A model generated the notes under the pieces. The model made no database searches and was not told the DNA's origin. It saw nothing but the letters and a program-made list of their open reading frames with translations. A program made the translations under genes and the position numbers. From positions 22,390 through 86,389 of the IMG/VR virus record IMGVR_UViG_3300031992_000063: a DNA stretch of 64,000 nucleotides; one strand, given 5' to 3'. Every line of letters begins with the position of its first letter. Positions within the stretch are counted from its first letter, which is position 1. The DNA comes from a virus. Its lineage: Duplodnaviria; Heunggongvirae; Uroviricota; Caudoviricetes. Of the stretch, positions 1 to 64,000 are shown one piece after another.

Positions 1-3000
1 ACCAATTATACAACTGCTGCCACCACCGCTACTTAGAGTGGATAGTTAATTGTAACAAGTGGTGATAGTTCTAATAATGTAGCTATTGAATTATATAGAA
101 ATAGCAGTGCCTCATGGCAAATTTATAATTCTAGTGGAGAATTATAGTTTAATAATAATTATACTACAGCAGCTTAGACAACTTATTCTCGTAATGCGCT
201 TAAATTAAGTTATAATACTGGTAATGCAACATTTGCAGGGACAGTAACTGCTACTGGAGGTTTCAGCGGCAGTCTCACTGGTAATGCTACTACCGCTGGT
301 TCAGCAGGAAAATTAACTTATCAATCTAAAATTAATACTTTAGAAGCATTAGATGCTTTCCATGAAGCTTAGACTTTTAAAGTCGCTACTCTTGCTTATT
401 TAGAAGGACATTCAGGTACACTTACTAAAAATGATGGTATAATTATTTCAGTTCCTTGGAGTGAATCATACGGCCATTAGTTTTATGTTGATGATAATAG
501 TTATTAGTTACATCATAGATTTTTACGGCCAGTAACAGTTAATGATGTTTCTACTCCTACTTGGGCCGATTGGGTTTAGATTATTGATAGCTCTAATTAT
601 ACAAGTTATACTGTAAAAAAAGATGGTACGGGAGCATCAGGAACTTGGGGAATTTCAATTAGCGGTAAAGCGACTACCGCTGGTACTGCAGATAAAATCA
701 GTAATTTGACTACTGCAGATTAGGCTTCTTCTGCCGCAACTTGGCGTAGAGTATGGATTTCTTATAATGATAATGTATATGGACGTCCAGCTTACACTGA
801 TAATTTAGTTTATCAAACTTCAACTAATACATTAAAAACGCCACATTTGCTAATTGAGCATGTCTCTGGCGGTTAGGCTGAAATGCATATAACATATAGC
901 ACTACAATAGATTATTGGTGGGGTGTGGGCACCGGAAATGAAAATCATGGGCTATATGATGTAAAAGCAAACAAGTGGATACTTTCTGCAGGAAGTGCTA
1001 ATACTTGGAGTTTTGTAGGAAATGCTGATACAGCAACCACTGCAACAAATCTTTCAGCAAAGCCTTCACTTGCGGCAAGCGAGAATAATATTACAGTGAC
1101 CGCTGGCGGAAAAACTAGTGATGCTTTTACTGTACCATATGCATCTAAAGCTGATACAATTAATTTAATCACTAATGAATAGTTTACTACAGATGCAGCT
1201 GGATGGTATACTGTGGCTTCATATAACTCTGCCAGTAATACAACCAGAGGAGATTTATGGTTTGCAATTTCTCATGGAGGCGGCGATATGTCTCCTTTAA
1301 GCTGCTGGATTCATTGTATTTTAACCTGGTCTACTGGTTCAATGGTTGATGCGCAATTCTTTGGTTCTAATAATTATGTTAAAGGCGTACGAATGACTAA
1401 AGATAGCGAAAAGACTTATATAGAAGTTAAATTCGGATCTTAGATAAAAAGTTCAAGTGCATTAATTGTACCAAGAAATATATTTACATCATTTAGTAAT
1501 AATTCTTATACATGGCATACTGGGGCACTTACTGCTTCCGCGTCAAATCGTACTATTGGTACAGAATATTTACATAATGGAAGTAGTATTAGTGTTTAGA
1601 ATACAATTGCCGCAAGCACGTTTATGGGACCTTTATATGGTAATGCGTCATCAGCTAGTAATATTAGCGAAAAAACTCCAATACTTGCTGCTTCTATTGA
1701 AAGTAATGAAATAAAAATTATAGATTTAGGTAACAGCGCTCCAGTTGCAGGGGCAGCGTAGCGGCATGCCATTGATTTTAGATGGTATAATTCTCACTGG
1801 GCAATAGGTAATTTACGCAGTGGTAATACTCAAAGTGCTGGATTTGGATTTAGTTATAGTAGCGATAGTGGAACAACTTATTCTAATTTAGTTACTATTT
1901 CTACCTCAGGGGAAATTACAGCGACCGGAGGATTTAGTGGTGATTTAACCGGTAATGTTAGTGGTTCTTCTGGAAGTTGTACTGGAAACGCAGCAACCGC
2001 GACAGGTATTTCAAAAGCAGGGGGCTCTACTGCTAACTTCTGGCGGGGTGACAATACTTGGTCTGATACATTAGTTGGCCCATTATATATTAACAGTACA
2101 ACAGATGCAGGTGGCACTGGTGATACGGGAGCATTAATAATTGGTAGCAAAACGGCAGAAAATATTGCCATTGATACTAATGAAGTTATGGCCCGCAACA
2201 ATAAATCTACTGCAACATTGTACCTTAATAACGATGGCGGACTAGTATCTATTGGTAGCGGTGGTTTATCGACAAGTGGAAAAATTACTAGTACATTAGA
2301 AGGTACTGCTGCTTAGTTTGGCAAGAATTCTGTATTAACAGTGACTGATAATGCTACTATTGCAAATAGAGCAGTTGATATTAAAGGAAAATTAAATTTA
2401 GATAGAGTTAGTAGTGCATCTTTTGGGCGTATTAGTTATTATTCTCCTTCCTATACAACTTGGTTTGATTATATGTCAGAGTCGGGGAATGGTAATGCGC
2501 CAACTGGCGGTAAACCAAGTACTTTAGGTAATGTAACTACTTGGGCTATTAGACATTTAATTGAACAAAATTCTGGGTACGGTTGGATTTGGGAATCATG
2601 TGCTAACGGTGCAGCTTCGGCAAATACAGTAACGCCAACGCCACGTATGGCATTAAGTTCAAATAATGGCCAACTAAGAATTGCGCCAAGTGCCTCATCT
2701 ACAACGAATGAAAGTGGCGGGTTAATTATTGATAGCTCAGTAAATGGTAGCTCTGGTAATGTAGCTCTAGAATTATGGCGTGGAAGTAATGCTTCATGGC
2801 AAATTGCTAATGAAGGCGGCAATTTATATATCCGTAATAACTGGACTACGGCCAAATAGACTTCATATACGCAAACTTCAGTTACAATTAATTATAATAC
2901 TGGTAATACAACATTCGCAGGAACAGTAACTGCAACTAAAGGCTTTAGTGGCCCATTAACTGGTAATGTTACTGGAAACGTTAGCGGCTCTTCTGGTTCA

Positions 3001-3675
3001 TGTACTGGTAACGCAGCAACTGCGACTACAGCTACTTATATTAAATGTACTGATACTCGCAATACTGAACTTAATCCTACGGATCTGAATGCAGCTACAG
3101 GCGTGCGTTTTGATTTTAAAGCAAAAGGTACTATTAGCTTAACCGCTACTGATCCTTACGCAGGAGTAATGTCATTTCGCCCTTACGCCAGTAATAGCGA
3201 CTGGTCAGGTGGCAATGCTCATCAATTAGCGTTTAATAGTGAAGGACTACATTGGCGTAATGGCGGCGCATCTTGGGGAAATTGGAATTAGATATTAGAT
3301 AGTAGTAATACATATGCAGCTGACGCCAATGGCTCTACTATTTCTCTTTCTTGGGGTGGCACAGCAACTTTAGCTACTATTAAAGGCGCTACTGTAAAAA
3401 TAACAATGCCAAATAATCCTAATACTGATTCTTCTGTTAAACAATCTTCCTCCACCTTACAAAACAAATGGCGCAAAGTAATACTTGGTTATAGTGAATA
3501 TGCTGCTTCTAACACAGCTGTAGGAGATGCCGTAACCAATGTTACATATATGGCATAGGATGTTGCGGTTTAGCCGCATACTGGCGCGATGCGCGCTAAT
3601 TCTTACAAAGTAACCGACAACGTAACTCTCCAATGGAACTCCACCGATAGTTCACTAGATTTCGTATTCGCATAA
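1..3675 (+). CDS. Tail fibre / receptor-binding protein, 5'-partial, more than 1200 codons; TAG read as sense
   Basis: Frame 1 is open from nt 1 to TAA at 3673-3675 and is interrupted only by about 19 TAG codons. Gly/Ser/Thr/Asn-rich repetitive tail-fibre composition with duplicated modules such as ...SASWQI.N..G.L.F.NN.TTA.(TAG)T.Y... The ORF track splits it into fragments 883..1182, 1213..1443, 2341..2859 and 3103..3291, all in the same frame. Confidence 0.75.
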
Positions 3676-3690
3676 GGATGGTGAATTCAT

Positions 3691-4026
3691 ATGTACACAT
3701 TACAGCTTGCTGATGGTTCAGCAATAGAAAATTTAAGGCGCTTAAATCCAAGCACTTTTATATTAGATGATACTGGCGCGAATATCTATGCCCGTCTATC
3801 TGATAGTAATCTTGAATTCGCCACCTTACTAAATGGGGACGAATTGGATGATGTGCTTATTGATTATACATTATAGAATTATACTGTCTAGGGAGGAACA
3901 ATCCGTTTTAGGATTGCTCCTCTCTAGGCTTTGGAAGAGCAAGAAAAACATAAGATAGAGCGAGAAAGATTGAAGAGAAATCATTGGTATATGGCCTTGA
4001 GAGTGGAAAAGGAGATGGGGTTGTGA
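3691..4026 (+). CDS. Small tail-associated protein (about 111 aa) with 3 in-frame TAG
   Basis: ATG 3691 in frame 1 reads through TAG three times to TGA at 4024-4026. Its stop overlaps the next gene's GTG start (GTGA junction). Contains a 17-bp hairpin. Confidence 0.45.
3885..3930 (+). other. 17-bp imperfect hairpin inside the 3691..4026 gene
   Basis: CTAGGGAGGAACAATCC-GTTTTA-GGATTGCTCCTCTCTAG. Confidence 0.4.
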
Positions 4027-6419
4027 GCTTACGTTTATGGGCGCCATTAAATGGCGACTTGCGGCAGATTGGAGCTTCTAATGCAGTATTAACGAATGAT
4101 GGAGCTACTGTTGATAATAACGGGAAAATTGGTAAATGTTATTCATTTGCTAATACTCATATTATAGTTGATAGCACTGATATTCAAGATATTTTATCAT
4201 CAACAACTTAGCCATTTTCAATGGCTTGTTGGATATATTTAAACAGCGATGAAACTGATAGAGTTATTATATTTGGAAATTATAGCGCCAATCCTTTTGT
4301 AAACTGGGAATTAGCTGCAAATTGTACTTAGCGTTTATGCGCGGGAGGTACAAGTAATTATGCTAATCGTACTAATAGTACTGTAGTTCCAAAAACTACT
4401 TGGACACATATTGCGGTAACATACAACGGAGCTACTACTACTTTCTATTAGAATGGTACTTCTGTTGGTAGTGTTAATGGCGTAAATACATTAACAACCA
4501 AAACAGCAAGTTCTAGATTTTATTTAGGCAGCGACGTTCGCAATGATGCTACGCGGTTAAAGGGAAAAATGAATGATTTTAGATTTTACGATCATTGCCT
4601 TTCTGCCGCTGAAGTTAAGGAAATTAGTTAGGGGCTGGTATTGCATTATAAGTTGGATGGAGGGGTGTTTGGAAATCCAAATCTATTAACCAATACAGAA
4701 AGATTAGATGCTAATGTTACCAAACCTTCAGGAGTGACAATTACTTCAAATGGATACAATAATTTTACTACCGCTACATATAATAATACATCTGGTACTT
4801 CATATCATGAATTATTAAGTTGGAGTGGGAAAGTAACGGTTTCAGCAAATGAAGTATATACTGCTTCATTTTATGCTAAATCTCCAACATCTGCTACATT
4901 AACTACCTATTTTTATAACAATACTTCTGGAGTAGTTTAGAATCAACTAGCAAAATCTTCTACCGGAGTAACTAGTAATGGTAGCGATGGAGTAATTTCT
5001 ATGGCATTAACTCCAAATTGGCAACGATATTGGATTACTTGGACGTTTAATTCTGTAGCAACATCTGCTACGAAAACTTTACTTTTTCGTCTTTTAAAGG
5101 GCTAGGGTGAAGTCTCAGTATGTGGTATTAAACTTGAAAAGGGTAATGCCGCGACTCCTTGGTGTCCCGCAGATAGCGAGCTATCAATTGATAGGACAAT
5201 TGTTGAAGATAGTAGTGGCTATAATCACAATGCCATATCCAATGGCTCCGCTGTAGTAACTCTAGATTCTGATACTCCTAAATATTCAGCTTCTACAAAA
5301 TTTATATCTGGTTCTAGAATAGCGATGCCCGTTGCTTCATCTACATGTCTGCCCACAGACGCTATTACGGTCAGTATATGGTATAAATCATCCGGTGGTA
5401 CTGCTCGATTTTTATCATGCACTGAAGGCGGCGGTTGGAACTTTGAAGTCAATTCTTCTAAAGCTTCTTTTCCCTTTTATATAAAAGGAAAAGGATATGG
5501 TCGTGTTATTGCTACTTAGAACTTCTATTCAGATAACATATGGCATATGATAACAGCATCATATAATGGAGTGAGTACTGCTAAAATTTATTTAGATGGT
5601 TAGTTAAATAATACGGCTACTATTACTAGCGGATGGGAAAATATACCGATTTCATATGCTACCTCTACTCCATTAACTCTTGGGGCAGAAGCTTAGACAA
5701 TCGCATCTCCAATTGCGGGAACTTATGTAGGCAATTTGAGTGATTTAAGAATATATTGTACTGCATTAAGCGATGATGCGGTACTTGAACTATATCACAC
5801 TGGCGCAAAAGTAGACAATAAAGCCAATATTCACACATATGAGATTAATGAAAATGGCGCGAATAAATTAACCAAAACTGGCATCTTATATGATAATATG
5901 ATAGAATCTATTAAAGTTCTGCCAGACGGAAGTTATTGGCAACTTCTCTTATTTCATTACGTAGATAACGGCAATAACCTTTTCACTTCTTCCAATGCCA
6001 CCAATTGTAACGACTTCGGTTTATATAGCCGCCTAAAAGATATAAATAATTTTACCTATAATGGAAAATATGAGTTCTATGTAATCCAAGATGATATAGA
6101 ATACCGATGGACACAAACAAACCAGCCAACCGCTTCTTCAGTTTCAGGATTAACTACTGTTAGTGGCTATGCCAACCCAGTTAATGGTCTAGCTAAAGCA
6201 AGCCAATCATATACATATATTGGCTATGGTACTTGGTGGGGTGCTTGCGGTGCGTGGACTAAATATTCAACTGGCGGAAAAACTGGTATTCCAGGTTTTG
6301 GCACTCATGATGTCAATGGTATGTGTACGCGTTATTTGGCATTGTATGCACGAATAGAAAAACCAGACGCAAAATTATCAAATCAAACTGCTAATAGTTT
6401 TGAATTTATAGAACTCTAA
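4023..6419 (+). CDS. Tail fibre / receptor-binding protein with two LamG (concanavalin A-like lectin) domains; TAG read as sense
   Basis: Frame 3 is open from GTG 4023 (RBS AAAGGAG 9 nt upstream) to TAA at 6417-6419, with about 9 in-frame TAG. LamG signatures are WTHIAVTYNGATTTFY(TAG)NG...RFYLGSD...FRFYDHCLSAAEV and a second copy ...ITVSIWYKSSGG...KIYLDG... The ORF track fragments 3984, 4641, 5325 and 5736 are all in frame 3. Confidence 0.75.
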
Positions 6420-6422
6420 TAT

Positions 6423-6452
6423 TTGACAATTCATTAACTAATATGATATAAT
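6423..6452 (+). promoter_or_regulatory. Consensus sigma70/SigA-type promoter (TTGACA - 18 nt - TGaTATAAT)
   Basis: Member of the promoter family repeated about 23 times in this window. Confidence 0.6.
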
Positions 6453-6543
6453 ATAATTATAGTAAAGGGCTGCTGCTTCGCGCCGGTCGCTTTACTGAAC
6501 CTATAAGGGGTGTATAGGCCCCTTATTATTTTAATAAGGGGGG

Positions 6544-6702
6544 ATGACTTATAGCGTAGTTAAAATCAACCGTTATTCAAGGAAGTTTGAGAGTAACGGA
6601 TACGACATATACAACGGACTTATCGGCAACAGAAATGTCTACGTCTTTAATGAAAATAAATACTGGTGGCACTGGAGCAGATTAGACCAACGCAGGAATT
6701 AA
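6544..6702 (+). CDS. Small ORF (52 aa) downstream of a strong RBS; frame 1
   Basis: AAGGGGGG followed by ATG 6544. It overlaps the open 5' end of the frame-2 tail-fibre gene. This could be a real leader gene or an alternative-frame artefact. Confidence 0.25.
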   Translation: MTYSVVKINRYSRKFESNGYDIYNGLIGNRNVYVFNENKYWWHWSRLDQRRN

Positions 6703-9004
6703 TTTTTATAATGGTACAACATTAACTGGACATATGGGTAGTAGTAATACAGTTGTAGGAATTTACGGAGCTGACTCAATAGTTTTACGTCCAGGTGGAG
6801 CATCGGGAAATTCAACCAAAGGATTAAAATTATCTGCATCTAGTTTATTACCATAGCCCGCTAATACAATTGATCTCGGTGGTACTAGCAATTATTGGAA
6901 AACCGCATATTTAAGTGATATATATTTGTCAAGCGCTACCGCCTCATAGGCGATTGTTACGGATGCGGATAAGAAATTAGTAAGTAAACAATATACTCAA
7001 GACAACGTCGCATCCACTCTTGTATCTAGAGACGCAAGTGGTGATTTTAGTGCTCACACTATTACAGCGGCATTAAATGGTAATGCCTCAACTGCAACTA
7101 AACTTGCTGCCGCATGCACTATTTGGGGACATTCTTTTGATGGTAGTGGAGATATAGATGGTAATCCTATATTAAAAAATAGTGGTTCACGCTATCATTA
7201 TATTTATATTAAATAGCATAATACAGATAATACTGTCGGGGCTATAATGTACGATACTGGTAATGCTACCAATGTTACAGCCGGCCATTGGTATTTTTAT
7301 TCATATAGTCCAAAAGCAACAGCCGATAGTGGAACAAGTGGTCATTTTGAACGTTATCATTTACCAGCAGTAGATATAGGACGAACCAGCGATAAAACTT
7401 ATCAAATATTAACTGATAAATCTGTAGTTACAGTAGCATAGGGCGGTACTGGTATAACTACAGCTACATATAAAAATGCTATTATTGCGGGTAATGCCAG
7501 TACTGTGACAAATGCTTTTTAGGCTATTCGCACTAATAATGGAGCTTTTTATGCTACTGCGTAGGATGGAGCACCAAGTTTTGGCACATTACCAGTCGCA
7601 TAGGGCGGCACTGGCGCAACAAGTGCGGGTGCTGCTTATTCCAATATTAAGAATGGTAATTTTTTGTCTTGTAGTACCGCAATAGATGATGCCGCAAAAG
7701 TAGCTAGTTATACTGGTTTTGCACTAAAAACTGGAATAACTATAAGTATTAAATTTACACTATAGAATACCGCTGCAAATCCTACTTTAAATGTTAATGG
7801 TACCGGGGCAAAAGCAATTTATTGTAATGGAACAAGAGTAACCACTAAAGGTTTAGCACAAAATTACATTTATAGATTAATGTATGATGGAACTGATTGG
7901 CAAATTATAAATCCATAGAATAATTTAATTGGAACATGTGATACTGCAGTAGATACCACTGCTAAAACTTTAGATATTCCAGGATTTATACCATATACCG
8001 GAGCAACAGTATGGATTCAATTTACTAATAATAATAGTACTGCCACTCCAACTTTAAATATTAATGGTTATGGAGCGAAAAATATTTATAATGCTGGTGG
8101 ATAGACACGTACTCAATGGTATGTTTTTAATAAGAATCAATATCAAATTTTCATGTATGATGGTACTAAATTTAATATGACTGGTAATACTTTAAGACGT
8201 GAAATCTCTTTAGGAACTACTAGCTCACATGGATATGAAACAATCTTTTTAGGAAATAATATAGTTTCTACATCTCAAAATGGTATGACAGGAGTATTAG
8301 GATTATATAATGCCAAAACAAATGTTTTAAGAATTACAGCTGAAAAAAATAATTCTACTACTAATCGTTATTGGTATTTGCCTGATTTAAATTCTAATCG
8401 TTATTTTGTTACGCGTAATGCAGACGGTAGCCTAGGGAGTGAATCATAGCCAGTATATATTAGCGCTCACGCGGCAGTTAGCCTTTGTACTGCCACCCTT
8501 GATCTCGTCTATCCTGTCGGTTCTATCTACATTTCCACGGTTGCTGACAATCCGGGTGGCGGCGCAGATGCTATTTTTCCGAATACAACATGGGTGGCAT
8601 TTGGAAAAGGTAGAATGCTTATTGGATATGATGATGCACAAGGTAGCACCTTTGGTACTGGTGGCGCAGAAGGCGGAAGTACGACAAAATCGCTTGTTGA
8701 CGTTAATCTTCCTAGCCATTAGCATTTAATTAGTAGTGATAAAGTATCTACTAATAGTACTGGAGCACACCAACATAAAGGTTATAATGACTGGGTAGCA
8801 ACCACAAACGGAGGTTCTGGTCGTTTAACTGGCCAACAGAGCGGTTCTTCAAATACTTCAAATCCTATTACTCAATCTGCTGGCGATCATTCTCATACAG
8901 TTTCTGGTGTAACTGATTTTACTCCAGCAGAAGGCTCTGGTGCAGTTCCCTTTGATGTAATGAACCCTTATGTTGTAGTTTATATGTGGAAACGTACCGT
9001 GTAA
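6650..9004 (+). CDS. Tail fibre protein with a C-terminal HxH needle-type domain; TAG read as sense; N-terminus uncertain
   Basis: Frame 2 is open from 6548 to TAA at 9002-9004 with about 13 in-frame TAG. The first ATG is at 6650. Contains ...VA(TAG)GGTGITTA... and ...VA(TAG)GGTGATSAGAA... tail-fibre motifs. The C-terminal ...GAHQHKG...AGDHSHTVSG... HxH motifs resemble T4 gp37 and lambda Stf tips. Confidence 0.7.
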
Positions 9005-9020
9005 AAGGAGGACTTAATAA

Positions 9021-9551
9021 ATGATTAAAATTAACAATTTAGAACTTCAAGAAATATCTTGTTCCTATACAGATTCTACTTTACGAATTGTTGCGGATAT
9101 TTAGAATATAACTCTCCAAGAGCTTGAATCTTACTTTTCTTTTAATACCGATGCTACCATTGAACAATATATTAATGATACCCTTATCAATAAATGGTAT
9201 TATAAGGAATTTAAATCAATTGGTTATGAAAAAACAGAAACTGGGTGGCATATCAATTTAACTCTTGAAGCCTATGTTATCGCTCAAGACAATATTACCG
9301 ATATATATAATTTACTTCAAGAAAAAGAAGACGCTCTTCTAGAGATTGCTTCTTTAATAGACACATCAGACACTCAAACCAATAAAATTAACGAAGCAAT
9401 TGAAAATGTTAATAAACAGATTGAAGAGTTAAAAAATTCAATATTAAAACGATTTAATGAATTACAACAAACAATTTATAACTTAAGTAATAACCAAACA
9501 CGATTAACTACTCGTGTAACCAATCTTGAGTTAAATCAAGGAGGTCGTTAA
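9021..9551 (+). CDS. Tail-associated hypothetical protein (176 aa), C-terminal coiled coil, 1 in-frame TAG
   Basis: RBS AAGGAGG followed by ATG 9021. Frame 3 runs to TAA at 9549-9551 with one TAG at codon 30. Missing from the ORF track because the TAG splits it. Confidence 0.55.
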
Positions 9552-9552
9552 T

Positions 9553-9660
9553 ATGGTTCAAATTTATGTACGACGTATCCGTGAGAAAAAAATGACATTG
9601 CAAGATGTACCATAGAAATGGCGCGAACAAGTTAAAACATATCTTGAAAATAATTAATTA
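9553..9660 (+). CDS. XkdX-like small phage protein (35 aa), 1 in-frame TAG
   Basis: ATG 9553 lies 1 nt after the previous stop, with RBS AAGGAGG. MVQIYVRRIREKKMTLQDVP(TAG)KWREQVKTYLENN resembles the XkdX family that follows tail-fibre genes in Bacillus phages. Confidence 0.45.
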
Positions 9661-9699
9661 AAATTAATTCTAACCTCACATCTTATATATAGAACTTCT

Positions 9700-9737
9700 A
9701 TGCCTAAAAGTTAAAAAGCTTTTAGGCATAATTTTTA
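9700..9737 (+). terminator. Rho-independent terminator
   Basis: ATGCCTAAAAG-TTAAAA-AGCTTTTAGGCAT followed by AATTTTT. Confidence 0.6.
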
Positions 9738-9752
9738 AGGAGGAAAAGGAGA

Positions 9753-10715
9753 ATGGAGTATACACATAAAAGTTGGGCAAATGGTGAAGTAATCACCGCG
9801 GCAGCACTAAATAATATTGAAGACGGAGTGAAGCGCGCAAACGATGCTGTTGATGGTATGGTAGCCAATGGAGTTTCTTCTAATTCACTAAATATTAATA
9901 ATAAAATTACCGGTACCAATGATGGTATTTTAACAGTAGATAAGAAATTAATAGTTGGAAATAATGATAGTAGCTCTACAACAGTAGTTAGTTTAAAAGG
10001 AATCCTTGAAACTAATAGTGAGATTATATTACCGTCAACTTAGTCTGACAATGCTAATTCTGCTACAAGTAAATCATATGTGGATAGTGAAATTAACAAT
10101 AAAATCGCTAATGCTCTTAATGATTATCAAGTGAAATCAATTAGTGTAGGACAAACTGGTGGAATTTCCACTTCAACTACTGATAAAGTAGTAACTTTAA
10201 CGCTTGCTACTGCTTCGGATAAACAATTGGGTGGAATCAAAGTAGGTAAAAATTTAACAATAGATAACGGTGTATTAAGTGGTGGTTATTCTGCTGCTGA
10301 GCCTTATATGGATGAAAATAATCCTGGGGCAGATGGATTAATGACAGCGAGCGATAAAGCAAAATTAACCAGTATCGCCGCAGGAGCAACAGCAAATATT
10401 GGTACTGTTACTGGCATCAGGATAAATAGCGATAGAGCCTATGCTCCAGAAGCAAGTGGCTAGGTAAATATTCAAGGAATAGTAACCGGAATTAAGGTAA
10501 GCAATAACACTATTCTTTCTCCAAATCCAGAAGCAACCGGTGAAGATATCGGTGTCGTTGATATTAGCAGCCACTTTTCTACTAAAGCTAATATCGCTAG
10601 CCCAACTTTTACCGGCACCGCTACTTTTGAGAAAATTAAAATCGGTAATTACGAACTTGACGAAACAAAACTATCACAATTACTTGCACTGCTTGAAAAT
10701 AATGGAGGCGAATAA
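9753..10715 (+). CDS. Tail fibre-like protein with the 'GLMxAxDKxKL' phage tail repeat (320 aa), 2 in-frame TAG
   Basis: RBS GGAGGAAAAGGAG followed by ATG 9753. The frame is continuous through TAG at 10041 and 10461 to TAA. Motif ...ADGLMTASDKAKLTSIAAGATAN... Confidence 0.65.
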
Positions 10716-10717
10716 TT

Positions 10718-10909
10718 ATGACTATAATGTCTAAACGCGGTTCATCTGACAACGTTCTAACATACGAACACATCTGCGACACCGTAGATGACTTACAAAC
10801 GATTGACCCTAAATACATAACTCTCGGCTCCGTCGCAATTGTTCTTAAAGGCGCGGCCGGACTTGAAGTTTATATGGCTACTTCTGATAAAGAATGGATT
10901 CATCTATAA
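10718..10909 (+). CDS. Hypothetical protein (63 aa)
   Basis: ORF track entry. RBS GGAGG. Confidence 0.5.
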   Translation: MTIMSKRGSSDNVLTYEHICDTVDDLQTIDPKYITLGSVAIVLKGAAGLEVYMATSDKEWIHL

Positions 10910-10922
10910 GGAGGAATAATAT

Positions 10923-12845
10923 ATGGATATTATTGATGTAATGCTTGCGAAAGCATTGTCTCCGCAAGGATAGGTTGAATCTTATGCGCGGCAATCTGAA
11001 ACAGCAGTAGCCAATGCGAATAGCGCCGTTGCCGCCATTGATAGTATTACGCAACAGACCAATACAAACAATACAAAATCATAGGAAACTCTCGCGGCGG
11101 CAGAGCAAGCATTAGAGAATGCTTCTGCCGCAGAAGAGCGTATTCAAGCGGCGCTAGACTCAATTCAAGGTTCTTCTACAGAGCAAATTGATGAAGAAAT
11201 TGATAAAATTGCGTTAAGTCTTGCCGCGACTGCTAATGGCTCTAAATTGACGCTTACTACGCCCTCTGGCGCGAAAAAAGAAGTAGAAGGATGGGCAATG
11301 CCGCAACAGCAGCAGCAAACCTTGTATTCTACCACCGGTTCTCACACCGATGGCGCAATGACGCAGAAGGCAGTTACTGATGCCTTAACTTCTTTAGACA
11401 ATAAAATTAAAACCAGCGGTGGCACAAGTAGTGGTGGCGTCAGCAATCTCGGTACTGATGCCGCAGGGCGTATCGTAGTAGTTGGCGCAGATGGTAATAT
11501 CATTGCTGGTGATATCACCGAAGCCGCTATTGTTCAGGCGCTAATTAAAGCAGGTACATATACCGCAGATGGCACTCTTGGTCTTACTATTGACTATGAA
11601 AATAAATCTTTTGAGCGTACCCAAGATGCTATTGGTTTGCGCGCAGGAGAAAACTTTGATGGTTATGCTATGTATGGCGGCAGAATGCGTTGTAATGTAC
11701 GAGATGATGGTACAATCACTGCCTTCTATGGAGATTTAAATTATAAAGAAGATGGCTCTAATGGGCAGGTTATGATTTATCAACCCAAGTTCTATTACCA
11801 GCGTTCTTTTGTCAAGGAAACGCCATCAGCTCACGGAACTATTATTCGGCGCGAAAATCTTATACTTTCCGCGCAGGAGCGAGTAGGCTTCCAACTTCAT
11901 CCTTTGTTTAAATCTGGCGATGAAGAACTAGATTATGTATTACTTCCTGCTTATGAAGGTAGTGTATATGATGCTAGTGAAAGTGCCTATCTTCTAAATA
12001 ACGAAAGCACTGTGGATATCGCCCAAGACAAATTGAGTTCTATTGCCGGTGCGAAGCCTTTTAATGGCACACATATGTCCTTAACAGTAGATATGGTTAA
12101 AGCACTCGCCGCAAATCGCGGTGCTGGTTGGCAACTAACTAATGCCGAATCCGAGTCCGCTCTACAAATGCTAGAAACAGTTGAGTTCGGTTCTATGAAC
12201 GGACAAGCCGCATTAGAGAAAGGTCTTACAGAAATCAACCGTGCCAATTCAACAGATTGTAGCGCAATTACTGGTTCTACTTCAAGCTTAGGTAATACTA
12301 CTGGCGCGGCGGAATCCACTGTAATTGACCGCGATGGCACTAGAACAACCTCTTCTGTTGCCGGTTCTCGCGCAATTAGCTACCGTGGTATGGAAAATCC
12401 TTGGGGTGAAATGTGGAGACTTATTGGTAATGGAGAAATCCAGGGCAATGGAAATACTCTCGGCGGCGTTCCTTATATCAATGGTAACCCGCTTAATATT
12501 CACCTTCCTCACGCATCTTCTGCTTGGATTTCTGCTATGGGATATCAAAATCTTAAATACGATTGGATGTATCTTCCAATTGAATGTGCTACAAGCGCGA
12601 ATAGCGCAGTTCCAGTAGGCGATGCTCTCTGGACTACTCAAAATCTTAATGCTACTAACCTCTTAGCAGTTGGCGGTTCAATTAATGCGAATGATGCCGC
12701 AGGCCCATTCTATTATAGCGCTGACATCGGTATGACAAGTGAAATTCGTTATTTTAATGGGCGCATTATGTTTGTGCCAACAAAGAACTCCATTTATGAT
12801 GCTAATATCACTAAATGGCGCGCGCACTATAAGGAGGGACAGTAA
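10923..12845 (+). CDS. Receptor-binding tail protein (about 640 aa), 2 in-frame TAG near the N-terminus
   Basis: RBS AAGGAGGA followed by ATG 10923. It is in the same frame as ORF 11247..12845 and joined to it through TAG codons at about 10974 and 11082. Confidence 0.65.
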
Positions 12846-12846
12846 T

Positions 12847-13092
12847 ATGATAGATTATGGAAGACAGTTTGGCTTTGTTGAGCCGCAAGAAGTAGAATTT
12901 ACAGATACTTCTGTATTTGTTGCTTCTAATATTCAGCCTAAAAATAAAAATGTAGAAGACTTTCAAATTAATGGATACGAATATGACCTTGTACAATATA
13001 CAAAGGATGAATATTTAATGAAGCAAGCCAATAGTATTGCCGCCTTACAACAAGAACTCGCCGCGGCAAAGATATTATTGGGGGTGGAGTAA
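12847..13092 (+). CDS. Hypothetical small tail-associated protein (81 aa)
   Basis: ATG 1 nt after the upstream stop, with RBS AAGGAGGG. Confidence 0.5.
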   Translation: MIDYGRQFGFVEPQEVEFTDTSVFVASNIQPKNKNVEDFQINGYEYDLVQYTKDEYLMKQANSIAALQQELAAAKILLGVE

Positions 13093-13095
13093 TCA

Positions 13096-13506
13096 ATGAC
13101 TTTAATTGAACTCGCGCGCAAATTGCGCCCATATATAGAAAAAGCGGCTTTATCTTTATCAGATGAAGATGCGCTAGAAGCCGTTGATTTATTTCCCCGC
13201 TGGGATGTTAATCACGGCGAATATGTAAAAGATGATAAAGTGAGATTTGAGGGCGTATTATATAAATGTCTTCAACAGCATTTTCCATAGGCAGGTTGGG
13301 CGCCAACATTGGCACCAAGCCTATGGACGAAAGTACTTATTCCAGATGAAAATGTTATTCCTGAATGGGAGCAGCCCGATAGCACTAATCCTTATATGAA
13401 AGGCGATAAGGTAATGTTTGATGGGAAAGTATATGAAAGTGCTATTGATAATAATATTTGGTCGCCCACTGCTTATCCAGCCGGCTGGGCAGAGGTAAAT
13501 ATTTGA
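13096..13506 (+). CDS. Tandem CBM5/12-type carbohydrate (chitin)-binding domain protein (136 aa), 1 in-frame TAG
   Basis: ORFs 13096..13290 and 13309..13506 share a frame and are joined by TAG. Two repeats of the ChtBD3 pattern: ...VKDDKVRFEGVLYKCLQQHFP(TAG)AGWAPTLAPSLW... and ...YMKGDKVMFDGKVYESA...AGW. Confidence 0.65.
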
Positions 13507-13531
13507 CTTTTTCCTAAATTTATAATATAAT
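13503..13531 (+). promoter_or_regulatory. Consensus promoter (TTGACT-17-TATAAT)
   Basis: Promoter family member. The upstream gene's TGA stop lies inside AATATTTGACT. Confidence 0.55.
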
Positions 13532-13562
13532 AATTATACAATGAAGGAAAGGAGAAAAGAAT

Positions 13563-13844
13563 ATGAAGCAGAGAATTAATATTACAGTAGATGAAAATGA
13601 TGAAGTTGAGCGTCTATTTCTAACTTATAATTCATATATGAGTATGCTTCAATATCTTGCCAACACGGATATGGGCAGTACCCCCGTATATGATAAGAAA
13701 TGGAAAGAAGCATCAGACCTTTGGGTCCAATTGGATAAGAAAAAGCGCGAAATTGAACTTAAATACAAGCCCGCCGGAGACTGGGATAGTTATGAATTTG
13801 ATTTTGAAAATCAGCAGGTGGTGTTTGTAAAAGATGAGGCTTGA
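13563..13844 (+). CDS. Hypothetical protein (93 aa)
   Basis: ORF track entry. RBS GGAGA. Confidence 0.5.
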   Translation: MKQRINITVDENDEVERLFLTYNSYMSMLQYLANTDMGSTPVYDKKWKEASDLWVQLDKKKREIELKYKPAGDWDSYEFDFENQQVVFVKDEA

Positions 13845-15132
13845 TTTCTCCGATTAGATTATAAAGATGTATATGCGCGAAGACCCCGAAGCGACTTGTA
13901 GAAATATTACTTTTTAGGTAACGGATGATTGTTGCTTGAATTGTAGCTATTGCTATTAGACACACAAGGGTCATCGTATGATGAGTAAAGAAACCGCGAA
14001 AGAAATAGTAGATTTATTGTTTAAATTGTATGACGAAAACAATGAAGATACTGTCATAAATCATCATACATATGGTATTGTTTTGGACTTTATCGGCGGC
14101 GAACCATTTATGAATATTGATATCATATCTTTCGTTACTGAATACTTTATTCAGGAATGCGTTCGCCGCGACCATATTTGGCTTACTAATTTTCGTGTAT
14201 CTATGAGTTCCAATGGATTATTATATTTTGAGCCAAAAGTCTAGGAATACTTGCGTAAGTATAAAGACTTTGTTAGCTTAAATATAACAATTGATGGACC
14301 GAAAGAAATACATGATACTTGCCGCAAAGATTTTAGCGGCGAGGGTAGTTTTGATAGGTCAATAAAGGCATGGGAACATTGGTATCATGAGGTAAAGGTA
14401 AATATGCCAGATACAAAAGTAACGATTGCGCCCGAAAACCTATCCTAGCTTGAGTCAACATTTGATTTCTTTCTAGCCAATGGCTGTACTACTATTCACG
14501 CAAATCCAATCTTTGAGCATCCTTGGACTATTCGTGAGGCAAGTGAATATTATCATATATTAATTCGCCTTGCGGATAAACTATTAAAGGTTGAAGGCGC
14601 GGAAAGTTCCCTATTCTCCGACTTTAAAGGTAAGCCTTTGCCGCCAGAGGATACTAATAACTATTGCGGCGGCACTGCGGCAATGTTGGCTTTTGACCCA
14701 GATGGCAAAGCATATCCTTGCTTGCGCTATATGGCAAGTTCACTTTCACCAGAACGGGCGCCACTTGTAATTGGAGATACGCATGGAATATATAATACAC
14801 CAGAATACAAAGCAATATATGATGATATGAAGGCGGTAACGCGGCAATCGCAATCTTTACAAGAATGTTTAGATTGCCCTGTCGCATCCGGTTGTGCGTG
14901 GTGCTCGGCAGAAAACTACAATGAATTCGGCACCTATAACAAACGCTCTATTAACATATGTTGGATGCATCGCGCCGAAGCACTTGCGAATGTATATTAT
15001 TGGAATAAGTATTATAAATTACATAATATCAAAGATACATTCCCATTATATCTACCTAGAAATATAGCGGAAAAAATAATTACAAATCACGAATATAATG
15101 AGTTATATATATTATCACACTCTAATATTTGA
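13834..15132 (+). CDS. Radical SAM / SPASM-domain protein (anSME/peptide-maturase-like, about 432 aa) with 5 in-frame TAG
   Basis: ATG 13834 overlaps the upstream stop in an ATGA junction. Frame 1 is continuous through TAG at 13855, 13915, 13957, 14245 and 14446 to TGA at 15130-15132. CxxxCxxC = ...ITF(TAG)VTDDCCLNCSYCY(TAG)THKG. GGEP motif LDFIGGEPFMN. SPASM-like CGGTAAM...YPC and CLDCPVASGCAWCSAEN. Confidence 0.7.
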
Positions 15133-15157
15133 CTTTTGTAGAAATTTCTGCTATAAT
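15129..15157 (+). promoter_or_regulatory. Consensus promoter (TTGACT-17-TATAAT)
   Basis: Promoter family member. The rSAM gene's TGA stop lies inside AATATTTGACT. Confidence 0.55.
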
Positions 15158-15227
15158 ATATACAGAAAGTGGGTAAGGAACCAACTTTCTAAAAAATAAT
15201 TTTCATAACATAAGGAGGTTATGAGGT

Positions 15228-15566
15228 ATGAAGTATTATTCTGAAAAACTTCATAAGGTCTTTGACACCGTCGAAGCTTGTCAGCGTGCGGAGTTTGAAG
15301 AAAAGGAAAAGGAAAATCTTGAAAAAATCCAGAAGGAAAAGGCTCTAAGGGAAGCTAAGGAGCGCAAGGAAAAGGAAGCCGCAGAGCGTAAAGCTATGGC
15401 TGATAAGGTTGAGACTGCGCGCAAAGCTTATCTTGAAGCACAGAAAGCTTATAGGACTGAACTAGAAGCATTCTGCCAGAAGTATGGCACCTATCATTAT
15501 ACAGTGAGTGATGCCGATGAGGTTCCTTCTCTATTTGATGCTTTCAAGTATGCCTTTACTTGGTAA
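15228..15566 (+). CDS. Charged coiled-coil hypothetical protein (112 aa)
   Basis: ORF track entry. RBS AAGGAGG. Confidence 0.55.
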   Translation: MKYYSEKLHKVFDTVEACQRAEFEEKEKENLEKIQKEKALREAKERKEKEAAERKAMADKVETARKAYLEAQKAYRTELEAFCQKYGTYHYTVSDADEVPSLFDAFKYAFTW

Positions 15567-15605
15567 GTAAGGCTTAGGACTGAGCCTTATCAGTCCAACT
15601 TTCTT

Positions 15606-15694
15606 AGCCCCTTAGTTGAATGGCACAACAGCTGACTCTAAATCAGTAAGTGGGATTGACCCCGCGGGTGAGCGTTCGAGTCGCTCAGGGGCCG
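15606..15694 (+). tRNA. Candidate amber-suppressor tRNA, anticodon CUA (reads UAG); isotype undetermined
   Basis: Cloverleaf: AGCCCCT / TA / D stem GTTG-AATGGCA-CAAC / anticodon stem GCTGA, loop CTCTAAA (U33, CUA, A37), TCAGT / 22-nt variable region with GTGGG-ATTGAC-CCCGC helix / T arm GAGCG-TTCGAGT-CGCTC / AGGGGCC / G73. A1-C72 is unpaired. Confidence 0.6.
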
Positions 15695-15781
15695 CGTGGG
15701 AAGCGGACGGCTAGCTACCGAAACGAGATAAGGATGCCCTATCATCCAGCCAAATTTTATTTCTATAGGGAGGAATATAAA

Positions 15782-16450
15782 ATGACGGGATTTATCTATG
15801 TAATTACAAATGATGTAAATGGAAAGTAGTATGTTGGAAAAACTACTGATACTTTAGCCGGACGATTTAGTGACCATTGTAAAGATTCGGTTTTATCTAA
15901 ATGTAAAGGAAGACCTTTATATTATGCTATGAATAAATATGGGAAAGAACATTTTCATATTTCGTAGTTAGAAGAATGTGAACTAGATATTTTACCAGAA
16001 AGAGAATAGTTTTGGATAAAAGAATTAGATACTTATCATAATGGTTATAATGCCACTCTTGGAGGAGAAGGCAAGCAATATTATGATTATAATCTATTCG
16101 TTCAAGATTTTAATAATGGTATGAATATTAAAGAAATTGCTTAGAAATATCATTGTGGTACAGAAACAGTAAGCAAGGCTTTGCGAAAGGCGGGATTAGA
16201 TACTTTTCGCGGAAGTAAATATAATGCTCGTTCAAATAGGATTCCAATATTACAATTTTCGATGGATGATAATTTTTTACAGGAATTTGACTCAATTTGG
16301 ACAGCCGCTAAGTGGATAATGGAAAATCATTTTACCACCTCTACTAATCAAGGTCAAGTATAGAGTAATATTAGCGGAGCAGCGCGATAGATAGGATATA
16401 GAAAATCAGCATATGGATTTAAGTGGCGGCTAAAAGAAGAAGAAAATTAA
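15782..16450 (+). CDS. GIY-YIG homing endonuclease (I-TevI/Seg-like) with 6 in-frame TAG
   Basis: RBS GGGAGG followed by ATG 15782. GFIYVITNDVNGK(TAG)YVGKT...FHIS(TAG)LEECE...ERE(TAG)FWIKELDTYHNGYNATLGG, a C-terminal HTH (KEIA(TAG)KY...) and ...YGFKWRLKEEEN. Frame 2 is continuous to TAA at 16448-16450. Confidence 0.75.
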
Positions 16451-16515
16451 ATTAATTCGACACATACAGCAAACTTTGATGAAATAACTGGAAATTATCA
16501 GCGTGTCGAGTATTT

Positions 16516-16586
16516 GCGCCATTCGTATAGCGGTAATATGTCTGCCTTCCAAGCAGATGCGGCGGGTTCGAGTCTCGCATGGCGCT
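16516..16586 (+). tRNA. tRNA-Gly(TCC)
   Basis: GCGCCAT acceptor, D stem GTAT/ATGT, anticodon loop CTTCCAA, T arm GCGGG-TTCGAGT-CTCGC. Confidence 0.7.
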
Positions 16587-16696
16587 TTAATAAATTGGGA
16601 CGCTTCACCTAGCCAAAGCCGTTAATCGAGGCTATAAGTATCGATTGGAGTGAAGCAAATTTTACCTGTTGGGAGAAGGCTTGGGTAAAATATTTT

Positions 16697-16894
16697 ATGC
16701 GGTGGCGAAATAATTTTATGAAACAATCTGAAGCATATGAGTTATTGCGAAAAGAATATCTTTCAAAATTACAAGATATTGGTTGCGATGGATGTATAGC
16801 AGAATATTACTGCATTGAGAATCATCTCCGAACAGACCGTTTTCCGCAAAAGGACTGCTCTGAAAAACTTAAAGATTACCTTCAACGGTTGTAA
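16697..16894 (+). CDS. Hypothetical protein (65 aa)
   Basis: ORF track entry. Confidence 0.45.
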   Translation: MRWRNNFMKQSEAYELLRKEYLSKLQDIGCDGCIAEYYCIENHLRTDRFPQKDCSEKLKDYLQRL

Positions 16895-17027
16895 TTAAAA
16901 GGAGATAAATCTATGAGTGAAAAGCAATGTCCTCACTATGTTGATAGCCACTCTTGCTATTGGTGTATTTTTAAAAATACCGAAAATTGCCCGAAGCAAG
17001 AGCAATCTGAAATGATGAGGTGGCAAA

Positions 17028-17201
17028 ATGGCAATAATATTGAAGTGTGTTGATGTTCCTGTAGCATGTGCTGTATGTCCCTTTGCAGAACGTATGGATA
17101 ATATGAGAACATATTGTAAATGGTATCCAACAGAACGACCAACATGTGATGGAGAGGAAATTCCAGAATATTGTCCGATTGAGCAAGTTGTATGTGAGTA
17201 A
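17028..17201 (+). CDS. Small Cys-rich (zinc-ribbon-like) protein (57 aa)
   Basis: ATG 17028 reads MAIILKCVDVPVACAVCPF...CKWYPTERPTCDGEEIPEYCPIEQVVCE. A second Cys-rich ORF, 16913..17053, precedes it. Confidence 0.35.
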   Translation: MAIILKCVDVPVACAVCPFAERMDNMRTYCKWYPTERPTCDGEEIPEYCPIEQVVCE

Positions 17202-17203
17202 AT

Positions 17204-17291
17204 GACACTATGGCCGAGTTGGTATGGCACCGTCCTGCTAAGACGAGGTCATCTGTAAAAGGGTGCGAAGGTTCAAGTCCTTCTGGTGTCG
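17204..17291 (+). tRNA. tRNA-Ser(GCT), class II
   Basis: Anticodon loop CTGCTAA, long variable arm, T arm GAAGG-TTCAAGT-CCTTC, G73. Confidence 0.65.
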
Positions 17292-17540
17292 TTCGAGTCC
17301 CTCACTATCTCGGCGCAAAAAGTGAGAACGCAGGCAAGCACGTATGCTACCCGGGAGCCACAACCCCGTAAGTCAGCCTAGGATGACAGAGCGTGAGAAC
17401 CAGCGTTAGGTTACTAGAGAAAATATAACGACGAATTTGATGTTCCGTAAAAACATTCCGTAGGCCCACACGAAAATGAGGACGTAATGGCGACACGAAG
17501 ATTCGCTAGCGGACTTAGGAGTTGCGAACCTAGGTGGCCG
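17292..17540 (+). ncRNA. About 250-nt non-coding spacer; begins with a tRNA 3'-half-like fragment (TTCGAGTCCCTCAC)
   Basis: No ORF and no cloverleaf. Contains repeated TTCCGTA motifs. Confidence 0.25.
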
Positions 17541-17600
17541 TGATTTCCCATAATTTGAACGCTAACGCAATTAGACAAGTAAAATTATGGGATTTTTATT
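17541..17600 (+). terminator. Rho-independent terminator
   Basis: 10-bp stem CCCATAATTT...AAATTATGGG followed by ATTTTTATTTG. Confidence 0.55.
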
Positions 17601-17627
17601 TGACTTTTTCTGAAATTGTAGTATAAT
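17600..17627 (+). promoter_or_regulatory. Consensus promoter (TTGACT-16/17-TATAAT)
   Basis: Promoter family member. Followed by the conserved TATAGAAAGTGAGGGAGAG leader. Confidence 0.55.
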
Positions 17628-17651
17628 TATTATAGAAAGTGAGGGAGAGAA

Positions 17652-17819
17652 ATGGAAAGATTTACACTTGAATATGAACTTGATAATGATAGGGTTTCTA
17701 TTGAAAGATATAGAGAACAAGGTGAACCTCTTCGTTATGCAGAATATTGTGAAGCTTTTGTAGCTTTTATGACTGCGATTGGATATCCCCAGATAAAACA
17801 AGTATTTGACAAAGAATGA
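17652..17819 (+). CDS. Small hypothetical protein (55 aa)
   Basis: ATG 6 nt after a GGGAGAGA leader. Ends TGA at 17817-17819. Confidence 0.35.
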   Translation: MERFTLEYELDNDRVSIERYREQGEPLRYAEYCEAFVAFMTAIGYPQIKQVFDKE

Positions 17820-17834
17820 AAATTGAGGTATAAT
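17806..17834 (+). promoter_or_regulatory. Perfect consensus promoter TTGACA-17-TATAAT driving the tRNA array
   Basis: TTGACA at 17806-17811 and TATAAT at 17829-17834, immediately upstream of tRNA-Ile. Confidence 0.6.
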
Positions 17835-17847
17835 AAATATACCGAAA

Positions 17848-17921
17848 CGGGCACTAGCTCAGTTGGTGAGAGCATCGGTCTTATAAACCGGTGGTCCTTG
17901 GTTCGAATCCAAGGTGCCCGA
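17848..17921 (+). tRNA. tRNA-Ile(TAT), AUA-reading
   Basis: CGGGCAC acceptor, GCTC-AGTTGGTGA-GAGC, anticodon loop CTTATAA, CTTGG-TTCGAAT-CCAAG. Confidence 0.6.
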
Positions 17922-17927
17922 TTATAA

Positions 17928-18001
17928 TGGGGTGTAGCCAAGTAGGCGAAGGCACGAGACTTTGACTCTCGGATGCGTAGGTTCGAGCCCTACCACCCCA
18001 G
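17928..18001 (+). tRNA. tRNA-Gln(TTG)
   Basis: U1-A72, G73, anticodon loop CTTTGAC, GTAGG-TTCGAGC-CCTAC. Confidence 0.65.
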
Positions 18002-18006
18002 CTTAT

Positions 18007-18082
18007 GACCCCTTAGTCCAACCAGGCAGCAGACAATAGACTTAAAATCTATCAAGTATGGGTTCGAATCCCATAGGGGTTA
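18007..18082 (+). tRNA. Class-I-shaped tRNA with Leu-type anticodon TAA (reads UUA/UUG); A73
   Basis: GACCCCT acceptor, anticodon arm ATAGA-CTTAAAA-TCTAT, 5-nt variable loop, ATGGG-TTCGAAT-CCCAT. Confidence 0.45.
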
Positions 18083-18960
18083 CTTGTCATAGGCAGGGAA
18101 GCACGATACCCTGACGTGCCCGGGTCACGAAAGCTACTGTGTGCTAGTGGATATGACATCGGCTGAAAAACGAGAAGGCATGGGAAAATAGATTGGTAGT
18201 CCCGGGCAGTTATTAGGGTAACTCCCTAAACTGCAGAGGAAGCGGCTTCATCTACCGCTCTCGTCACATAGTGTAGGCCGTTAGTCTCGGAGAGACCGAG
18301 GATAAATAAGCGAGGCCGCTCTGTGAAGCGGGTTGCGACGAGCAACCTCCGTGGATACACGACCCACGTAAAAAAGGTGCCGCGCTGATAGACCGCAAGT
18401 TCGCAATAGTCTATCATCTGGAGCAATGACAGGACTTTATGCGTGAAACTAAGCTCCTCGGCATCCTCACCAATTTGAGGGGAGAAATCCAAAAAATGGG
18501 ATGGAACGCATACGCTGAGTAAAACTGCGTAACAAAAAGAGAAAGTAAGACGCTCAATAATGGTCTACAAGAAGCGCAAACTGTATGGCTTTGCATGTGC
18601 CAGATTGCTCGGCGCTTAATAAAAGAGGAGCAAAGTAAGTGCTAGTATTCCATAAAATGGGAATGAATGGTTCTCATTGCTAGCAATTCGCCCAATATAG
18701 CTCAAAGGCGAGAGCAACGTTCGCGGAGATGCAGTTCGAGTCTGCTGAGGGCTTCGCGCGAATATATCGGCAACTGATATAATGATTAACAAGAAGTTGC
18801 GGCCGTATCTCAGGGTCGTTCTGGGAAGAGGGAAAATATTAGTTTTGGGTTGTAGGTTCGACCCCTACTACACTGGGCAAAGCGCTCGGTGTAATCGAGA
18901 GGAATACCATAAAACTAATACGGCTTAGCTAGCCTGACCTCGGTCAGCTTGATAGCTACA
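18083..18960 (+). ncRNA. About 880-nt structured non-coding region (unidentified large RNA candidate)
   Basis: No ORF longer than 90 aa on the + strand; only spurious minus-strand ORFs. Dense local helices. An RNase P P4-like GUCCCGGGC at about 18199. A tRNA-like fragment (GCUCAAAGGCGAGAGC D arm plus GCAG-UUCGAGU-CUGC T arm) at about 18690-18750. A T-arm-like GUAGG-UUCGACC-CCUAC at about 18845. Confidence 0.3.
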
Positions 18961-18966
18961 AGTTGA

Positions 18967-19039
18967 CCTCTTTATAGCAGAATAGTGTAGAGGTCTAGCA
19001 CGATTGGTTCATATCCAATAGACATAGGTTCAAATCCTG
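18967..19039 (+). tRNA. tRNA-Met/Ile2(CAT)
   Basis: Anticodon loop TTCATAT, ATAGG-TTCAAAT-CCTGT. A1-A72 mismatch. Confidence 0.55.
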
Positions 19040-19158
19040 TTTCTGCAATCGGCTTCATAAATCATATGAACGCCTCCATAATAAATAAGAACTTTGGCCT
19101 TCTGTTCTCCTTTTAACAAAGGCTTGGGAAGGCACAATATTATACTGGATGTGATAAT

Positions 19159-19812
19159 ATGACATTTAATGTTACAGCTCAAGCTAATCTTGGCGTAGCC
19201 AATGTACAAATTCAGTATGATGGGTAGAAGCGATTAAAGTTGAGAATAATGTGCGGAAAAAAGTCTATATATTATGACCCCGTATCCAATATGGTAATAC
19301 CATTAACATTCGGAAATGGCACATATTCATTTCGACTGTATGAAAATACCATTGGTAATTCATATAAACTAATTGCTTCAAGGTCACGTTCTATTCATAT
19401 GAAGGATGTTAATGCCTATAAATTAAATGCTAACTATTTTGTTAATTTTGATGAAGCTTCCTCCTTCTTTCAAATTGCGAAAAAATTAAGAGATTGGACC
19501 GCAATTAAGAATTATATTAGTAATAATTTTAGATACGATTATATCAAAGCCTTAACTGCACCAAAATCTAAAAATCTAGTGCCTCCAGACTTAGAAAAAG
19601 TTTTTTCAGAGAAAAGTGGTATTTGTGACGGACTTGCGGCATTAACTGTAGCATTCGCGCGCATCTGCGGCATTCCTGCTACATTAGTAATGGGAAAGGC
19701 AGACAGAAATGCACATGCTTGGGTAAAAGTTGGCGATGAATTATTTGATCCTACTTATGTTATCCAACGGCGCAGAACAAAAATTAAATATGTAGAAGAA
19801 CGTGAGTATTAA
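19159..19812 (+). CDS. Transglutaminase-like cysteine peptidase domain protein (about 217 aa), 1 in-frame TAG
   Basis: ATG 19159 is in frame with ORF 19240..19812 through TAG at about 19225. Cys, His and Asp are present in GICDGLAAL...NAHAWVKVGDELFDPTYV. Confidence 0.5.
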
Positions 19813-19816
19813 TTAT

Positions 19817-19844
19817 TTGACTTTCTTACAAATTATGTTATAAT
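19817..19844 (+). promoter_or_regulatory. Consensus promoter (TTGACT-16-TGtTATAAT)
   Basis: Promoter family member, immediately upstream of the interrupted tRNA. Confidence 0.55.
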
Positions 19845-19864
19845 ATATTTGTAAGAAAGGGAAT

Positions 19865-20028
19865 GGCCCTATAGCTCAGTTGGTAGAGCATGCGGCTGGT
19901 CAGAATAGCCAAGTAGTAAGGCATACCATCCCAAGAGAATTATTCTCGTAAGAAGGTAATCGCAAGTGCAATTCTTGCTTCTGGCGCCATTAACCGCAGT
20001 GTCGTAGGTTCAAGTCCTACTGGGGCCG
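19865..20028 (+). tRNA. Interrupted tRNA: canonical acceptor, D, T and anticodon stems with an about 91-nt structured insertion in the anticodon loop; anticodon undetermined
   Basis: GGCCCTA / TA / GCTC-AGTTGGTA-GAGC / A / TGCGG [98 nt] CCGCA / GTGTC / GTAGG-TTCAAGT-CCTAC / TGGGGCC / G. The insert contains nested helices GAGAA-TTA-TTCTC and GCAAG-TGCAATT-CTTGC. Confidence 0.5.
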
Positions 20029-20075
20029 AACATCTTTCATCATCTTCAAACATCTTTTAACATCTTTCAATCACC
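20029..20075 (+). repeat. Four tandem copies of an 8-11 nt unit (ACATCTTTCA / CATCTTCAA / ACATCTTTTA / ACATCTTTCAA)
   Basis: Direct repeats between two tRNAs, followed by the hairpin GGCGC-GAGA-GCGCC. Confidence 0.5.
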
Positions 20076-20097
20076 TCTAGGCGCGAGAGCGCCACTT

Positions 20098-20169
20098 GGG
20101 CCTATCGTCCAATGGTTAGGACTCTAGACTGTTAATCTAGGTATCTTGGTTCGAATCCAAGTGGGCCCG
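20098..20169 (+). tRNA. tRNA-Asn(GTT)
   Basis: GGGCCTA acceptor, GTCC-AATGGTTA-GGAC, anticodon loop CTGTTAA, CTTGG-TTCGAAT-CCAAG. Confidence 0.7.
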
Positions 20170-20173
20170 CTTT

Positions 20174-20288
20174 AAAGACACATCAGCAACTCTTATTTGC
20201 TTCAGGAGCCCGTTAAGTGTTGGTCCAAATCCAGCCCGTCCTGCGTAGGACGGTAGCCCAATAGTAGAGGCGCGGTTATAAGTGTGTC
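20174..20288 (+). ncRNA. About 115-nt structured element closed by an 8-bp long-range stem (AAGACACA...TGTGTCTT)
   Basis: Contains the hairpin CCGTCC-TGCGTA-GGACGG. No canonical cloverleaf. Confidence 0.3.
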
Positions 20289-20296
20289 TTGTTCTT

Positions 20297-20369
20297 GGGT
20301 TGATAGTGATAATGGTTAGCACTTCTGCCTTGCAAGCAGAGAGTCAGGGTTCAATTCCCTGTCGATCCA
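20297..20369 (+). tRNA. tRNA-Ala(TGC)
   Basis: G3-U70 present, anticodon loop CTTGCAA, CAGGG-TTCAATT-CCCTG, A73. Confidence 0.65.
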
Positions 20370-20434
20370 CTTCGAAAGACATGACGGTCATTCGATATTT
20401 TTCAGCAGGGAACTGGAACCGCCCTGCTCCCCTT

Positions 20435-20506
20435 GACCTTATCGTATAATGGTTATTACGCTAGCTTGTCACGCTAGTAATCGCAGTTCAATTCTGCGTA
20501 AGGTCG
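20435..20506 (+). tRNA. tRNA-Asp(GTC)
   Basis: GACCTTA/TAAGGTC acceptor, anticodon loop TTGTCAC, CGCAG-TTCAATT-CTGCG, G73. Confidence 0.65.
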
Positions 20507-20517
20507 TTTGTCTTAGC

Positions 20518-21153
20518 ACGTAGACATTAAATATTCGTGTCGGCCCGGACTCTGTGACTGTAAACACAGGCAACCGTTAACACGGATTTAGCACTTCAAC
20601 TACCACTGGCGTGATTGGGAGGAGTGTTTATGGATGAACTTCCTAAACTATACTCCATAATCAAACGCGATATGTGGCTTGCGGAAAACGGTATATAAAG
20701 AAGCGAAGCAAAGTGCAGTTTCATCTTCAGCCAGAGATCTGGTGGCGTAAAGGCATCGTCGTAATTAGTATAAATGTTGCTCGGCAACCACGCAACCCGG
20801 CCGTGGGCAGAATAGCTGGGGTAAATTGAAGATGAAAATCCTCAGCTCATGTGCGTGCTACCCACGGGTAACACAATAGTCGTGAGTTGGATGGGACCGT
20901 ATTGCGGCAACGGTATATAAAGACGCATCGCATAAGCTCAGCTTGCCCGTTGGGATCTTAAGAGCGAGTAGCGAAAGTACTCAACAAAGAATGCTCCCAA
21001 CTCCGATTCTCCTAGACATGAGTGGTTGGATTACACGGTGAGAGTCCGTGATAAACACCAATAAAAGGTCTATTGCGCGCAAGGGTTTGTAGGTAGTTCC
21101 TCCTTCTGAGGGAAAAACCTTCTTATCTTACAATTATAAGGAGAATATAAGTA
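20518..21153 (+). ncRNA. About 635-nt non-coding structured region containing a duplicated about 35-nt motif
   Basis: No + strand ORF. TTGCGGaAAACGGTATATAAAGAaGC..CAG at about 20676 and TTGCGGcAACGGTATATAAAGAcGC..CAG at about 20905, about 228 nt apart. Confidence 0.3.
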
Positions 21154-21690
21154 ATGGACGCAAGACTTAAGATTCTACCACCTTGGACTATCGTTATTCG
21201 TAAGTTTGAGGCTCTATTTGACGGCGACCCACAGATTGCTTTTAATACAGATTTTTCCGGTTCTCACCCAACAGTTGTACTTGCCTGTAACAATGGCGAT
21301 AAAGTAAATGCTCTTTGCCAGATTTTGCCAGATGAAATTAAGTTTGGTAATGTTACACTAAAGGTTATGGTTGATGGTACTCCATCTAATCGTGTTTTCA
21401 CAAGTAAGGTTGAACTATTTAATACTGCTTTTAGCGGCAATCCTGCCTTTGCTTATGCCGTATGTCCTGCAGAAGAAGGCTATCAGTGGATTGGCACTAC
21501 CTATGTAGTATTTAACAACTGTGTAGTGCAGTTTGCCGCAGATAATCTAAATGACTGTCACGGCATTATTAGTACCTTATATGAAACTATTGCCGAAGAA
21601 CTTCTAACAGGCCCGGCAACAGAAGGCGTATTCTATAATACAAATGTAGAGCGCGCTAATCTTGGTAAGCCACTCGGTGAATGGCCGTAA
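21154..21690 (+). CDS. Hypothetical protein (178 aa)
   Basis: ORF track entry. RBS AAGGAG. Confidence 0.55.
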   Translation: MDARLKILPPWTIVIRKFEALFDGDPQIAFNTDFSGSHPTVVLACNNGDKVNALCQILPDEIKFGNVTLKVMVDGTPSNRVFTSKVELFNTAFSGNPAFAYAVCPAEEGYQWIGTTYVVFNNCVVQFAADNLNDCHGIISTLYETIAEELLTGPATEGVFYNTNVERANLGKPLGEWP

Positions 21691-22330
21691 ATTTAAAAAT
21701 AATGACACTTACAGCAACTTTTTGGAACAAGATTTTCTGTATAAAAATTTTATAAAGGTGTCATGATAGTTTAGACGCTTACAGCAACTATTTAATACAA
21801 TTTGTGCCATATTTTTACAAATAATATTGTGCGTCTAGATTTTTAGCCATTGCGAGGATAGTTGCCCGCAACATCCTACGTTTTATCATATGAAATGGCT
21901 CGCGCGATTGCTGACGGCAGTAGAGCGCGCGTTATAAATATCGGAACTTGCCGTTTCCTTGCCATACGGTGGTAGTTCCGTTCAAGGCAGAAAACCTGCG
22001 GTCCAGCTGGACGCGATGATGGCTAGTTTGGGGTTTTACGCCACGCTTTTAGGAAGCGCAACCCGCTAGAACGAGATTCTAGCACGCCTCTCCCTATCCC
22101 TATACGCCTCTTAACAATGCGCACCACATAGGGCATTCTGTTAGAGCCTTACACGCCTCTTAACAATGCGGACCAAGTAAGGACATTTAGTCTCGATTAG
22201 TAAAACTTGTATACCGGTTACCTCTAAGCTAAGTTACGAGTTATAGGCTTTAATAAATATAGGAGCAATGAGCGGCTACTTTGCTTAATATTCGGCCCGC
22301 TGACGAGCGTCTATGACAAATCCTATATTT
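21691..22330 (+). ncRNA. About 640-nt non-coding region with two pairs of direct repeats
   Basis: AC(A/G)CTTACAGCAACT(T/A)TTT at about 21705 and 21770. ACGCCTCTTAACAATGCG(C/G)ACCA at about 22105 and 22152. GC-rich hairpins such as CGCGCG...CGCGCG. Confidence 0.3.
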
Positions 22331-22332
22331 AT

Positions 22333-22411
22333 GCCCGAGTGGCGGAATGGCAGACGCGCCTGACTCAAAATCAGGTTCGTAAGAGTGTGGGTTCAAGTCC
22401 CACCCCGGGCA
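22333..22411 (+). tRNA. tRNA-Leu(CAA), class II
   Basis: Anticodon loop CTCAAAA, 11-nt variable arm, GTGGG-TTCAAGT-CCCAC, A73. Confidence 0.7.
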
Positions 22412-22429
22412 CTTTAAAGGAGTGATTAT

Positions 22430-22858
22430 ATGAAAATACTACGAATACTTTTGTTGGCTTTAATTTTTACCTTTATCCCAGTCGGTTCTGCCGCAGCAGC
22501 GCCATCAAGAACAACCGAAAATGCTATTGTTCTCTCGCCGGACTATTAGTTTGAAATAGCAGAAGAGAATGAAGAGTGGCCTGAAATTTTAGAACTCATA
22601 GACGAAACATCAGAAGAATATGAGTTAATTGAGGCTATTAAGGTTAATATTGATGTGCCATGTGAATGGCTATATGTAAAGCTCGTTTATCCGCTTACGA
22701 CAGAGCAAGAACCGTTTGTACTTATTGTTAATGATAATAAGGAAATTACTAAACAGGAAATTGGCTTTGATGAGGATGGACGAGCTTGTATTGATTTCAT
22801 TAACTATGATACTGGCGAATATTGGATTTGTTTTTATGTTCTAATCGCAGAATAAATT
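22430..22858 (+). CDS. Secreted small protein (signal peptide; about 142 aa), 1 in-frame TAG
   Basis: RBS AAAGGAG followed by ATG 22430, reading MKILRILLLALIFTFIPVGSAAAAPS... It is in frame with ORF 22655..22855 through TAG at about 22547 and ends TAA. Confidence 0.5.
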
Positions 22859-22860
22859 AT

Positions 22861-22888
22861 TTGACTTTTATAAAAAATATGTTATAAT
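22861..22888 (+). promoter_or_regulatory. Consensus promoter (TTGACT-16-TGtTATAAT)
   Basis: Promoter family member, upstream of tRNA-Thr. Confidence 0.55.
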
Positions 22889-22946
22889 ATAATTGTAATA
22901 AAGGGAAAGATAATATTTATGCTGGCCCGTGTGATGGCCAGTAAAT

Positions 22947-23018
22947 GCTCCTATCGTACAACGGCTAGTACTGCTGCCTTGTAAGCAGCAAATGGCGGTT
23001 CGAATCCGTCTGGGAGCT
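22947..23018 (+). tRNA. tRNA-Thr(TGT)
   Basis: Anticodon loop CTTGTAA, GGCGG-TTCGAAT-CCGTC. Confidence 0.65.
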
Positions 23019-23111
23019 TTGTAATTTAGGGAACAAGTTACCGTAAAAGACTTGCGCGCACAGCGGACCTGTAACGGGGAGAGGAGGTCGTAAATATCCC
23101 CTTTCCGCCAT

Positions 23112-23186
23112 GCGCCATTAGCACAGTGGTAATGCAGCTGACTCTTAATCAGCGAATTCTGGGTTCGAATCCCTGATGGCGCACCA
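23112..23186 (+). tRNA. tRNA-Lys(CTT) with encoded CCA
   Basis: GCGCCAT/ATGGCGC acceptor, anticodon loop CTCTTAA, TTCGAAT T loop, ACCA at the 3' end. Confidence 0.65.
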
Positions 23187-23399
23187 TTAAATGACAATAC
23201 ATTACCCTCTACACTGTGTAGAGATGGAGTGTGAGTCGCACCTACGGGGTGTCTGGGTCCTAATGTAGCACCAGATAGTAGGAGTTAATCGCCCTATAAG
23301 GCTCACTAAGTCATTCATTTTATATTATATGGAACTAATTCACTCAGAGTTCCTGCGGTTCAAGAGTGAGGCTTGCGGCGCCTTAGACCGCTATTATAT
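23187..23399 (+). ncRNA. Structured spacer with several hairpins, including an about 75-nt element closed by the GTGAGTC/GGCTCAC stem
   Basis: CTCTACA-CTG-TGTAGAG and GGAACT...AGTTCC hairpins. No cloverleaf. Confidence 0.2.
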
Positions 23400-23508
23400 G
23401 CGGTGGTATCCAAGTAGACAAAGGGGCCAGCCGGTAAGTCTGGTGCCTGCGCCGGTATGCTAGCTAAACCGTAGGCTTCGCAGGTGCAAATCCTGACCCG
23501 CCGCACCA
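23400..23508 (+). ncRNA. tRNA-like gene (106 nt plus encoded CCA) with tRNA acceptor, D and T arms but a non-canonical, enlarged anticodon/variable region
   Basis: GCGGTGG...CCGCCGC-A-CCA acceptor. D arm TCCA-AGTAGACAA-AGGG (tRNA-Gln-like). T-like arm GCAGG-TGCAAAT-CCTG. Internal helices GCCAG/CTGGT and GCCTGCG/CGTAGGC. Confidence 0.35.
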
Positions 23509-23511
23509 TAT

Positions 23512-23584
23512 GCCTCTGTAGCTCAGTTGGAAGAGCACGTCCTTGGTAAGGACGAGGTCCCGAGTTCAAGTCTCGGCGGCGGCT
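23512..23584 (+). tRNA. tRNA-Thr(GGT)
   Basis: GCTC-AGTTGGAA-GAGC, anticodon loop TTGGTAA, CCGAG-TTCAAGT-CTCGG. Confidence 0.6.
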
Positions 23585-23828
23585 TTGGGTACTATTCCCC
23601 TTCCAAAGAATAGTCGTAGGACTAAGCCGGGTGGAAAGAAATCCGTGGCACAATACCGGTGTATAACGTTAGACCCAGGTAGGTTAAGGTTGCAGGTATG
23701 GGAAAACTGCGTAAAATGAATGTCGCCTTATGTTAGTGCCTCATGCGTAGACGTGTCGCTTTAGCTCATCAAGATAGCAGAGGTGTGGTGTGGTAGACCA
23801 CAGGGATGGAACCCTAAATTTACTATAC

Positions 23829-23901
23829 GCTCCTGTAGCGCAGTTGGTAGCGCAACGGACTTTTAATCCGTGTGTCGTGGGTTCGATTCCCACCAGGGGC
23901 A
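23829..23901 (+). tRNA. tRNA-Lys(TTT)
   Basis: GCGC-AGTTGGTA-GCGC, anticodon loop CTTTTAA, GTGGG-TTCGATT-CCCAC. Coordinate cross-checked against ORF 23790. Confidence 0.7.
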
Positions 23902-24003
23902 CGATGCTCGTTAATAGGGACGAGTATGATGGGTTCGCGGCCATCATTCCTATTCGGTTATTTTTGGTACCGGTTTATACGTAAGCCAAAACTGGTACGG
24001 CCT

Positions 24004-24074
24004 AGGAGCATAGCGTAATGGTAGCGTATCGGTCTCCAAAACCGTTGGTCTAGGTTCGAATCCTAGTGCTCCTG
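24004..24074 (+). tRNA. tRNA-Trp(CCA)
   Basis: AGGAGCA/TGCTCCT acceptor, anticodon loop CTCCAAA, CTAGG-TTCGAAT-CCTAG. Confidence 0.6.
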
Positions 24075-24244
24075 TTATCTAGTACAACAGCATAGCGTAC
24101 CAGGGAGACCTCTTATTACAGGCTCGGTTAGCCACGAGTCCAAGGGTAAGATTGGAATTCGACCCACGCTTCCTGCGCTCCGAGGTTAGCCCGCGGCTGG
24201 TGGTGTGGCAACCATTTGGCTATGGGTATTAGCAGGAGCTAATA

Positions 24245-24273
24245 TTTGACAATTACTAAAATTATGTTATAAT
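24245..24273 (+). promoter_or_regulatory. Consensus promoter (TTGACA-17-TGtTATAAT)
   Basis: Promoter family member. Confidence 0.55.
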
Positions 24274-24307
24274 TTATTTGTAAGAAAGAAAGAAAGGGAA
24301 TTAAAGT

Positions 24308-24529
24308 ATGAGAATTACACCCTGTCCTAAATGTGGAAGAATTCCTAAAATTGTTGAGTGCTGTCGGGCAAAAAATGGAGCAAGACGTAGAATTGTTTTT
24401 TGCCCTAATCTCTGTATTATTTGTACTCCTCGTGTATATTACACTTCTTTTACCTTTATCGGTGACGGAGATGACAACGCTGTTTATAAACTGTGGAATG
24501 AGAAAGTGAGGGCAAGTAAGAATGCGTGA
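24308..24529 (+). CDS. Cys-rich small protein, possibly Lar-family restriction-alleviation-like (73 aa)
   Basis: CPKCG...C..C plus a C-terminal ...AVYKLWNEK resembling the Lar-family ...AWNRR tail. Confidence 0.35.
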   Translation: MRITPCPKCGRIPKIVECCRAKNGARRRIVFCPNLCIICTPRVYYTSFTFIGDGDDNAVYKLWNEKVRASKNA

Positions 24530-24725
24530 TCCCAATCGTATTGATAAGTTTTGTAATGAACTCGCGCAGCTCTGGCACAAGGTTCCAGATTGGCGTTTTG
24601 GTCAGCTTATGTGTAATCTTCTTGGAGAATATACGAGAGCCACGAAGAAAGACCCTTTCTTTCCAGAAGATAATGAACTAATGAATTTTTTCAAAAACTA
24701 CTTTAGGAGAGATACCGATGAATAA
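24522..24725 (+). CDS. Hypothetical protein (67 aa)
   Basis: ORF track entry, overlapping the upstream stop. Confidence 0.45.
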   Translation: MRDPNRIDKFCNELAQLWHKVPDWRFGQLMCNLLGEYTRATKKDPFFPEDNELMNFFKNYFRRDTDE

Positions 24726-24969
24726 TGAAGTAATTAATAGTATGGATGTTGATGAATTACGAAATTATGCGTTTCATCTTCAAGAACTTGATGACGCAAG
24801 ACGGCAGTATATTGGCGCCCAAAGGGATATGATTGATATCCTTCAACAGCTTTATAATTGCCAGCTATATCGTGATGATAGTAATGTGAAACTTAATTCT
24901 AAATTAGCCATTGTTCAACGACTCCAAGAAGAATTAACGACAAAATATTCAGAAAAGCCTGTGAAATAA
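24718..24969 (+). CDS. Hypothetical protein (83 aa)
   Basis: ORF track entry. Confidence 0.45.
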   Translation: MNNEVINSMDVDELRNYAFHLQELDDARRQYIGAQRDMIDILQQLYNCQLYRDDSNVKLNSKLAIVQRLQEELTTKYSEKPVK

Positions 24970-25186
24970 TAATGACCATTACAGAATCCACCTGATATGG
25001 CTGTGGCTACAAGGCGCGGAAAGGTGGCGGCAATCTCTAGCCCGAGCAAGTTGAAATGATATACACCCTTGGGATGAAATGCATCACTAATGTAAGAGTG
25101 AGATATCACGTGAGAACGTATAGATATATAATGTAGCCGTGCTCCCAGTGGCATGTACCGTAACGTTGGACACTGGGCAAGCTTGT

Positions 25187-25257
25187 AGGAAACTGGTGTA
25201 ATGGTAACACACCCGGCTCCAACCCGGCAGATTAGCGTTCAAGTCGTTAGTTTCCTG
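25187..25257 (+). tRNA. tRNA-Trp(CCA), second copy
   Basis: GTGT-AATGGTA-ACAC, anticodon loop CTCCAAC, TAGCG-TTCAAGT-CGTTA. Confidence 0.55.
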
Positions 25258-25331
25258 TTTTAAGACTCGTGCAGCAACACTATTATTTGTAATTGACTTT
25301 TAATCAATCCGACAGAACGAGTCTTGTATAT

Positions 25332-25405
25332 GCCCGAGTAATCGAATTGGCATAGATATCTGGCTTAGAACCAGAGTTTTGTGGGTTCAACTCCCTCCTC
25401 GGGTA
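25332..25405 (+). tRNA. Class-I-shaped tRNA with Leu-type anticodon TAG (reads CUA/CUG); A73; acceptor identical to tRNA-Leu(CAA)
   Basis: GCCCGAG acceptor, anticodon arm TCTGG-CTTAGAA-CCAGA, 5-nt variable loop (GTTTT), GTGGG-TTCAACT-CCCTC. Confidence 0.45.
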
Positions 25406-25424
25406 CTTAATTTGGAGGTTAAAT

Positions 25425-25730
25425 ATGAATAAATATCCAATAATCACTTTATGCGGTAGTACTCGCTTTAAGGAGGACTTTGAGCGTGTTAATCGCGAAC
25501 TTACACTTCAGGGTAATATTGTTATTAGTGTTGGTTGCTTTGGTCATTCTGGTGATGTTTTTTCAGAGGCCGACAAGGTAATGCTTGATGATATTCATAA
25601 ACGCAAGATTGATATGGCTGACGCGATTTATGTAATCAATAAGAATGGTTATATTGGTGAAAGCACGAAGAGTGAAATTAAATATGCATTGGAGCATCAT
25701 AAAGCAGTAATGTTTATGGAGGCGCCATGA
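25425..25730 (+). CDS. Nucleoside 2-deoxyribosyltransferase-like / DUF4406-like protein (101 aa)
   Basis: ...ITLCGSTRF...ADAIYVINKNGYIGESTKSEIKYALEHHKAV. Confidence 0.4.
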   Translation: MNKYPIITLCGSTRFKEDFERVNRELTLQGNIVISVGCFGHSGDVFSEADKVMLDDIHKRKIDMADAIYVINKNGYIGESTKSEIKYALEHHKAVMFMEAP

Positions 25731-25972
25731 GGAAAGGCAGGGGCATTGACCATAATTGGCAAGTATGTAAATATCTTGGTGATATTGCCTTATATGCTAG
25801 ATGTAAATGTGGTTTTTATTATTCTTGTTCTTCCAGTAAACGCAATGAAGATGGAACTTGGAGTTTTGAGCAAGAAATTACAAAATTATATCACTATTGT
25901 CCTAACTGTGGCGCTCATAAAAAATATTATAACGAAACGCCGCAACAAGTAAATAAATATCTCTGGGAGTGA
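25727..25972 (+). CDS. Zinc-ribbon hypothetical protein (81 aa)
   Basis: CKCG...YHYCPNCGAHK. Confidence 0.45.
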   Translation: MRKGRGIDHNWQVCKYLGDIALYARCKCGFYYSCSSSKRNEDGTWSFEQEITKLYHYCPNCGAHKKYYNETPQQVNKYLWE

Positions 25973-25976
25973 TAGT

Positions 25977-26261
25977 ATGAGAGCTACTGCTGAAAAACGC
26001 CATAACGATTGGAAAAAAGCTATCCGTAAACGCCATATTGATAGGATAACAAGTTTTCCTGGCTCAGATGACTTATATGACAACCTCCATCAGTATTCCA
26101 AGAACAAAGTACATTGTTCTTGCCCTATATGCCGCGCGAAAACTAATAATAAAGATGGAAAAGGTTGGGCTCCAGTTAAAAATTGGTCTAGACATGATAA
26201 GCGCCAATTTGAATCAATGGAAAATCAAATACTTGACAATGAAGAGGAAAATGTGATATAA
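25977..26261 (+). CDS. Zinc-ribbon hypothetical protein (94 aa)
   Basis: CSCPICRAK. Confidence 0.45.
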   Translation: MRATAEKRHNDWKKAIRKRHIDRITSFPGSDDLYDNLHQYSKNKVHCSCPICRAKTNNKDGKGWAPVKNWSRHDKRQFESMENQILDNEEENVI

Positions 26262-26275
26262 TAATTATAGTGAAA

Positions 26276-26292
26276 GGAGGAAACTCCTTTTT
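26276..26292 (+). terminator. Rho-independent terminator
   Basis: GGAG-GAAA-CTCC followed by TTTTT. Confidence 0.5.
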
Positions 26293-26295
26293 ATC

Positions 26296-26364
26296 GAGGA
26301 TGTAGTGTAATGGTAACACGGGTCGCTTGGGACGACCAGTAGGCGTTCGAGTCGCACATCTTCG
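26296..26364 (+). tRNA. tRNA-Pro(TGG) with irregular T stem
   Basis: GTGT-AATGGTA-ACAC D arm (paralogous to Trp copy 2), anticodon arm GGTCG-CTTGGGA-CGACC, TTCGAGT T loop. Confidence 0.45.
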
Positions 26365-26369
26365 ACTTA

Positions 26370-26467
26370 TAGACCATTACAGCAATATTTTATGGGTAAA
26401 AGAAAACTTCTGAAAATAAGTTAACTGAAAGGGTTCAAGTCCCTTAAATAAATGGTCTAGTTTTTTT
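26370..26467 (+). ncRNA. tRNA-like element closed by a 9-bp stem, with a T-arm mimic (AAGGG-TTCAAGT-CCCTT), ending in a T7 run
   Basis: TAGACCATT...AAATGGTCTA long-range stem followed by GTTTTTTT. Possibly a terminator. Confidence 0.3.
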
Positions 26468-26480
26468 AAGGAGAAAATAA

Positions 26481-26615
26481 ATGAAACGATTTTGTATTTT
26501 TCATCGGTATAGGTTTAATTACTACTTAGTTACATTTAACTAGAAACAATTAATTGTTTGGTTTAGATGTACTAAATGTGGAAAAGAACGCGTAAAATGC
26601 TTTGAAGGAGAATAA
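26481..26615 (+). CDS. Small zinc-ribbon protein (44 aa), 1 in-frame TAG
   Basis: RBS AAGGAGA followed by ATG, then CxxxH...CTKCGKERVKC. Ends TAA immediately before the RBS of ORF 26621. Confidence 0.35.
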
Positions 26616-26620
26616 CAAGC

Positions 26621-26863
26621 ATGAAAGAAAATAAGTATGAAATTCATGTAGATGATATCGAACCATTTGTTAATGAAGTATATAGCGGATTTAAAATTTT
26701 ATGGAGCGGTAATATTGGTTGGGGAGAATATACTCTTTATAAAAAGATTGGAAATGACGATGAATGGTTTTGGGATGATGAATGCATGGAAAATCCTAAA
26801 GGCGATAAAGCATTTTTAAAATTATTACTTAATGATTTTGCTACTCAAATCGAGGTAAAATAA
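26621..26863 (+). CDS. Hypothetical protein (80 aa)
   Basis: ORF track entry. RBS GAAGGAG. Confidence 0.5.
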   Translation: MKENKYEIHVDDIEPFVNEVYSGFKILWSGNIGWGEYTLYKKIGNDDEWFWDDECMENPKGDKAFLKLLLNDFATQIEVK

Positions 26864-27310
26864 ATGAAATTATATACATCATACTGGGCGCAAGTTCGTA
26901 ATTTTCCAACAAACTTAATTGTTCTAAATACAACCATTTGGCCGCCTCGATGGTACAATGTGGGTGGAATAGATAAGCGTGGAGTAATTAGTCTTCATTG
27001 TGAACCATTGCGTCCGGGCCATTCATGTGATGGCTTATGTGATGGGCGTTGCGAACCGCGGCATCCGCAAGACTGCGCTTTTCTGCGCGAATACCGTAAG
27101 CAACTTGATGCCATTGATTTTGATGACTTTATACAGCATCTACTTGATTTATAGGCTCGCTTGCTTGAAGATTTTCCAGACAGAAAAGAATTAGATTTCG
27201 CTTTCATCTTCTTTGAAAAATATGATAATCCGTGTAGTGAGCGATGGGCAGTTCAAGATTGGCTTCGCGCGCACGGAGTTGAAATTGAAGAATGGCATCC
27301 TAATATTTGA
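26864..27310 (+). CDS. Cys-rich hypothetical protein (148 aa), 1 in-frame TAG
   Basis: ORF 26864..27154 continues in frame through TAG at 27152 to TGA at 27308-27310, which is embedded in the next promoter's -35. Confidence 0.5.
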
Positions 27311-27334
27311 CTTTTTGTAAAAATTCTGATATAA
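27306..27334 (+). promoter_or_regulatory. Consensus promoter (TTGACT-17-TGaTATAAT)
   Basis: Promoter family member. Followed by the TATAGAAAGTGAGGGAAAG leader. Confidence 0.55.
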
Positions 27335-27360
27335 TTTTTATAGAAAGTGAGGGAAAGAAC

Positions 27361-27723
27361 ATGTATAAGTATAGTATGGTATCTCATAGTCGCAGAAAGC
27401 ATCAACGTTGGCTTAATCGTTATTGTCGCTATGTAAATAGAGTAATAGAAGAAGACTCATTGTGGCGTGGCCGCTTCTATATTACACAACTTCAGTCAGA
27501 TATGGAATGGTTTGAAGATGGTAGCGGCGGTATTATTCATGCTCTTATCCAGATGAAAGATAGAAAGACTGACATTACTTTTGAAAAGTGGTATGACGGC
27601 CTTGATATGACTTGGGAATTTTGGATTGATTTTAATAATTTTATTGTCAATAAAGTAAGAGTTTGGGAAGAAAAGCCTAATCCTTATGATAATATAATTG
27701 ATTATAGAAAGAGGGCAAAGTAA
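27361..27723 (+). CDS. Hypothetical protein (120 aa)
   Basis: ATG 27361 after the GAGGGAAAG leader. The ORF track 27307 start is upstream of the promoter. Confidence 0.5.
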   Translation: MYKYSMVSHSRRKHQRWLNRYCRYVNRVIEEDSLWRGRFYITQLQSDMEWFEDGSGGIIHALIQMKDRKTDITFEKWYDGLDMTWEFWIDFNNFIVNKVRVWEEKPNPYDNIIDYRKRAK

Positions 27724-27724
27724 T

Positions 27725-27958
27725 ATGTATTATATGTATAAAGTTTGTTATTATGATTCTTACAGCGATGAAGAAAAATACAGCAAGGGAATTGTGTGTG
27801 CGACTAATTATGGGACCGCCGCAGACCGTGTAATTCATTCTTATGGAGAAGATAATGTATTGAATCTCTTTCTTAAAGAAATGATGACCAGCAGTATGGA
27901 TGATAAGGATTATTGCCTCTCCGAAGAGGATATTAAGTCCGTCTTTGAAGAAGAATAA
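27725..27958 (+). CDS. Hypothetical protein (77 aa)
   Basis: ATG 2 nt after the upstream stop, in frame with ORF 27698. Confidence 0.45.
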   Translation: MYYMYKVCYYDSYSDEEKYSKGIVCATNYGTAADRVIHSYGEDNVLNLFLKEMMTSSMDDKDYCLSEEDIKSVFEEE

Positions 27959-27959
27959 T

Positions 27960-28341
27960 ATACACCGCTAGATGGGTACAAGCGGTATAAAAGTATGCAA
28001 CCATCTCTCATAAGTAGGGAATAGGAAGTTTGAATCCAGCTATATGAGATGAATCCTGAAGCCCATGACTCTAAGGGACGATGCGTGAATGGCACTACTC
28101 AACCTTTTTCCTAAAATAGTAGCCTAAAAAGAGTCTGAAACGCTAGGTAGCCGAGCAGCGGCATAGGCTCGTTAAATATTTGCCGTATTCAAGCCGAGAT
28201 ACCAGCCACTCGGCTATATAAATCAACGACTGTGTATCATAGGTGTGATGGCGGCGGCACCTAAAATCGCCACCGTGCGGCGCCAGTGGGATAATGTAGC
28301 ATCAACCCTACAAAAGTTGCCCCTTTAAGACTGGCAGACGA
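27960..28341 (+). ncRNA. About 380-nt non-coding structured region (unidentified)
   Basis: No ORF. GC-rich hairpins ACCGCT...AGCGGT and CGGCGGCACC...GGTGCGGCGCC. Confidence 0.25.
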
Positions 28342-28372
28342 TCGGCGGCAAGAAATTGCCGCCTCTTTTTTA
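28342..28372 (+). terminator. Rho-independent terminator
   Basis: GGCGGCAAGAAATTGCCGCC followed by TCTTTTTTATTTG. Confidence 0.6.
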
Positions 28373-28400
28373 TTTGACTTTTTAAAAAATTATGATATAA
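28373..28400 (+). promoter_or_regulatory. Consensus promoter (TTGACT-16-TGaTATAAT)
   Basis: Promoter family member. Confidence 0.55.
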
Positions 28401-28426
28401 TTTTTATATAAGAAAGGGGAACAAAT

Positions 28427-28657
28427 ATGAGTAATAAAATTTATGATATTTTTAACCCAAATTCTGATTATAATAAATATGTTATTGAAAAGGTTAATAA
28501 AGAATTTATTGATAATAGAGAATGCTTTGTATGTAAACATTGTATAGATATATCTGATGATAGGAATACTTGTCATTTATGTGAATATACGCATGATTTA
28601 TTACCAAAAGAATTAACATGTTTACTTTGGGAATTGGAGGAAGAAAATGAATCTTAA
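28427..28657 (+). CDS. Cys-rich zinc-finger protein (76 aa)
   Basis: CFVCKHC...CHLCEY. Confidence 0.5.
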   Translation: MSNKIYDIFNPNSDYNKYVIEKVNKEFIDNRECFVCKHCIDISDDRNTCHLCEYTHDLLPKELTCLLWELEEENES

Positions 28658-29459
28658 TATTTATACAGAAGAAATGGCAAAATCGGCACTAGATAAGGCA
28701 TTCTTTATTGATAAAATTCCGGGCGCAAAATGCGTAATTGATTTTGGTTGTGCTGATGGCGCGATGATTAGATTTTTAGCGCCACTGTTCCCATCTATTG
28801 AGTTCTTTGGATATGATAGTAATGACGAACTTATTGAAATGGGCGAACAGGCGCTGTCAGAAGAAATTAGCAATGTATCATTTTGGCGAAAGGGAGAACT
28901 ACCTAGGATGATACATTGGATAAAAGACTCGTATTCTATGAATGAAGTTTGTCTTAATTTTTCATCCGTGCTGCATGAAGTATTTTCATTTAATAATGGT
29001 ATTGACGAAATTAAAACTCTGATTAAAGAAATTACACCTAAATATATTACTATTCGTGATATGTATTGGCATGCAGGGCCAGGCGTTAATTATCTAAGAT
29101 GCCAGGAAAAACGCATCAGAGAAGCGGTTCTGCCGCAATACCTTGAAGAATATGAAAATCATTTTGACTACATTCATAGCCCGAAAAATATTACTCACTT
29201 CCTTATGAAATATCAGTGGAAAGATAATGGATGGGAAGATGAATTAAAAGAAAATTATTACTCTTGGGATATCAATGATTTGCTTAAAATTGTTGATAAT
29301 GTTGAGTATGATAAAGAACATGGCGACCAGACTTGCTATGACCTTGTATTTTCTAACTATTACCAGCTTCCATATCTTACAGAAAAATGGCTTAACGAAT
29401 ATGGAATTTACAATGTAAACGCGCATACGCACGCGCAGTTTATTCTTAGGAGGATGTAA
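28647..29459 (+). CDS. Class I SAM-dependent methyltransferase (270 aa)
   Basis: Motif I VIDFGCADGAMI. Confidence 0.55.
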   Translation: MNLNIYTEEMAKSALDKAFFIDKIPGAKCVIDFGCADGAMIRFLAPLFPSIEFFGYDSNDELIEMGEQALSEEISNVSFWRKGELPRMIHWIKDSYSMNEVCLNFSSVLHEVFSFNNGIDEIKTLIKEITPKYITIRDMYWHAGPGVNYLRCQEKRIREAVLPQYLEEYENHFDYIHSPKNITHFLMKYQWKDNGWEDELKENYYSWDINDLLKIVDNVEYDKEHGDQTCYDLVFSNYYQLPYLTEKWLNEYGIYNVNAHTHAQFILRRM

Positions 29460-29460
29460 T

Positions 29461-29991
29461 ATGGCAACTTTATATATTCTATGCGGTCCCAGCGGATGCG
29501 GAAAAACTACTTGGGCGTGGAAATTTATGGGCGATGACATAGATGTCCGTTATGTTTCCCGCGATGAAATTCGTTTTAGTATGCTTAAAGAAGATGAAGA
29601 TTATTTTGCTCACGAGAAGGAAGTGTTCCGTAAGTTCGTAGGAACAATCGCGCAGACGCTTATTGATGACTTTGATGTAATTGCCGATGCTACTCATCTT
29701 ACAGAGGCTTCACGCAAAAAGCTTATTCGCGCAATTGATGAATATATCACGGACTATTCCATTACCTATGTAGTATTTTATACTCCAATTCAAAAGTGCT
29801 ATGAGAATGACGCTACTAGAACTGGAATAAGATATGTAGGAGAGCAGGTAATTCAAGGAATGTTCCGTTCCTTCAAGGCGCCGACTCTTAAAGAAGATTC
29901 TCGCGCAATTAAGATTATTGAAGTTGGAGAAGGAAAAGAAGATTTTTCCTATTTGATTGAACCTTATAGAAAGGAGTATGAAGATGACTAA
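29461..29991 (+). CDS. P-loop kinase (polynucleotide kinase-like, 176 aa)
   Basis: Walker A LYILCGPSGCGKTT. Adjacent to the phosphoesterase, mirroring the T4 Pnk domain pair. Confidence 0.55.
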   Translation: MATLYILCGPSGCGKTTWAWKFMGDDIDVRYVSRDEIRFSMLKEDEDYFAHEKEVFRKFVGTIAQTLIDDFDVIADATHLTEASRKKLIRAIDEYITDYSITYVVFYTPIQKCYENDATRTGIRYVGEQVIQGMFRSFKAPTLKEDSRAIKIIEVGEGKEDFSYLIEPYRKEYEDD

Positions 29992-30553
29992 TATTTGGCT
30001 TACATCGGATTTACACCTAATGCACTCTAAGTCCTTCCTTTGGGAACCTCGCGGCTTTTCTTCTACGGAAGAAATGTGCGAAGCTATCGTAGAAAGATGG
30101 AATTCGGTTGTTGATAAAGGAGATTTGGTATATAACCTTGGTGATATTGCGCTTTCAGATACAGATGCGGCAATTCCTTATCTTCAGCGGCTTAATGGTT
30201 ATCAGGTATGGCTTAGGGGCAACCACGATACTGATAATCGTGTAAATAAAGTGCTTGACGCTTGCCCCAACATTCATCTTCTTGGCACGCCTGACACTTC
30301 CTATGCTACTGTAATTAAATCGGGTAAGTGGCATTTTTATCTTTCTCACTATCCTACTTATACTTGTAATAATGAGCCTTGGCGCAAGGTAGCAAATCTT
30401 TGCGGCCATAGTCATACGCAGGATAAATGGGCAGATTGGGATAAAATGTGCTACCATGTAGAAATGGACGCGCATAATTGTTATCCAGTAAATCTGGAAG
30501 AAATTAAAAATGACATTTACGAGAAGCGTATTCAAGAGCAGACAAATATTTGA
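29957..30553 (+). CDS. Calcineurin-like metallophosphoesterase (198 aa)
   Basis: DLHLMH, GDIA, GNHD and GHSH motifs. Confidence 0.65.
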   Translation: MNLIERSMKMTNIWLTSDLHLMHSKSFLWEPRGFSSTEEMCEAIVERWNSVVDKGDLVYNLGDIALSDTDAAIPYLQRLNGYQVWLRGNHDTDNRVNKVLDACPNIHLLGTPDTSYATVIKSGKWHFYLSHYPTYTCNNEPWRKVANLCGHSHTQDKWADWDKMCYHVEMDAHNCYPVNLEEIKNDIYEKRIQEQTNI

Positions 30554-30577
30554 CTTCTACTGAAATTATAGTATAAT
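30550..30577 (+). promoter_or_regulatory. Consensus promoter (TTGACT-16-TATAAT)
   Basis: Promoter family member. The phosphoesterase gene's TGA lies inside AATATTTGACT. Confidence 0.55.
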
Positions 30578-30638
30578 ATATACATAAAGAAAAAACCTAC
30601 GGCCTTGTATAAGGCTAAGATGAAAAGGAGAAAATAAA

Positions 30639-32132
30639 ATGAGTGAATTTCTTAATGCGATGAAGAGCGAATTTAACTACGGCTATACTGAGAACGGCGG
30701 TATCAAGCATACTTCAACTTTGAATAGCGTGCTTGATATGTTTGCTATGGGTGGCTCTATGCGTAATCGTCCGGAAGAGGATATTATTCGTATGTTTAAG
30801 AAGGCATACGAAGAAGATGCTACTCTTGCTCTAAAGTGCCTCTTCTATCTGCGCGATTGCCGCGGCGGCCAGGGACAGCGTCGTTTCTTCCGCATCTGCT
30901 TCAAGTGGCTTGCTGACCATCACTGCGCTGAGGTGGTCCATCTAATTCCTTTTGTAGCAACCTACGGGCGCTATGATGACCTTTATACTCTGTTTGGTAC
31001 TGCTTGTCAGACCGATATGCTTGAATACTTTGAAAAGGTAATTAAGCAGAATGAGGACCATCTTGTATATAAGTGGCTTCCTTCTATCAATACTTCCTCT
31101 TACGAAACCCAGAAGCGCGGTCGTATCATCGCTACTTGGCTTGGTATGACTGAACGCCAGTATCGTAAGATGCTGTCTGAAGGCCGTAAGGCTTGTAAGC
31201 TTGTTGAAACTCTCATGAGCCAGCAGCGCTGGAATGAGATTGAATTTAATAAGCTACCCTCTCGCGCAGGTATTCTGTATAAGAAGGCGTTCATGCGCCG
31301 TGAAGAAACCAGAGAACGCTATGCTGCGTTTATGGATAGCAAGGAAACCAAGGTTAATGCTGGCGTGCTTAACCCCGTAGATATCGCACACCAGATTTTC
31401 AACAGCTACAATCCCTCTAAGACCGAACGAAAGGCTTGGGATAAGTATTGGGAATGTCTTCCCGACTACTACAACGGTCGCGAAGAGCCTGGCATTGCTG
31501 TTGTAGATGTTAGCGGCAGTATGTTTGGAACTCCTATAGAAGCGGCAGTCTCTCTTGGCGCTTATATCGCAGAACGCGGATATGGTCCTTTCAAGAACCA
31601 TTTCATTACTTTCAGCGGCAATCCCGAACTTATTGAGTTTAGTGGAATTGATTTGTATGATAAGTTTGTTCGCGCGCAGAGAGCAGACTGGGGCGGTAAT
31701 ACAAATATTGAGGCGGTTTTTGACCTGCTTCTAAATACCGCAATTAAGTCTCACATGTCAGCAGATAAGATGCCCAAGACTCTGTATATCTTCTCTGACA
31801 TGGAGTTTGACCACTGTATGACTTATGGCCCTGTTGTTTATGACCGTTGGGTTAGCGGTAATGCTATCATCGATGAAAAGCGGCTTCTTACTGTCATTGA
31901 AGCACAGGCAGAAAAGTGGACACGAAATGGCTATGAACTTCCTCGTGTAATCTTCTGGAACCTTAATGCTCGTCATGACAACATCCCCGCACTTGGTGGT
32001 AGATTCTCATATGTAAGTGGCTTCTCACCCGTTATGATTTCTACTATCCTTGGCGGCAAGGATGGATGGGACCTATGCCTTGAAAAGCTTAATAGTGATA
32101 GATACAGCGTAATTGCTAGTGTCTTAGTATAA
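30639..32132 (+). CDS. DUF2828-like protein with vWA/MIDAS domain (497 aa)
   Basis: MIDAS motif VVDVSGSM. Large helical N-terminal domain. Confidence 0.55.
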   Translation: MSEFLNAMKSEFNYGYTENGGIKHTSTLNSVLDMFAMGGSMRNRPEEDIIRMFKKAYEEDATLALKCLFYLRDCRGGQGQRRFFRICFKWLADHHCAEVVHLIPFVATYGRYDDLYTLFGTACQTDMLEYFEKVIKQNEDHLVYKWLPSINTSSYETQKRGRIIATWLGMTERQYRKMLSEGRKACKLVETLMSQQRWNEIEFNKLPSRAGILYKKAFMRREETRERYAAFMDSKETKVNAGVLNPVDIAHQIFNSYNPSKTERKAWDKYWECLPDYYNGREEPGIAVVDVSGSMFGTPIEAAVSLGAYIAERGYGPFKNHFITFSGNPELIEFSGIDLYDKFVRAQRADWGGNTNIEAVFDLLLNTAIKSHMSADKMPKTLYIFSDMEFDHCMTYGPVVYDRWVSGNAIIDEKRLLTVIEAQAEKWTRNGYELPRVIFWNLNARHDNIPALGGRFSYVSGFSPVMISTILGGKDGWDLCLEKLNSDRYSVIASVLV

Positions 32133-32145
32133 TTGGAGGATGTAA

Positions 32146-32547
32146 ATGATTAACATTCACGCAGGCCAGAGAGTCCTGTATAAACATAATGGACAGTGGA
32201 GGGTTGGAGAATTGGATTCAATCCCCCCTGTCATTAATGAAAAAGGTCTATTTGTCTATGTTATTCCACACGAATTTATTGGGAAGCCAAAAGACGAAGT
32301 TGCTTATGTTGAAGACGCGGAAATTAATAATCTATATTTAGATGCCAAGCCAGTAGAAGATTGGATGGCAGAATATAATCAGCTAATTTCAATGAATGAT
32401 TATATAGATATTGTTAATGACGAAGACTTTGACAAGAATGCCGAAAACGCATATGTATCTGATGGAGAATATTATTATTATTCAATTAACAAATTCACAG
32501 AACAGTGGCTTAAAAAGCAACCATTTGCTTATGTAGTGAGGTTTTAA
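32146..32547 (+). CDS. Hypothetical protein (133 aa)
   Basis: ORF track entry. RBS GGAGGA. Confidence 0.5.
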   Translation: MINIHAGQRVLYKHNGQWRVGELDSIPPVINEKGLFVYVIPHEFIGKPKDEVAYVEDAEINNLYLDAKPVEDWMAEYNQLISMNDYIDIVNDEDFDKNAENAYVSDGEYYYYSINKFTEQWLKKQPFAYVVRF

Positions 32548-32548
32548 T

Positions 32549-33175
32549 ATGGATAATAAACTAACATTTCATAAAATATTAAAGCATTGGAAAACAATTC
32601 GTATTCATAGAAAATGGGTAAGACATTATTGTCATATTGCCGGTATTACTTGGCGCGGAATTACTCATGACCTATCTAAATATTCGCCAACAGAATTTTT
32701 TGAATCCGCGCGCTATTGGACAGGAACACATTCGCCTATTGAAGAAGTGAAGCGAGAGAAAGGAGTATCTCGCGCCTGGCTTCATCATCGCGGCAGAAAC
32801 ACACATCATTGGGCGTATTGGGCAGATAATTTTAGTGAAGGATTTGTCATCCACCCTATGCCAATGGATGACTTTGTAGAAATGGTGTGTGATTTTCTTG
32901 GAGCCGGACGGGCATATTCAGGAAAGTGCTTTTCTTATAGCAACGAGCGCAGTTGGTGGCTCAAAGAGCGCGATGGCGGCAATGCCGCTATGAACCCAAT
33001 TAATAAGAAAATGTTAGATATAATTTTCTCTGACCTAGAATACGCCGAAAATCATCTAATATCTGGTTGCCCTACTAGTCTTATCACGATGGGGCCTGAA
33101 GATTTAATCAAAACCGGATATTTCCAAGAGATTTGGCGCACATGTATGAAAGAGTATGAAAATAGTCAAGTATAA
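32549..33175 (+). CDS. Hypothetical protein (208 aa), His-rich (possible HD-type hydrolase)
   Basis: ITHDLSKY...WLHHRGRNTHHW. Confidence 0.4.
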   Translation: MDNKLTFHKILKHWKTIRIHRKWVRHYCHIAGITWRGITHDLSKYSPTEFFESARYWTGTHSPIEEVKREKGVSRAWLHHRGRNTHHWAYWADNFSEGFVIHPMPMDDFVEMVCDFLGAGRAYSGKCFSYSNERSWWLKERDGGNAAMNPINKKMLDIIFSDLEYAENHLISGCPTSLITMGPEDLIKTGYFQEIWRTCMKEYENSQV

Positions 33176-33179
33176 TACT

Positions 33180-33208
33180 TGACTATTTTTAATTTTATGT
33201 TATAATTT
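33180..33208 (+). promoter_or_regulatory. Consensus promoter (TTGACT-17-TGtTATAAT)
   Basis: Promoter family member. Confidence 0.55.
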
Positions 33209-33234
33209 TTATGTAAGAAAGAGAGGGAGAGAAA

Positions 33235-33960
33235 ATGGCAGTAGCGCGTTCGTATGAAAAGTTTGAGATTCAGGGTGAGCCTTTTAAAGAGTCTGGGCGT
33301 TGGTATGTAAATGTTATGGCGCCGAAGGGTCTTAAAAAGGTGCGTTGGTATTCTGACGCCGAGCGTGCTGCCCAAGATAGGAAGGCAGGAGTAGAAGAAT
33401 CAGTATTTGACTTCAATGCCAAGCACGCATTTGGTTTTGATGAAGCCGGATATATTACAATTTATAAGGGCAACACCGAAGAAATTCGCGATTGGGCGCA
33501 GTCAGTATGGCCGCCTCGCGCTTGGTACAATTTGATTTTTGATTTCTATACTCCTTCTAGTATGGAAGTTAAGGATTTGCCCGCCTCTATTACCCCAATT
33601 AAACTGACTTGGGAAGAAGTACAAGACGAAGGATATCATATTAAGCCTTACGACACAGTAAGAGAATATGTACTTTCTCTTATCAAAGATAACTATGGCG
33701 CGGAAAGTACATTTCAAGGCACGCCCAATACTTGGATTGAAAGAGACTTGGTGGTATATTCTAAACAGACTGCTAATAATAGTTATGGAGAAAAGCATAC
33801 TTACATGCTTATGGATGCTAACCAAAATTTTTATCAGTGGGCAACCAATGCTAAAAATTATGATGTTGGTACCACAATAAAATTGAAGATGAAAATAAAA
33901 AGTCATACAGTTGTAGATAATGTTAAAACAACAATTGTATGGTATTGTAAGGAGATTTAA
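33235..33960 (+). CDS. Hypothetical protein (241 aa)
   Basis: ORF track entry. Confidence 0.5.
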   Translation: MAVARSYEKFEIQGEPFKESGRWYVNVMAPKGLKKVRWYSDAERAAQDRKAGVEESVFDFNAKHAFGFDEAGYITIYKGNTEEIRDWAQSVWPPRAWYNLIFDFYTPSSMEVKDLPASITPIKLTWEEVQDEGYHIKPYDTVREYVLSLIKDNYGAESTFQGTPNTWIERDLVVYSKQTANNSYGEKHTYMLMDANQNFYQWATNAKNYDVGTTIKLKMKIKSHTVVDNVKTTIVWYCKEI

Positions 33961-33961
33961 A

Positions 33962-34159
33962 ATGGTTATATTAGCATAGTATTATAATGGCTCTATTCAT
34001 AGATGTGAATGCGGCGCATTATTAGGCTATACACCAGAAGATATTAATGAAGGACAATTTATATATTGCCCTGTATGTCATATAAGATAGAAAACAATGA
34101 TGAACTTAAACTATGATGGACTAATTACAGAGGAGAAAAAGAATGACACTGTGGTTTGA
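33962..34159 (+). CDS. Small zinc-ribbon protein (65 aa), 2 in-frame TAG
   Basis: ATG overlaps the upstream TAA. CECG...CPVCH. Reads through 2 TAG to TGA and overlaps the start of ORF 34143. Confidence 0.3.
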
Positions 34160-34379
34160 AAATAGTTTGGGCGATATGCGCCAAGTGGCTCATTGCGATA
34201 CTTGGGAAGAAGTTAACCTATCAATACAAGATTTTATTGAGCAGGCTAATGCCGCAAAGGCTCCTGGCGCGCCAAAATTTAAAGTTTATTATATGAGAAG
34301 TTGGAAAGATAATACTACCGGAATGACAAAAATTGATATTGGTAGTTGGAGTGAATTCTTTTATGTAAGTGAGGAATAA
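34143..34379 (+). CDS. Hypothetical protein (78 aa)
   Basis: ORF track entry. RBS GAGGAG. Confidence 0.5.
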   Translation: MTLWFENSLGDMRQVAHCDTWEEVNLSIQDFIEQANAAKAPGAPKFKVYYMRSWKDNTTGMTKIDIGSWSEFFYVSEE

Positions 34380-34381
34380 AA

Positions 34382-34651
34382 ATGATTGTAAGCGCAGCAG
34401 TTCGGATATTTGATTTAAAGCAAAATAAAATTTGGGATATTCCGTGTCATCGGCATTGGCAAGCATTCTATATTCTAAAAGAATTTAACTATGTTAAGAA
34501 TGTAGATTATAAGGAAATAGCCCAGGGTTTTCTTGATGAAGAAGATAACTTCTATGACCGAGTTGCCGCATATAAACATGCTTGGCAATGTAGCCAAATT
34601 AAAGAAGAAGAATATAAGCCACGCGAACTCTTTAGTGAAGATTTGTGGTAA
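34382..34651 (+). CDS. Hypothetical protein (89 aa)
   Basis: ORF track entry. Confidence 0.5.
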   Translation: MIVSAAVRIFDLKQNKIWDIPCHRHWQAFYILKEFNYVKNVDYKEIAQGFLDEEDNFYDRVAAYKHAWQCSQIKEEEYKPRELFSEDLW

Positions 34652-34673
34652 GTAATTGACTTTTTCTAAAATT
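34645..34673 (+). promoter_or_regulatory. Consensus promoter (TTGACT-17-TGtTATAAT)
   Basis: Promoter family member. Confidence 0.55.
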
Positions 34674-34715
34674 ATGTTATAATATATCTATAAGAAAGGA
34701 AAGGAATGAAAATAA

Positions 34716-36092
34716 ATGAGCGTACATTGTGGTTATATTATTCAGGTAAAGGACCTTCGTCCGCATCCCAATGCTGACCGGCTTCAACTTCTTCATATAT
34801 TTGAGACCGATACTTGCGTTGGACTGGATGTAAAGGTTGGAGATATTGGCATGTATGTGCCTGCCGATATCAAGCTCGGAGAGCGTTTTTGTCAGGTAAA
34901 TGGACTTCTGCGGCAGAAAGATGAAAATGGAAACCCTATCGGAAATGGTTATCTTGACCCGCAGAAGCGTAATGTAAAGGCAATCAATCTGCGCGGACAG
35001 CGGTCGGATGGTATCTATCTACCTATCACTTCTCTAATGGATTTTTGTAAGATTTCCGACCTAAAGGTTGGCGACCAAATTACTGTTCTTAATGGTGAAA
35101 CCATTTGTGAGAAGTACATTCCGCGTGTTAATCCTGCTCGCGCCGGCTCTATGCCGCATCTTAAGGGAGTAAAGAAGAATATTTGTCCTCTGTTCGCAGA
35201 ACATGTAGAGACCGAGCAGCTTGCTTATAATCTTGATAAGTTTCATACTGGCGATATCGTACAGCTAACCCTCAAGATGCATGGTACCTCTCAGCGCACT
35301 GGTAATCTGCCAGTAATTCATGAACGCAAGCAGAACTTTATTCAGAAACTATTTCATCGTCCTGTAAAGACCTACACCGAATATGAAAACATTACCGGTA
35401 CTCGTCGTGTAGTTCTCGCGGGCGAACGCAAGGGTGGATTTTATGAAAGCGATGATTTTCGCTATGCTATGGCTGCTAAGTTTGACGGTAAACTTCCTCG
35501 CGGCATTACTGTCTACTATGAAGTGGTGGGTTTCCAGGGACCTAACGGCGCTTCAATTATGGGCCAAGTCGCTAATAGCAAGATTAAAGACAAGGCATTC
35601 GCACAGCAATACGGAGAAATGACTACCTTCTCTTATGGATGCGTACAAGACCATAAGTATGAAATGGAAGAACCTCTTGAGACTGGCGTATATCATCCTT
35701 GTTGCGAACTTTATGTTTATCGTATCACTATGACCAATGAAGATGGATTTGTAATGGAATTCTCTCCTGACCAGATTAAGCTTTGTTGCGAACAGTGGGG
35801 CGTAAATGTTGTTCCTGAATTTGAGCGCTTTATTATTCCTGACGGTGTAAATCCGGGAGAATATGTAGTGCGTAAGGTTGAAGAGTACTATGATGGCCCT
35901 GACCCTATCGGAAAGACTCATGTGCGTGAAGGCGTAGTTGCTCGTATTTGTAATCGGTCTAACTTTGCGGTGTATAAGCATAAGAACTTCTCCTTCAAGG
36001 TACTGGAAGGCATTGCGAAGGATGAAGCAGCCGCACCTGATATGGAAGAAGCGCAGGAAATTGTTGAGGAAGATAATAATGAATCAATGTGA
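34716..36092 (+). CDS. RNA ligase (Rnl2-like nucleotidyltransferase) with N-terminal tRNA-binding OB domain (458 aa)
   Basis: N-terminus GYIIQVKDLRPHPNADRLQLLHI...VGDIGMYVPADIKLG resembles the tRNA_bind/EMAP fold. Motif I KMHGTS = KxHG. Confidence 0.55.
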   Translation: MSVHCGYIIQVKDLRPHPNADRLQLLHIFETDTCVGLDVKVGDIGMYVPADIKLGERFCQVNGLLRQKDENGNPIGNGYLDPQKRNVKAINLRGQRSDGIYLPITSLMDFCKISDLKVGDQITVLNGETICEKYIPRVNPARAGSMPHLKGVKKNICPLFAEHVETEQLAYNLDKFHTGDIVQLTLKMHGTSQRTGNLPVIHERKQNFIQKLFHRPVKTYTEYENITGTRRVVLAGERKGGFYESDDFRYAMAAKFDGKLPRGITVYYEVVGFQGPNGASIMGQVANSKIKDKAFAQQYGEMTTFSYGCVQDHKYEMEEPLETGVYHPCCELYVYRITMTNEDGFVMEFSPDQIKLCCEQWGVNVVPEFERFIIPDGVNPGEYVVRKVEEYYDGPDPIGKTHVREGVVARICNRSNFAVYKHKNFSFKVLEGIAKDEAAAPDMEEAQEIVEEDNNESM

Positions 36093-36231
36093 TAAATGCC
36101 CTTATCTTAAAGACCAATTTGGCAATTTCGTAATGTGCGTTAAAACATCCCGTTTTATAAATTGGGAATATTGGAACAATATTGAACCAGAAGATTGTCC
36201 TTTAAAAGAGGAGGCCAAAGAACTTGAATAA
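36079..36231 (+). CDS. Small Cys-rich protein (50 aa)
   Basis: ATG 36079 with RBS GAGGAAG. Internal start within ORF 35938..36231. Confidence 0.4.
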   Translation: MNQCDKCPYLKDQFGNFVMCVKTSRFINWEYWNNIEPEDCPLKEEAKELE

Positions 36232-36409
36232 AATATGGTTTGGATGGCTTCATATTCCTGGTGGCGGCGTCGCTTGCGCGAAAATCTGTAATTACGACAA
36301 AGCCACCCAAACTTGTACTCTTATATTTAGTGGCGGCTTTACAGTGATAGAAGTGCCATTTAAAGATATGGAACCTATTAATGGATGTAAATTACCTTGG
36401 GAGGATTAA
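36224..36409 (+). CDS. Hypothetical protein (61 aa)
   Basis: ORF track entry. Confidence 0.45.
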   Translation: MNKIWFGWLHIPGGGVACAKICNYDKATQTCTLIFSGGFTVIEVPFKDMEPINGCKLPWED

Positions 36410-36537
36410 AAAATGACTAACGAAGTTCTTATTAAAAAGTATCAAGCAAGAATTAACCTACTAAATGCCCGTGATGCAGAAGGCAATCGCGGCATTGTCA
36501 ACAAACTTAAAAGAAAGATTCGGAGGCTTGAAAAGTA

Positions 36538-37470
36538 ATGGGACTATTAATTTTAGCTTTCTTCGCACTTATTAGTGGCTTTATTGCCGCCGCAGTGGTT
36601 GACAGAAGGCGACATCCTTCATTGAAGATTGCTTTGCCGCTAATAGGCATTGTACTTGCCGTTATTTTGGCAATTTGCGCTTGTATTTCATATGTTCCTA
36701 CTGGATATACTGGTATCGTAACTACCTTTGGTAAGGTACATGATGAAGTGCTTGACGCAGGAATTAAGTTCCATGCGCCGTGGGACAATGTAATTAAAAT
36801 GGATAATCGTGAACAGAAAGTTTCCTTTAGCCTACAAGCTTTCTCATCTGATATCCAAGAAGTATCTATTGCTGGGTCTGTTAATTTAAATATTAACAAG
36901 ACCGTAGCAATGGATTTATATAAAAATGTCGGTACGGATTATCTTAATATTATTGCGATGCCGCGTATCCTTGAGGATGTAAAGACAGTATTTAGTCAGT
37001 ATACTGCTGAAAACCTTATTGCCGAGCGCAATACTCTATCAGTTAAAATTGCTAATTTGCTTAGTGAAGATTTAAAGAAACAGGGCTTAAATATTATTAG
37101 TGTAGCAATTGAAGATGTAGATTTCTCTGATGCTTATACAAATAGTGTAGAAGCAAAGCAGGTTGCTACACAGGAAAAGCAGCGCGCTCAGACGCAGCAG
37201 GAGCAGCAGACTATGGAAGCTACACAGAAAGCCGAACGCGACCGCATTGCCGCGCAGGCCGCCGCAGATGTGGCTAAGATTGAAGCAGACGCAAAAGCTT
37301 ATGCTATTCAGGTTGAGGCAGAAGCAAAGGCAGAAGCCAATAAGAAAATGAACCAGTCGCTAACGCCTGAACTAATTGAATATACAAAAATTAATACATG
37401 GAATGGACAACTGCCCACAATTACTGGCGGGGCAACTCCTATTATTAATCTCACCGAAGAGGGCGAATAA
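36538..37470 (+). CDS. SPFH/band-7 (prohibitin/HflC-like) membrane protein (310 aa)
   Basis: N-terminal TM, SPFH core ...TGYTGIVTTFGKVHDEVLDAGIKFHAPWDNV..., Ala/Gln/Glu-rich C-terminal coiled coil. Confidence 0.65.
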   Translation: MGLLILAFFALISGFIAAAVVDRRRHPSLKIALPLIGIVLAVILAICACISYVPTGYTGIVTTFGKVHDEVLDAGIKFHAPWDNVIKMDNREQKVSFSLQAFSSDIQEVSIAGSVNLNINKTVAMDLYKNVGTDYLNIIAMPRILEDVKTVFSQYTAENLIAERNTLSVKIANLLSEDLKKQGLNIISVAIEDVDFSDAYTNSVEAKQVATQEKQRAQTQQEQQTMEATQKAERDRIAAQAAADVAKIEADAKAYAIQVEAEAKAEANKKMNQSLTPELIEYTKINTWNGQLPTITGGATPIINLTEEGE

Positions 37471-37484
37471 TGCCCTCTTTTTAT
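37457..37484 (+). terminator. Rho-independent terminator
   Basis: GAGGGCGAATAATGCCCTC followed by TTTTTATTTG. Confidence 0.6.
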
Positions 37485-37511
37485 TTGACTTTTTTTAGAA
37501 CTATGTTATAA
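37484..37511 (+). promoter_or_regulatory. Consensus promoter (TTGACT-16-TGtTATAAT)
   Basis: Promoter family member. Confidence 0.55.
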
Positions 37512-37543
37512 TTAAATTATGAGGTGAAGAAATATGAAACAGG

Positions 37544-38389
37544 ATGAGAATAATGCATAATATATATTATTTTACAGACATACATGGCATCCGTGCATTA
37601 TATGATGCCATAATAGAATATTGCTTTAAAGAAGATGATAGTCCCACTATTATTTTCGGCGGCGATGCTATTGACAGAGGAACAGATGGATATAGCATTA
37701 TGAAAGAAATGCTTGACAATCCAAATATTATTTATCTCAAAGGCAATCATGAAGATATTTTTATCAAGGCGGCGCGGCAACTTAAAGAAAAATTTGATTT
37801 TACAAATACTACTCGCGAACGCGCTTATACTGTATTAAAATCAACAATGATGTTTGATTATAAATATAATGATATCCAGCTTTCAATTAATAACGGTGGG
37901 ATGGAAACATTAACAGATTGGATAATGGATGGAATGCCAATGGATGTTGTAGAAAAAATTGACAATCTTCCTTATACACTTAGTTATGAGCATTATGATT
38001 TTTGTCATGCAGGTGGAGTTTATCCTACTTTTATGCGCGTAAATGAGTGTGAATATCACGAGATTACACCAGATAAAGATGATACAGATTTTCTATTATG
38101 GGATAGACATGCCTTTAGTTATGGATGGGCGCCCGGTAGAACATGTATTCATGGGCATACTCCTACTAGTGTATTATTGCGGCATTTCGGAAAAGGGTGT
38201 ATTGTCGCAAAACCATATAAATATTGCGGACGTTTTAATCCAGATTATACTGGAGATAAAATTGATATGGATACAGGTGTGGCGTTTACTAATAGAATTT
38301 TTGTACTTAATGTGCTTACGGGTAAAGCACAAGGGTTTAAGCTTAAAAAAAATGGACAAGTAAAACAGATTGAAACAATTCAACTGTAA
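37544..38389 (+). CDS. Ser/Thr protein phosphatase-type metallophosphoesterase (281 aa)
   Basis: DIHG...GGDAIDRG...GNHE motifs. Confidence 0.65.
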   Translation: MRIMHNIYYFTDIHGIRALYDAIIEYCFKEDDSPTIIFGGDAIDRGTDGYSIMKEMLDNPNIIYLKGNHEDIFIKAARQLKEKFDFTNTTRERAYTVLKSTMMFDYKYNDIQLSINNGGMETLTDWIMDGMPMDVVEKIDNLPYTLSYEHYDFCHAGGVYPTFMRVNECEYHEITPDKDDTDFLLWDRHAFSYGWAPGRTCIHGHTPTSVLLRHFGKGCIVAKPYKYCGRFNPDYTGDKIDMDTGVAFTNRIFVLNVLTGKAQGFKLKKNGQVKQIETIQL

Positions 38390-38415
38390 TTTTAGAACTT
38401 ATTTATGTAGAAGAA

Positions 38416-38447
38416 GGCTGCCGAGAGGCAGTTTTATTTTTTAATTA
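38416..38447 (+). terminator. Rho-independent terminator
   Basis: GCTGCC-GAGA-GGCAGT followed by TTTATTTTTT. Confidence 0.55.
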
Positions 38448-38467
38448 TTTTTAAGAGGAGTGTTAAT

Positions 38468-40426
38468 ATGGACAAAAACTTATATATGTCAAGAAAAGGA
38501 TATACAGGATATTATATACCTTCCCCAAGTGATCCATATGTTTATTTAACTTCTCTAATGAATGATGGAATTAATTTATCTGCTCGTATTGGAAGCTTGT
38601 TTAATGCTCAACTAGGAATTACTAATTCTCCAACCGGAAATGCTTTTAATACAAATATGTTTTAGTCACCATCAAATGCAGAAGAAACAAGTCTTAATTT
38701 TTTAAAAGAAGTTGCAGCATCATAGAGGGCACATGAAATATAGTTTATAGATGCTAGAATTAAAGAATTAAAATCATTAGGGAAAATTGGCTCAGAAGAA
38801 TAGATTATTATTGATGCTTTAGAGGTTATAAAAGATAATCCTAAGAATTTTGATTATAAAACTTTTATTACAGCTTTTAACATGGTCATTACTAATCTTA
38901 ACAAGTATAAATCAAGATTACAAGGATTTAATAAAACTTCTGTTGTTAATACACCTTAGGTAAATTTAGTTTAGTAGCTAGAAACTACTTTAAATGATTT
39001 CTCATCCTATAGAGTAAATTTTACTTTACATCAAGAAGAAATGATTAGACAATTAACATTATTATTTTTATAGCGGCCAGAAGGATAGCAATTTATTGCA
39101 GCGCAAATTGGAAAAAAAGGAGTTAGTAATGTTGCAGCCGCAACCGCTATGATACAACAACAATTAGCTTAGTTTTTATATGATAAAGGCTATTTAAAAT
39201 ATAGTAAAGACGAATATTCATTTGAAAATTTTATAAAAACTATTGACAAATTAAAAACTAAATTTAACGAATTTGAAACAGATACTAATATTAATAGTAT
39301 TTACCAAGACTAGCAATTATTAGATGAAATAATACAAATGTATGGTATCACAGTAACTGATAAAGTAAGAGAATATAAACGTAATGTTTCACAAAAAGCT
39401 AAAAAAGCACTTGATAAAGTTAGAAATCAATTACAAAATGATCCTATTATAAATAAAAATAAATATTTCTAGAATCTATTAAAACATGTACACGTTGCCT
39501 GGAAACCAAATACAAACTTTGATAATAAATTAGCTTTTCATAATGAACTAGTATCTAGCTTAGCATCAGCATTTAATTCGCATAAACATTTAGGTAATCT
39601 AAATTTAGCAACAGATATGCTATTAGGCCATATTGTTATAAATAATGGTATGCCAGATGAACAGGCTAATAATATAGTATAGAATACATTAAATAGCATT
39701 TATGATGATTTATCATCTAATTCTATAGGGCATGATGCAAACAAAATTTCAAAAGAATATTTGGATCAAATGGAATAGCTTAATAATTCATTAGAAGGAT
39801 TATCACACGCATTTGTTTTTCATGAATCTAATAAATCATTTAATACATTGGAGCGAGGAAAATGGCCGCAAGCAAATGGAAAAAATATACTTTTCGGAAG
39901 AAAAAATTTAAATTTATTTAATTATATTAATTCAATTAATAATTTAGGAGCATAGTTAGGAATTAGCACTGATTGGCTAACATTCGCTGCTTATAACTTA
40001 GCAGACAATACTTTAGGCGCAATTAATAAAAATCCTCTTGAATCATACTTTGCGATTTTTGCAGGTATGCTTATGTTTGATGATTTTGCAATTATTGGTC
40101 GAGATATAGCTGAAAATTCTATGTATAATAATGTTACTAACATTCATTTATATAAATTACAGGATACTTATTTTCCAGCTTCTGTTTTTTTAGATGCAAC
40201 TTATCAAGCATTAATGGCTGGCAAAGATGCAATTCAAAGTAATATTTTAAATGGCAATGCTTTTACAGTATCTATTTAGGCTCCTAATGTACCCTATACT
40301 CGTCAGGAAGCACCTCGTCTTAAAGATAGATGGCCAGTTCTACGAGACTTTGCATAGTCACATAATAAAATTAGTATTGAATTTGCTGCAGGCTTTTTAA
40401 CTTTAATGCGTAATATATTACCGTAA
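38468..40426 (+). CDS. Large TAG-rich hypothetical protein (about 652 aa; about 20 in-frame TAG including a TAG-TAG doublet), AT-rich
   Basis: RBS AGGAGT followed by ATG 38468. Frame 2 is open to TAA at 40424-40426 and interrupted only by TAG. The ORF track shows only fragments 38468..38665 and 40067..40279 of this frame. Confidence 0.5.
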
Positions 40427-40489
40427 TAATCTCTATCCCCAAAAGGATAGAGTTTATATATAAAATCTCCCCAAAGGAGGTGAACCTCT

Positions 40490-40933
40490 ATGACCCAAGG
40501 ACAACTTGAACGCGTATTAGATTGGCTCGTACATAATTTCGTGCAAGTTCTTCTAATATTTTCCATTTTCATTCAAATCACTCCGATTAAATGGAATCCA
40601 ATTTCATCATTCGTAAAATGGATTGGTAAACTACTTACACATGATATAAATAAAAAATTAGAGAATGTTGAGGATTCCGTTGAAGAAATTAAAACGGATA
40701 TTGATGCGAATGAAAAAGACAGAATTCGTTGGGAGATTTTAGAGTTCGCAAATTCATGTAGAAATGGAATAAATCACTCACATGATGAGTTTAGGCATAT
40801 TTCCGACCTACATGATAAATATGTGAAACTTCTAAAACGAACCGACGATCAAAATGGCGTATTCAATACAGAATACGAGTGGATACAATCTATTTATAAA
40901 AAGAGACTAGATCAAAACGACTTTCTTAAATAA
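40490..40933 (+). CDS. Membrane-anchored hypothetical protein (147 aa)
   Basis: RBS GGAGGTG. N-terminal TM (LLIFSIFIQI) then coiled coil. Confidence 0.5.
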   Translation: MTQGQLERVLDWLVHNFVQVLLIFSIFIQITPIKWNPISSFVKWIGKLLTHDINKKLENVEDSVEEIKTDIDANEKDRIRWEILEFANSCRNGINHSHDEFRHISDLHDKYVKLLKRTDDQNGVFNTEYEWIQSIYKKRLDQNDFLK

Positions 40934-40962
40934 TTGACTTTTTTCTTAATTTATTATATAAT
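40934..40962 (+). promoter_or_regulatory. Consensus promoter (TTGACT-17-TATAAT)
   Basis: Promoter family member. The upstream gene ends AAATAATTGACT. Confidence 0.55.
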
Positions 40963-40995
40963 AAATTATAACAAAGAACAGGAGAGAAAGTTGTA

Positions 40996-41511
40996 ATGAT
41001 ACAGGAAAAACGTAGTGCTGAACAAATTTCAACCCTAGAAATCTATACAGATGGGTCATGTAAAAGCCTAGGAAATACTCGCTTCGGCGGGTGGAGTTTT
41101 ATCGCATTACGCGGTGGGGTGTTTCTATATAGAGCTTCCGGCTGCGAAGAAGGTACCACAAATCAGCGAATGGAATTAATGGCAATTCGCAATGCTTTAG
41201 AATTCGCGCGGCAAAACCGGCATCCCAACGAACGAACTATTATATATAGTGATTCCGCTTACGCAATTAATTGCTTTGAAAAACATTGGTATGAAACTTG
41301 GCTAAAAAACGGCTGGACTAACGCTAGAGGAGACCCAGTCGCAAATGCCAAGCTTTGGATGGAAATTATTCCATACTTTGACAATTTTTGGTATTATTTT
41401 ACAAAAGTCAAAGCACATGCCAATAATTATTGGAATAATGAGTGCGACCGTCTCGCGCAGCTTGAGGCGCAAACACTTAAAGATAATTTTAGAGGTATAA
41501 ATAATGAATAA
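40996..41511 (+). CDS. rnhA: Ribonuclease H (RNase HI-like, 171 aa)
   Basis: IYTDGSC...GGWSF...NQRMELMA...IYSDSAY...KVKAH...NECDRLA. Confidence 0.75.
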   Translation: MIQEKRSAEQISTLEIYTDGSCKSLGNTRFGGWSFIALRGGVFLYRASGCEEGTTNQRMELMAIRNALEFARQNRHPNERTIIYSDSAYAINCFEKHWYETWLKNGWTNARGDPVANAKLWMEIIPYFDNFWYYFTKVKAHANNYWNNECDRLAQLEAQTLKDNFRGINNE

Positions 41512-41824
41512 AGAAATTTATCAAGTAGAACGAGACGAGTATGCCGGGCTAATTGGAGAAATGAAGACTTCCTGTTTTGATATGGAAAAAGAATATAATG
41601 AAGATAATGTTCATATTAAACTTGTAAGCAAAAAAACAGGTCATATAATCACTGAACGTATCATTGATGCAGAGCAGAATGAAACCTATTATATTTACGA
41701 GCTGCCCGAAAACGATGAACGAATGGCGCCCAAAAAGATTCGGCAATATCATCTTGAAAGCAAAGAAGAAGTACAAGCCTTTTTTGACATCCTTAATAAA
41801 CTTCAAAAGGAGGGTCCTAAATGA
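41504..41824 (+). CDS. Hypothetical protein (106 aa)
   Basis: ORF track entry. Confidence 0.5.
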   Translation: MNKEIYQVERDEYAGLIGEMKTSCFDMEKEYNEDNVHIKLVSKKTGHIITERIIDAEQNETYYIYELPENDERMAPKKIRQYHLESKEEVQAFFDILNKLQKEGPK

Positions 41825-42018
41825 CGGAACTGTTTCCAGATATTAGCGAATAGTTGCGCGCTGATGCTGAAATTGCTTGGCGGCTTGCTTCCTCTTTGCC
41901 GCCTGTAAGCGCAACAAAATTTCTAGAGGCTTATACAGCCTATAATCACACTGAAGAAGAGTAGGATTATTTAAAATTTTATTTTAATATAGAAATGGAG
42001 AAAATAGAAAATGAATAA
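41821..42018 (+). CDS. Small hypothetical protein (65 aa), 2 in-frame TAG
   Basis: ATGA overlap with the upstream stop. Reads through TAG at 41851 and 41962 to TAA and overlaps ATG 42011. Confidence 0.3.
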
Positions 42019-42574
42019 AGTTATTATTATTTCTGGTAAGTCTGGCGCAGGCAAAGACATGATTGGACATTTTATGAAGGAAGAACTTGAGAAGCATCAT
42101 CAGCGAGTACTTGTTATCCATTATGCAGATGCTGTAAAATGGGTACTTCGTGATTACTTTAATTGGGATGGAAAGAAAGATGAGCGCGGGCGCACGCTTC
42201 TCCAGCATATTGGAACTGATGTAGTGCGCGCTAAGTATCCTAATTTCTGGGTAAATATTGTAGCCGATTTGGTTTCAGCTTTTGAAGATGAATTTGATGT
42301 AGCAATTATTCCAGACGCACGCTTTGAAAATGAAGTTCAGATAGTAATGGAAAAATTTCCTTCTCTTACTTGTATTAGAGTAGAACGAACAAATGCGGAT
42401 GGAACGGCTTGGGTAAATCCTGTCTTTACGCCTGAACAGTTAGTTCATCCGAGTGAAACCTCTCTAGATGATTTTTCCTTTAATTATATTGTTCATAATG
42501 AGGCTGGATTGGAAGAACTTAAAGATAGCGCGGTTGCTATTCTTGAAGACCTCAATCTAATTGAAAAGGAGTAA
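42011..42574 (+). CDS. P-loop dNMP kinase-like protein (187 aa)
   Basis: Walker A IIISGKSGAGKD. Confidence 0.5.
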   Translation: MNKVIIISGKSGAGKDMIGHFMKEELEKHHQRVLVIHYADAVKWVLRDYFNWDGKKDERGRTLLQHIGTDVVRAKYPNFWVNIVADLVSAFEDEFDVAIIPDARFENEVQIVMEKFPSLTCIRVERTNADGTAWVNPVFTPEQLVHPSETSLDDFSFNYIVHNEAGLEELKDSAVAILEDLNLIEKE

Positions 42575-42576
42575 TT

Positions 42577-43761
42577 ATGCTACTAAGAGAATTAGACCCA
42601 GAAAAGTACTGGAGTTTTCCTTCAACCTATTCAAAAGAAAAGCGCGAACTTGAACTAAGTAAAATGATTAACTCCGGTTTATATAGTTTTCAGCTCAAAA
42701 CAGACGGGAACTATAGTGCTTTTATCTGTGATTTTGATGGAGATAAGCGTATTATTAGTCGCGGCGTTAGCACTGTTACTAAAGAATTCGGCCGCATTGA
42801 AGATAGACTATTCTTCTTTAATGCGGTTGCTGCCGCATTTGATAAGCCCACACGCATTATGGGTGAAGTATATTATGATAAAGGAATTGACAGAAATGTT
42901 GGTTCTGTATTGCGCGCGAGTCCAATAAAATCAAAGAGCATTCAAGACTCAGAGTTTTATATTGAAGCATCTAAAAATATCAAATTTTCAGCTAAAGATA
43001 AGCGAGATATTGAGAACAATGAGTTTCGCAATCAAAAGCTTAAGTGGCGTATTTTTGATATCTGGTTTTATGATGGGCAGGACTTAATGAATACGCCTTG
43101 GATTGAGCGGCAGAAATATGTTAAGGCTGCCGCGGAGCGCATTAATCATCCTTTGGTAACTTATGTTCATTATTATCCAATGGATGAAAACTTTTATGAT
43201 AAACTTAATATGATATTTTCTGCGGGAGGAGAAGGTGTTGTTTGCTACAAGAATTCTGGATTACCAGAACCAGGTAAGCGAACCGCACATAAGACTCTCA
43301 AAGTGAAGCGAGAACTTGAGAACCTTATTGACTGTGTAATTACAGGCACTGAACCCGCCGCTGAAGATTATAGCGGAAAAGATGTTGGTACATGGATGTA
43401 TTGGCGAGACACCCGTACTGGCGAAAAACTACAGGGACAACTGTTTGGTGATTATCAATCTGGGCGCACGATTAAACCAATTAGCCGTGGTGCGTATATG
43501 GAATGGCCCGGAGCCATCTATGTAAGCGTATATGATAATAATCATCAACTACAACAGTTATGTAAAGTTGCCGGTTTAACGGATGATTTTAAAGAACAAT
43601 TAAAGAATAACTTTAATGAATGGTATTTATGCCCGGTTACTATTGGCGGCATGGCCCTTAGTAATGCGAATGGCTTAAGTATCCGCCACCCTTACTTAAA
43701 ATCAATTCGTAAAGGCGATATTTCCCCTGAAGATTGTACGCTATCAAAAATTATTAACTAA
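42577..43761 (+). CDS. ATP-dependent DNA ligase (394 aa)
   Basis: Motif I KTDGN (KxDG), III MGEVYY, IV EGVVCYK, V LKVK. Confidence 0.6.
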   Translation: MLLRELDPEKYWSFPSTYSKEKRELELSKMINSGLYSFQLKTDGNYSAFICDFDGDKRIISRGVSTVTKEFGRIEDRLFFFNAVAAAFDKPTRIMGEVYYDKGIDRNVGSVLRASPIKSKSIQDSEFYIEASKNIKFSAKDKRDIENNEFRNQKLKWRIFDIWFYDGQDLMNTPWIERQKYVKAAAERINHPLVTYVHYYPMDENFYDKLNMIFSAGGEGVVCYKNSGLPEPGKRTAHKTLKVKRELENLIDCVITGTEPAAEDYSGKDVGTWMYWRDTRTGEKLQGQLFGDYQSGRTIKPISRGAYMEWPGAIYVSVYDNNHQLQQLCKVAGLTDDFKEQLKNNFNEWYLCPVTIGGMALSNANGLSIRHPYLKSIRKGDISPEDCTLSKIIN

Positions 43762-43790
43762 GCATTTTTAAAAAATGCTGAGGAGGACTT

Positions 43791-44396
43791 ATGGATTTAG
43801 AAGAACTATTTGGCTCGGTAGAAAAATATGGTTTTGATCCAGTAATGTATCAGTATTTTCATCAGCTTCTAGATAATAGAACAATTGTTATGAATGAATA
43901 TGTAACTGATGCTACTGTAGAAAAGGTATTCCTTCCAATGCGTGAATTTGAAAAGGACGATTCAAAAGACCCCGTCACGATTATATTAAATTCTTGCGGT
44001 GGCGATGTATCAAATGGTTTCTACCTAGCCCAATATATTTCTCAGTATTCCAAACCATTACATATTATCGTTCCAGGAATTGCCGCAAGTATGGCAGGAA
44101 TTATTCTTGCTGGCGGCGGGAAAAATGAGAATGTAACAAGATATTGTTTCCCAGCGTCATATGTATTACTACATGATGGATATGTCGCTTTGGAGTCTAG
44201 TGAAGCACGAACCGCGGATGACATTATGGATTTTAATAAACGAGTAGATGCTGATATTCGTCAATTTATTATTGACAATACTAACATTAGTGCCGAGTTA
44301 TATGATAAACATGCTCGTCAGCAGTGGTTTATCAAATCAACCGAGATGAAAGAACTTGGACTAATTGATCGCATTTACGGAGTTGATGATAAATGA
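43791..44396 (+). CDS. clpP: ClpP-family serine protease (201 aa)
   Basis: ClpP/S14 core ...ILNSCGGDVSNGFYLAQYI...HIIVPGIAASMAGIILAGG... Confidence 0.65.
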   Translation: MDLEELFGSVEKYGFDPVMYQYFHQLLDNRTIVMNEYVTDATVEKVFLPMREFEKDDSKDPVTIILNSCGGDVSNGFYLAQYISQYSKPLHIIVPGIAASMAGIILAGGGKNENVTRYCFPASYVLLHDGYVALESSEARTADDIMDFNKRVDADIRQFIIDNTNISAELYDKHARQQWFIKSTEMKELGLIDRIYGVDDK

Positions 44397-45631
44397 TTAA
44401 ACATTGGGCAGATACATCTGCTGTTTTACATTGGAACGCGGCTGAAGCTCAGGTAGCTATCAGCCCTTTAACTTTATCTGAATTAGAACATATTAAAACC
44501 AATGATCATGCTTCTTAGGAATTAAAATATAATGCTCGTGAGGCAATTAGGAAAATTGTTAGCGGTGCTTGCTATTCTGTGATTACATCTAATAATCATA
44601 AAATAGATAAGATGCTTAAAAAATATAATTTCCTAAGTGATATCAATGACCATCGTATCCTTTGCGCCGCAGAATTATATGCGGAAGAAAATGGAGAAGA
44701 TGTTATATTCATGACTTGCGATGCCGCTCAATACACATTCGCGCTACAAATGCCTCGTTTAATGGCAGTTTATACAGCCAACGAGAAGCCAAAGGAAGAT
44801 GAATGGTGTGGTTGGGCAAAATACTATCCTGATGATAATGAATTATCAATGTTATACTCTGATCCAAAGATAAATATACTTAAGGCTAAAAATAATGAGT
44901 TTTGCGAAATTTATAAAAACAGTGAATTAAAAGATATCCTATTCTGGACGGGTAATGAATATCGGCCTTTAAAATATAAAGAAATGAAAAATCCATATCT
45001 TAATGAAATTTTAAAACCACGCAATCTAGAATAGAAAATGGCATTTGATTTATTGTAGAATAAAAATATAAGAGTAAAATTATTAACATCTGCTTGGGGT
45101 GGTGGAAAAACTCTTATTGCTTTAACATATGGACTTGAATAGGTTGGAAAAGGTAATTTTAAAAAATTATTATTTATTCGCAATAATATCATAGTTGCTA
45201 ATACTAATGACATAGGTTTTTTGCCAGGAGACTTGCGTGAAAAAATGTCAATTTGGGGAGGTCCTTTAACAGACCATCTAGGTGGGCAGGAAATGCTAGA
45301 TTCTCTTATTGATTCTGGTATAATTGAAATTTTTCCATTATCACATATTAGAGGAAGGTCAATTAAAGATACTATTGTCATTTGCGATGAATGTGAAAAT
45401 ATGGATGATAAATTAGTTACATTACTCATGAGTCGTATTGAGGACGGCAGCGAATTAATTTTTTGCGGAGATGTAGCTCAAATAGACTCTCATAAGTTTG
45501 AACAAAACAATGGAATACGGTCAATGATATGTCATTTAAATGATGACCCTTTATTTGGCATGGTTAAGTTATTAAAATCAGAGCGTGGTCCCGTTGCAGC
45601 ATTGTGTGATAAAATGAGACCACCAGTTTAA
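44393..45631 (+). CDS. PhoH2-like protein (N-terminal PIN domain plus C-terminal PhoH ATPase, about 412 aa) with 4 in-frame TAG
   Basis: ATGA overlap start. ORFs 44579..45034 and 45221..45631 are in frame with the intervening segments through TAG codons. PhoH part GGGKTLIALTYGLE(TAG)VGKG...GFLPGDLREKM...IFCGDVAQIDS. Confidence 0.6.
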
Positions 45632-45634
45632 TAC

Positions 45635-45663
45635 TTGACTTTTTAATATGAATATGATATAAT
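45635..45663 (+). promoter_or_regulatory. Consensus promoter (TTGACT-17-TGaTATAAT)
   Basis: Promoter family member. Confidence 0.55.
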
Positions 45664-45756
45664 TATAAAAAGGGGAAGCGGGAGAGTAATTAACTCCTGA
45701 GATAATGTTGCTCACTCAACAAGCCCTTATTTTAACACTTAGTGAGGAGTGATAAT

Positions 45757-46572
45757 ATGTGGAAAATTTATAAGCACACTTTTCCAAATGGAAAGATTTA
45801 TATAGGACAAACTAAAAAAAGTTTATTAGCACGTTTTCAAAATGGACGAGGATATAAGAGCTGTCCGTTAATGTAGCGAGCAATTGATAAGTATGGATGG
45901 GAAAATGTTACTACTGAATTATTAGAAGATAAAATCCCCACCTTGGAAGCCGCTAATGAAAGGGAATAGTATTATATAGAATTATATGACGCTACAAACC
46001 CAATGATTGGATATAATATTTCTCCAGGTGGAGGAATTCTTTCTATAATAGATTATGACGCTATTTATCAAGAATGGATAAGTCACCCAGAACTTGGAGT
46101 AAAGGCAATAGCCACCAAATTAAATTATGATAGAAATACTATTGCCCGAGCCTTAGATGCCTACGGAGTTGATATTGCTGATAGAATGTCGCGTGTAGCC
46201 TCTTCTATTAGTCAATCATAGCGTAAATATGACCGTACGGCAATTTATAATGCTTGGAAAATTACACCAGATTATAAAACCCTTATGAAACAATTTAATT
46301 GCTCGGTAGATACCATTAGAAGGGCTCTTAAGGAAAATAATGTTTCAGAACAAGAAAGGCGCACTTTTGGCTAGCTTAATCAATAGGGATGCAATCGTAA
46401 AAAAATTAATCAGTATGATCTAAATGGAAACTTTATACAAACTTTCAATAGTATAGCAGAAGCTAACCTTTCATTAGGCAAGCAACCAAATTCTTCTAAT
46501 ATTATAAGCGCATGTAAAGGAAGACGTAAAACTGCCTATGGTTATAAATGGGCTTATTCAGAAAACATTTGA
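45757..46572 (+). CDS. GIY-YIG homing endonuclease, second copy (about 271 aa), with 5 in-frame TAG
   Basis: RBS GAGGAG followed by ATG 45757. KIYKHTFPNGKIYIGQTK...CPLM(TAG)RAIDKYGWE...ERE(TAG)YYIELYDATNPMIGYNISPGG, a C-terminal NUMOD-like DNA-binding region and ...YGYKWAYSENI. Ends TGA at 46570-46572. Confidence 0.7.
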
Positions 46573-46576
46573 CAAG

Positions 46577-46608
46577 TGGGCGCCATTTTGGCGCCCACTT
46601 TTTTATTT
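46577..46608 (+). terminator. Rho-independent terminator
   Basis: AAGTGGGCGCC-ATTTT-GGCGCCCACTT followed by TTTTTATTTG. Confidence 0.65.
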
Positions 46609-46636
46609 GACTTTTTTCTAAATTTAAGGTATAATA
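46608..46636 (+). promoter_or_regulatory. Consensus promoter (TTGACT-17-TATAAT)
   Basis: Promoter family member. Confidence 0.55.
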
Positions 46637-46669
46637 AAAGAAAAAAGGAGAAATATTGGGAGGAATAAT

Positions 46670-46825
46670 ATGAAGGATTTATATGACAAGATGATTGACG
46701 AATATTTTAATCGTCATCCAGATGCCGGACTTGCTTGGTGGATGCTACCATTAGACCAGCAGCCAGAAGACTTTAAGCAGGAGATGTATGACATTCTTTG
46801 GGACTTGACACATAAGGAGGAATAA
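46670..46825 (+). CDS. Small hypothetical protein (51 aa)
   Basis: RBS GGGAGGAATAAT followed by ATG. Ends TAA just before the RBS of ORF 46827. Confidence 0.35.
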   Translation: MKDLYDKMIDEYFNRHPDAGLAWWMLPLDQQPEDFKQEMYDILWDLTHKEE

Positions 46826-46826
46826 T

Positions 46827-47378
46827 ATGAAAATTTATTTAGCCGGCCCTATCTTTACCTATGGCGATTTGCTTCGTAATACTGAATGGGCAAAGAAAAT
46901 TCGTGATGCTATTCCAGATGTTGATTTATATTCTCCCGTGGAAAATACCGATATTAACGGTGTTGAAGGAAAGAAGAAGTTTGCTGGTTCTCAGGAAATT
47001 GCGAATGGCGATAATATTCGCTTAAACGCAACAGATATTCTTATTGCCTGTATAGACGGAGATGTTTTGCCTAGTGGTACTTGCGCCGAAATTGGTAAAT
47101 TTCATGAGAAAATTGAGCGTGGCGACCATAAATATATTGTTGGTATCTGTACAGATAATAGGCAAATGTATTTAACACATAGCGAAGCAAAGGACAAAGG
47201 TGGCGCTGCCGCATTAGGAGAACAGCAATACAGCTATCAAAACTTATATGTAACCGGACTTATCAAACAAGGCGGTATTCTCGTATCAAATATAGAAGAT
47301 GCTATTGCTTTTGTAAAGGAAAAAGAATATGAATTTGATACAACTATGCCTAATGAGTCCGTGTCAGATTGGAGGTAA
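46827..47378 (+). CDS. Nucleoside 2-deoxyribosyltransferase (183 aa)
   Basis: MKIYLAGPIFTYGDL...ILIACIDGDVLPSGTCAEIGKF. Confidence 0.65.
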   Translation: MKIYLAGPIFTYGDLLRNTEWAKKIRDAIPDVDLYSPVENTDINGVEGKKKFAGSQEIANGDNIRLNATDILIACIDGDVLPSGTCAEIGKFHEKIERGDHKYIVGICTDNRQMYLTHSEAKDKGGAAALGEQQYSYQNLYVTGLIKQGGILVSNIEDAIAFVKEKEYEFDTTMPNESVSDWR

Positions 47379-47380
47379 AT

Positions 47381-47770
47381 ATGAATATAAATACGACAGA
47401 TAAAGTTTAGACTGGAGAGTCAACTGCAGGAACTAGTACAAGTACAACTTATACTTACGGTAATCCTTCTTATCGCGCTGAAAAAGGTTGGGAGTGCCCT
47501 CGCTGCGGCCGCATTAATGCACCTTGGGTAAGATAGTGCGATTGTATCAGAAATAATTGGAATGTCACTTGCGATGATACCACTGGTGATGATTGGTGGA
47601 AAAAATATGTAACTTGCACGAGTAACGATACTTTTAAAATTCACCCCTACGAAATAACATATACTACGGCCCATAATCCTATTGTTGGTGGTAGTGATTA
47701 TTGGGATAATACAGAAAAAATATGGTCTAATGTATTAAAAAATGTAAGTAATATAAAGGAAGTTTATTAA
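47381..47770 (+). CDS. Zinc-ribbon protein (about 129 aa), 2 in-frame TAG
   Basis: RBS GGAGGT followed by ATG. GWECPRCGRINAPWVR(TAG)CDC. Ends TAA 2 nt before ATG 47773. Confidence 0.4.
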
Positions 47771-47772
47771 AT

Positions 47773-48219
47773 ATGAACGATATTATTCATTTACAATTAA
47801 ACAACTGGTTTTCTGGGCGCGATTATCCATCAGAAGAACCGTTCATTTATTGGATTTCAAATAATAAATTCTGCGATGATGAATGGTGTAAGGAAAATCA
47901 GCTCTGCGTAAATGCCGCATACCTTGATGCTTCAATTAACTGGTGTATTGCGGCACCGCGTGCTTGGGTAGAAGAACATTGTCCTATTATTCTATCTGAA
48001 GGTAATTTTACTTATTTTACACAGCAATCTTATTGGAATGATGAAATAGATAAAGCAGAATGGAAAACAATCCAGCATGTTAAGTGGTATTCTGAATTTA
48101 TCGTACGCGGAAATGAAGGACGGTGGGGTACTCACTTTCCAGAATATAAAGAAGAAAATTATGGTGTTCATTGGGAAGTAGAAGATGAAGATGGACATTA
48201 TTATGTAGAAGGAGACTAA
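47773..48219 (+). CDS. Hypothetical protein (148 aa)
   Basis: ORF track entry. Confidence 0.5.
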   Translation: MNDIIHLQLNNWFSGRDYPSEEPFIYWISNNKFCDDEWCKENQLCVNAAYLDASINWCIAAPRAWVEEHCPIILSEGNFTYFTQQSYWNDEIDKAEWKTIQHVKWYSEFIVRGNEGRWGTHFPEYKEENYGVHWEVEDEDGHYYVEGD

Positions 48220-48225
48220 TTTATT

Positions 48226-49518
48226 ATGAGTAATTTAATTTATGAAGTAAACGACAAACCAAAGACAATGAAAGAATATCTAGGATATTCATTTCAGGTT
48301 CTATTTTCTTGTATCACAGCAACACTACTAATTGCGCTAATTTGCGGCACAAATCTTAGTGCGGGTTTAGTCGCCGCAGGTATCTCTACGATTTTCTTTC
48401 TCTGTATCACAAAATTCTCTGCGCCGATTGTTATCTCTAATAGTGGAGCTACTGTTAGTGCTGTTATTGGCGCAATTATGCTATGTAGCGGAGTAGAAAA
48501 GAATTTGCTTGGTGTAATGTTCGGCGGACTCACAATTGCTATTATTTATTGTCTCGCCGCAGTAGCTATTAAAAAATTTGGCATTGGTTGGATAACAAAA
48601 TTAATTACACCAGTAATGTCTGGCGCAATTATTCTTATTATCTCTATTCAACTTGGCTTTTTTATTCCTACTTACGCGCAGGTTAATGGAGTTTATTCTC
48701 CTCTTGGCGTAGGAATTACTTTCCTTAGTATGCTATTTGTACTACTATTTGCTTTTTATGGAAAAGGGTTAATGAAGAGATGGCCTATCCTATTCGGCGT
48801 ACTTTGTAGTTATATTGTTTGTATTATTTTAACTGTTACGAATGTTGCTGATTTAGTTAATCTTAATCACTTTAAAAATATACAACTCTTTATGGTTCCT
48901 GACTTTGCGTTCTTCCACATTAATTTCAATACTTTTGACTGGTCAGTAATGCCACAAATTTTACTCAGCTTTACATTAGTAGCCCTTGGCGCGCTTGCTG
49001 AACACCTTGGCGATATGATTAATGCTTCCAATATTTGTGAAAGAAATTTCTTAGAGACACCTGGCTTACAGAAAACATTAGTCGGCGATGGAATTGGCTC
49101 ATTTATTGGCACAATTATCGGCGCACAACCTAATACCACTTATACAGAAAACCTATCAACTATTCTTATTAGCAAATGTGCTAGTGTCTATGTCACGCTT
49201 CTTGCCGCAATTGAGCTAATTTTACTAGGCTTCTTTGGTCCATTTAATAGTTTTATTCAAGCACTTCCTAATGCTACCTTCGCAGGTGCATCCATTTGCT
49301 GCTATGGTATGATTGGCGCATCAGCTATTAAATTTCTAAAGCAAACCAATATCAATTTTAATAATGAAAAAACTATTTGGATTTTCGCGGTAATGTTGAT
49401 GGTTGGTACTTCTGGTTTATCCATTAACTATCGCTCATTTGGAATTAGCGGCATTTGTCTAGCAATTATTACTGGCATTATTCTTAACTTAATTATTAAG
49501 GAGAAAGAAAATGTATAA
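48226..49518 (+). CDS. Nucleobase permease (NCS2/AzgA-like membrane transporter, 430 aa)
   Basis: About 12 predicted TM helices with NCS2-type glycine-rich segments. Confidence 0.5.
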   Translation: MSNLIYEVNDKPKTMKEYLGYSFQVLFSCITATLLIALICGTNLSAGLVAAGISTIFFLCITKFSAPIVISNSGATVSAVIGAIMLCSGVEKNLLGVMFGGLTIAIIYCLAAVAIKKFGIGWITKLITPVMSGAIILIISIQLGFFIPTYAQVNGVYSPLGVGITFLSMLFVLLFAFYGKGLMKRWPILFGVLCSYIVCIILTVTNVADLVNLNHFKNIQLFMVPDFAFFHINFNTFDWSVMPQILLSFTLVALGALAEHLGDMINASNICERNFLETPGLQKTLVGDGIGSFIGTIIGAQPNTTYTENLSTILISKCASVYVTLLAAIELILLGFFGPFNSFIQALPNATFAGASICCYGMIGASAIKFLKQTNINFNNEKTIWIFAVMLMVGTSGLSINYRSFGISGICLAIITGIILNLIIKEKENV

Positions 49519-49792
49519 CTCTTTATTTGAAATTCAACGCGCATGGCCGCTTGGCACAGTAGTTGCTGAAGAGCCTATATTTCAGCGCTTCTATTGTGCT
49601 GATGAGATTACATTTAATAAAATTAAAGAATGGTTTAATGGCGATGAAGTAAAACAAACTTCTCCACATCATGTCACGGTTACACGATTATCAAAAAAAA
49701 CTATAGAAGGATATCTGTATAATGGCGAACAATGGTTTCCTATGACACAAAATGGTACGGAATGGTCTATTTATATACCAGAGGAGTTTTAA
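49511..49792 (+). CDS. Hypothetical protein (93 aa)
   Basis: ORF track entry. Confidence 0.5.
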   Translation: MYNSLFEIQRAWPLGTVVAEEPIFQRFYCADEITFNKIKEWFNGDEVKQTSPHHVTVTRLSKKTIEGYLYNGEQWFPMTQNGTEWSIYIPEEF

Positions 49793-49794
49793 TA

Positions 49795-50004
49795 ATGTGC
49801 GGATTTGGTAATAGAACCTGTGGAATATGTGCTAATGCCAATGGTTGCCTTGCTTCCATGAATGACGACTATTTCTGCCTCGCTTCTAAACAAGAAGTAC
49901 AAAAGCGTTTAGAAGAAGGCCACTATGCTGATGATACATTGATTATGAAACAATATTTAGAAATTCCGGATGATTATATTAAATCATGTATGGCATGGGC
50001 ATAA
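49795..50004 (+). CDS. Cys-rich hypothetical protein (69 aa)
   Basis: Internal ATG of ORF 49732..50004, placed right after the upstream stop. MCGFGNRTCGICANANGC. Confidence 0.4.
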   Translation: MCGFGNRTCGICANANGCLASMNDDYFCLASKQEVQKRLEEGHYADDTLIMKQYLEIPDDYIKSCMAWA

Positions 50005-50006
50005 AT

Positions 50007-50040
50007 AGTAGGAGCTCAAACAATTGAGCTCCTATTATTT
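50007..50040 (+). terminator. Rho-independent terminator
   Basis: AGGAGCTC-AAACAATT-GAGCTCCT followed by ATTATTTG. Confidence 0.55.
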
Positions 50041-50066
50041 GACTTTTTCTAAAATTATGTTATAAT
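50038..50066 (+). promoter_or_regulatory. Consensus promoter (TTGACT-17-TGtTATAAT)
   Basis: Promoter family member. Confidence 0.55.
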
Positions 50067-50090
50067 AATTATAGAAAAAAGGAAAGGAGA

Positions 50091-50426
50091 ATGAAAATGG
50101 GTTTGGATATTTATATTTTCAAAGCTCGTACCAAGAAAGCATTTGAGGCCGATAATTGGTATAATTCCGATGCAGTACAAGAAGTATATTATGCTAGAAA
50201 ATTCTGGGACCTTCTAAGCGCAGCGTCATTCATTGATATAAATAATGATTGCGGCGAATATCTTGAACTTTCGCGCGAAAATGTTGAAGAACTGATTGAA
50301 ATTGCTACCCATAATGAAGATTATTTTGGTGGCTTTGAGACAGTACCTCGCTTATGCGAGATTCTGCGAGATTTTGAAGAAACCGAAGAAAACGGCTATC
50401 ATTATTATATGGAGTTTGATTACTAA
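50091..50426 (+). CDS. Hypothetical protein (111 aa)
   Basis: ORF track entry. RBS AAGGAGA. Confidence 0.5.
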   Translation: MKMGLDIYIFKARTKKAFEADNWYNSDAVQEVYYARKFWDLLSAASFIDINNDCGEYLELSRENVEELIEIATHNEDYFGGFETVPRLCEILRDFEETEENGYHYYMEFDY

Positions 50427-50905
50427 TGACATTTAAAGATTGTGCTAAATATTATCCCCTTGATTATACTTATGTTGGAGATTATAGTTTAAACGAAACT
50501 TATACGAAGGACCAGCTTGATTCAGATACGATTGCTGAGGCGCTTGAATGGAATGATGAGAGCGCAATCCCGTTTATCGTATATGATGCTGCCACACAAA
50601 AATTTGAGAATTGGTATTATGCTTTTTGGTGTGTAAAAGGTTATCTTAATGAAACCTATGAAATGGATGGATTTTATCCAGCAACGAATAGTGAGTCTTT
50701 TGGATGGGAAAAAGTAGACCCAAATAGCATTATTTACGCACCAGACGATGAACTCGCAAATGAATTGGGCTTCGGGCCGGATATGGGAAAAAATGATGAT
50801 TTTCGGCGCGAACAGGTTGCGTATGGATTTGATGTAGAAGCTTATACAAACGGAACCATCTTTACTACTCGTGAAAAACTAGAAAAATTTTTAAGTGAAG
50901 AATAA
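50426..50905 (+). CDS. Hypothetical acidic protein (159 aa)
   Basis: ORF track entry. Confidence 0.5.
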   Translation: MTFKDCAKYYPLDYTYVGDYSLNETYTKDQLDSDTIAEALEWNDESAIPFIVYDAATQKFENWYYAFWCVKGYLNETYEMDGFYPATNSESFGWEKVDPNSIIYAPDDELANELGFGPDMGKNDDFRREQVAYGFDVEAYTNGTIFTTREKLEKFLSEE

Positions 50906-50977
50906 TTTTATATTACCTATTCTATAAGAGTAGGTAATTTACTATACCCAAGTTTATGCCAATGAGGCAGGTAGAAA

Positions 50978-51199
50978 ATGACAAGAGATATTATAAATGA
51001 ATTTGAGCTATTTATTTATCAGCAAGGATGGACGCAAACTGACGCGGCAGAGAAAATCGGGTGTTCACAAGAACATTTAAGTAGGATTTTTCGTAGATTA
51101 AGAAATCCATCAGCAAAATTACTAGATAGAATGGAAATATTACTAGAGGAGCAACGATATGGCGAATTACGCAAATCAAAAAAGGATGGATATTCTTAA
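50978..51199 (+). CDS. Helix-turn-helix transcriptional regulator (73 aa)
   Basis: ...WTQTDAAEKIGCSQEHLSRIFRR... (XRE-like). Confidence 0.55.
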   Translation: MTRDIINEFELFIYQQGWTQTDAAEKIGCSQEHLSRIFRRLRNPSAKLLDRMEILLEEQRYGELRKSKKDGYS

Positions 51200-51521
51200 T
51201 GCGGATTTGTTAGAGCATAAGAAAAATACAGAAACGGACGGGTATTATTATCCTATGGATTATAAATATATAGATGCCGCCGCGTCAGAATTGAATGGCA
51301 ATGCCTTTAAGATTTGGCTTTATTTACTCCGATGGCGAAATAAAGGATATGTATTTTTCTCTCCCGCAGCAATTGAACATGCTATGGGTATCAAAAAGTC
51401 TAGTGTCAGCGACTCTGTCGCAGAACTTAAAAGAAAAGGAGTTATAATAGAAGATGCTGAGAGCCCGAATAAATTATATTTTAATGCCGTGCCTGATACA
51501 TGGCGCCAAAAATATGATTAA
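51159..51521 (+). CDS. Replication initiator-like winged-helix protein (120 aa)
   Basis: Winged-helix-type segment. Placed immediately upstream of the iteron array. Confidence 0.4.
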   Translation: MANYANQKRMDILNADLLEHKKNTETDGYYYPMDYKYIDAAASELNGNAFKIWLYLLRWRNKGYVFFSPAAIEHAMGIKKSSVSDSVAELKRKGVIIEDAESPNKLYFNAVPDTWRQKYD

Positions 51522-51524
51522 CGA

Positions 51525-51665
51525 TTTTCGTACCATTCATTCCGAAAATCGTACCATTCACTTTTATTGATACGAAAATCGTACCATTCGCGTCCGAAAA
51601 CCGTACCAATCAGTACGAAAACCGTTCCATTCGTCCGAAAATCGTACCAATGGTCCGAAAAACCT
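51525..51665 (+). repeat. Iteron array: about 6 direct repeats of about 19-21 nt, (C/A)CGAAAA(T/C)CGTACCA(T/A)T(C/G)
   Basis: ccgaaaatcgtaccattca / acgaaaatcgtaccattcg / ccgaaaaccgtaccaatca / acgaaaaccgttccattcg / ccgaaaatcgtaccaatgg / ccgaaaaacc. Confidence 0.6.
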
Positions 51666-51740
51666 GGGAGTAATATTAATATATAATTAATATATAAATA
51701 ATAAAAATAATAATATTTAAATAATGATATGGCGCTGCGC
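51666..51740 (+). other. AT-rich DNA-unwinding element adjacent to the iterons; together a candidate origin of replication
   Basis: taatattaatatataattaatatataaataataaaaataataatatttaaataatgatat. Confidence 0.5.
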
Positions 51741-51891
51741 GCAGAGGAGAACAATATGTGCCAAATTATAACAACTGGTTTTTGCCCTTACGCAGATAAT
51801 GAAGAAGGAATAACATGCGATGATTGTCCGTGGTCTGAGCCTGATAAGGAAACCGAATTTTTTAAAAAATATTTTGAGGAGCTAGAAAAAT

Positions 51892-52185
51892 ATGCTAGAA
51901 AAAATTAAAGCATGGCTTATTCATAAATTAGGTGGATATACATATAAATATACAATTGAGCCAAAGGTAATACATTCAACTTATCCAATTAAATTGTGTA
52001 AAACAATAATTACATATAGAGATGATTATCCTTTAACAGAAATTGAACTGGCGCACCAAGCCGCCATACAGATTGCGGATGCTATTATACGGGACCGCCT
52101 CTACGAATATGAAGAAGAAACTGATATGCTCCGTGAAGGAATGCATGTACGCCACTATACAGTTTATATCGCAGCTAAACATTGA
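51892..52185 (+). CDS. Hypothetical protein (97 aa)
   Basis: ORF track entry. A 49-aa Cys-rich ORF, 51757..51906, precedes it. Confidence 0.45.
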   Translation: MLEKIKAWLIHKLGGYTYKYTIEPKVIHSTYPIKLCKTIITYRDDYPLTEIELAHQAAIQIADAIIRDRLYEYEEETDMLREGMHVRHYTVYIAAKH

Positions 52186-52210
52186 CTTTTAATTTAAATT
52201 GAAGTATAAT
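52183..52210 (+). promoter_or_regulatory. Consensus promoter (TTGACT-16-TATAAT)
   Basis: Promoter family member. Confidence 0.55.
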
Positions 52211-52240
52211 ATAAAAAAGAGGAAAGAGGATAAAGTAGAA

Positions 52241-52516
52241 ATGATTGATCGTGAGAAAGTTATTAAAGGGTTGGAGTCTTGTGCAAAATGGATGGGAGAA
52301 AATGATGATAATGCTTGTAATAGTTGCCCTTATCATCATAGTCACTTCAGTTATGATGACAATAATTGTATTGCCATAGTTAATAATGATGCTATTACCC
52401 TACTGAAAGAACAGAAAACCTCGCGAAGCAATATTTCCAAAAAGCAGATGGAAGGTTGGTTGAAAGATAGACAGTATAGCGAATGGGCTAATAGAGCACA
52501 TGAGATGGGTGTATGA
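52241..52516 (+). CDS. Cys/His-rich hypothetical protein (about 91 aa)
   Basis: ATG 52241 downstream of the promoter. The ORF track start at 52199 precedes the transcription start. Confidence 0.45.
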   Translation: MIDREKVIKGLESCAKWMGENDDNACNSCPYHHSHFSYDDNNCIAIVNNDAITLLKEQKTSRSNISKKQMEGWLKDRQYSEWANRAHEMGV

Positions 52517-52525
52517 GGAAGTGAA

Positions 52526-52834
52526 ATGGGAATGAGTGCAACAGAGAATGTTATCAATGATTTGAACACGGCAAAATTCATATTGGGCAATACGCAGATA
52601 ACACTTACTCGAGAACTACGCATCAGAATTGGGCAGGCTATAAATAGCGCCATTGATTTGCTGGAAGAGCAGAAACCTGTTGAGCCAATAGATATTATAG
52701 ATGAAAAATATCCTGTAGGAGATAGCAATAGATATAAAGGATATCGTTGCGGTAAATGCCAAGAAATTATTTCATGGGATGCTAATTACTGCCCCTATTG
52801 CGGGAGAAAGGTGAAGTGGGAATGCGCGAACTAA
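52526..52834 (+). CDS. Zinc-ribbon protein (102 aa)
   Basis: CGKCQ...CPYCGRK. Confidence 0.45.
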   Translation: MGMSATENVINDLNTAKFILGNTQITLTRELRIRIGQAINSAIDLLEEQKPVEPIDIIDEKYPVGDSNRYKGYRCGKCQEIISWDANYCPYCGRKVKWECAN

Positions 52835-53121
52835 TTTATCGAGATGACTGCGACCTCAATGCGCCATCACTGGATAGAGATGGTATGATACGCGACCTAA
52901 TGAATGAATATTCTTTAAATTGGGACGAATGCGATGAAGAAAAAGTCTTTGAGTTCGCAAAAGAACTTATGGAGAAAGCACAAAATATAATTGATACTGC
53001 ACCAACAATCGCTACTGATGAAGTTATGGCATATAAATGCCCTGAATGTAGAGTGGTAAGTATCTTATATAATCCAGAGTATGAATCATACTGCCCGAAT
53101 TGCGACATAAGGAGAAGATAA
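52798..53121 (+). CDS. Zinc-ribbon protein (107 aa)
   Basis: CPECR...CPNCD. Confidence 0.45.
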   Translation: MREKGEVGMRELIYRDDCDLNAPSLDRDGMIRDLMNEYSLNWDECDEEKVFEFAKELMEKAQNIIDTAPTIATDEVMAYKCPECRVVSILYNPEYESYCPNCDIRRR

Positions 53122-53459
53122 TGGAAATATTAGTTGATTATGGTCCTGTTACGGAAGCAGGAATATTAGGAATATTAATAATAGCTATAGCTACCTTTAC
53201 ATTTATGATTGGTCTTGCGGGAATGTTTTTTGAACACGAAAAAGTTGGAATTATTTGTTTATCAATATTTATAATACTTGTAGTAGTTGGTATTACTTTT
53301 AAAACGAATCTATATGAAATTCCTACAGGTAAATATAAATACATAGTAGAAATTACAGATGAAAATAAATACAAAGAATTAGTACAAAAAGATTATACAT
53401 TCGTACGCGTGTATGATAATAGAGAGATTTATACAATTGTAGGAGATGAACTTAAATGA
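53100..53459 (+). CDS. Two-TM membrane protein (119 aa)
   Basis: ORF track entry. Hydrophobic N-terminal half. Confidence 0.5.
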   Translation: MRHKEKIMEILVDYGPVTEAGILGILIIAIATFTFMIGLAGMFFEHEKVGIICLSIFIILVVVGITFKTNLYEIPTGKYKYIVEITDENKYKELVQKDYTFVRVYDNREIYTIVGDELK

Positions 53460-53746
53460 AAGTAATTGCTAGACCACTTGGAACTGGTAAAACACGAGAA
53501 CTAATGGAAGCCGCCATTGAAGCCGATGGTATGATTCTAACAACCAATAAGCGAGCTTTGGCCGCAAAAGCGCAGGCATACGGCTTTGACTCTTTAGACA
53601 TTATTGACCTAGCAGATGTACTTTATGGTAATTTTGACCCAGAAAAACCTCTATTTATTCATAAACTAGAAGATGTAGCAGAAGAATATATTTCAAAGGA
53701 CTTTAACCTAAAACTTGCTGGCTTTAGCATTAGAATGGGAGAATAA
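53456..53746 (+). CDS. Hypothetical protein (96 aa)
   Basis: ORF track entry. Confidence 0.5.
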   Translation: MKVIARPLGTGKTRELMEAAIEADGMILTTNKRALAAKAQAYGFDSLDIIDLADVLYGNFDPEKPLFIHKLEDVAEEYISKDFNLKLAGFSIRMGE

Positions 53747-53747
53747 T

Positions 53748-54116
53748 ATGTACGATTATAGAAGAGCAATAACTAACGATATTAAAGAATATATTAATGA
53801 TAATCAGATGTTCCAAGAACCAGATGAAACATATGATGACTACATTCAGCGGCTTGAAGAAGACCTCTGGGATGTAGATGAGATTACTGGTAATGGTCCG
53901 TTCTACTATGCTTCCGAAGAAGAATGCGAAGATTATGTAGGACATGGACTTAGATACCTTGTTGAAGTGCTAACAGATTGGGATTTAGAACTGGCAAAGA
54001 ATGAGAATTTTCATGGTGCGCCCGCGCGCTATCTAGACTGTTTAATTAGATGTTATCTTCTTTATGAATGTATTGAAAAGGCGGTGAATGAACTTGGATA
54101 CACCTTTGAAATATAA
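53748..54116 (+). CDS. Hypothetical acidic protein (about 122 aa)
   Basis: ATG with RBS GGGAGAATAAT. Internal start of ORF 53715. Confidence 0.45.
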   Translation: MYDYRRAITNDIKEYINDNQMFQEPDETYDDYIQRLEEDLWDVDEITGNGPFYYASEEECEDYVGHGLRYLVEVLTDWDLELAKNENFHGAPARYLDCLIRCYLLYECIEKAVNELGYTFEI

Positions 54117-54264
54117 TTTAGAACTTGAAAAAGACAAAAGATGTTGGCTTTATAAATATGGATGCCCATGTCGTACCGCAGTATGCTGGGGATTACCTGA
54201 CGACGGATGCCCAGTATATGAGTGGTTTAAGCAAGTCATTGAATATCAGAAGCAATTAAGTAAT

Positions 54265-54292
54265 TGACTTTTAATAAAATTATGATATAATA
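54265..54292 (+). promoter_or_regulatory. Consensus promoter (TTGACT-16-TGaTATAAT)
   Basis: Promoter family member. Confidence 0.55.
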
Positions 54293-54323
54293 TATGTATA
54301 AGAAAAAGGAAAGGAGTGAGTAA

Positions 54324-56189
54324 ATGTCCCAGTCATATGATATTAACTCTATTCAAAGTTTAGACTTCCGCGAAGGTGTCCGTACTAGAATTCAGATGTA
54401 TCTTGGAAGCGATGATAACGAAGGAACTTATCAGGCATTAAAAGAGATTATCAATAACAGTACTGATGAAGCGCTTGCGGGATATGGCAAAAAGATAATA
54501 ATTACTTTAGAGCCCGCCACTAACGGTATCAGCGTTAGAGATTATGGGCGCGGAGTTCCATTCGGTATTAGAGAAGATGGAGAGAACGTACTTGTCTCTA
54601 TCTTTACTAAATCACATACTGGCGGCAAGTTCTCACATGATGCTTATAAGAATGCTTCAGGATTAAATGGAATTGGCGGTTCGTGCGTTTGTCTTTCCTC
54701 TACACGATTTGAAGTTACTAGTATTCGTGATGGAGCAAAGGCAACAGCAACCTTCAATAAAGGGATTTTGGATAGTTATGAAGAAAGAAAAGTGAGTGGT
54801 CTAAAAAATGGCACTTATATTTTCTTCATTCCAGACCCTGAAGTATTCTCAAATGGTCCAATTGGTTATGATTTTAACCGAATCTGTCAGGATATTAAAG
54901 ATATTTCATATCTTTATCCAGGCATTGAATTTATAGTATCAAATGAAAATGATGAGAAAACTTATTGCGCGAAAAATGGTATTATTGATTTTGTCGCTGA
55001 GAATGTAAAAAAGCCGCTTCAAAAAAGTATTATTACAGGTTCGGCGACAGATGGTACCGACAGTTTGGAGATTGCTTTTCAATGGGGCACGAAGCATGAA
55101 ACCAGTTATGTTTTTGTCAACGGTCTTAGATGTCCCGAGGGTGGTAGTCCAATTACTGGTGCGAGAAGCGCAATCACCAAGACATTCAATACACTTGCGA
55201 ATGCCTCCTTTGATGGTGAATATATTCGTAAGAATCTATTTTATGTAATTAATTGTAAAGTAGAAAATCCATCTTTTGCGAATCAGACCAAGTCTAAAAT
55301 CAATAACGCCTCATTACGAACCTTAGCTTCAACCGCATTCTCCAACGCGCTTAAAGATATGGCAACTCAGCATTCAAATGAATTTAATGCGATTGTAGAA
55401 ATGCTTCGTAAAATTGAGAAGGCGGAAGCCGCCGCGACAAAAGCAAGAGATGCCATTCTTAATATGGAGAAAAAGGAAACCGAACAGCGTAAGCGTAAGG
55501 TTACTTCTTCAGATAAATATAAGGATTGTGAAAAGCACTGTCAAGATTCAATGCTAATTATTTGTGAAGGTAATTCCGCATTAGGTGGCCTGATGCCCGC
55601 GCGTGATGTTAAGACAGAAGCATTATATGCTGTGCGCGGTAAGGTTAAAAACTTGATGAAGCATCCGCTAGATGAATGCCTGGAAAATCAGGAAGTCTCT
55701 GATATCATTATGGCGCTTGGATGCGGCATTCAGGAAAGGTATAGTAGTAAGAAACTTAATTATGGAAAAGTCGCGATTGCGGTTGACGCAGACGTTGACG
55801 GCTATAATATTATGTGCCTTATTACAACTCTCTTCTATGTCCTAATGCCGAAATTCATTGAAGAAGGAAGACTTGGTTGGCTGCGGGCGCCCCTTTACAG
55901 ATTGAGTAAAGGAAAGCAGCATGTATATGCGTATGATGAGGATGAGCTTACAGAATTAAGAAAAACTCATGCTGGATGGGAGCAATCAAGATACAAAGGA
56001 TTGGGGGAGATGCGCGCTGAGGATATGGAGGAGTCTATGCTTCATCCGAAAAATAGGCGGCTGGATATTCTTACAATTGGCGATGCTGAAGCTGCGGCAG
56101 ATTGTTTACAAATGTTGATGGGCACGGAAGTTGAAGGGCGCCGAGACTTCTTATTTGAGAACGTGGATTTTAGTATTTTGAATAATTAA
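54324..56189 (+). CDS. Type II DNA topoisomerase, ATPase plus TOPRIM subunit (GyrB/ParE-like; T4 gp39/gp60-like), 621 aa
   Basis: GHKL ...INNSTDEALAGYGKKIIITLEP...VRDYGRGVP... and TOPRIM ...MLIICEGNSALGG... Confidence 0.75.
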   Translation: MSQSYDINSIQSLDFREGVRTRIQMYLGSDDNEGTYQALKEIINNSTDEALAGYGKKIIITLEPATNGISVRDYGRGVPFGIREDGENVLVSIFTKSHTGGKFSHDAYKNASGLNGIGGSCVCLSSTRFEVTSIRDGAKATATFNKGILDSYEERKVSGLKNGTYIFFIPDPEVFSNGPIGYDFNRICQDIKDISYLYPGIEFIVSNENDEKTYCAKNGIIDFVAENVKKPLQKSIITGSATDGTDSLEIAFQWGTKHETSYVFVNGLRCPEGGSPITGARSAITKTFNTLANASFDGEYIRKNLFYVINCKVENPSFANQTKSKINNASLRTLASTAFSNALKDMATQHSNEFNAIVEMLRKIEKAEAAATKARDAILNMEKKETEQRKRKVTSSDKYKDCEKHCQDSMLIICEGNSALGGLMPARDVKTEALYAVRGKVKNLMKHPLDECLENQEVSDIIMALGCGIQERYSSKKLNYGKVAIAVDADVDGYNIMCLITTLFYVLMPKFIEEGRLGWLRAPLYRLSKGKQHVYAYDEDELTELRKTHAGWEQSRYKGLGEMRAEDMEESMLHPKNRRLDILTIGDAEAAADCLQMLMGTEVEGRRDFLFENVDFSILNN

Positions 56190-56208
56190 ATTTTTATGGA
56201 GATAAAAT

Positions 56209-56724
56209 ATGAAAACTGGACTTTGCGGATTATATAGATTTAAAAATAAGCAAGGTGAAATTATTTATATTGGTAAGGCTGATGATATTCATAAACGATT
56301 AAAAGGGCATAAACATCTTGAACCAGAACAATATCAAGAGGTATCAACTATTGAATATGCTATAGTTAATAATAAAGCAGATAGAGATATTATAGAGACT
56401 ATGTTAATTTCACAAATTAATCCCAAATATAATACAACACAAAAGTATACAGAACAAGCAAGTTTAATAATAGATGGAGAGATAATGCTTTTATGGCAAA
56501 AAGTTGATCCCAAAGAATATAATTTTCAAGCAAAGAAAAAAGAACATAGAGGCACAGGAGTACAAGGTCGTCCACGTATAGAAGTACCACCATTATTTTA
56601 CGAGTTATATCCTAAATGGAAAAATGGTGAAATAACAGCCACTGCTATGGCAAAAGAAGTTGGTTTAACTCACTGTACATTTTATCGTCGTGTAAAAGAA
56701 TATGAAGCTACTTTAAATAAGTAA
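56209..56724 (+). CDS. GIY-YIG nuclease with C-terminal HTH (171 aa), AT-rich, no TAG
   Basis: GLYRFKNKQGEIIYIGKADDIHKRLKGH...ETMLISQINPKYNT. C-terminal ...ITATAMAKEVGLTHCTFYRRVKEY. Confidence 0.65.
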   Translation: MKTGLCGLYRFKNKQGEIIYIGKADDIHKRLKGHKHLEPEQYQEVSTIEYAIVNNKADRDIIETMLISQINPKYNTTQKYTEQASLIIDGEIMLLWQKVDPKEYNFQAKKKEHRGTGVQGRPRIEVPPLFYELYPKWKNGEITATAMAKEVGLTHCTFYRRVKEYEATLNK

Positions 56725-56758
56725 GAAGTTCCCTTATTTAAGAATATGAATTTTAGTA

Positions 56759-57928
56759 TTGAGAATAATTAAGATGGATAATAAATATTACGTTTACAAA
56801 TATTATATTAATGACCAATTATTATATGTAGGACGAACTAATAACTTTATAGAACGATTTAAACAGCATTTGCGGGAAAATTCAGAATATAATAAAGTAA
56901 CTAGAATTGATATAGCCACTTTTGATTTAGATGGCGATATGATGTTATATGAAAAATATTATATTACGAAATTTCATCCGCCTTTAAATAAGAAGGATAT
57001 GCAATTTTCTAGTCCATCTTTTAAATTACCTGAACCTGAATGGATAAGTTATACTAGAGAAGAATTTGATAATATTTCCTCTCAATATAAAAAAAATAAC
57101 TATGGAAAACTCGTAGAAAACAAAATTAAATTATCAAAAATTATTCTCCCAGATAATACAGTTAAAATTCCTGGTAATATCCCGTTATCTTGGTTTAAAC
57201 AGTTTGATATGAATACACAAGTATTTAATTATAATGAAAAATATAGTATTTATTTTACAAGTGCCTATGATACTGCTACACCAAAAGAACAGAAAAAGAT
57301 GTATAAATGGGATAAAAATGAGATAATTAATTACTGGTGTTTAATAGCAGAAAATAAATTAGATAAAATTCCTTATATTAAAGATTATCCATATGATGCT
57401 CCAACATTAAATTTAACAATTAAAAAAAATAATTCTGACATAATGTATTGTTCTTTAGATTGGTTCAGAATCACTTTGGATAAAAATCAAGGATTTTATT
57501 ATTTTGGGCCATATTTTAAAAATAAAATTATTAGTGAAGATGGTATATTTAATATTGAAAAAGAAATTCAAGAGTATGAAATAATAGAACTATTTCATAC
57601 ACCAACAGTATCAAAAGTTTTAAAAGATGCATTGGGTAATGATGAGATTGAAGTAAAAAAAATTCTTTCTTGGAATATATTATATGTATCGTATAAAAAC
57701 AATATAATAGATACTGCCATTATTAAAATAAATTTCTTATCTACTGAAGATGATGAAACAATATTTGAAAATAATTTATTAATTATTAATCAAGAAGAGA
57801 TTTCAGATTCCGATCATATGATAGCACAAAATTATGCTCCTTGTGGTGTTTTAAGAAAATATAAAAATACTTTTATTCGTGATAAATATTTTGAAAAACT
57901 ATTAATTGACAATTCTCTAAATTTATGA
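56759..57928 (+). CDS. GIY-YIG domain protein (389 aa), very AT-rich
   Basis: YVYKYYINDQLLYVGRTNNFIERFKQH...EKYYITKFHPPLNKKD. Confidence 0.6.
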   Translation: MRIIKMDNKYYVYKYYINDQLLYVGRTNNFIERFKQHLRENSEYNKVTRIDIATFDLDGDMMLYEKYYITKFHPPLNKKDMQFSSPSFKLPEPEWISYTREEFDNISSQYKKNNYGKLVENKIKLSKIILPDNTVKIPGNIPLSWFKQFDMNTQVFNYNEKYSIYFTSAYDTATPKEQKKMYKWDKNEIINYWCLIAENKLDKIPYIKDYPYDAPTLNLTIKKNNSDIMYCSLDWFRITLDKNQGFYYFGPYFKNKIISEDGIFNIEKEIQEYEIIELFHTPTVSKVLKDALGNDEIEVKKILSWNILYVSYKNNIIDTAIIKINFLSTEDDETIFENNLLIINQEEISDSDHMIAQNYAPCGVLRKYKNTFIRDKYFEKLLIDNSLNL

Positions 57929-57934
57929 TATAAT
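57906..57934 (+). promoter_or_regulatory. Consensus promoter (TTGACA-17-TGaTATAAT)
   Basis: Promoter family member. Followed by the ATAGAAAGTGAGAAAG leader. Confidence 0.55.
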
Positions 57935-57964
57935 AAATATAGAAAGTGAGAAAGAATAATATTT

Positions 57965-58180
57965 ATGGATAAAAAAATCATAAATTATAATGTACTAGTT
58001 CGTAATGGTATGGGATGTATGAATAGACATATTCTCGAACAAAATGCTGAATATACTATTGCATATTGTACTTTACATAATAAAGAAATTAGTCAACATG
58101 GTTATGATTGTATGTCGTGTGAATATAATCCGTATTATAAAAATAAAAATATACTTAAAGGAGGCGACAGAGATGACTGA
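57965..58180 (+). CDS. Cys-rich zinc-finger protein (71 aa)
   Basis: CMNRH...CTLH...CMSCEY. Confidence 0.45.
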   Translation: MDKKIINYNVLVRNGMGCMNRHILEQNAEYTIAYCTLHNKEISQHGYDCMSCEYNPYYKNKNILKGGDRDD

Positions 58181-59339
58181 CAAAGCACAGCAAGCGTTAG
58201 AGAGTATTAAGAAAAATTTTTCAAATGCCTCTTTTACATTAAAAGATTTAAATGAGAAAAGCCAAGAACAATATTTTAGTGCTTCTTTAACTTCTTTAGT
58301 AAAAGAACATTATTTACTAAAACTTAATACTAAACCAGTAAAATATCAATTATCGAATATAAATATTGATGTTAGTGATAAATTTCTAGAAAAAGAAAAA
58401 GAAAAAGAAAAAGAAAAAGAAAAAGAAAAAGAAAAAGAAAAGGAAAAAGAAAAAGAAAAACCTATAAATAAATATCCAATTAATATATAGCTATTACATG
58501 GAGATAGTAGAATAGAATTACAACAAATTGCAAACAATTCAATAGATTGTGTTATAACAGATCCTCCATATTTTATTGATGGTATGGGTGATAACTGGCA
58601 AGTAGATAAATTAAAAGAAAAAGCTAGTAAGGCAAATGTAGTACAGTCAATGCCAGTTGGAATGAAATTTGATCCGAAACAAGGTATTGAATTACAGAAA
58701 TTTATGGAAGTAATTTCAAAAGAAATATATCGTATTTTAAAACCTGGCGGATTCTATATTAGTTTTTCTCAAGCACGATTATATCATAGAATGGCAATGG
58801 CAGTAGAAAATTGCGGATTTGAAATAAGGGATATGCTTATTTGGAAACGAGAAGGACAAGCAAAAGCATTTTCACAAAATCATTTTGTACATAAAATGAA
58901 TATTTCAGAAGAAGAAAAAGAAAAAATAATAACTTCTCTAGGAGATAGAAAAACACCGCAATTAAAGCCTCAAATTGAACCAATGGTACTAGCTCAAAAG
59001 CCAAAAGAAGGTACATTTGTACAAAATTGGTTAAAATATAATATTGGATTAATAGATACTACTCAATCTCTTGATGGAATGTTTCCTGGGAATGTAATGG
59101 AAGTACCAAAAGAAAAAAATGCAGTTGCTCATTTTACAGTAAAACCAGTTAAATTAATAGAGCATTTAATTAAAATCTTTTCTCCAGAGGGCGCGATAAT
59201 TTGTGATCCATTTTTAGGAAGTGGAACTACTGGAATAGCTTGCATACATACTAATCGTAATTTTATTGGAATTGAATTAAATGATGAATATTTTTCATTA
59301 GCAAAAGAAAGGATCGAAAAAGAGAATGGAACTAATTGA
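58173..59339 (+). CDS. DNA methyltransferase (DPPY-type N6-A/N4-C) fused through a sense TAG to an N-terminal domain carrying an (EK)13 repeat; about 388 aa
   Basis: RBS GGAGG followed by ATG 58173 ...(EK)n...PINI(TAG)LLHGDSRIELQQIANNSIDCVITDPPYF... (MTase N-terminal signature and motif IV) ...ICDPFLGSGTTGIAC (motif I). ORF 58584..59339 is in the same frame. No independent start codon lies between the TAG and the DPPY motif. Confidence 0.6.
58389..58458 (+). repeat. Hexanucleotide tandem repeat (GAAAAA/AAAGAA)x12 encoding (EK)n
   Basis: gaaaaagaaaaagaaaaa... inside the methyltransferase fusion gene. Confidence 0.7.
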
Positions 59340-60039
59340 TAAATATATTCCATTAACAAAAGAAGAAATAATCAATGATTACATAAAAATTAAAGAATAT
59401 CATCAAAAATATCTTCAATCTTATGGAATTATTATGCCAGCTGAAAATACTAATGCGGCATATCAATTGATATATTTATATCATTTTTTAGGAAAAGCAA
59501 TTCATAAAGATGTTATATCTAATTTTGTATTATCACAAAATCCTAAAGCAAGCGGAGATCAGCAGGTTCGCCATCTTGGTGCACAAAAAGGTTATTGTGT
59601 GATTTATAATGGAGAAGTGTATAATGGAGAAAAGGTAAAAAAAGGATATTATTGTTTATTTACTTTAGAAAAACCAAATCCAGCTTGGATTAACAAGCAA
59701 GAAGCTAGAGCCATTTCAATTACTACAGATGACTTTGAATTACTAAAAAAGAATTACAATAATTGTTGTGCTACTTGTGGAGCAAAAGAAGGGTCTATTC
59801 ATAGATATAGTGGTCAAAAAGTTAAATTACAAAAAGGACATTGTAATCCAAATTTACCTTTAAAAAGTGGTAATATTATTCCACAATGTCAATATTGTAA
59901 TCAAAATATATATAAAGATGATTTTATTTTTACATTAGAAGGACGACCACAAAGTATTAATAATCCGAAATATATTTTGAAAAGCTCAGAAAAAGTACAA
60001 CTGGCAATGTATGAAATTTTAAAAGAAAAATTTCAATAA
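59326..60039 (+). CDS. Putative restriction endonuclease partner of the methyltransferase (237 aa), Cys4 zinc motif
   Basis: Overlaps the methyltransferase stop. CCATCGAK...HC...CQYCN. Confidence 0.4.
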   Translation: MELIDKYIPLTKEEIINDYIKIKEYHQKYLQSYGIIMPAENTNAAYQLIYLYHFLGKAIHKDVISNFVLSQNPKASGDQQVRHLGAQKGYCVIYNGEVYNGEKVKKGYYCLFTLEKPNPAWINKQEARAISITTDDFELLKKNYNNCCATCGAKEGSIHRYSGQKVKLQKGHCNPNLPLKSGNIIPQCQYCNQNIYKDDFIFTLEGRPQSINNPKYILKSSEKVQLAMYEILKEKFQ

Positions 60040-60068
60040 TTGACAATTCTTCAAATTCATGATATAAT
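60040..60068 (+). promoter_or_regulatory. Consensus promoter (TTGACA-17-TGaTATAAT)
   Basis: Promoter family member. Confidence 0.55.
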
Positions 60069-60094
60069 AAAGTATAAAGAAAAGGAGTGAGATA

Positions 60095-62164
60095 ATGATT
60101 AAAAATGTAGACTTTCAACGCACCATTGAGGATGCATTCTTAAAGTATGGCGCATCAATTGCGCAAGAGAGGTCTTTACCTGATGTAAGAGATATGCTGA
60201 AAATTGGTTTGCGGCAGGGTCTATACGCACAATTTACCAACAAACTCACTCATAAAGATAAGTTCCAGAAGGCGCAGAAGAGCGTCGCTGCGGCAATGTC
60301 GCAATCATATGTTCACGGCGATGTAGCAATGTACGACGCTCTTATTCGCGCCGCTCGTCCTTGGTCAAGCCGCTACCCATTGGAAGATGTCCAAGGCAGC
60401 TACGGCAATCCCTCATCTCCAGATAGTCATGCTGCCGCCCGTTATGTTGAAATGAAGTCTGGCGAAATCGCTGATTATATGTTTAACGGGCTAAAGAAAA
60501 ATGCTATCACCGAATGGTATGACAACTATGATAGTACAGAACAAATTCCATCTGTATTTCCTTCTATTGGATATTGGAATATTGTTAATGGATGTCAGGG
60601 CATTGCGGTTGCTATGGCAACTTCCGTTCCTCAGTTTAACCTCAAAGAAGTGAATGATGCGTTAATTAAAATTATTAAAAATCCAGACGTATCATTTAAT
60701 GAAATTTATTGTGCCCCAGACTTCGCAACTGGCGGCCTTATCACTAATGCGGATGAAGTTAAGGAAAGCTTAAAGAATGGAAAAGGAAAATCTATTCGTT
60801 TGCGCGCAAAGATGACATATCTCCCAAAGGAACATGCGCTTCAAGCAACTGAGCTTCCATATGGTGTATTTACGAATACAGTAATGGACCAACTTGCTTC
60901 ACTAGTAAATGATAATCCAGAATATGGCATTGATAAAGTTATTGATTATACCAAGCAGGAAGCAGATATTCGTATCTATCTTTCTAAGGGACAAAATCCT
61001 GATAAAATGATTGCGAAACTTTATCATGATACCATGCTAGAAAATCATTATTCTATCAATATGATTTTGCTAGATAAAGGTCGTTTTCCAAAGGTATTTG
61101 GATGGCGCGATGCATGTGATGCTTATATTACACATATCCGTAATTGTAAGCGTAACATGATCCAGTTTGACTTGGATAAAGCACTCGCGCGCGAAAATAT
61201 CGTCAATGGATTGCTTTTAGCAGTGGCAAATATTGATGATATTGTTGCTATTATTCGTGCTTCCGAAAGTCCGAAAGAAGCCGCGGAAGCGCTTATAGCT
61301 AAATATAAGTTTAACAAGCCACAAGTTGAAGCTATTCTCGCTATGAAGCTATCGGCCCTAACAAGAATTGACGGCGTAAAATTAAATGAAGAACTGGAAG
61401 AACTTGTTAAATTTATTGCGGAATGTAGATACATATTAAATGAACCTGCCGCGTTAGATGAAAAATTGATTGAGGCATTGAATAATGTTTCGCAGAAATT
61501 TGGTGATGCTCGTAGAACAAGAGTAGAGAATATTCTTGGAGACGAAGAAGAACCAGAAGAAATTAAAGAAGAAGATGTTATTGTTCTTCAGAATGGTAAT
61601 AATATCAAGATAATTAAAAAAGGTGAAAAGTGCGGAAAGGCACAAGATGCTTTTTATAGTACAAACCTAGGGTCTTTGATATTAATTACTGACGCTGGGA
61701 AAATGTATAGTGAAACAATTCATAAAATTAAATATAATCAAGTAGTAAAACTTACAGATATATTCCCAATTGGCGCCGAAAAGCCTCTTCTTCTAATTGA
61801 TAGTCGTACATTTAATGCCTTCCAATCTATAACTTGTGTAACGAAAAATGGGTTTATTAAAAAGAGTCATACCTCTGAGTATCTTACTCGCGCAAAGAAG
61901 GGCATCGGAGTTATTAAACTAGATGATGACGCGCTAGTATCTGTTATCCTTAGTAGCGATGATGATGATAAAGTAGTTGTTGTAAGTAATACCGATTATT
62001 ATAATTGCTATTCATTGTCAGAAATTGGATACACTGGGCGTATGACAAAAGGCGTAAAAGCAATTAAACTAGATAAAGATGGTTATGTAAAACAGGCTTT
62101 CTGGACTGGTGATAATAAATATAAAATTACTGGAAGAGCAGTAAAAGGAGTAAAAAATGGATAA
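60095..62164 (+). CDS. Type II DNA topoisomerase, DNA breakage-reunion subunit (GyrA/ParC-like; T4 gp52-like), 689 aa
   Basis: ...YVHGDVAMYDALIRAARPWSSRYPL... matches the GyrA HPHGDxAxYxxxVRMAQ region. Confidence 0.75.
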   Translation: MIKNVDFQRTIEDAFLKYGASIAQERSLPDVRDMLKIGLRQGLYAQFTNKLTHKDKFQKAQKSVAAAMSQSYVHGDVAMYDALIRAARPWSSRYPLEDVQGSYGNPSSPDSHAAARYVEMKSGEIADYMFNGLKKNAITEWYDNYDSTEQIPSVFPSIGYWNIVNGCQGIAVAMATSVPQFNLKEVNDALIKIIKNPDVSFNEIYCAPDFATGGLITNADEVKESLKNGKGKSIRLRAKMTYLPKEHALQATELPYGVFTNTVMDQLASLVNDNPEYGIDKVIDYTKQEADIRIYLSKGQNPDKMIAKLYHDTMLENHYSINMILLDKGRFPKVFGWRDACDAYITHIRNCKRNMIQFDLDKALARENIVNGLLLAVANIDDIVAIIRASESPKEAAEALIAKYKFNKPQVEAILAMKLSALTRIDGVKLNEELEELVKFIAECRYILNEPAALDEKLIEALNNVSQKFGDARRTRVENILGDEEEPEEIKEEDVIVLQNGNNIKIIKKGEKCGKAQDAFYSTNLGSLILITDAGKMYSETIHKIKYNQVVKLTDIFPIGAEKPLLLIDSRTFNAFQSITCVTKNGFIKKSHTSEYLTRAKKGIGVIKLDDDALVSVILSSDDDDKVVVVSNTDYYNCYSLSEIGYTGRMTKGVKAIKLDKDGYVKQAFWTGDNKYKITGRAVKGVKNG

Positions 62165-62534
62165 AAGATACGTGGAACTGTTTAAGGAGCTCGCCAAGGC
62201 CACTGCCGTATCGGCAGAACAGGTAATGGATTATGATAGAGCTAAGAACGATGAAGAAGGGCTGAAAACCGCACAGACAATGCGCGATGATTATAACGCT
62301 CTTCACGATAAAATTAATGATGGTTCAGAACTTGATAAAGCTGATTTTGCTAAGCTACTAGTTGGCGCAATGATTATTGTAAATCAGATTCAGGACCGTC
62401 TTGCTACTTTACAGAAGGCAATGTCTGGTTATCAGACTGACCTTGTCCCCAAGCTTAATAAAATTATTGAAGCTGAAACTGAGGATGAGGTAAAGAAAAT
62501 CGCAATTGAAGAGTTTAGTATTAAGGAAGATTAA
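62157..62534 (+). CDS. Hypothetical coiled-coil protein (125 aa)
   Basis: ORF track entry. Confidence 0.5.
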   Translation: MDKRYVELFKELAKATAVSAEQVMDYDRAKNDEEGLKTAQTMRDDYNALHDKINDGSELDKADFAKLLVGAMIIVNQIQDRLATLQKAMSGYQTDLVPKLNKIIEAETEDEVKKIAIEEFSIKED

Positions 62535-62537
62535 TAC

Positions 62538-62566
62538 TTGACTTTTTAAGAAATTTATTATATAAT
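62538..62566 (+). promoter_or_regulatory. Consensus promoter (TTGACT-17-TATAAT)
   Basis: Promoter family member. Confidence 0.55.
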
Positions 62567-62614
62567 AATTACAGAACAAAGGGGAAACCCGAGAAAAAAA
62601 AAGGAGAAGAAAAA

Positions 62615-62980
62615 ATGACAGTAAATTCAGAAAAGGTACTCAATTACATGAAGGAACATTATGGCGAAGAACTCACAAAGAAGGGCATTGCGGAAGCACT
62701 AGATGTGCCATTTGCGTCTGTAACAGGCTCAATGAATGCTCTTATTAAGAATGGTTATGCGGTAACAACTCGTAAGGAAACTGTTGAGGATGCTCCCGCA
62801 ACGGAAACTCGCAAGGCTAAGACCCACGATGTACTATATCATATGCTTACAGAAGCAGGTCTAGCTTATGACCCAGTGGCTGAGGAAGCTCGTAAGGTAG
62901 CTGAGAAGGAAGCCGCAAAGGCAGCTCGTGCCGCAGAACGTGCCGCTAAGAAGGCTGCTAAGGAAGCCGCCGCAGAATAA
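62615..62980 (+). CDS. Histone-like DNA-binding protein with Ala/Lys-rich C-terminal tail (121 aa)
   Basis: ...AEKEAAKAARAAERAAKKAAKEAAAE. Confidence 0.45.
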   Translation: MTVNSEKVLNYMKEHYGEELTKKGIAEALDVPFASVTGSMNALIKNGYAVTTRKETVEDAPATETRKAKTHDVLYHMLTEAGLAYDPVAEEARKVAEKEAAKAARAAERAAKKAAKEAAAE

Positions 62981-63021
62981 TTTTAAATTAAAATAAAGAA
63001 AAGAAAAAGGAGTAAAGTAAA

Positions 63022-63918
63022 ATGAAAAGTATTGGTATTCAGTCAAAGAATCAGATGAATCTAGTTGGTAAGCTTCTAAATGTTGATTTTGGAGAGGGCA
63101 AGCTCTCTGATGGTCGTGAATATAAGCGCGCGACCGTAACAATTCGTGTAACTCAGCCAGTTGATGGTAAGGAAGAGACAAGCGAAATTCCGGTAGGTTT
63201 CTTCGCTACACCTTATACTTCTACTGGTAAGCAGAATCCGGCTTACAAGTCTCTTCTAGACCTACAGAATCTGAAGACGGCACAGAATGTTGGTATTGAT
63301 GCCGCAGACCAGGTTCGTATTACAAGTGGCGTTCTAAGTGAAAATAACTTTGTATCTCGTAGCGGTAATCTTATTACCGGTTGGCAGATTCGCGGTTCTT
63401 TCATTAATGCCGCAAAGATGGCAGATATTGCCTCATTTGTAACTGAAATTTTCATCATTGATATGCATGATGAAGAGGATAGAAATGGTGAACCTACTGG
63501 TCGTCTCGTAGTTCGCGGCGGCGTGGTTCAGTATAATAGCAAGCTAGATGTTATTGACTTTATTGTTGAAGCACCTGACAAGGTTGAATTTATTTCTCGT
63601 AATTGGGAAAATGGTACAACTGTTACAGTTAAGGGTCGTGTTCGTGTAACTTCTCATGAGACTGAAAGTTCTAGTGAGAGCAGTAGCTGGGGCGAAGATA
63701 TTCCCGATACCACGACTACTTTCGTTCGTGAGCTAATTATCACTGGTGGCGACGATGGTCCTAAGGATGAGGAATTTAGTTATGACCCTGCGGAAATCAA
63801 GAAGGCATTCAATCAGCGTAAGGCTGCGATTGAGCAGATGCAGATTGATGCTCGTGCTCGTACGAGCAAGCAGGGTGGTAGTAACCAGACTAGCGCAAAG
63901 AAGTATGATTGGGAGTAA
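63022..63918 (+). CDS. Single-stranded DNA-binding protein-like (OB folds, acidic C-terminus), 298 aa
   Basis: Acidic tail ...DDGPKDEEFSYDP. Placed next to replication genes. Confidence 0.45.
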   Translation: MKSIGIQSKNQMNLVGKLLNVDFGEGKLSDGREYKRATVTIRVTQPVDGKEETSEIPVGFFATPYTSTGKQNPAYKSLLDLQNLKTAQNVGIDAADQVRITSGVLSENNFVSRSGNLITGWQIRGSFINAAKMADIASFVTEIFIIDMHDEEDRNGEPTGRLVVRGGVVQYNSKLDVIDFIVEAPDKVEFISRNWENGTTVTVKGRVRVTSHETESSSESSSWGEDIPDTTTTFVRELIITGGDDGPKDEEFSYDPAEIKKAFNQRKAAIEQMQIDARARTSKQGGSNQTSAKKYDWE

Positions 63919-63959
63919 GGCGTAAGCCTTACCCCACTCTTTTAAGAGGTGAGATTAAA

Positions 63960-64000
63960 TGGCAGAAATTGATATCTTCTCTTTGGAACCTTCTAAGATT
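63960..64000 (+). CDS. 5' end of the next gene (MAEIDIFSLEPSKI...), truncated by the window
   Basis: ATG 63960 after a hairpin. Confidence 0.3.

What the first reader, a model, noticed from the sequence alone, without database searches (positions are those of the whole stretch)
19865..20028. tRNA gene interrupted by an about 91-nt structured insertion in the anticodon loop
The acceptor stem (GGCCCUA/UGGGGCC), D arm (GCUC-AGUUGGUA-GAGC), T arm (GUAGG-UUCAAGU-CCUAC) and a 5-bp anticodon stem (UGCGG...CCGCA) are all canonical. The two halves of the anticodon stem, however, are separated by 98 nt instead of 7. The insert has nested helices of its own. It is too short for a typical group I intron, and bacteria and phages do not normally carry archaeal bulge-helix-bulge introns. 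Possibilities are a minimal self-splicing or protein-spliced intron, a permanently inactive tRNA, or a tRNA-scaffolded regulatory RNA. The anticodon cannot be read until the splice junction is known.
Basis: seen in the sequence. Interest (0 to 1): 0.7.

Follow-up and report, generated by a model that had tools for sequence, protein, structure and literature searches.

The report
tRNA-shaped insert inside a tRNA
A phage tRNA-Asn gene is split in its anticodon by a 91-base insert that is itself folded like a tRNA and ends in CCA; about 20 similar tRNA-in-tRNA genes turned up in other phages, suggesting an undescribed kind of intron cut out by ordinary tRNA-trimming enzymes.

Summary
Window 19865-20028 (+) is a complete tRNA whose anticodon loop carries a 91-nt insert.

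- **Identity:** homologous uninterrupted genes identify it as tRNA-Asn(GUU), not Thr as intron-aware ARAGORN calls it. They fix the junction at G34 | 19899-19989 | U35.
- **The insert is tRNA-shaped:** it has a 7-bp acceptor stem starting at its first base, D and T arms, a discriminator, and CCA as its last three bases. Alone it scores 36.1 bits on Rfam tRNA. A long rod replaces the anticodon arm.
- **What it is not:** a group I or II intron, a BHB intron, or a known ribozyme.
- **Second case:** sister genomes have a canonical 76-nt suppressor tRNA(CUA)+CCA inserted at 34/35 of the tRNA-Ile(UAU) gene that is intact here.
- **Wider class:** structure-based probes found about 18 further nested tRNAs, almost all in viral contigs. 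Compensatory changes preserve both partners. The outer tRNA is usually the only gene for its anticodon in the fetched locus. U precedes the inner +1 in 18 of 20.

Best explanation (inferred, untested): RNase P and a cut after CCA release the inner element, and the phage RNA ligase reseals tRNA-Asn. I found no description of this architecture in the searchable literature.

The parts
19817..19844 (+). Sigma-70-type promoter-like site: TTGACT, 16-nt spacer, TG-extended TATAAT. It lies about 20 nt upstream of the split tRNA.
   Evidence: 11 of 12 consensus positions. The same sequence precedes the slot in all related genomes.
19823..19857 (.). Perfect 11-bp inverted repeat (TTCTTACAAAT / ATTTGTAAGAA) bracketing the -10 element; a possible operator.
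   Evidence: Read directly from the sequence. Conserved in L001-L012. Function not tested.
19865..19898 (+). Exon 1 of the outer tRNA-Asn(GUU), positions 1-34: acceptor 5' strand, D arm, anticodon-stem 5' strand, then C32 U33 G34.
   Evidence: Rfam tRNA 51.6 bits across 19865-20028. BLAST to the uninterrupted homologue in L026 ends exactly at 19898.
19899..19989 (+). 91-nt tRNA-like insert (the 'inner' element). Its parts are: acceptor 5' strand 19899-19905; U8 A9 19906-19907; D arm 19908-19922; long rod replacing the anticodon arm 19924-19958, with a variable apical hairpin at 19935-19947; variable region 19959-19961; T arm 19962-19978 with loop UGCAAUU; acceptor 3' strand 19979-19985; discriminator G 19986; CCA 19987-19989.
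   Evidence: On its own it matches Rfam tRNA at 36.1 bits (gathering score 29, E about 1e-6), with model positions 1-71 aligned to 19899-19986. The minimum-free-energy fold of the isolated 91-mer is this cloverleaf-like shape. Sequence variants differ mainly in the apical hairpin, which remains a hairpin.
19990..20028 (+). Exon 2 of the outer tRNA-Asn(GUU), positions 35-73: U35 U36 A37 A38, anticodon-stem 3' strand, variable loop, T arm, acceptor 3' strand, discriminator G at 20028. No CCA is encoded.
   Evidence: The BLAST match to L026 resumes exactly at 19990. The joined exons fold as a canonical cloverleaf.
20098..20170 (+). A second, intact tRNA-Asn(GUU) 70 nt downstream. It is a redundant isoacceptor.
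   Evidence: ARAGORN and Rfam, 66.1 bits.
17848..17921 (+). tRNA-Ile(UAU), intact here. It is the 'empty site' allele of the second nested tRNA. In L005-L007 a 76-nt suppressor tRNA(CUA)+CCA sits between U34 and A35 of this same gene.
   Evidence: alignment A1 shows a clean 76-nt indel with otherwise identical flanks.
28647..30553 (+). Candidate RNA end-healing genes: SAM methyltransferase (28647-29459), P-loop polynucleotide-kinase-like protein (29461-29991), metallophosphoesterase (29957-30553).
   Evidence: Pfam and NCBIfam. The kinase gives a weak match to the bacterial Pnkp kinase domain.
30639..32132 (+). DUF2828/DUF7788 protein, which PHROGs names 'RNA-binding protein'. Homologues lie within a few kb of nested tRNAs in three other loci.
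34716..36092 (+). ATP-dependent RNA ligase, the candidate sealing enzyme.
   Evidence: phrog_968 'RNA ligase' E=1.6e-59. NCBIfam DRB0094-type RNA ligase E=5.5e-13, below its cut-off. Pfam RNA_ligase 23.9 bits, below its cut-off.

Best explanation
Window 19865-20028 encodes a precursor in which a tRNA-like RNA (91 nt, running from +1 to CCA) sits between G34 and U35 of a phage tRNA-Asn(GUU). I propose that it works as a 'tRNA-shaped intron' removed by the cell's ordinary tRNA end-processing enzymes.

The proposed steps are:
1. RNase P recognises the inner acceptor/T-arm/elbow and the 3' GCCA. It cuts at the inner +1, leaving exon 1 with a 3'-OH.
2. A 3'-processing endonuclease cuts exactly after the inner CCA, leaving exon 2 with a 5'-phosphate.
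3. The two exons stay held together by the outer acceptor, D, anticodon and T helices. The phage ATP-dependent RNA ligase seals them, restoring the 7-nt loop CUGUUAA of tRNA-Asn.
4. The released inner RNA is a by-product here, because it has no anticodon loop. In other members of the class it is a working tRNA, for example the amber suppressor in L005.

Shown: the architecture, the exact boundaries, the recurrence, conservation of both partners, and the presence of ligase, kinase and phosphoesterase genes. Inferred: every enzymatic step.
For: **1. Boundaries.** Two independent lines give the same boundaries.
- All 20 IMG/VR tRNAs that share the anticodon arm carry CUGUUAA, i.e. Asn.
- The homologue in a related phage (L026) is uninterrupted, and its BLAST alignment breaks exactly at 19898|19990.
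- Separately, the Rfam tRNA model aligned to the insert alone puts tRNA position 1 at 19899 and the discriminator at 19986, followed by CCA at 19987-19989, which is the end of the insert.

**2. A second event in the same phage clade.** A 76-nt canonical tRNA(CUA)+CCA lies at 34/35 of tRNA-Ile(UAU) in L005-L007. Our window carries the empty site.

**3. Encoded CCA.** It is rare in this clade (1 of 19 and 1 of 15 other tRNA genes), yet both nested inner elements have it.

**4. Recurrence.** A sequence-agnostic probe plus a strict filter found 18 of 124 matches nested in IMG/VR, against 0 of 124 in the register-shift control and 1 plausible case in 123 matches from cellular genomes. A second probe added 5 of 15.

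**5. Both partners are maintained.** Diverged nested pairs keep every helix through compensatory changes. For example, the outer Lys pair has 9 of 17 stem pairs changed on both sides and none broken.

**6. The outer tRNA appears to be needed.** In 19 of 20 nested loci it is the only gene for its anticodon in the fetched locus.

**7. U at -1.** The base before the inner +1 is U in 18 of 20 cases (12 of 13 tested, P=0.0016; the rest were read). Bacterial RNase P is known to prefer U at -1 (established knowledge).

**8. Degenerate inner elements.** They range from true tRNAs to mimics that keep the acceptor and T arm while the anticodon arm is degenerate. This fits selection for recognition by end-processing enzymes.

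**9. End chemistry.** RNase P and RNase Z-type cuts leave 3'-OH and 5'-phosphate ends, which are the substrate of ATP-dependent RNA ligases (established knowledge). The window encodes such a ligase and end-healing enzymes.

**10. Folding.** The joined exons and the excised insert each fold as cloverleaves at minimum free energy.
Against: - There is no RNA-level evidence of any kind. No spliced product, halves or released inner RNA have been seen.
- The enzyme that would cut exactly after CCA is not identified. In many bacteria CCA blocks RNase Z. Precedents for cleavage after CCA (Thermotoga tRNase Z, E. coli RNase BN) come from my memory, and the host is unknown.
- This gene is the exception to two class-wide trends. 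Its -1 base is G rather than U, and an intact tRNA-Asn(GUU) lies 70 nt downstream, so it could be dispensable.
- The ligase resembles the DraRnl type only weakly, not T4 Rnl1, which is the known sealer of anticodon-loop breaks. The AlphaFold model was unusable.
- RNA ligase genes were seen near only one other candidate locus (L035), although the fetched loci are short.
- Within the window's own clade divergence is too low for real covariation in this insert.
- The probes required CCA and fixed spacing, so the census cannot show that these features are universal.
Confidence: 0.55

Rival explanations
1. Release only, with no re-ligation. The outer tRNA is merely a carrier from which RNase P and 3' processing liberate the inner RNA. 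The outer halves are discarded, or they act as tRNA halves or decoys.
For: In other members the inner RNA is a real tRNA: suppressor CUA in L005, Asn and Gly in L061, L099 and L120. This window has an intact second tRNA-Asn. No ligation has been demonstrated.
Against: In this gene the inner RNA has no anticodon loop, so it has no obvious use as a tRNA. The reconstituted outer loops are always canonical 7-mers. The outer helices are preserved by compensatory change. In 19 of 20 loci the outer tRNA is the only gene for its anticodon in the fetched locus.
Confidence: 0.18
2. A non-functional scar. A mature tRNA-like RNA was ligated into a broken anticodon loop at the RNA level and copied back into DNA, or a recombination accident occurred. 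The gene is a tolerated pseudogene.
For: Boundaries running exactly from +1 to CCA are what insertion of a mature RNA would give. The phage carries RNA-repair enzymes. The downstream tRNA-Asn gives redundancy. The slot is variable between strains and homing-endonuclease genes are nearby.
Against: The gene has its own strong promoter. Exons are identical, or changed only in a tRNA-compatible way (A57 to G), across assemblies. The arrangement recurs in unrelated phages with both partners kept intact. No reverse transcriptase was seen in the window.
Confidence: 0.12
3. The unspliced composite, or the excised inner RNA, is itself a functional non-coding RNA. One possibility is a Y-RNA-like partner of the phage DUF2828 protein; another is a decoy for anticodon nucleases.
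For: DUF2828 homologues lie within a few kb of nested tRNAs in L044, L061 and L217 and about 10 kb away here, compared with 4 of the other probe loci. The long rod with internal loops is kept in all variants.
Against: The association is statistically weak and may reflect shared ancestry. There is no Rfam Y-RNA match. The topology differs from bacterial YrlA, where the RNA ends are at the Ro-binding stem (my knowledge; PMC4201824 appeared but I did not read it). The rods of different members share no motif I could see.
Confidence: 0.08
4. A self-splicing or self-cleaving RNA of an unknown, very small type.
For: It sits where bacterial group I introns sit. Genuine group I introns occur in the same arrays (L005 tRNA-Leu; RF00028 hit in L002).
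Against: At 91 nt it is far below the 184-894 nt range for bacterial tRNA group I introns (PMC13011429). There is no RF00028 hit and no ribozyme hit at E<=10. The 5' exon ends in G and the insert ends in A, which breaks the U...G rule. The tRNA model accounts for the whole insert.
Confidence: 0.04
5. An archaeal or eukaryal-type intron removed by a splicing endonuclease that recognises a bulge-helix-bulge motif.
For: It is an intron in the anticodon loop with a protein-dependent mechanism, which is plausible in principle.
Against: The predicted junctions are not in two 3-nt bulges separated by a 4-bp helix. The position is 34/35, not 37/38. The context is a tailed phage with bacterial-type promoters.
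Confidence: 0.02

Closest known systems
Bacterial group I introns in tRNA anticodon loops (tRNA-Leu UAA at 34/35; tRNA-Asn and tRNA-Asp at 35/36 in Patescibacteria, PMC13011429)
   Same: They also interrupt a bacterial-type tRNA gene inside the anticodon loop (33/34 to 36/37). Default tRNA finders miss the gene or call it Thr instead of Asn. They occur in the same phage arrays (L005 tRNA-Leu).
   Different: Those are ribozymes of 184-894 nt that match RF00028, with a U before the 5' splice site and a terminal G. This insert is 91 nt, matches the tRNA model instead, runs from +1 to CCA, and has G before and A at the end.
Enzymatic tRNA splicing in archaea and eukaryotes (splicing endonuclease plus RNA ligase)
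   Same: The proposed logic is the same: two protein-catalysed cuts in the anticodon region, followed by ligation of exon halves held together by the tRNA body.
   Different: There is no bulge-helix-bulge motif and the position is not 37/38. The proposed nucleases are the tRNA end-maturation enzymes. They would leave 3'-OH and 5'-phosphate ends rather than 2',3'-cyclic phosphate and 5'-OH.
tRNA-like processing signals: mascRNA at the MALAT1 3' end, plant-mitochondrial t-elements, and mitochondrial tRNA punctuation (my knowledge; PMC11693755 was listed)
   Same: A tRNA mimic that need not decode is used as a handle for RNase P and RNase Z to cut a longer transcript at defined points.
   Different: Those elements sit between or at the ends of mRNAs or long non-coding RNAs. 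The flanks are not rejoined, and none lies inside another tRNA.
Phage T4 Pnkp/Rnl1 repair of anticodon-loop breaks made by host anticodon nucleases (my knowledge)
   Same: A phage-encoded kinase/phosphatase and RNA ligase that reseal a tRNA broken next to the wobble base. The window carries an analogous gene set.
   Different: In T4 the break is host-inflicted damage to a host tRNA. Here the break would be programmed by the gene's own structure. The ligase here is not demonstrably Rnl1-type.
Archaeal tRNA-Trp intron that encodes a box C/D guide RNA (my knowledge)
   Same: A tRNA intron that is itself a structured small RNA with its own function.
   Different: That intron is of the BHB type and encodes a guide RNA, not a tRNA mimic.

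Membership tests
tRNA (Rfam RF00005): outer gene | Full-length cloverleaf match above the gathering score | tested here: met
   51.6 bits against a gathering score of 29, model positions 1-71, window 19865-20028.
tRNA (Rfam RF00005): outer gene | Canonical 7-nt anticodon loop and cloverleaf once the insert is removed | tested here: met
   The joined exons give the loop CUGUUAA and fold as a cloverleaf at minimum free energy, -30.6 kcal/mol.
tRNA-Asn(GUU) isotype: outer gene | Anticodon GUU, discriminator G73, and homology to tRNA-Asn genes | tested here: met
   20 of 20 uninterrupted IMG/VR matches are Asn and none is Thr. The L026 homologue is called Asn(gtt). G73 is at 20028. The same slot in L002 holds an Asn(GUU) gene. 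The role of G73 in Asn identity is my knowledge.
tRNA (Rfam RF00005): inner insert | Full-length match above the gathering score | tested here: met
   36.1 bits, E=9.6e-7, model positions 1-71 aligned to 19899-19986.
Decoding tRNA: inner insert | 5-bp anticodon stem with a 7-nt loop containing U33 and an anticodon | tested here: not met
   31 nt replace 13 model positions. ARAGORN finds no tRNA in the insert. The tip of the rod differs between variants. It is therefore tRNA-like rather than a tRNA.
Group I intron (RF00028) | Catalytic-core match to the covariance model | tested here: not met
   No RF00028 hit at the gathering score or at E<=10. The model does hit a real intron in L002.
Group I intron (RF00028) | U at the end of the 5' exon, G at the end of the intron, length of about 180 nt or more | tested here: not met
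   The 5' exon ends in G34, the insert ends in A, and the length is 91 nt.
Bulge-helix-bulge (archaeal/eukaryal) tRNA intron | Splice sites in two 3-nt bulges separated by a 4-bp helix; usually at 37/38 | tested here: not met
   In the predicted folds the 5' junction lies at the base of a 7-bp helix and the 3' junction lies in an 8-nt single strand. The position is 34/35.
Small self-cleaving ribozymes (hammerhead, twister, pistol, hatchet, HDV-like) | Match to the family covariance model | tested here: not met
   No such hit at E<=10 on 19780-20100 or on the insert alone.
Bacterial Y RNA (YrlA-like) | tRNA-like module plus a Ro-binding stem formed by the RNA's own 5' and 3' ends | tested here: not met
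   No Rfam hit. Here the ends form the acceptor stem with CCA, and the rod is closed by a loop. The YrlA topology is from my knowledge.
RNase P / RNase Z substrate (tRNA-like processing element) | Coaxial acceptor/T-arm minihelix with a T-loop, a single-stranded 5' leader, and 3' N-CCA | tested here: met
   7-bp acceptor stem plus 5-bp T stem with a 7-nt loop (U54, C56 and A58 present), a 3-nt leader CUG, and GCCA.
RNase P / RNase Z substrate (tRNA-like processing element) | Actual cleavage at the predicted sites | not testable with these tools
   Needs enzyme assays or RNA end-mapping.
Nested tRNA class (defined here) | An inner element running from +1 to N-CCA, inserted within positions 34-37 of an outer tRNA whose joined halves form a normal tRNA | tested here: met
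   This holds for the window and for 19 further distinct cases. Control: 0 of 124.

The most novel reading that the evidence does not exclude
tRNA-shaped introns would be a previously unrecognised class of intron. A tRNA or tRNA mimic, running exactly from +1 to CCA, sits inside the anticodon of another tRNA in many large phages. It would be excised by RNase P and a 3' tRNA-processing nuclease, and the outer tRNA would be resealed by a phage RNA ligase. This would make maturation of some phage tRNAs depend on phage RNA-repair enzymes. In some genomes it would also deliver a second tRNA, such as an amber suppressor used for stop-codon recoding, from the same transcript. The class may have arisen by insertion of mature tRNAs at anticodon breaks during the conflict between host anticodon nucleases and phage repair. 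It may persist because the insert also destroys homing-endonuclease or nuclease target sites.
Probability: 0.45. Interest if true: 0.95.

Novelty: categorically new. Interest (0 to 1): 0.86.

Why it matters
- **A new route to intron removal.** Known tRNA introns are group I or II ribozymes, or BHB introns cut by a dedicated endonuclease. An intron that mimics a tRNA so that the universal tRNA-trimming enzymes cut it out would be a new and very economical solution. It would also be a natural counterpart of engineered tRNA-flanked processing cassettes.
- **A blind spot in annotation.** Default ARAGORN missed this gene, and the intron-aware run called it Thr instead of Asn. In most nested loci the split gene is the only copy of that anticodon in the fetched locus, so phage tRNA repertoires and codon-usage or recoding inferences are affected.
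- **A possible housekeeping role for phage RNA-repair genes.** The arrangement links phage ligase, kinase and phosphatase cassettes, usually seen only as counter-defence, to tRNA biogenesis.
- **Easy to test.** A 164-nt transcript, RNase P, an RNase Z-type enzyme and one ligase would settle the mechanism.

Tried and rejected
- **Group I intron.** Rejected on length, boundary rules and the absence of an RF00028 hit.
- **Known small ribozymes, Y RNA, or any other Rfam family in the insert.** Nothing at E<=10 except tRNA.
- **BHB intron.** The junction geometry does not fit.
- **tRNA-Thr(GGU), the intron-aware ARAGORN call.** Rejected. It rests on a 1-nt boundary shift. All homologues are Asn. 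PMC13011429 documents the same kind of mis-call.
- **Close relatives in GenBank phages.** None by megablast or blastn. The best protein identity was 35% or less.
- **Exact junction and insert probes.** The 29-mer junction probes and the insert probe found nothing in IMG/VR. The junction probe found nothing in GTDB genomes and one contig of the same clade in JGI metagenomes.
- **Retrieving syntenic loci with the flanking transglutaminase gene.** This failed in IMG/VR. It worked through the protein cluster and contig look-ups. One cluster member was not on record.
- **Global similarity of the exons to the window's own tRNAs.** Uninformative for isotype.
- **PDB sequence search and single-sequence AlphaFold of the RNA ligase.** No hit, and pLDDT 31; not used.
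- **RNA ligase next to other nested tRNAs.** Found only in L035. The loci are too short for this to be conclusive.
- **The UGCAAUU T-loop as a marker of nested elements.** Rejected as diagnostic, because free-standing tRNAs in L076 and L132 also have it.
- **The tRNA-like stretch at 18686-18882 as a third nested tRNA.** No tRNA call with or without introns, and a weak fold z-score.
- **Eight literature searches.** I found no description of a tRNA nested in a tRNA, or of a tRNA-like intron.
Full report
**1. The observation**

The Rfam tRNA model spans it end to end at 51.6 bits, against a gathering score of 29, with a 95-nt unaligned block inside the anticodon loop. Default ARAGORN skips the gene. 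With intron search switched on it reports a 91-nt intron.

The element lies in a 20-gene tRNA array (15.6-26.4 kb) of a large tailed phage. The array includes a suppressor tRNA(CUA). The rest of the window has tail, topoisomerase II, DNA ligase and RNase H genes. There is no close cultured relative.

**2. Relatives and variants**

The transglutaminase-like gene that ends 52 nt upstream belongs to a tight protein cluster. Its contigs, which are phage genomes of about 184 kb from ENA, Logan and JGI metagenomes, gave syntenic loci L001-L012.
- The interrupted tRNA is present in nine of these loci, plus L033, in four variants. Exons are identical apart from one change in the outer T-loop (A57 to G, still a purine).
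- The insert differs mainly in one apical hairpin. That hairpin is replaced by a different hairpin rather than destroyed.
- In L002-L004 the same slot, behind the same promoter, instead holds a free-standing GIY-YIG homing-endonuclease gene with in-frame TAG codons. It also holds an uninterrupted tRNA-Asn(GUU) of different sequence.

**3. Identity and junction**

A pattern joining the two halves of the anticodon arm with a free middle base (CTGNTAA) found 20 tRNAs in IMG/VR. All have N=T, which is Asn(GUU); none is Thr(GGU).

One of them, L026, comes from a more distant relative of the same phage lineage, with several array segments 82-92% identical. It has the same acceptor stem and G73. BLAST aligns it to window 19864-19898 and 19990-20028, and these two blocks are contiguous in L026.

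The gene is therefore tRNA-Asn(GUU), split between G34 (19898) and U35 (19990) by exactly 91 nt (19899-19989). ARAGORN's 'Thr(ggt)' call is a 1-nt boundary shift. PMC13011429 reports the same Asn-to-Thr mis-call by ARAGORN for intron-bearing tRNA-Asn genes.

**4. What the insert is**

With those boundaries the insert reads 5'-GUCAGAA...UUCUGGC-G-CCA-3'.
- Scanned alone it matches the Rfam tRNA model at 36.1 bits (E about 1e-6). Model position 1 falls on its first base and the discriminator on 19986. The last three bases, 19987-19989, are CCA. The earlier scans had hidden this hit because overlapping matches from one clan are suppressed.
- It has a 7-bp acceptor stem, U8 A9, a D arm, and a 5-bp T stem with loop UGCAAUU. 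A 35-nt rod replaces the anticodon arm. It is therefore a tRNA mimic and not a decoding tRNA.
- The isolated 91-mer's minimum-free-energy fold is this cloverleaf-like shape. The joined exons fold as a standard cloverleaf. The double cloverleaf is within 3.4 kcal/mol of the precursor's minimum free energy. No shuffle out of 200,000 reproduces acceptor stem, T arm and CCA in register.
- No group I, group II or ribozyme model matches at E<=10. The boundaries break the group I rules: G before the insert and A at its end. Its length is half the smallest bacterial tRNA group I intron, whose range is 184-894 nt.

**5. A second case in the same clade**

Intron-aware ARAGORN run on the related loci flagged a 76-nt 'intron' in L005-L007. 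The outer gene is the tRNA-Ile(UAU) that is intact in our window at 17848-17921.

The alignment shows a clean 76-nt indel between U34 and A35, with otherwise identical flanks and no target-site duplication. The insert is a fully canonical tRNA with anticodon CUA, discriminator A and terminal CCA. It scores 41.4 bits on Rfam.

So two independent events in one phage lineage share the position (34/35) and the boundaries (+1 to CCA). Only 1 of 19 other tRNA genes in the window and 1 of 15 in L005 encode CCA, so the CCA is a special feature of the nested elements in this clade.

The same arrays also contain ordinary group I introns, for example in tRNA-Leu(UAA) at U34|A35 in L005 and the RF00028 hit in L002. 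The contrast with the nested elements is therefore direct.

**6. A wider class**

I built a probe from the geometry alone: inner T-loop, 12 nt, CCA, 16-19 nt, outer T-loop. Tandem tRNAs cannot satisfy it.
I then applied a strict filter requiring an inner acceptor stem of 7 of 7 pairs, an inner T stem, an outer anticodon stem of 5 of 5 pairs around a reconstituted 7-nt loop, and an outer acceptor stem of at least 6 of 7 pairs. 18 of 124 matches passed. None passed when all registers were shifted. One passing match (L037) is a false positive.
- *Independent calls on the parts.* In nearly all cases ARAGORN independently calls the joined outer halves as normal tRNAs: Asn, Lys, Ile(UAU), Ile(GAU), Glu, Gln or Thr. 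The excised inner elements vary. Some are genuine tRNAs (Asn in L061 and L120, Gly in L099). Others are mimics of 70-135 nt with degenerate or elongated middles.
- *Second probe.* Keyed to our element's UGCAAUU T-loop, it gave 5 nested cases among 15 matches. That T-loop also occurs in free-standing tRNAs, so it is not diagnostic.
- *Cellular genomes.* The first probe run on 185,579 cellular genomes yielded one plausible case in 123 matches, on a 166-kb contig of a gut MAG.
- *Total.* I count 20 distinct nested arrangements. Many lie on viral contigs longer than 100 kb.

**7. Evidence that both partners are under selection**
- Two pairs of diverged homologous arrangements keep all checked helices of both the inner and the outer tRNA through compensatory substitutions. 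The pairs are Lys[Asn] in L061 and L120, and Ile[mimic] in L108 and L149. For the Lys pair, 9 of 17 outer stem pairs changed on both sides and none is broken.
- In 19 of 20 loci the split outer tRNA is the only gene for its anticodon in the fetched locus. In L005 no intact tRNA-Ile(UAU) is called anywhere in the 20.6-kb locus.
- Insertion points vary: 34/35 in 9 cases, 35/36 in 6, and 36/37 in 5. Yet the base immediately before the inner +1 is U in 18 of 20 cases. For the first 13 cases, 12 have U, with P=0.0016 given loop composition. The other seven were read.

**8. Mechanism**

*Shown.* A tRNA mimic occupies the anticodon of an otherwise perfect tRNA, and its natural mature ends are the insert boundaries.

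*Inferred from established enzymology (my knowledge).*
- Bacterial RNase P recognises the acceptor/T-arm stack, prefers U at -1 and binds 3'-RCCA. It should therefore cut at the 5' junction, leaving exon 1 with a 3'-OH.
- A cut exactly after CCA would leave exon 2 with a 5'-phosphate. Some RNase Z or RNase BN enzymes do cut there. RNase Z is otherwise inhibited by CCA, which would prevent the wrong cut after the discriminator.
- Those ends are the direct substrate of ATP-dependent RNA ligases.

*Phage genes that fit.* The window encodes such a ligase at 34716-36092. It also encodes a Pnkp-like kinase, two metallophosphoesterases, a methyltransferase and a DUF2828 'RNA-binding' protein between 28.6 and 38.4 kb.

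*Weakest link.* The cut after CCA has no identified enzyme, and the host is unknown. I put the whole pathway at about 0.55. The structural description and the existence of the class stand at 0.9 or higher.

**9. Caveats specific to this gene**

It is atypical of the class in two ways. The base at -1 is G, and an intact tRNA-Asn(GUU) follows 70 nt downstream (20098-20170). This copy could therefore be dispensable, or even decaying.

Three observations argue against decay: the identical exons across assemblies, the gene's own near-consensus promoter, and the preserved top half of the inner mimic. Divergence within the clade is too low to prove selection on this particular insert.

A plausible benefit is protection of the DNA site from the homing endonuclease that occupies the same slot in sister genomes. 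This is speculation.

**10. Comparison and novelty**

The element works most like an enzymatically spliced tRNA intron combined with a tRNA-like processing signal of the mascRNA or t-element type. It fails the defining tests for group I introns, BHB introns, known ribozymes and Y RNAs (see the membership table).

Eight full-text searches using different vocabularies found only group I and II introns in bacterial tRNAs, and nothing on a tRNA nested in a tRNA. Subscription-only literature was not searchable.

I therefore rate it as a new kind of arrangement. The mechanism has not been tested.

Noticed in passing
window 15606-15695; L002 10787-11428: The array contains a 90-nt suppressor tRNA with anticodon CUA and a long variable arm. 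The GIY-YIG gene in the sister genome has several in-frame TAG codons, for example inside the GK-YVG motif. The phage lineage therefore probably reads TAG as an amino acid.
   Followed up: partly
L005 8358-8507 (inner element 8393-8468); also in L006 and L007: A canonical 76-nt amber-suppressor tRNA(CUA)+CCA is nested at 34/35 of tRNA-Ile(UAU). L005 thus carries two different CUA suppressors, the other at 6019-6108.
   Followed up: yes
window 18686-18882: A conserved stretch between tRNA-Leu(UAA) and tRNA-Met has a tRNA-like D arm (AGCUC-AAAGGCGA-GAGC) and two T-arm-like hairpins (GCAG-UUCGAGU-CUGC and GUAGG-UUCGACC-CCUAC). It has no tRNA or Rfam call. It is 99-100% conserved in the clade and about 71% similar to segments of two unrelated IMG/VR contigs (L028, L030). 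The fold z-score is only -1.3. It is probably another structured RNA.
   Followed up: partly
window 15162-15224; 22098-22134 and 22147-22183: There are Rfam matches to the cow-rumen-4 RNA motif (63.8 bits) and to two tandem abiF RNA motifs (37.9 and 29.8 bits) inside the tRNA array. cow-rumen-4 is also present in L002 (59.7 bits).
   Followed up: no
window 20219 and 26429; L002 11680-11710: Orphan T-arm-like hairpins lie between tRNA genes: GTTGG-TCCAAAT-CCAGC after tRNA-Asn, and AAGGG-TTCAAGT-CCCTT after tRNA-Pro. A tRNA 3'-fragment-like piece is present in L002. These may be remnants of tRNA gene turnover.
   Followed up: no
L002 7353-7688, 13043-13293 and 18379-18938; L005 8593-8926 and 17700-18259: Sister genomes carry further interrupted tRNAs that are intact in the window. 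These are a suppressor tRNA with a 244-nt insert, tRNA-Pro(UGG) with a 485-nt insert encoding a PD-(D/E)XK protein, and tRNA-Leu(UAA) with a classic 261-nt group I intron that ARAGORN mis-calls as Gln. There is also an RF00028 group I intron hit beside a GIY-YIG gene. The array is a hotspot for mobile elements.
   Followed up: partly
window 20030-20097: The spacer after the split tRNA has three or four direct repeats of ACATCTTT. A GC-rich hairpin with a GAGA loop (GGCGC-GAGA-GCGCC, about 20080-20093) directly abuts the 5' end of the second tRNA-Asn. The hairpin is also conserved in L002.
   Followed up: no
window 56209-56724 and 56759-57928, between 54324-56189 and 60095-62164: Two GIY-YIG endonuclease-like ORFs sit between the two topoisomerase II subunit genes, which suggests homing-endonuclease invasion of that locus too.
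   Followed up: no
window 48226-49518; 36538-37470; 43791-44396; 46827-47378: Several cargo genes are unusual for a phage: a xanthine/uracil-family permease, an SPFH/Band 7 protein, a ClpP-like protease and a nucleoside 2-deoxyribosyltransferase.
   Followed up: no
L044 11140-12675; L061 545-1984; L217 3721-5226; window 30639-32132: Homologues of the DUF2828/DUF7788 'RNA-binding' protein lie within a few kb of nested tRNAs in three unrelated loci, compared with 4 of the roughly 100 other probe loci. This may be a functional link or only shared ancestry.
   Followed up: partly
outer tRNAs of the 20 nested cases: The interrupted tRNAs are almost all those with U-rich or Q-type anticodons: Lys UUU, Glu UUC, Gln UUG, Asn GUU, Ile UAU, Thr UGU and Leu UAA. 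This set overlaps the classic targets of anticodon nucleases that cut next to position 34 (my knowledge). It could be coincidence, since these are also the commonest phage tRNAs.
   Followed up: no

What the first reader, a model, noticed from the sequence alone, without database searches (positions are those of the whole stretch)
23400..23508. 109-nt tRNA-like gene ending in encoded CCA but without a canonical anticodon arm
A perfect 7-bp acceptor pairing (GCGGUGG / CCGCCGC-A-CCA), a Gln-like D arm and a T-arm-like hairpin (GCAGG-UGCAAAU-CCUG, with G at the Psi55 position) enclose about 50 nt. That region forms two helices (GCCAG/CUGGU and GCCUGCG/CGUAGGC) rather than a 5-7-5 anticodon stem-loop. 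It could be an expanded-anticodon or suppressor-type tRNA, a tRNA-derived regulatory RNA comparable to Y-RNA-like modules, or a decayed tRNA.
Basis: seen in the sequence. Interest (0 to 1): 0.55.

Follow-up and report, generated by a model that had tools for sequence, protein, structure and literature searches.

The report
Conserved tRNA-shaped RNA, non-standard anticodon loop
This is a real, conserved gene for a 109-nt tRNA-shaped RNA in the tRNA array of a stop-codon-recoded phage; it has every tRNA part except a working anticodon loop and carries an oversized extra arm, so it most likely acts as a tRNA mimic, not a decoder.

Summary
Window 23400-23508 (+) is a discrete RNA gene. Conservation starts at G1 and stops at the encoded CCA. 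I found 15 distinct relatives in viral and metagenome contigs. A cloverleaf with a long extra arm pairs in 98% of cells, and 16 of its 29 pairs show compensatory changes. Rfam (E<=10), ARAGORN and 50,697 phage records give no match.

The first sits at the anticodon-arm position: four pairs plus a 31/39 mismatch in all 15 sequences. Its loop is C32-G33-G34-U35-R36-A37-R38, with no U33. The second is a giant class-II variable arm whose loop, AUGCUAGCUA, is conserved in 14 of the 15 sequences. One bulged C separates the T stem from the acceptor stem.

A normal tRNA-Tyr(GUA) lies directly beside it in 9 of the 14 array contexts I read. This points to a tRNA-Tyr-type paralogue that is matured like a tRNA but no longer decodes. 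Its partner is unknown. Candidates are a tRNA-Tyr-directed host nuclease or the phage's Ro60-like RNA-repair module, 7 kb downstream. A decayed tRNA is excluded. A stop-codon suppressor role is unsupported. A decoding role is not excluded.

It is a new variant of a known kind, the tRNA mimic.

The parts
23400..23508 (+). Whole tRNA-shaped RNA gene (109 nt), from G1 to the encoded CCA
   Evidence: Conservation in relatives starts and stops exactly here. My covariance model R1 scores it 127 bits. Rfam and ARAGORN give no hit.
23400..23406 (+). Acceptor stem, 5' strand (GCGGUGG). It pairs with 23498-23504.
   Evidence: 7 bp, 100% paired in 15 sequences. Five of the 7 pairs have compensatory changes.
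23409..23425 (+). D arm: 3-bp stem UCC/GGG with the 11-nt loop AAGUAGACAAA. It has a single G where tRNAs have G18G19.
   Evidence: The stem pairs in 100% of cells (U10.G25 changes to U-A). The loop is almost invariant.
23426..23444 (+). Arm at the anticodon position: G26.U44, CCAG/CUGG (27-30/40-43), C31.U39 mismatch, and loop C32 G33 G34 U35 A36 A37 G38
   Evidence: Pairs 29-41 and 30-40 covary (A-U/G-C and G-C/A-U). Positions 31/39 never pair in 15 of 15 sequences. There is no U33. Position 36 is A or G.
23445..23476 (+). Enlarged variable arm: stem GCCUGCG/CGUAGGC and an 18-nt apical region. The apical region holds CC, an inner GGU/ACC pairing, and the loop motif AUGCUAGCUA.
   Evidence: All six stem pairs are compensatory in the 15-sequence alignment. 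CCGGUAUGCUAGCUA is conserved in subtypes A-C. AUGCUAGC is kept in the short relative L155.
23477..23479 (+). UUC linker between the variable arm and the T stem. C48 can form the Levitt pair with G15.
   Evidence: Invariant in subtypes A-C. The match to the E. coli tRNA-Tyr linker is from my own recollection of that sequence.
23480..23496 (+). T arm: GCAGG / UGCAAAU / CCUGA. Position 55 is G, and 49/65 is G.A here (G.U in other subtypes).
   Evidence: Pair 50-64 is compensatory (C-G, U-A, U.G). The same T arm occurs in ordinary phage tRNAs with CAU or GCA anticodons, and the same T loop in tRNA-Tyr(GUA) of L021.
23497..23497 (+). Bulged C between the T stem and the acceptor stem. It faces U8 and never pairs.
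   Evidence: Present in all 15 family members. Also present in scaffold relatives L012, L036 and L143. Absent from canonical tRNAs with the same T arm.
23498..23508 (+). Acceptor stem 3' strand (CCGCCGC), discriminator A73, and encoded CCA
   Evidence: A73 in subtypes A-C, G73 in L155 and L156. CCA is encoded in 13 of 15 sequences and reads CUA in L001 and L132.
23512..23584 (+). Context: tRNA-Thr(GGU) starts 3 nt after the CCA. RNase P cleavage at its 5' end would free the candidate's 3' trailer.
   Evidence: ARAGORN and Rfam.
30639..32132 (+). Context only; a functional link is not shown. Ro60-like protein (DUF2828/DUF7788) inside an RNA-repair cluster: kinase 29461-29991, phosphatase 29957-30553, RNA ligase 34716-36092.
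   Evidence: Pfam and PHROG hits. The AF2 model's best PDB matches are Ro60 chains.

Best explanation
The region encodes a stable, tRNA-shaped non-coding RNA. It is a diverged paralogue of a class-II, tRNA-Tyr-type phage tRNA.

**Shown**
- It is a discrete, conserved, structured gene inside a same-strand tRNA array.
- It keeps an acceptor stem, N73-CCA, a D arm, a T arm and the nucleotides that build the tRNA elbow.

**Inferred**
- RNase P and the normal tRNA 3'-end pathway release it from the array transcript. It then folds into an L shape.
- It no longer reads codons. The base at position 33 is G or C and never U, the 31-39 pair is always broken, and position 36 differs between subtypes while everything around it is fixed.
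- It therefore acts as a tRNA mimic. Its working surfaces are the two conserved loops: CGGURAG(U) on the anticodon-position arm, and AUGCUAGCUA on a grossly enlarged variable arm.

**Most speculative step: the partner**
- My first choice is a factor that normally engages tRNA-Tyr. An example is a host tRNA-Tyr nuclease of the Septu/PtuAB kind, which cuts the tRNA-Tyr variable loop. The RNA would then be a decoy or sponge.
- My second choice is the phage's own Ro60-like RNA-repair proteins, giving a Y-RNA-like role.

**Rough probabilities**

| Claim | Probability |
|---|---|
| Real structured RNA gene | 0.97 |
| Matured like a tRNA | 0.8 |
| Non-decoding | 0.65 |
| Nuclease or other tRNA-Tyr-factor decoy | 0.2-0.25 |
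| Ro60-like partner | 0.15 |
For: **Structure and conservation**
- 15 distinct sequences in four subtypes. 98% of cells pair and 16 of 29 pairs are compensatory. None of 500 shuffles reaches this, and slid controls pair in 38-50%.
- Boundaries are sharp at G1 and at the CCA.
- It lies between tRNAs on the same strand in every context seen.

**tRNA body**
- U8, A14, G15/C48, U54/A58 and G19-equivalent/C56 are all present. The 18/55 pair is changed from G/U to A/G (by inspection).
- The same A/G elbow occurs in ordinary phage tRNAs, including tRNA-Tyr(GUA) with a normal CUGUAAA loop.

**Tyr-type ancestry**
- Long variable arm, A73, G1-C72, and G34-U35-A36 in subtypes A and C.
- A canonical tRNA-Tyr(GUA) is immediately adjacent in 9 of the 14 array contexts read (L002, L021, L051, L059, L057/L127, L119, L120, L125, L132). 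It lies elsewhere in the array in L122 and L123.
- A scaffold relative, L143:250-376, has the same D arm, bulged C and A73, and is an amber suppressor with loop CUCUAAA. That is the classic GUA-to-CUA derivative of tRNA-Tyr.

**Loss of decoding**
- No U33 in 15 of 15 sequences and a 31/39 mismatch in 15 of 15.
- The triplet at 34-36 is GUA, GUG or AUA on an otherwise fixed body with A73 or G73 and no G-1. Arrays carrying the GUG form already have a normal tRNA-His (L051).
- The Rfam tRNA model gives no hit even at E<=10.

**Pressure from tRNA nucleases**
- The window encodes a polynucleotide-kinase-like protein, a phosphatase, an RNA ligase and a Ro60-like protein just after the array.
[quoted passage not shown] It also shows that phage tRNA-Tyr with a different variable loop acts as supplement or decoy (PMC13096335, PMC11555353).
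Against: - There is no transcript, end-mapping, charging or binding data.
- Non-decoding is inferred only from departures from the canonical loop. Tolerance of G33 in this system is untested.
- The window and its closest relative (L001/L128) show no canonical tRNA-Tyr in the sequence available. The RNA could therefore be needed for Tyr decoding there.
- The bulged C is shared with L143 and L012, which have normal anticodon loops. The bulge does not argue against translation.
- A decoy would be expected to resemble its target. This variable arm is very unlike a normal tRNA-Tyr arm, and a conserved loop suggests a dedicated partner more than nuclease evasion.
- No Septu or PtuAB system is known for the unidentified host.
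- The Ro60-like link is weak. Among 80 viral loci with a Ro60-like gene and up to 10 kb of flank, only L128, L155 and L156 carry a family member. Only about 10 of 86 such loci have any expanded tRNA-like RNA of this type.
Confidence: 0.45

Rival explanations
1. It is a working tRNA with an unconventional anticodon loop. One version is a nuclease-resistant tRNA-Tyr isoacceptor reading UAY through G34-U35-A36. The other is an expanded-loop decoder, because nine unpaired nucleotides (YCGGURAGU) could read more than three bases.
For: - Complete tRNA body with A73-CCA and a class-II arm, and GUA at 34-36 in subtypes A and C.
- No other tRNA-Tyr was found in the window or in L001/L128.
- Relatives on the same scaffold have proper anticodon loops (L143 CUA, L012 CAU), so the scaffold itself is probably translation-competent.
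- Phage tRNAs are reported to carry anticodon-loop changes that evade host nucleases (eLife 85183, as cited in PMC11555353).
Against: - U33 is absent in 15 of 15 sequences and the 31-39 pair is always broken.
- Subtype B reads GUG and L155 reads AUA on the same body with no His identity marks. A decoder would then change amino-acid meaning between close relatives.
- In 11 of 14 arrays a canonical tRNA-Tyr coexists, and it is usually adjacent.
- Rfam tRNA and ARAGORN both reject it.
Confidence: 0.2
2. It is the RNA partner of the phage Ro60-like protein, a functional analogue of bacterial Y RNAs (YrlA). In those systems a tRNA-like module accompanies Ro60 in RNA-repair or RNA-decay complexes.
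For: - The 497-aa DUF2828/DUF7788 protein at 30639-32132 models as a Ro60-like fold. Its best PDB matches are Thermus phage phiLo Ro60 (9l5y, E = 6.5e-6) and human Ro60 (9nf8).
- That gene lies on the same strand, 4.7-9.2 kb downstream of the RNA in the window, L128, L132, L155 and L156.
- No recognisable YrlA or Y RNA lies near the gene.
- Ro60 orthologues in bacteria and phages usually have tRNA-like Y RNAs (PMC4201824, PMC7824862).
Against: - It lacks the GNCGAAN0-1G Ro-binding motif, and its tRNA-like domain is not permuted.
- It is more than 4 kb from the gene.
- 77 of 80 viral Ro60-like loci have no family member within 10 kb.
- The co-occurrence that exists can be explained by shared ancestry of one phage clade.
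Confidence: 0.15
3. It is a selfish or mobile tRNA-like element. On this view it is the free-standing form of the tRNA-like units found inserted in anticodon loops of tRNAs in the same phages, and it is kept for its own propagation and not for a phage function.
For: - The window's tRNA-Asn (19865-20028) carries a 91-nt insertion. It is exactly a tRNA-like unit from G1 to CCA and has the same AAGUAG D loop and a UGCAAUU T loop. An intron-less allele exists in L128.
- L002 has another such insertion, in tRNA-Lys.
- Model R1 hits the window insertion at 25 bits.
- The candidate's neighbours differ between lineages.
Against: - The candidate family is free-standing in all 15 contexts.
- Its sequence beyond the elbow motifs is unrelated to the two insertions.
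- tRNA arrays are shuffled anyway, and homing endonuclease genes lie in them.
Confidence: 0.1
4. It is a decaying tRNA pseudogene or a chance tRNA-like fold.
For: The single-sequence fold energy is not better than shuffles. Standard tRNA finders reject it.
Against: - 15 distinct homologues with 16 compensatory pairs and conserved loops, across subtypes whose stems differ at many positions.
- Conservation boundaries are sharp.
Confidence: 0.02

Closest known systems
Bacterial class-II tRNA-Tyr, and phage tRNA-Tyr used against Septu / retron-Eco7 PtuAB
   Same: - Long variable arm, A73, G1-C72, and G34-U35-A36 in two subtypes.
- UUC linker before the T stem.
- Usually encoded next to a canonical tRNA-Tyr.
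- Phage tRNA-Tyr variants with altered variable loops are known counter-defence tools (PMC13096335, PMC11555353).
   Different: - No U33, and a broken 31-39 pair.
- The variable arm is about 32 nt with a conserved loop, against about 13 nt normally.
- A bulged C after the T stem, and G55 in the T loop.
- Position 36 is not fixed.
YrlA / bacterial Y RNAs (Ro60 partners with a tRNA-like domain)
   Same: - A non-decoding tRNA mimic with D-like and T-like arms.
- At least one member (M. smegmatis YrlA) is cut by RNase P and receives CCA (PMC4201824).
- A Ro60-like gene and RNA-repair genes lie nearby.
   Different: - YrlA is circularly permuted relative to tRNA, with its ends in the Ro-binding stem.
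- YrlA carries a GNCGAAN0-1G motif and lies within 4 kb of rsr.
- None of these three features holds here.
Allo-tRNAs and 'irregular tRNAs' (Mukai et al., PMC5389517); B. cereus tRNA-Other
   Same: - Non-canonical cloverleaves with long variable arms, found in metagenomes and phages.
- Some are chargeable but are not used in translation, and are proposed to be regulatory.
   Different: - Allo-tRNAs have 8/4 or 9/3 acceptor/T branches, a long D stem with a tetraloop, and normal 7-nt anticodon loops.
- This RNA is 7/5 with a bulge, has a 3-bp D stem with an 11-nt loop, and has an abnormal anticodon loop.
tRNA-like introns of Lak megaphage tRNAs (Devoto et al. 2019, PMC6784885)
   Same: - tRNA-shaped units in the tRNA arrays of TAG-recoded gut phages.
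- The window holds such an intron, with the same elbow signature as the candidate.
   Different: - Those units are inserted in anticodon loops of host tRNAs.
- The candidate family is always free-standing and has its own conserved loops.
T4 species 1 and species 2 RNAs (rnaC, rnaD); from my own recollection, not checked here
   Same: Small stable RNAs of unknown function, encoded in a phage tRNA cluster and processed with the tRNAs.
   Different: No sequence relationship was tested. Those RNAs are not described as complete cloverleaves with CCA, as far as I recall.

Membership tests
Canonical tRNA (Rfam RF00005) | 7-bp acceptor stem, discriminator base, CCA end | tested here: met
   The 7 bp pair in 100% of 15 sequences. 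N73 is A or G. CCA is encoded in 13 of 15.
Canonical tRNA (Rfam RF00005) | D and T arms carrying the elbow and core tertiary nucleotides (U8-A14, R15-Y48, G18-U55, G19-C56, U54-A58) | tested here: inconclusive
   All are present by inspection, except that 18/55 is A/G instead of G/U. Decoding tRNAs in related phages share this variant. The 3-D fold was not tested.
Canonical tRNA (Rfam RF00005) | 5-bp anticodon stem and 7-nt loop with U33 and a purine at 37 | tested here: not met
   Positions 31/39 are mismatched in 15 of 15 sequences. Position 33 is G (14) or C (1). A37 or G37 is present.
Canonical tRNA (Rfam RF00005) | Score at or above the family threshold; detection by ARAGORN | tested here: not met
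   No RF00005 hit even at E<=10 on 321 nt. ARAGORN finds nothing by default, with introns allowed, or with both introns and a lowered threshold.
Bacterial tRNA-Tyr (class II) | Long variable arm, A73, G34-U35-A36 | tested here: inconclusive
   The arm and A73 are present in subtypes A-C. The triplet is GUA in A and C, GUG in B, and AUA in L155. L155 and L156 have G73.
Bacterial tRNA-Tyr (class II) | Aminoacylation by TyrRS and use in translation | not testable with these tools
   Needs biochemistry.
YrlA / Y RNA | Encoded within about 4 kb of a Ro60 orthologue, on the same strand | tested here: inconclusive
   Same strand. Distances are 7.1 kb (window), 4.7 kb (L128), 5.2 kb (L132), 6.0 kb (L155) and 9.2 kb (L156). 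The Ro60-like fold is supported. 77 of 80 viral Ro60-like loci lack the RNA.
YrlA / Y RNA | GNCGAAN0-1G Ro-binding motif near the 5' end | tested here: not met
   The motif is absent from all 15 sequences by inspection.
YrlA / Y RNA | Permuted tRNA-like domain, with RNA ends in the Ro-binding stem and the acceptor-like stem closed by a loop | tested here: not met
   The ends form the acceptor stem with a free ACCA. No Rfam Y-RNA-type hit.
tmRNA | tRNA-Ala-like domain (G3.U70) plus a tag reading frame and pseudoknots | tested here: not met
   Position 3-70 is G-C or A-U. No reading frame is conserved across subtypes (by inspection). ARAGORN and Rfam report no tmRNA here.
tRNA-Sec / allo-tRNA | 8/5, 9/4, 8/4 or 9/3 acceptor/T branch; 6-bp D stem with a tetraloop; UCA anticodon for Sec | tested here: not met
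   The would-be 8th pair is U8.C in all members. The D stem is 3 bp with an 11-nt loop. There is no UCA.
tRNA-like intron (Lak-phage type) | Inserted inside the anticodon loop of a host tRNA | tested here: not met
   The RNA lies between genes in all 15 contexts. It shares only the elbow motifs with the window's intron.

The most novel reading that the evidence does not exclude
The RNA may be a tRNA-shaped molecule that displays codons instead of an anticodon.

- Nucleotides 35-37 of the anticodon-position loop read UAA (subtypes A, C and L156), UGA (subtype B) or UAG (L155). These are the three stop triplets, and UGG never occurs.
- The variable-arm loop carries UAG within GCUAGC in 14 of the 15 sequences.
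- The phage's late genes are TAG-recoded.

Such an RNA could take part in the recoding switch. It might pair with the CUA anticodon of the suppressor tRNA, or titrate a release factor or another stop-codon reader.

The evidence is only three distinct states (chance about 1 in 4) plus the genomic context.
Probability: 0.05. Interest if true: 0.9.

Novelty: new variant of a known kind. Interest (0 to 1): 0.6.

Why it matters
Phage tRNA arrays are usually read as codon-supply or anti-nuclease kits made of ordinary tRNAs. This finding adds a conserved array member that has the full tRNA body but a deliberately non-standard anticodon loop and a sequence-conserved extra arm.

- Standard tools (Rfam, ARAGORN) do not detect it.
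- It is absent from the 50,697 deposited phage records searched.
- It belongs to a wider, unannotated set of expanded tRNA-like RNAs in stop-codon-recoded gut or rumen phages. That set includes tRNA-like introns and a suppressor tRNA with a large insertion.

If it is a decoy or cofactor, it would be a new RNA-based counter-defence or RNA-repair component. If it decodes, it would break the U33 rule.

Tried and rejected
- **Rfam at E<=10** on the region, on the upstream spacer and on the Ro60-like neighbourhood: only neighbouring tRNAs were found.
- **ARAGORN** by default, with introns allowed, and with both introns and an 80% threshold: nothing for the window copy. For L021 and L123 it gave only forced, mutually inconsistent calls.
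- **BLASTN of the 109 nt** against 50,697 phage records: no match. A search with the 1.2-kb surrounding stretch hit only the ordinary tRNAs.
- **Pattern GGTATCCAAGNAGACAAAGG**: also hit collagen-like repeat genes (L055, L056), which are false positives.
- **Two-loop pattern** in viral contigs: all 30 new loci were coding-sequence false positives.
- **GTDB genomes**: no hit for the variable-loop-plus-T-arm pattern, so there is no prophage or host clue.
- **Antisense targets** of the two conserved loops within the window: not above chance.
- **tmRNA-like reading frame** starting at the AUG of the variable loop: it ends after 5 codons in the window but is open and unrelated in other subtypes. Rejected by inspection.
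- **tRNA-Sec or allo-tRNA 8/5 or 9/4 geometry**: rejected because U8 faces C in every member.
- **CCGG/CCGG kissing** between the two loops: compatible, with only C-to-U changes, but there is no compensatory evidence and it competes with the inner GGU/ACC helix. Left open.
- **GNRA-like reading** of G34-U35-R36-A37: fits 14 sequences but not L155. Left open.
- **Ro60-like co-occurrence**: tested on 86 loci and found weak.
- **Enrichment of UAGCUA hairpin loops** in the array: counts are not above the composition expectation, and only conservation of individual hairpins supports them.
Full report
**1. The observation**

- The acceptor stem GCGGUGG/CCGCCGC has 7 bp, one of them a U.G wobble.
- A73 and an encoded CCA follow.
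- The D arm is UCC-AAGUAGACAAA-GGG.
- The T arm is GCAGG-UGCAAAU-CCUGA, with G at position 55.
- Two inner helices are present: GCCAG/CUGGU and GCCUGCG/CGUAGGC.

The element lies in a same-strand array of 19 ARAGORN tRNAs, plus one found only by Rfam, between 15.6 and 26.4 kb. tRNA-Thr(GGU) starts 3 nt downstream.

Standard tools do not see it. ARAGORN is silent even with relaxed settings. Rfam gives nothing at E<=10. The single-sequence fold is no better than shuffles, z = -0.43. On its own the sequence could be chance, so the test had to be comparative.

**2. Relatives and structure**

Exact-pattern scans of IMG/VR and JGI/ENA metagenome contigs recovered homologues. Look-ups around a linked protein gene recovered more.

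| Subtype | Loci |
|---|---|
| A | window, L119, L001/L128, L002/L124, L121, L132/L133 |
| B | L021, L051, L120, L059/L118, L125; partial copy L057/L127 |
| C | L122, L123/L126 |
| D (95-96 nt) | L155, L156 |

- GTDB genomes gave no hit, and 50,697 deposited phage records gave no match.
- Conservation begins at G1 and ends at the CCA, while the flanks are unrelated.
- On 12 distinct sequences the proposed structure pairs in 98.0% of cells, with 11 compensatory pairs. None of 500 shuffles reaches this, and slid controls pair in 37-51%.
- RNAalifold finds the same fold independently.
- With 15 sequences aligned to my covariance model R1, 16 of 29 pairs are compensatory. This alignment is fitted to the model, so it leans towards the structure.
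- R1 separates the family (over 120 bits; 57-63 bits for subtype D) from ordinary tRNAs (under 45 bits).

**3. Anatomy in tRNA numbering**

Alignment with scaffold relatives that have normal anticodon loops fixes the register. These are L012 (CUCAUAA) and L143 (CUCUAAA).

- *Anticodon-position arm.* The first inner helix sits here. It has a 26-44 pair (G.U or A-U), pairs 27-30/40-43 (two of them covary), and a 31/39 mismatch in all 15 sequences. The loop is C32 G33 G34 U35 R36 A37 R38. L155 reads G C A U A G G instead.
- *Variable arm.* The second helix is a class-II variable arm. It has a 6-7-bp stem in which every pair is compensatory, an internal CC, a GGU/ACY pairing, and the loop AUGCUAGCUA(nn). 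UUC and the T stem follow.
- *Acceptor/T junction.* One bulged C lies between the T stem and the acceptor stem and faces U8. It is present in every member.
- *Tertiary contacts.* The usual nucleotides are present: U8, A14, G15/C48, U54/A58 and G/C56. The 18/55 pair is A/G. The same variant elbow occurs in many ordinary phage tRNAs, including tRNA-Tyr(GUA) with loop CUGUAAA next to the candidate in L021 and L002. ARAGORN missed those two.

**4. What it is related to**

A canonical tRNA-Tyr(GUA) is directly adjacent in 9 of the 14 contexts read: L002, L021, L051, L059, L057/L127, L119, L120, L125 and L132. It lies elsewhere in the array in L122 and L123.
- L132 reads Pro-Tyr-candidate-Thr-Leu. 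Its relative L128 reads Pro-candidate-Thr-Leu, so there the tRNA-Tyr was lost and the candidate kept.
- A73, G1-C72, the class-II arm, the UUC linker and G34-U35-A36 fit a tRNA-Tyr-type origin. Resemblance to E. coli tRNA-Tyr in the D arm and linker is from my recollection of that sequence.
- L143:250-376 shares the D arm, the bulged C and A73. It is an amber suppressor (CUCUAAA) with a ~40-nt insertion.
- By R1 score alone, tRNA-Gln and tRNA-Ser are about as close as tRNA-Tyr. The Tyr origin is therefore an inference from context and identity positions, not from overall similarity.

**5. Does it decode?**

Against decoding:
- U33 is never present.
- The 31-39 pair is always broken.
- The triplet at 34-36 changes (GUA, GUG, AUA) on a body that keeps A73 or G73 and has no G-1.
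- Arrays with the GUG form have their own tRNA-His.
- A normal tRNA-Tyr usually coexists.

For decoding:
- The body is complete.
- The scaffold supports normal anticodon loops in relatives.
- The window and L128 show no other tRNA-Tyr.

I put non-decoding at about 0.65.

**6. Context in the window**

- Treating TAG as a sense codon turns 1-15.1 kb into ORFs of 1224, 821 and 818 aa, so the late genes are amber-recoded. tRNA(CUA) lies at 15606-15695.
- An RNA-repair cluster follows the array:

| Coordinates | Product |
|---|---|
| 28647-29459 | methyltransferase |
| 29461-29991 | PNK/KTI12-like kinase |
| 29957-30553 | metallophosphatase |
| 30639-32132 | DUF2828/DUF7788 protein |
| 32549-33175 | DUF5662 protein |
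| 34716-36092 | RNA ligase |
| 37544-38389 | second phosphoesterase |

- The DUF2828 protein has no PDB sequence match. Its AF2 model (pLDDT 72.8) matches Ro60 of Thermus phage phiLo (E = 6.5e-6) and human Ro60.
- The cluster is syntenic in many 160-190-kb contigs.
- The candidate family accompanies the Ro60-like gene in the window, L128, L132/L133, L155 and L156. It is absent from the other 77 of the 80 viral Ro60-like loci. The link may be no more than shared ancestry.

**7. Mechanism**

Shown: a conserved, structured, tRNA-shaped gene in a tRNA array.

Inferred from established tRNA biology:
- RNase P and the 3'-end pathway release it.
- The neighbouring tRNA's RNase P site lies 3 nt after its CCA.
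- It folds as an L.
- Its two conserved loops are the functional surface.

Partner, speculative:
- (a) A factor that engages tRNA-Tyr. Septu and retron-Eco7 PtuAB cut the tRNA-Tyr variable loop, and phage tRNA-Tyr variants act as supplement or decoy (PMC13096335, PMC11555353). The variable arm is exactly what is remodelled here.
- (b) The Ro60-like RNA-repair module, by analogy with YrlA (PMC4201824, PMC7824862).

Neither is tested.

**8. Comparison with known families**

- It is not a canonical tRNA: the anticodon-loop rule and the family thresholds fail.
- It is not YrlA: no GNCGAA motif, not permuted, no Rfam hit.
- It is not tmRNA, tRNA-Sec or an allo-tRNA (PMC5389517).
- It is not a tRNA-like intron of the Lak-phage type (PMC6784885), although the window contains one.

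It works most like the loose class of tRNA mimics or pseudo-tRNAs. I call it a new variant of that known kind.

**9. Verdict**

| Item | Assessment |
|---|---|
| Observation | confirmed |
| Function | unresolved; a non-decoding tRNA-Tyr-type mimic is the best-supported reading (0.45 overall) |
| Interest | 0.6 |

Noticed in passing
window 19865-20028 (insertion 19899-19989): tRNA-Asn(GUU) is interrupted between G34 and U35 by a 91-nt insertion. The insertion is itself a complete tRNA-like unit: a 7-bp acceptor stem GUCAGAA/UUCUGGC, G73, CCA, an AAGUAG D loop and a UGCAAUU T loop. The intron-less orthologue L128:3115-3187 has loop CUGUUAA, which fixes the boundaries exactly at G1 and at the A of the CCA. 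ARAGORN's intron mode miscalls it as Thr(GGU). [quoted passage not shown] The exact G1-to-CCA ends suggest removal by RNase P and a 3'-end enzyme, followed by sealing by the phage RNA ligase. That mechanism is untested.
   Followed up: partly
L002:2147-2294: A second tRNA with a tRNA-like insertion. It is tRNA-Lys(UUU), whose loop is CUUU + UAA once the unit GGGGUAG...UACUCC-A-CCA is removed. The inserted unit has a different sequence from the one in the window.
   Followed up: partly
window 1-15132 and 15606-15695: Late or structural genes are amber-recoded. With TAG read as sense, the ORFs grow to 1224, 821, 818, 641 and 433 aa. A 90-nt class-II tRNA with anticodon CUA and G73 follows. ARAGORN labels it 'Pyl', but it is probably Ser-type.
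   Followed up: partly
L002:4557-4689, L126:11536-11646, L137:5084-5197, L140:4364-4470, L141:4977-5084: A second family of expanded tRNA-like RNAs (about 104-133 nt). They have a tRNA-Leu-like D arm (GGCGGAAUAGGUAGACGC), a T arm UAAGG-UGCAAAU-CCUUA (UGUAAAU in L126), a bulged U or C before the acceptor 3' strand, several inner hairpins, and no encoded CCA. It is absent from the window. In a scan of 86 Ro60-like loci, 9 of the 10 tRNA-like RNAs of 95 nt or more carried the bulged nucleotide.
   Followed up: partly
L143:250-376; L036:166-296; L063:11867-11983 / L082:4942-5058: Class-II tRNAs on the candidate's scaffold that carry 29-50-nt insertions on the 5' side of the anticodon loop. L143 has a perfect amber-suppressor arm, CCGGA-CUCUAAA-UCCGG. 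L036 and L063 end their loops in CGUAAAA, again with G at position 33.
   Followed up: partly
window 15712, 18926, 18953, 23461; L128:2943, 2970; L123:2956; L126:1709; L122:5340: Hairpins whose loops contain UAGCUA recur in the non-coding parts of these arrays. Some have compensatory stems: CGG/CCG in the window against GUG/CAC in L001, just 3' of the suppressor tRNA. The motif also forms the variable-arm loop of a 93-nt tRNA-His(GUG) that has G-1 and C73 (L123:2905-2997). The overall count of the hexamer is not above expectation. This may be a shared protein-binding site or a loop-loop kissing site.
   Followed up: partly
window about 23215-23330: The spacer upstream of the candidate is conserved in L121: GAGUGUGAGUCGC...GGUGUCUGGGU...CACCAGAUAGUAGGAGUU.AUCGCCCUAUAAGGCUCACUAAGUCAUUCAUUU. 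It has no Rfam match at E<=1. It may be another structured RNA.
   Followed up: no
window 30639-32132: The DUF2828/DUF7788 protein (PHROG 850, 'RNA-binding protein') is predicted to have a Ro60-like fold. More than 7,900 database relatives were found. Many of those checked lie in a conserved order: kinase, phosphatase, Ro60-like, DUF5662, RNA ligase.
   Followed up: yes
window 15162-15224 and 22098-22134; L001:1465-1602; L082:68-666: Rfam hits to orphan RNA families occur in and around these arrays: cow-rumen-4 (63.8 bits) and abiF (37.9 bits, just at threshold) in the window, and cow-rumen-3 and ROOL in related loci.
   Followed up: no
L021:288-375, L002:1978-2064, L051 downstream of 2371: ARAGORN misses bona fide tRNA-Tyr(GUA) genes (loop CUGUAAA) that carry the variant elbow: a UAGUAG or AAGUAG D loop with a UGCAAAU, UGCAAUU or UGCGAUU T loop. 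tRNA counts for these phages are therefore underestimates.
   Followed up: partly
family alignment, nt 35-37 (window 23435-23437): The three nucleotides after G34 read UAA, UGA or UAG in different subtypes. These are the three stop triplets, and UGG never occurs. Only three independent states are seen, so this is not significant, but it is notable in an amber-recoded phage.
   Followed up: no

What the first reader, a model, noticed from the sequence alone, without database searches (positions are those of the whole stretch)
56209..60040. AT-rich mobile/defence island inserted between the two topoisomerase II subunit genes
Between topoisomerase II gene 54324..56189 (ATPase/TOPRIM) and gene 60095..62164 (breakage-reunion subunit) lies a markedly more AT-rich 3.8-kb segment. 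It encodes two GIY-YIG nucleases, a Cys-rich protein, and a methyltransferase plus putative restriction endonuclease pair, and it carries two family promoters. T4-like topoisomerase II loci are a classic landing site for homing endonucleases such as mobA and segG. Here the cargo appears to include a restriction-modification module, which would be an endonuclease-mobilised defence or addiction cassette inside an essential operon.
Basis: partly seen in the sequence, partly recalled or inferred. Interest (0 to 1): 0.7.

Follow-up and report, generated by a model that had tools for sequence, protein, structure and literature searches.

The report
Swappable nuclease and restriction-modification island
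The gap between a rumen-type phage's two topoisomerase genes is a hotspot holding two homing-endonuclease genes and a working-looking restriction-modification pair; all are known kinds of element, but the methylase gene can only be read with the phage's altered genetic code (TAG = glutamine).

Summary
Segment 56190..60094 has 26% GC against 38% for the rest and is the lowest-GC 3.8-kb stretch in the window. It lies between a GyrB-like and a GyrA-like topoisomerase II gene.

It contains two GIY-YIG genes, a conserved 4-Cys ORF, a beta-class DNA methyltransferase and an overlapping HNH nuclease gene. Two near-identical consensus promoters are also present.

In 51 related phage contigs the same gap ranges from 0 to 3.6 kb and carries different cargo. 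That cargo includes GIY-YIG or HNH homing endonucleases and at least four other methylase modules. A relative with 94-98% identical flanks carries a different restriction-modification pair, with breakpoints at the topoB stop codon and at the promoters.

Homologues of the nuclease sit next to methylases of two classes in phages, bacterial chromosomes, a mobile element and a plasmid. This is the signature of a type II restriction enzyme.

Two corrections. The phage reads TAG as glutamine, so the methylase gene is 58173..59339 with one in-frame TAG ahead of its catalytic motif. The restriction-modification pair moves independently of the GIY-YIG genes, so mobilisation by the endonucleases is not shown.

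These are known kinds of element in a new combination. Interest is moderate.

The parts
54324..56189 (+). Topoisomerase II ATPase/TOPRIM subunit (GyrB-like); left border of the hotspot. A near-consensus promoter lies at 54264..54291.
   Evidence: Pfam DNA_gyraseB 1.3e-29, GyrB_C, Toprim; PHROG 543 at 1e-134; promoter.
56209..56724 (+). GIY-1: free-standing GIY-YIG endonuclease gene (171 aa) with a weak C-terminal HTH match. It has no promoter of its own and lies 20 nt after the topoB stop.
   Evidence: Pfam GIY-YIG 27.5 bits against a 22.6 cut-off; HTH_50 E 0.0098, below cut-off. It clusters with 16 GIY-YIG ORFs from the same gap in relatives. dN/dS 0.23 against L046.
56733..56772 (+). Decayed duplicate of the last 40 nt of topoB (85% identical to 56150..56189). 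It separates GIY-1 from GIY-2 and is a footprint of nested insertion.
   Evidence: In L051 the real topoB end is joined directly to the GIY-2 start (window 56733-57091 matches L051 11827-12187 at 90%).
56774..57928 (+). GIY-2: second free-standing GIY-YIG endonuclease gene (384 aa from the ATG). The C-terminal ~300 aa have no family match.
   Evidence: Pfam GIY-YIG 27.2 bits. Homologues sit in the same gap in L013/L014 (64%) and L051 (92%). dN/dS 0.31.
57903..57937 (+). Promoter P1 (TTGACA-N17-TGATATAAT at 57906..57934); left copy of the 35-nt direct repeat. It is the breakpoint of the cassette swap against L002.
57965..58180 (+). Conserved small 4-Cys ORF (71 aa; C18, C35, C49, C52 invariant), function unknown. 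Its stop overlaps the methylase ATG by 8 nt.
   Evidence: Seven homologues at 73-88% identity. In L097-L100 the homologue lies directly upstream of topoA, overlapping its start in L097/L098. No Pfam, PHROG, NCBIfam or PADLOC hit.
58173..59339 (+). DNA methyltransferase M (388 codons). It consists of an N-terminal ~70-aa domain of unknown fold, a (AGAAAA)12 Glu-Lys linker (58388..58460), an in-frame TAG (58488..58490, read as Gln), and a beta-class N6/N4 MTase domain. The DPPY motif is at 58560..58571 and FxGxG at 59211..59231.
   Evidence: Pfam N6_N4_Mtase 6e-36; frame and motifs; repeat. Orthologues L076 (372 aa) and L077 (370 aa) have the same N-terminal extension; L076 has CAA at the window's TAG, and a TAG where the window has CAA. 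The TAG is present in two independent assemblies. dN/dS 0.12.
59326..60039 (+). Putative type II restriction endonuclease R (237 aa). It has a winged-helix DNA-binding domain (DQQVRHL at 59557..59577) and a C-terminal zinc-type HNH motif (CxxC...H172...N183...CxxCN, 59764..59901). It overlaps M by 14 nt and contains no TAG.
60037..60071 (+). Promoter P2 (60040..60068) for topoA; right copy of the 35-nt repeat. It is conserved upstream of topoA in 27 of 51 relatives and is the only content of the 'empty' site in L019.
60095..62164 (+). Topoisomerase II breakage-reunion subunit (GyrA-like); right border of the hotspot.
   Evidence: Pfam DNA_topoisoIV 7.2e-94.
15606..15695 (+). Amber-suppressor tRNA (anticodon CUA). 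It lies outside the island but is needed to read the methylase gene.
   Evidence: ARAGORN; Rfam tRNA 51.7 bits.

Best explanation
The site between the topoB stop codon and the topoA promoter is a hypervariable insertion hotspot in a clade of roughly 170-190-kb, TAG-recoded phages, probably from the rumen. In this window four independent modules are stacked there.

1. GIY-1 is a promoterless free-standing GIY-YIG homing-endonuclease gene. It is bracketed by the topoB end and a decayed 40-nt copy of that end.
2. GIY-2 is a second such gene. In a relative it abuts topoB directly.
3. A consensus promoter is followed by a conserved small 4-Cys gene. In other relatives this gene sits directly upstream of topoA.
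4. A type II restriction-modification pair, M then R, has overlapping reading frames and is followed by a second copy of the promoter.

Inferred mechanism:
- The GIY-YIG enzymes cut endonuclease-free alleles of co-infecting relatives near the topoB/topoA junction. Recombinational repair then copies the endonuclease gene and neighbouring DNA, giving the mosaic flanks.
- The R-M pair is exchanged as a cassette by recombination in the repeated promoters or the conserved topoisomerase flanks.
- M methylates phage DNA, probably as m6A because it has a DPPY motif. R (winged helix plus HNH) cuts unmethylated DNA of the host or of competing phages.
- M can only be made full-length when the phage's amber suppressor reads TAG-106 as Gln.

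Shown here: gene content, folds and motifs, TAG = Gln, hotspot polymorphism, breakpoints, M-R linkage across genomes, and purifying selection. Inferred: all enzymatic activities, target sequences, homing, and the biological role.
For: Hotspot:
- The gap is 0-3582 bp in 51 relatives and always AT-rich. L019 is the empty site, 65 bp holding only the promoter.
- The cargo families are GIY-YIG (17 ORFs), HNH homing endonuclease (9 ORFs; phrog_374 at 3.6e-51), and methylases of several types with partner ORFs. One partner is a PADLOC REase_II hit at 7.8e-9 in L002.

Recent swap:
- L002 flanks are 94% and 98% identical in DNA, but the cargo is unrelated.
- Breakpoints fall exactly at the topoB stop, at promoter P1 plus the first two codons, and at the -35 of P2.

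Nested insertion: the 40-nt topoB-end duplicate, and the L051 arrangement.

Mosaic flanks: topoB and topoA identities are uncoupled, for example L042 at 59%/93% and L019 at 89%/78%.

R-M identity:
- M-R overlap of 14 nt.
- HNH motif invariant in 30 homologues.
- Confident model with winged helix plus beta-beta-alpha.
- Homologues lie next to N6_N4 or C5 methylases in all three gene orders, in phages, alphaproteobacterial chromosomes, an ICE-like element, a defence island and a Thermus plasmid.
- M and R are co-transferred: L069 has M 82% and R 79% identical while its topoisomerases are 32-35%.
- dN/dS is 0.12 for both. dS of M-R is 0.4-0.7 against 1.8 for the adjacent topoA.

TAG = Gln:
- ORF coverage on the + strand rises from 39.1 to 55.6 kb when TAG is read as sense.
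- A tRNA-CUA is present.
- 1534 TAG sites align to Gln with 7.2-fold enrichment.
- The window and L076 show a reciprocal TAG/CAA exchange in M.
- The TAG is present in two other assemblies.
Against: - No activity, target sequence or methylation data exist.
- Pfam, NCBIfam, PADLOC and PDB sequence searches give nothing for R. The structural matches to HNH nucleases are weak (Foldseek E 0.1-0.7).
- Eight of 24 contexts of the R family have no adjacent methylase. These are mostly 29-38% identical marine and giant-virus contigs. The family is therefore not exclusively restriction enzymes.
- The same M-R pair in the same gap in L077, with similar divergence to topoB (73-77%), is compatible with some vertical descent.
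- No intrinsic terminators or stem-loops accompany the promoters.
- Homing by GIY-1 and GIY-2 is inferred only from distribution and footprints.
Confidence: 0.7

Rival explanations
1. One reading: one composite element in which the GIY-YIG endonuclease mobilises the restriction-modification pair as its cargo, so they home together as a unit.
For: Endonuclease plus methylase modules co-occur in the same gap in six lineages: the window, L002, L043/55, L010, L033/34 and L014. Co-conversion of DNA next to a homing-endonuclease cut site is established for T4 (PMC2988022). Any cargo between the conserved flanks would therefore hitch-hike.
Against: The same M-R pair occurs in this gap with no endonuclease gene (L076, L077). 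It also occurs elsewhere in an unrelated phage (L069), and other methylase modules occur alone (L056, L057). GIY-1 and GIY-2 homologues occur with quite different cargo. The breakpoint against L002 separates the endonuclease part from the R-M part at promoter P1.
Confidence: 0.12
2. This is not a restriction-modification system. M is an orphan anti-restriction methylase of the kind common in phages, and ORF 59326..60039 is a third (HNH) homing endonuclease or another DNA-processing enzyme.
For: Orphan methylases are far more common in phages than full R-M systems (general knowledge). Eight contexts of the R family lack an adjacent methylase, including T4-like contigs next to regA. The gap is full of homing endonucleases.
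Against: Sixteen contexts have a methylase immediately adjacent or overlapping. They show three gene orders and two methylase classes, and they include bacterial chromosomes, an ICE-like element, a defence island and a plasmid, where homing endonucleases are not expected. M and R co-transfer with matched divergence.
Confidence: 0.13
3. This is ancient, vertically inherited accessory content of the topoisomerase operon. The low GC reflects relaxed selection and not mobility.
For: L077 has topoB-M-R-topoA with M and R 73-74% identical and topoB 77% identical. Island genes use TAG as Gln like the rest of the phage gene pool. They are therefore long-term residents of recoded phages.
Against: The closest relative (flanks 94-98% identical) has different cargo with sharp breakpoints. 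Gap content differs in nearly every lineage. M-R is 86-88% identical to L076 while topoA is 63%, with dS 0.4-0.7 against 1.8. M-R is about 80% identical in a phage whose topoisomerases are 32-35% identical.
Confidence: 0.03
4. This is a decaying system: the in-frame TAG is a nonsense mutation, M is a pseudogene, and the ATG-58584 product lacks the catalytic motif.
For: Under the standard code the gene is split. A JGI gene call on an identical contig also splits it into 50-aa and 251-aa products.
Against: TAG is a sense codon throughout this phage. L076 has CAA (Gln) at that codon and its own TAG at a window CAA codon. dN/dS is 0.12 over the whole gene and 0.18 over the N-terminal part. An intact R without M would be self-destructive.
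Confidence: 0.02

Closest known systems
Free-standing homing endonucleases of T4-like phages (Seg = GIY-YIG, Mob = HNH), especially mobA at the topoisomerase II genes 39/60 (Edgell et al. 2010, PMC2988022)
   Same: These are promoterless endonuclease ORFs between conserved essential DNA-metabolism genes. They show presence/absence polymorphism among relatives, mosaic flanks consistent with co-conversion, and a topoisomerase II locus as the landing site.
   Different: Here the insertion lies between the two subunit genes and does not split one. The enzymes are GIY-YIG, not HNH as in mobA. Two are stacked, with a target-end duplication. No cleavage or homing data exist.
Type II restriction-modification operons with HNH (beta-beta-alpha-Me) endonucleases and beta-class N6/N4 methyltransferases (PF01555). 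Examples recalled from memory: KpnI, Hpy99I, PacI.
   Same: Overlapping M and R genes. M carries DPPY and FxGxG motifs in beta-class order. R has a zinc-type CxxC...H...N...CxxC(N) HNH core. M-R linkage is conserved across unrelated genomes.
   Different: R has no detectable sequence match to any Pfam, NCBIfam, PADLOC or PDB entry and carries an N-terminal winged helix. M carries an extra N-terminal domain, a hexanucleotide-repeat linker and an in-frame TAG. The pair is phage-borne. Specificity is unknown.
PeSL-type promoter cassettes that mediate modular shuffling in T4-type phages (Arbiol et al. 2010, PMC2839356; PMC4122927)
   Same: The variable cassette is bracketed by direct repeats of a conserved phage promoter. 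Replacement between near-identical genomes has breakpoints at those promoters.
   Different: No stem-loop terminator partner was found. The phage lineage is different. Recombination at the repeats is inferred from one pairwise comparison.
Stop-codon-recoded (code 15, TAG = Gln) gut phages with suppressor tRNAs (bioRxiv 10.1101/2021.08.26.457843; PMC9523058)
   Same: A tRNA-CUA is present. Only a subset of genes (23 of 67 here) carries in-frame TAG. TAG aligns to Gln. The core replication genes are TAG-free.
   Different: The recoded codon sits in the methylase of a restriction-modification pair whose nuclease gene is TAG-free. A term search of that preprint for 'methyltransferase', 'restriction' and 'homing' found no occurrence of the first two.

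Membership tests
GIY-YIG homing endonuclease (Seg-like, free-standing) | GIY-YIG catalytic domain with the conserved Tyr, Tyr, Arg, Glu and Asn residues | tested here: met
   Pfam PF01541 at 27.5 and 27.2 bits against a 22.6 cut-off. Motifs read from the sequence: GIY-1 has GLY...IIYIG...R30...E63...N; GIY-2 has YVY...LLYVG...R28...E62...N73. Assignment by analogy with I-TevI is from memory.
GIY-YIG homing endonuclease (Seg-like, free-standing) | Separate C-terminal DNA-binding domain | tested here: inconclusive
   GIY-1 matches HTH_50 at E 0.0098 and HTH_28 at 0.062, both below cut-off. The 300-aa C-terminal region of GIY-2 has no match.
GIY-YIG homing endonuclease (Seg-like, free-standing) | Intergenic position with presence/absence polymorphism between close relatives | tested here: met
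   The empty site is seen in L019.
GIY-YIG homing endonuclease (Seg-like, free-standing) | Site-specific cleavage of the endonuclease-free allele and super-Mendelian inheritance | not testable with these tools
   This needs enzyme assays or co-infections. Only footprints are available: the 40-nt target-end duplicate and the mosaic flanks.
Type II restriction-modification system | DNA methyltransferase with an AdoMet-binding motif (FxGxG) and a catalytic motif (D/S/N)PP(Y/F) | tested here: met
   DPPY at codons 130-133 and FLGSGTT at 347-353. This holds only if TAG-106 is read through. Pfam PF01555 at 6e-36.
Type II restriction-modification system | Adjacent gene encoding a nuclease fold | tested here: met
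   Invariant CxxC, H172, N183 and CxxCN192. The AF2 model has pLDDT 94.5 and a beta-beta-alpha at 168-195. Top Foldseek hits are Cas9-HNH, Cap5 and McrA, but weak at E 0.1-0.5.
Type II restriction-modification system | Nuclease-methylase linkage conserved across unrelated genomes | tested here: met
   16 of 24 contexts have an adjacent methylase, with two methylase classes and three gene orders. Eight are solitary.
Type II restriction-modification system | Shared recognition sequence, with cleavage blocked by the cognate methylation | not testable with these tools
   No enzyme or methylome data are available.
HNH / beta-beta-alpha-Me nuclease superfamily | Match to curated HNH sequence profiles | tested here: not met
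   No Pfam, NCBIfam or PADLOC HNH model hits R. Only weak PHROG hits were found: endonuclease VII at 2e-4 and HNH at 7e-3. Membership rests on motif and fold.
Code-15 (TAG = Gln) recoded phage | Suppressor tRNA-CUA, ORF extension when TAG is read as sense, and TAG aligned to Gln in homologues | tested here: met
PeSL-type mobile regulatory cassette | Repeated early promoter at cassette borders and at indel breakpoints | tested here: met
PeSL-type mobile regulatory cassette | Stem-loop terminator coupled to the promoter | tested here: not met
   The terminator scan found no site next to P1 or P2: 3 sites in the region against 3.9 expected, none at the borders.

The most novel reading that the evidence does not exclude
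The genetic code gates the restriction-modification pair. In the three TAG-recoded phages that carry this pair, the methylase gene always contains in-frame TAG at non-homologous positions (window 1, L076 1, L072-74 7). The nuclease gene never does: 0 TAG among 43 Gln-type codons. In L073, genes are bimodal, either TAG-rich or TAG-free, and M and R fall in opposite classes.

If this is selected, the protective methylase is made only after the phage switches the cell to TAG = Gln, while the nuclease needs no switch. Two consequences could follow. First, timing would be nuclease-before-methylase, so the unmethylated host chromosome is destroyed before it can be protected. Second, the cassette would be locked to recoded genomes, because any standard-code recipient would express the nuclease without the methylase.
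Probability: 0.12. Interest if true: 0.75.

Novelty: new member of a known kind. Interest (0 to 1): 0.45.

Why it matters
- It documents, with sharp breakpoints and an empty site, a recombination hotspot inside an essential phage operon. Homing endonucleases and several alternative restriction-modification cassettes are exchanged there among co-circulating phages. This is useful for understanding phage-phage competition in the rumen and gut.
- It flags an uncharacterised winged-helix plus HNH family as probable type II restriction enzymes that current profile libraries miss.
- It shows how standard-code gene calling mis-annotates such loci: the methylase appears truncated and catalytically dead.
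- If TAG dependence of the methylase is functional, stop-codon recoding would act as a timing or containment switch for a toxin/antidote pair.

Tried and rejected
- Megablast of 53000..63500 against cultured or deposited phages gave no match. tblastn of R against the same collection gave no match.
- A profile search of the R family against PDB sequences gave only noise at E >= 0.6.
- NCBIfam and PADLOC gave nothing for R, the Cys-rich ORF or GIY-2.
- A word-based homology search with the N-terminal domain of M found no candidates.
- A single-sequence AF2 model of that domain had pLDDT 49.7 and was unusable, so its fold remains unknown. My impression that it is a winged helix is untested.
- I first mis-set the M start by one base (58174), which gave a garbage alignment. 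This was corrected to 58173.
- I considered that the Cys-rich ORF is the controller protein of the R-M operon. I rejected this because its homologues sit directly upstream of topoA without any R-M pair.
- I considered that the TAG produces a functional short N-terminal protein plus a read-through fusion. This is not supported, because in L076 the TAG is at codon 31.
- I considered TAG = Ser, Leu or Tyr because the suppressor tRNA is 90 nt with a long extra arm. I rejected this because 1534 aligned TAG sites show no enrichment for these residues. The tRNA's odd shape remains unexplained.
- My first promoter-family pattern had the wrong spacer length and was redone.

Full report
**1. Observation**

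The segment between the GyrB-like gene (54324..56189) and the GyrA-like gene (60095..62164) is real and compositionally distinct.
- Its GC is 26.3% against 37.9% for the rest of the window. It is the lowest of all 3.8-kb windows, about 3 sd below the mean.
- Third-position GC is 0.11-0.15 in the island genes against 0.29-0.34 in the topoisomerase genes.
- Pfam confirms both topoisomerase subunits, two GIY-YIG domains just above the curated cut-off, and an N6_N4 DNA methyltransferase. PHROGs agrees.
- The only two perfect sigma-70 consensus promoters with an extended -10 in 54-62.6 kb are at 57906 and 60040. They lie inside a 35-nt, 91% identical direct repeat.
- These two promoters belong to a promoter family with 11 copies in the window against 0.17 expected.

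**2. A correction that changes the gene model**

The methylase ORF that starts at the first ATG (58584) matches the Pfam profile only from position 27 and lacks the catalytic DPPY motif. Reading the frame upstream gives ...PINKYPINI-TAG-LLHGDSRIELQQIANNSIDCVITDPPY.... This is in frame with an ORF that starts at 58173 behind a strong AAAGGAGG ribosome-binding site.

The window as a whole reads TAG as a sense codon.
- Coverage by ORFs of at least 100 aa on the + strand rises from 39.1 to 55.6 kb when TAG is sense. ORFs with 9-19 in-frame TAGs appear.
- A tRNA with anticodon CUA lies at 15606..15695.
- 23 of 67 ORFs carry TAG.
- Across this phage clade, 1534 in-frame TAG sites align to TAG (35%) or Gln (23%, 7.2-fold enriched). 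Ser, Leu and Tyr are not enriched.

The orthologous methylase in L076 is decisive. It has CAA (Gln) where the window has TAG, and it has its own TAG where the window has CAA. The TAG is present in two further independent assemblies that are 100% identical over 1.6-2.7 kb. dN/dS is 0.12 for the whole gene and 0.18 for the N-terminal part.

The methylase gene is therefore 58173..59339 (388 codons). Its parts, in order, are:
- a ~70-aa N-terminal domain of unknown fold, shared with L076 and L077 but absent from other orthologues;
- a Glu-Lys linker made by an (AGAAAA)12 repeat that only the window lineage has;
- Gln-106 encoded by TAG;
- a beta-class catalytic domain.

**3. The nuclease**

ORF 59326..60039 overlaps the methylase stop by 14 nt. 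It has 52 homologues and none has a Pfam domain. The alignment shows an invariant DQQxRH helix and an invariant CxxC...E...H172...N183...PQCxxCN192 block.

An AlphaFold model built on this alignment is confident (pLDDT 94.5). It shows a helical and winged-helix N-terminal half and a beta-beta-alpha unit at 168-195.
- Foldseek's best matches are all HNH nucleases (Cas9, CBASS Cap5, McrA), but at weak E-values of 0.1-0.5.
- Sequence profiles against PDB, NCBIfam and PADLOC find nothing.

Gene neighbourhood supplies the functional argument. Family members lie immediately next to, or overlap, a DNA methyltransferase in the following contexts:
- other phages, in both M-then-R and R-then-M order;
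- alphaproteobacterial chromosomes;
- an ICE-like element, with a C5 methylase;
- a defence island, with a C5 methylase;
- a convergent pair next to HipBA;
- a Thermus plasmid whose neighbour is annotated as a site-specific DNA methyltransferase.

This makes 16 of 24 contexts. The eight solitary cases are one 56%-identical phage copy (L078/L079) and seven 29-38% identical marine-phage or giant-virus contigs. M and R also travel together. In L069 they are 82% and 79% identical to the window pair while the topoisomerase genes are 32-35% identical. I therefore read the pair as a type II restriction-modification module. The nuclease family is not yet in the profile libraries.

**4. The hotspot**

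A search with the GyrB-like protein returned 61 related viral contigs. In the 51 that hold both subunit genes, the gap ranges from overlapping genes to 3582 bp. The gap is always more AT-rich than the flanks. The window's 3905 bp is the largest.
- L019 (topoB 89%, topoA 78% identical) is the empty site. Its 65 bp contain only the topoA promoter.
- Cargo clusters into GIY-YIG genes (17 ORFs), HNH homing endonucleases (9 ORFs; phrog_374 at 3.6e-51), and several methylase modules with partner ORFs.
- The methylase modules are N6_N4 with a PADLOC REase_II partner in L002/L056, N6_N4 with an HNH-like ORF in L043, an Eco57I-type in L010, and an NPPF-type in L033/34/57.

The closest relative, L002, has flanks 94% (topoB) and 98% (topoA) identical in DNA. 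This is more similar than the 81-88% seen further upstream. Its cargo is nevertheless unrelated. Homology stops exactly at the topoB stop codon. It resumes for the ~65-nt promoter, leader and ATG-GAT of P1, stops again, and resumes at the -35 of P2. The restriction-modification cassette is therefore bracketed by promoter repeats and has been swapped there.

GIY-1 is bracketed by the topoB end and a decayed 40-nt copy of that end. In L051 the genuine topoB end runs straight into GIY-2, so GIY-1 arrived upstream of a pre-existing GIY-2. L042 carries a similar 46-nt duplicate. Identities of topoB and topoA are uncoupled among relatives, for example 59%/93% in L042. This is expected if breaks at the junction are repaired from co-infecting genomes.

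GIY-1 and GIY-2 have no promoter and ride the topoB transcript. Many T4 seg and mob genes are arranged the same way (PMC2988022).

**5. What is cargo of what**

The M-R pair sits in this same gap without any homing endonuclease in two phages:
- L076: topoB end, promoter, M, R, topoA;
- L077: topoB, M, R, topoA.

In L069 it lies downstream of topoA. Against L076 the pair is 86-88% identical with dS 0.4-0.7, while the adjacent topoA is 63% identical with dS 1.8.

The Cys-rich ORF has seven homologues with four invariant Cys. In L097-L100 its homologue sits directly upstream of topoA, overlapping its start in L097/L098, with no R-M pair present. It is therefore a resident small gene, not part of the R-M module.

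The island is thus a stack of independent modules, not one composite element. Hitch-hiking of the R-M pair on endonuclease-induced gene conversion is plausible but not shown.

**6. Mechanism**

Inferred steps:
- The GIY-YIG enzymes cut endonuclease-free junctions in co-infecting relatives.
- M methylates phage DNA. The DPPY motif suggests m6A.
- R cuts unmethylated DNA of the host or of competing phages.

Virus-encoded R-M systems used in this way are known from chloroviruses (from memory).

An open point concerns TAG usage. M needs amber suppression, while R has no TAG. The same asymmetry holds in L076 (M 1, R 0) and strongly in L072-74 (M 7 TAG among 12 Gln-type codons, R 0 of 12). In L073, genes fall into TAG-rich and TAG-free classes.

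In the window this is a single codon, and other accessory genes also carry TAG. I therefore treat code-gating of the antidote as a low-probability but interesting reading. In the window's M-then-R order, premature termination in M could also lower R through loss of translational coupling.

**7. Comparison and novelty**

Each component is a known kind:
- Seg-like free-standing homing endonucleases, with T4 mobA at genes 39/60 as the topoisomerase precedent.
- A type II R-M operon with an HNH nuclease.
- Promoter-bounded cassette shuffling as described for T4-type phages (PMC2839356), although no stem-loop partner is present.
- Code-15 recoding (bioRxiv 10.1101/2021.08.26.457843; PMC9523058).

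What is new is the membership and the combination. The nuclease family is unannotated. One intergenic site cycles through at least five methylase-containing modules. The methylase's reading frame depends on the phage's altered code.

This is a new member of known kinds, of moderate interest.

Noticed in passing
window 1..64000; tRNA at 15606..15695: The whole window is from a TAG = Gln recoded phage. 23 of 67 ORFs of at least 90 aa carry in-frame TAG. Long Ser/Thr/Asn/Gly-rich ORFs at 1..12845 carry 2-19 each. The amber-suppressor tRNA is 90 nt with a long extra arm, which is odd for a Gln tRNA.
   Followed up: partly
window 15162..15224: There is an Rfam cow-rumen-4 RNA motif (63.8 bits against a 48.5 cut-off). 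It lies directly after a family promoter (15129..15157) and upstream of the suppressor tRNA. This hints at a rumen origin and possibly at regulation of the tRNA region.
   Followed up: no
window 19865..20028 and 22098..22134: Rfam calls a tRNA spanning 164 nt that ARAGORN did not report, which suggests a tRNA with a ~90-nt insertion or intron. An abiF RNA motif scores just at threshold (37.9 against 37).
   Followed up: no
window 44393..46572: A third GIY-YIG ORF (45757..46572, 5 in-frame TAG) follows a PhoH/PIN-like gene (44393..45631, 4 TAG). Homing-endonuclease genes elsewhere in this phage therefore do use the recoded codon.
   Followed up: no
L097/L098 978..3995: In these relatives the GyrB-like gene is split into 491-aa and 132-aa pieces by a LAGLIDADG endonuclease gene. 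This is a 'gene in pieces' like T4 39/60. Nine small ORFs then precede the Cys-rich ORF and topoA.
   Followed up: no
L054 12766..16126; L026 3280..6749: The topoA match spans 3.36-3.47 kb in these loci, not the usual 2.07 kb. This implies an insertion (intein, intron or endonuclease gene) inside topoA.
   Followed up: no
L073 1..14726: TAG usage is bimodal. Genes are either TAG-rich with no CAG at all (4 TAG of 6 Gln-type codons, 6 of 7, 7 of 12, 8 of 14) or completely TAG-free. The methylase is in the first class and the adjacent nuclease in the second.
   Followed up: partly
window 58388..58460: An (AGAAAA)12.2 hexanucleotide repeat encodes a Glu-Lys linker inside the methylase gene. It is absent from the orthologues in L076 and L077 and has the same length in the one independent assembly that spans it (L083). 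It preserves the reading frame, so it is not a frameshift phase-variation switch.
   Followed up: partly
L042 12125..12171: A 46-nt duplicate of the topoB 3' end (91% identical to window 56139..56184) lies inside the gap of another relative. This is a second independent target-end duplication at this hotspot. L042's topoB is also mosaic: its 3' 780 nt are 88% identical to the window while the whole protein is only 59% identical.
   Followed up: partly
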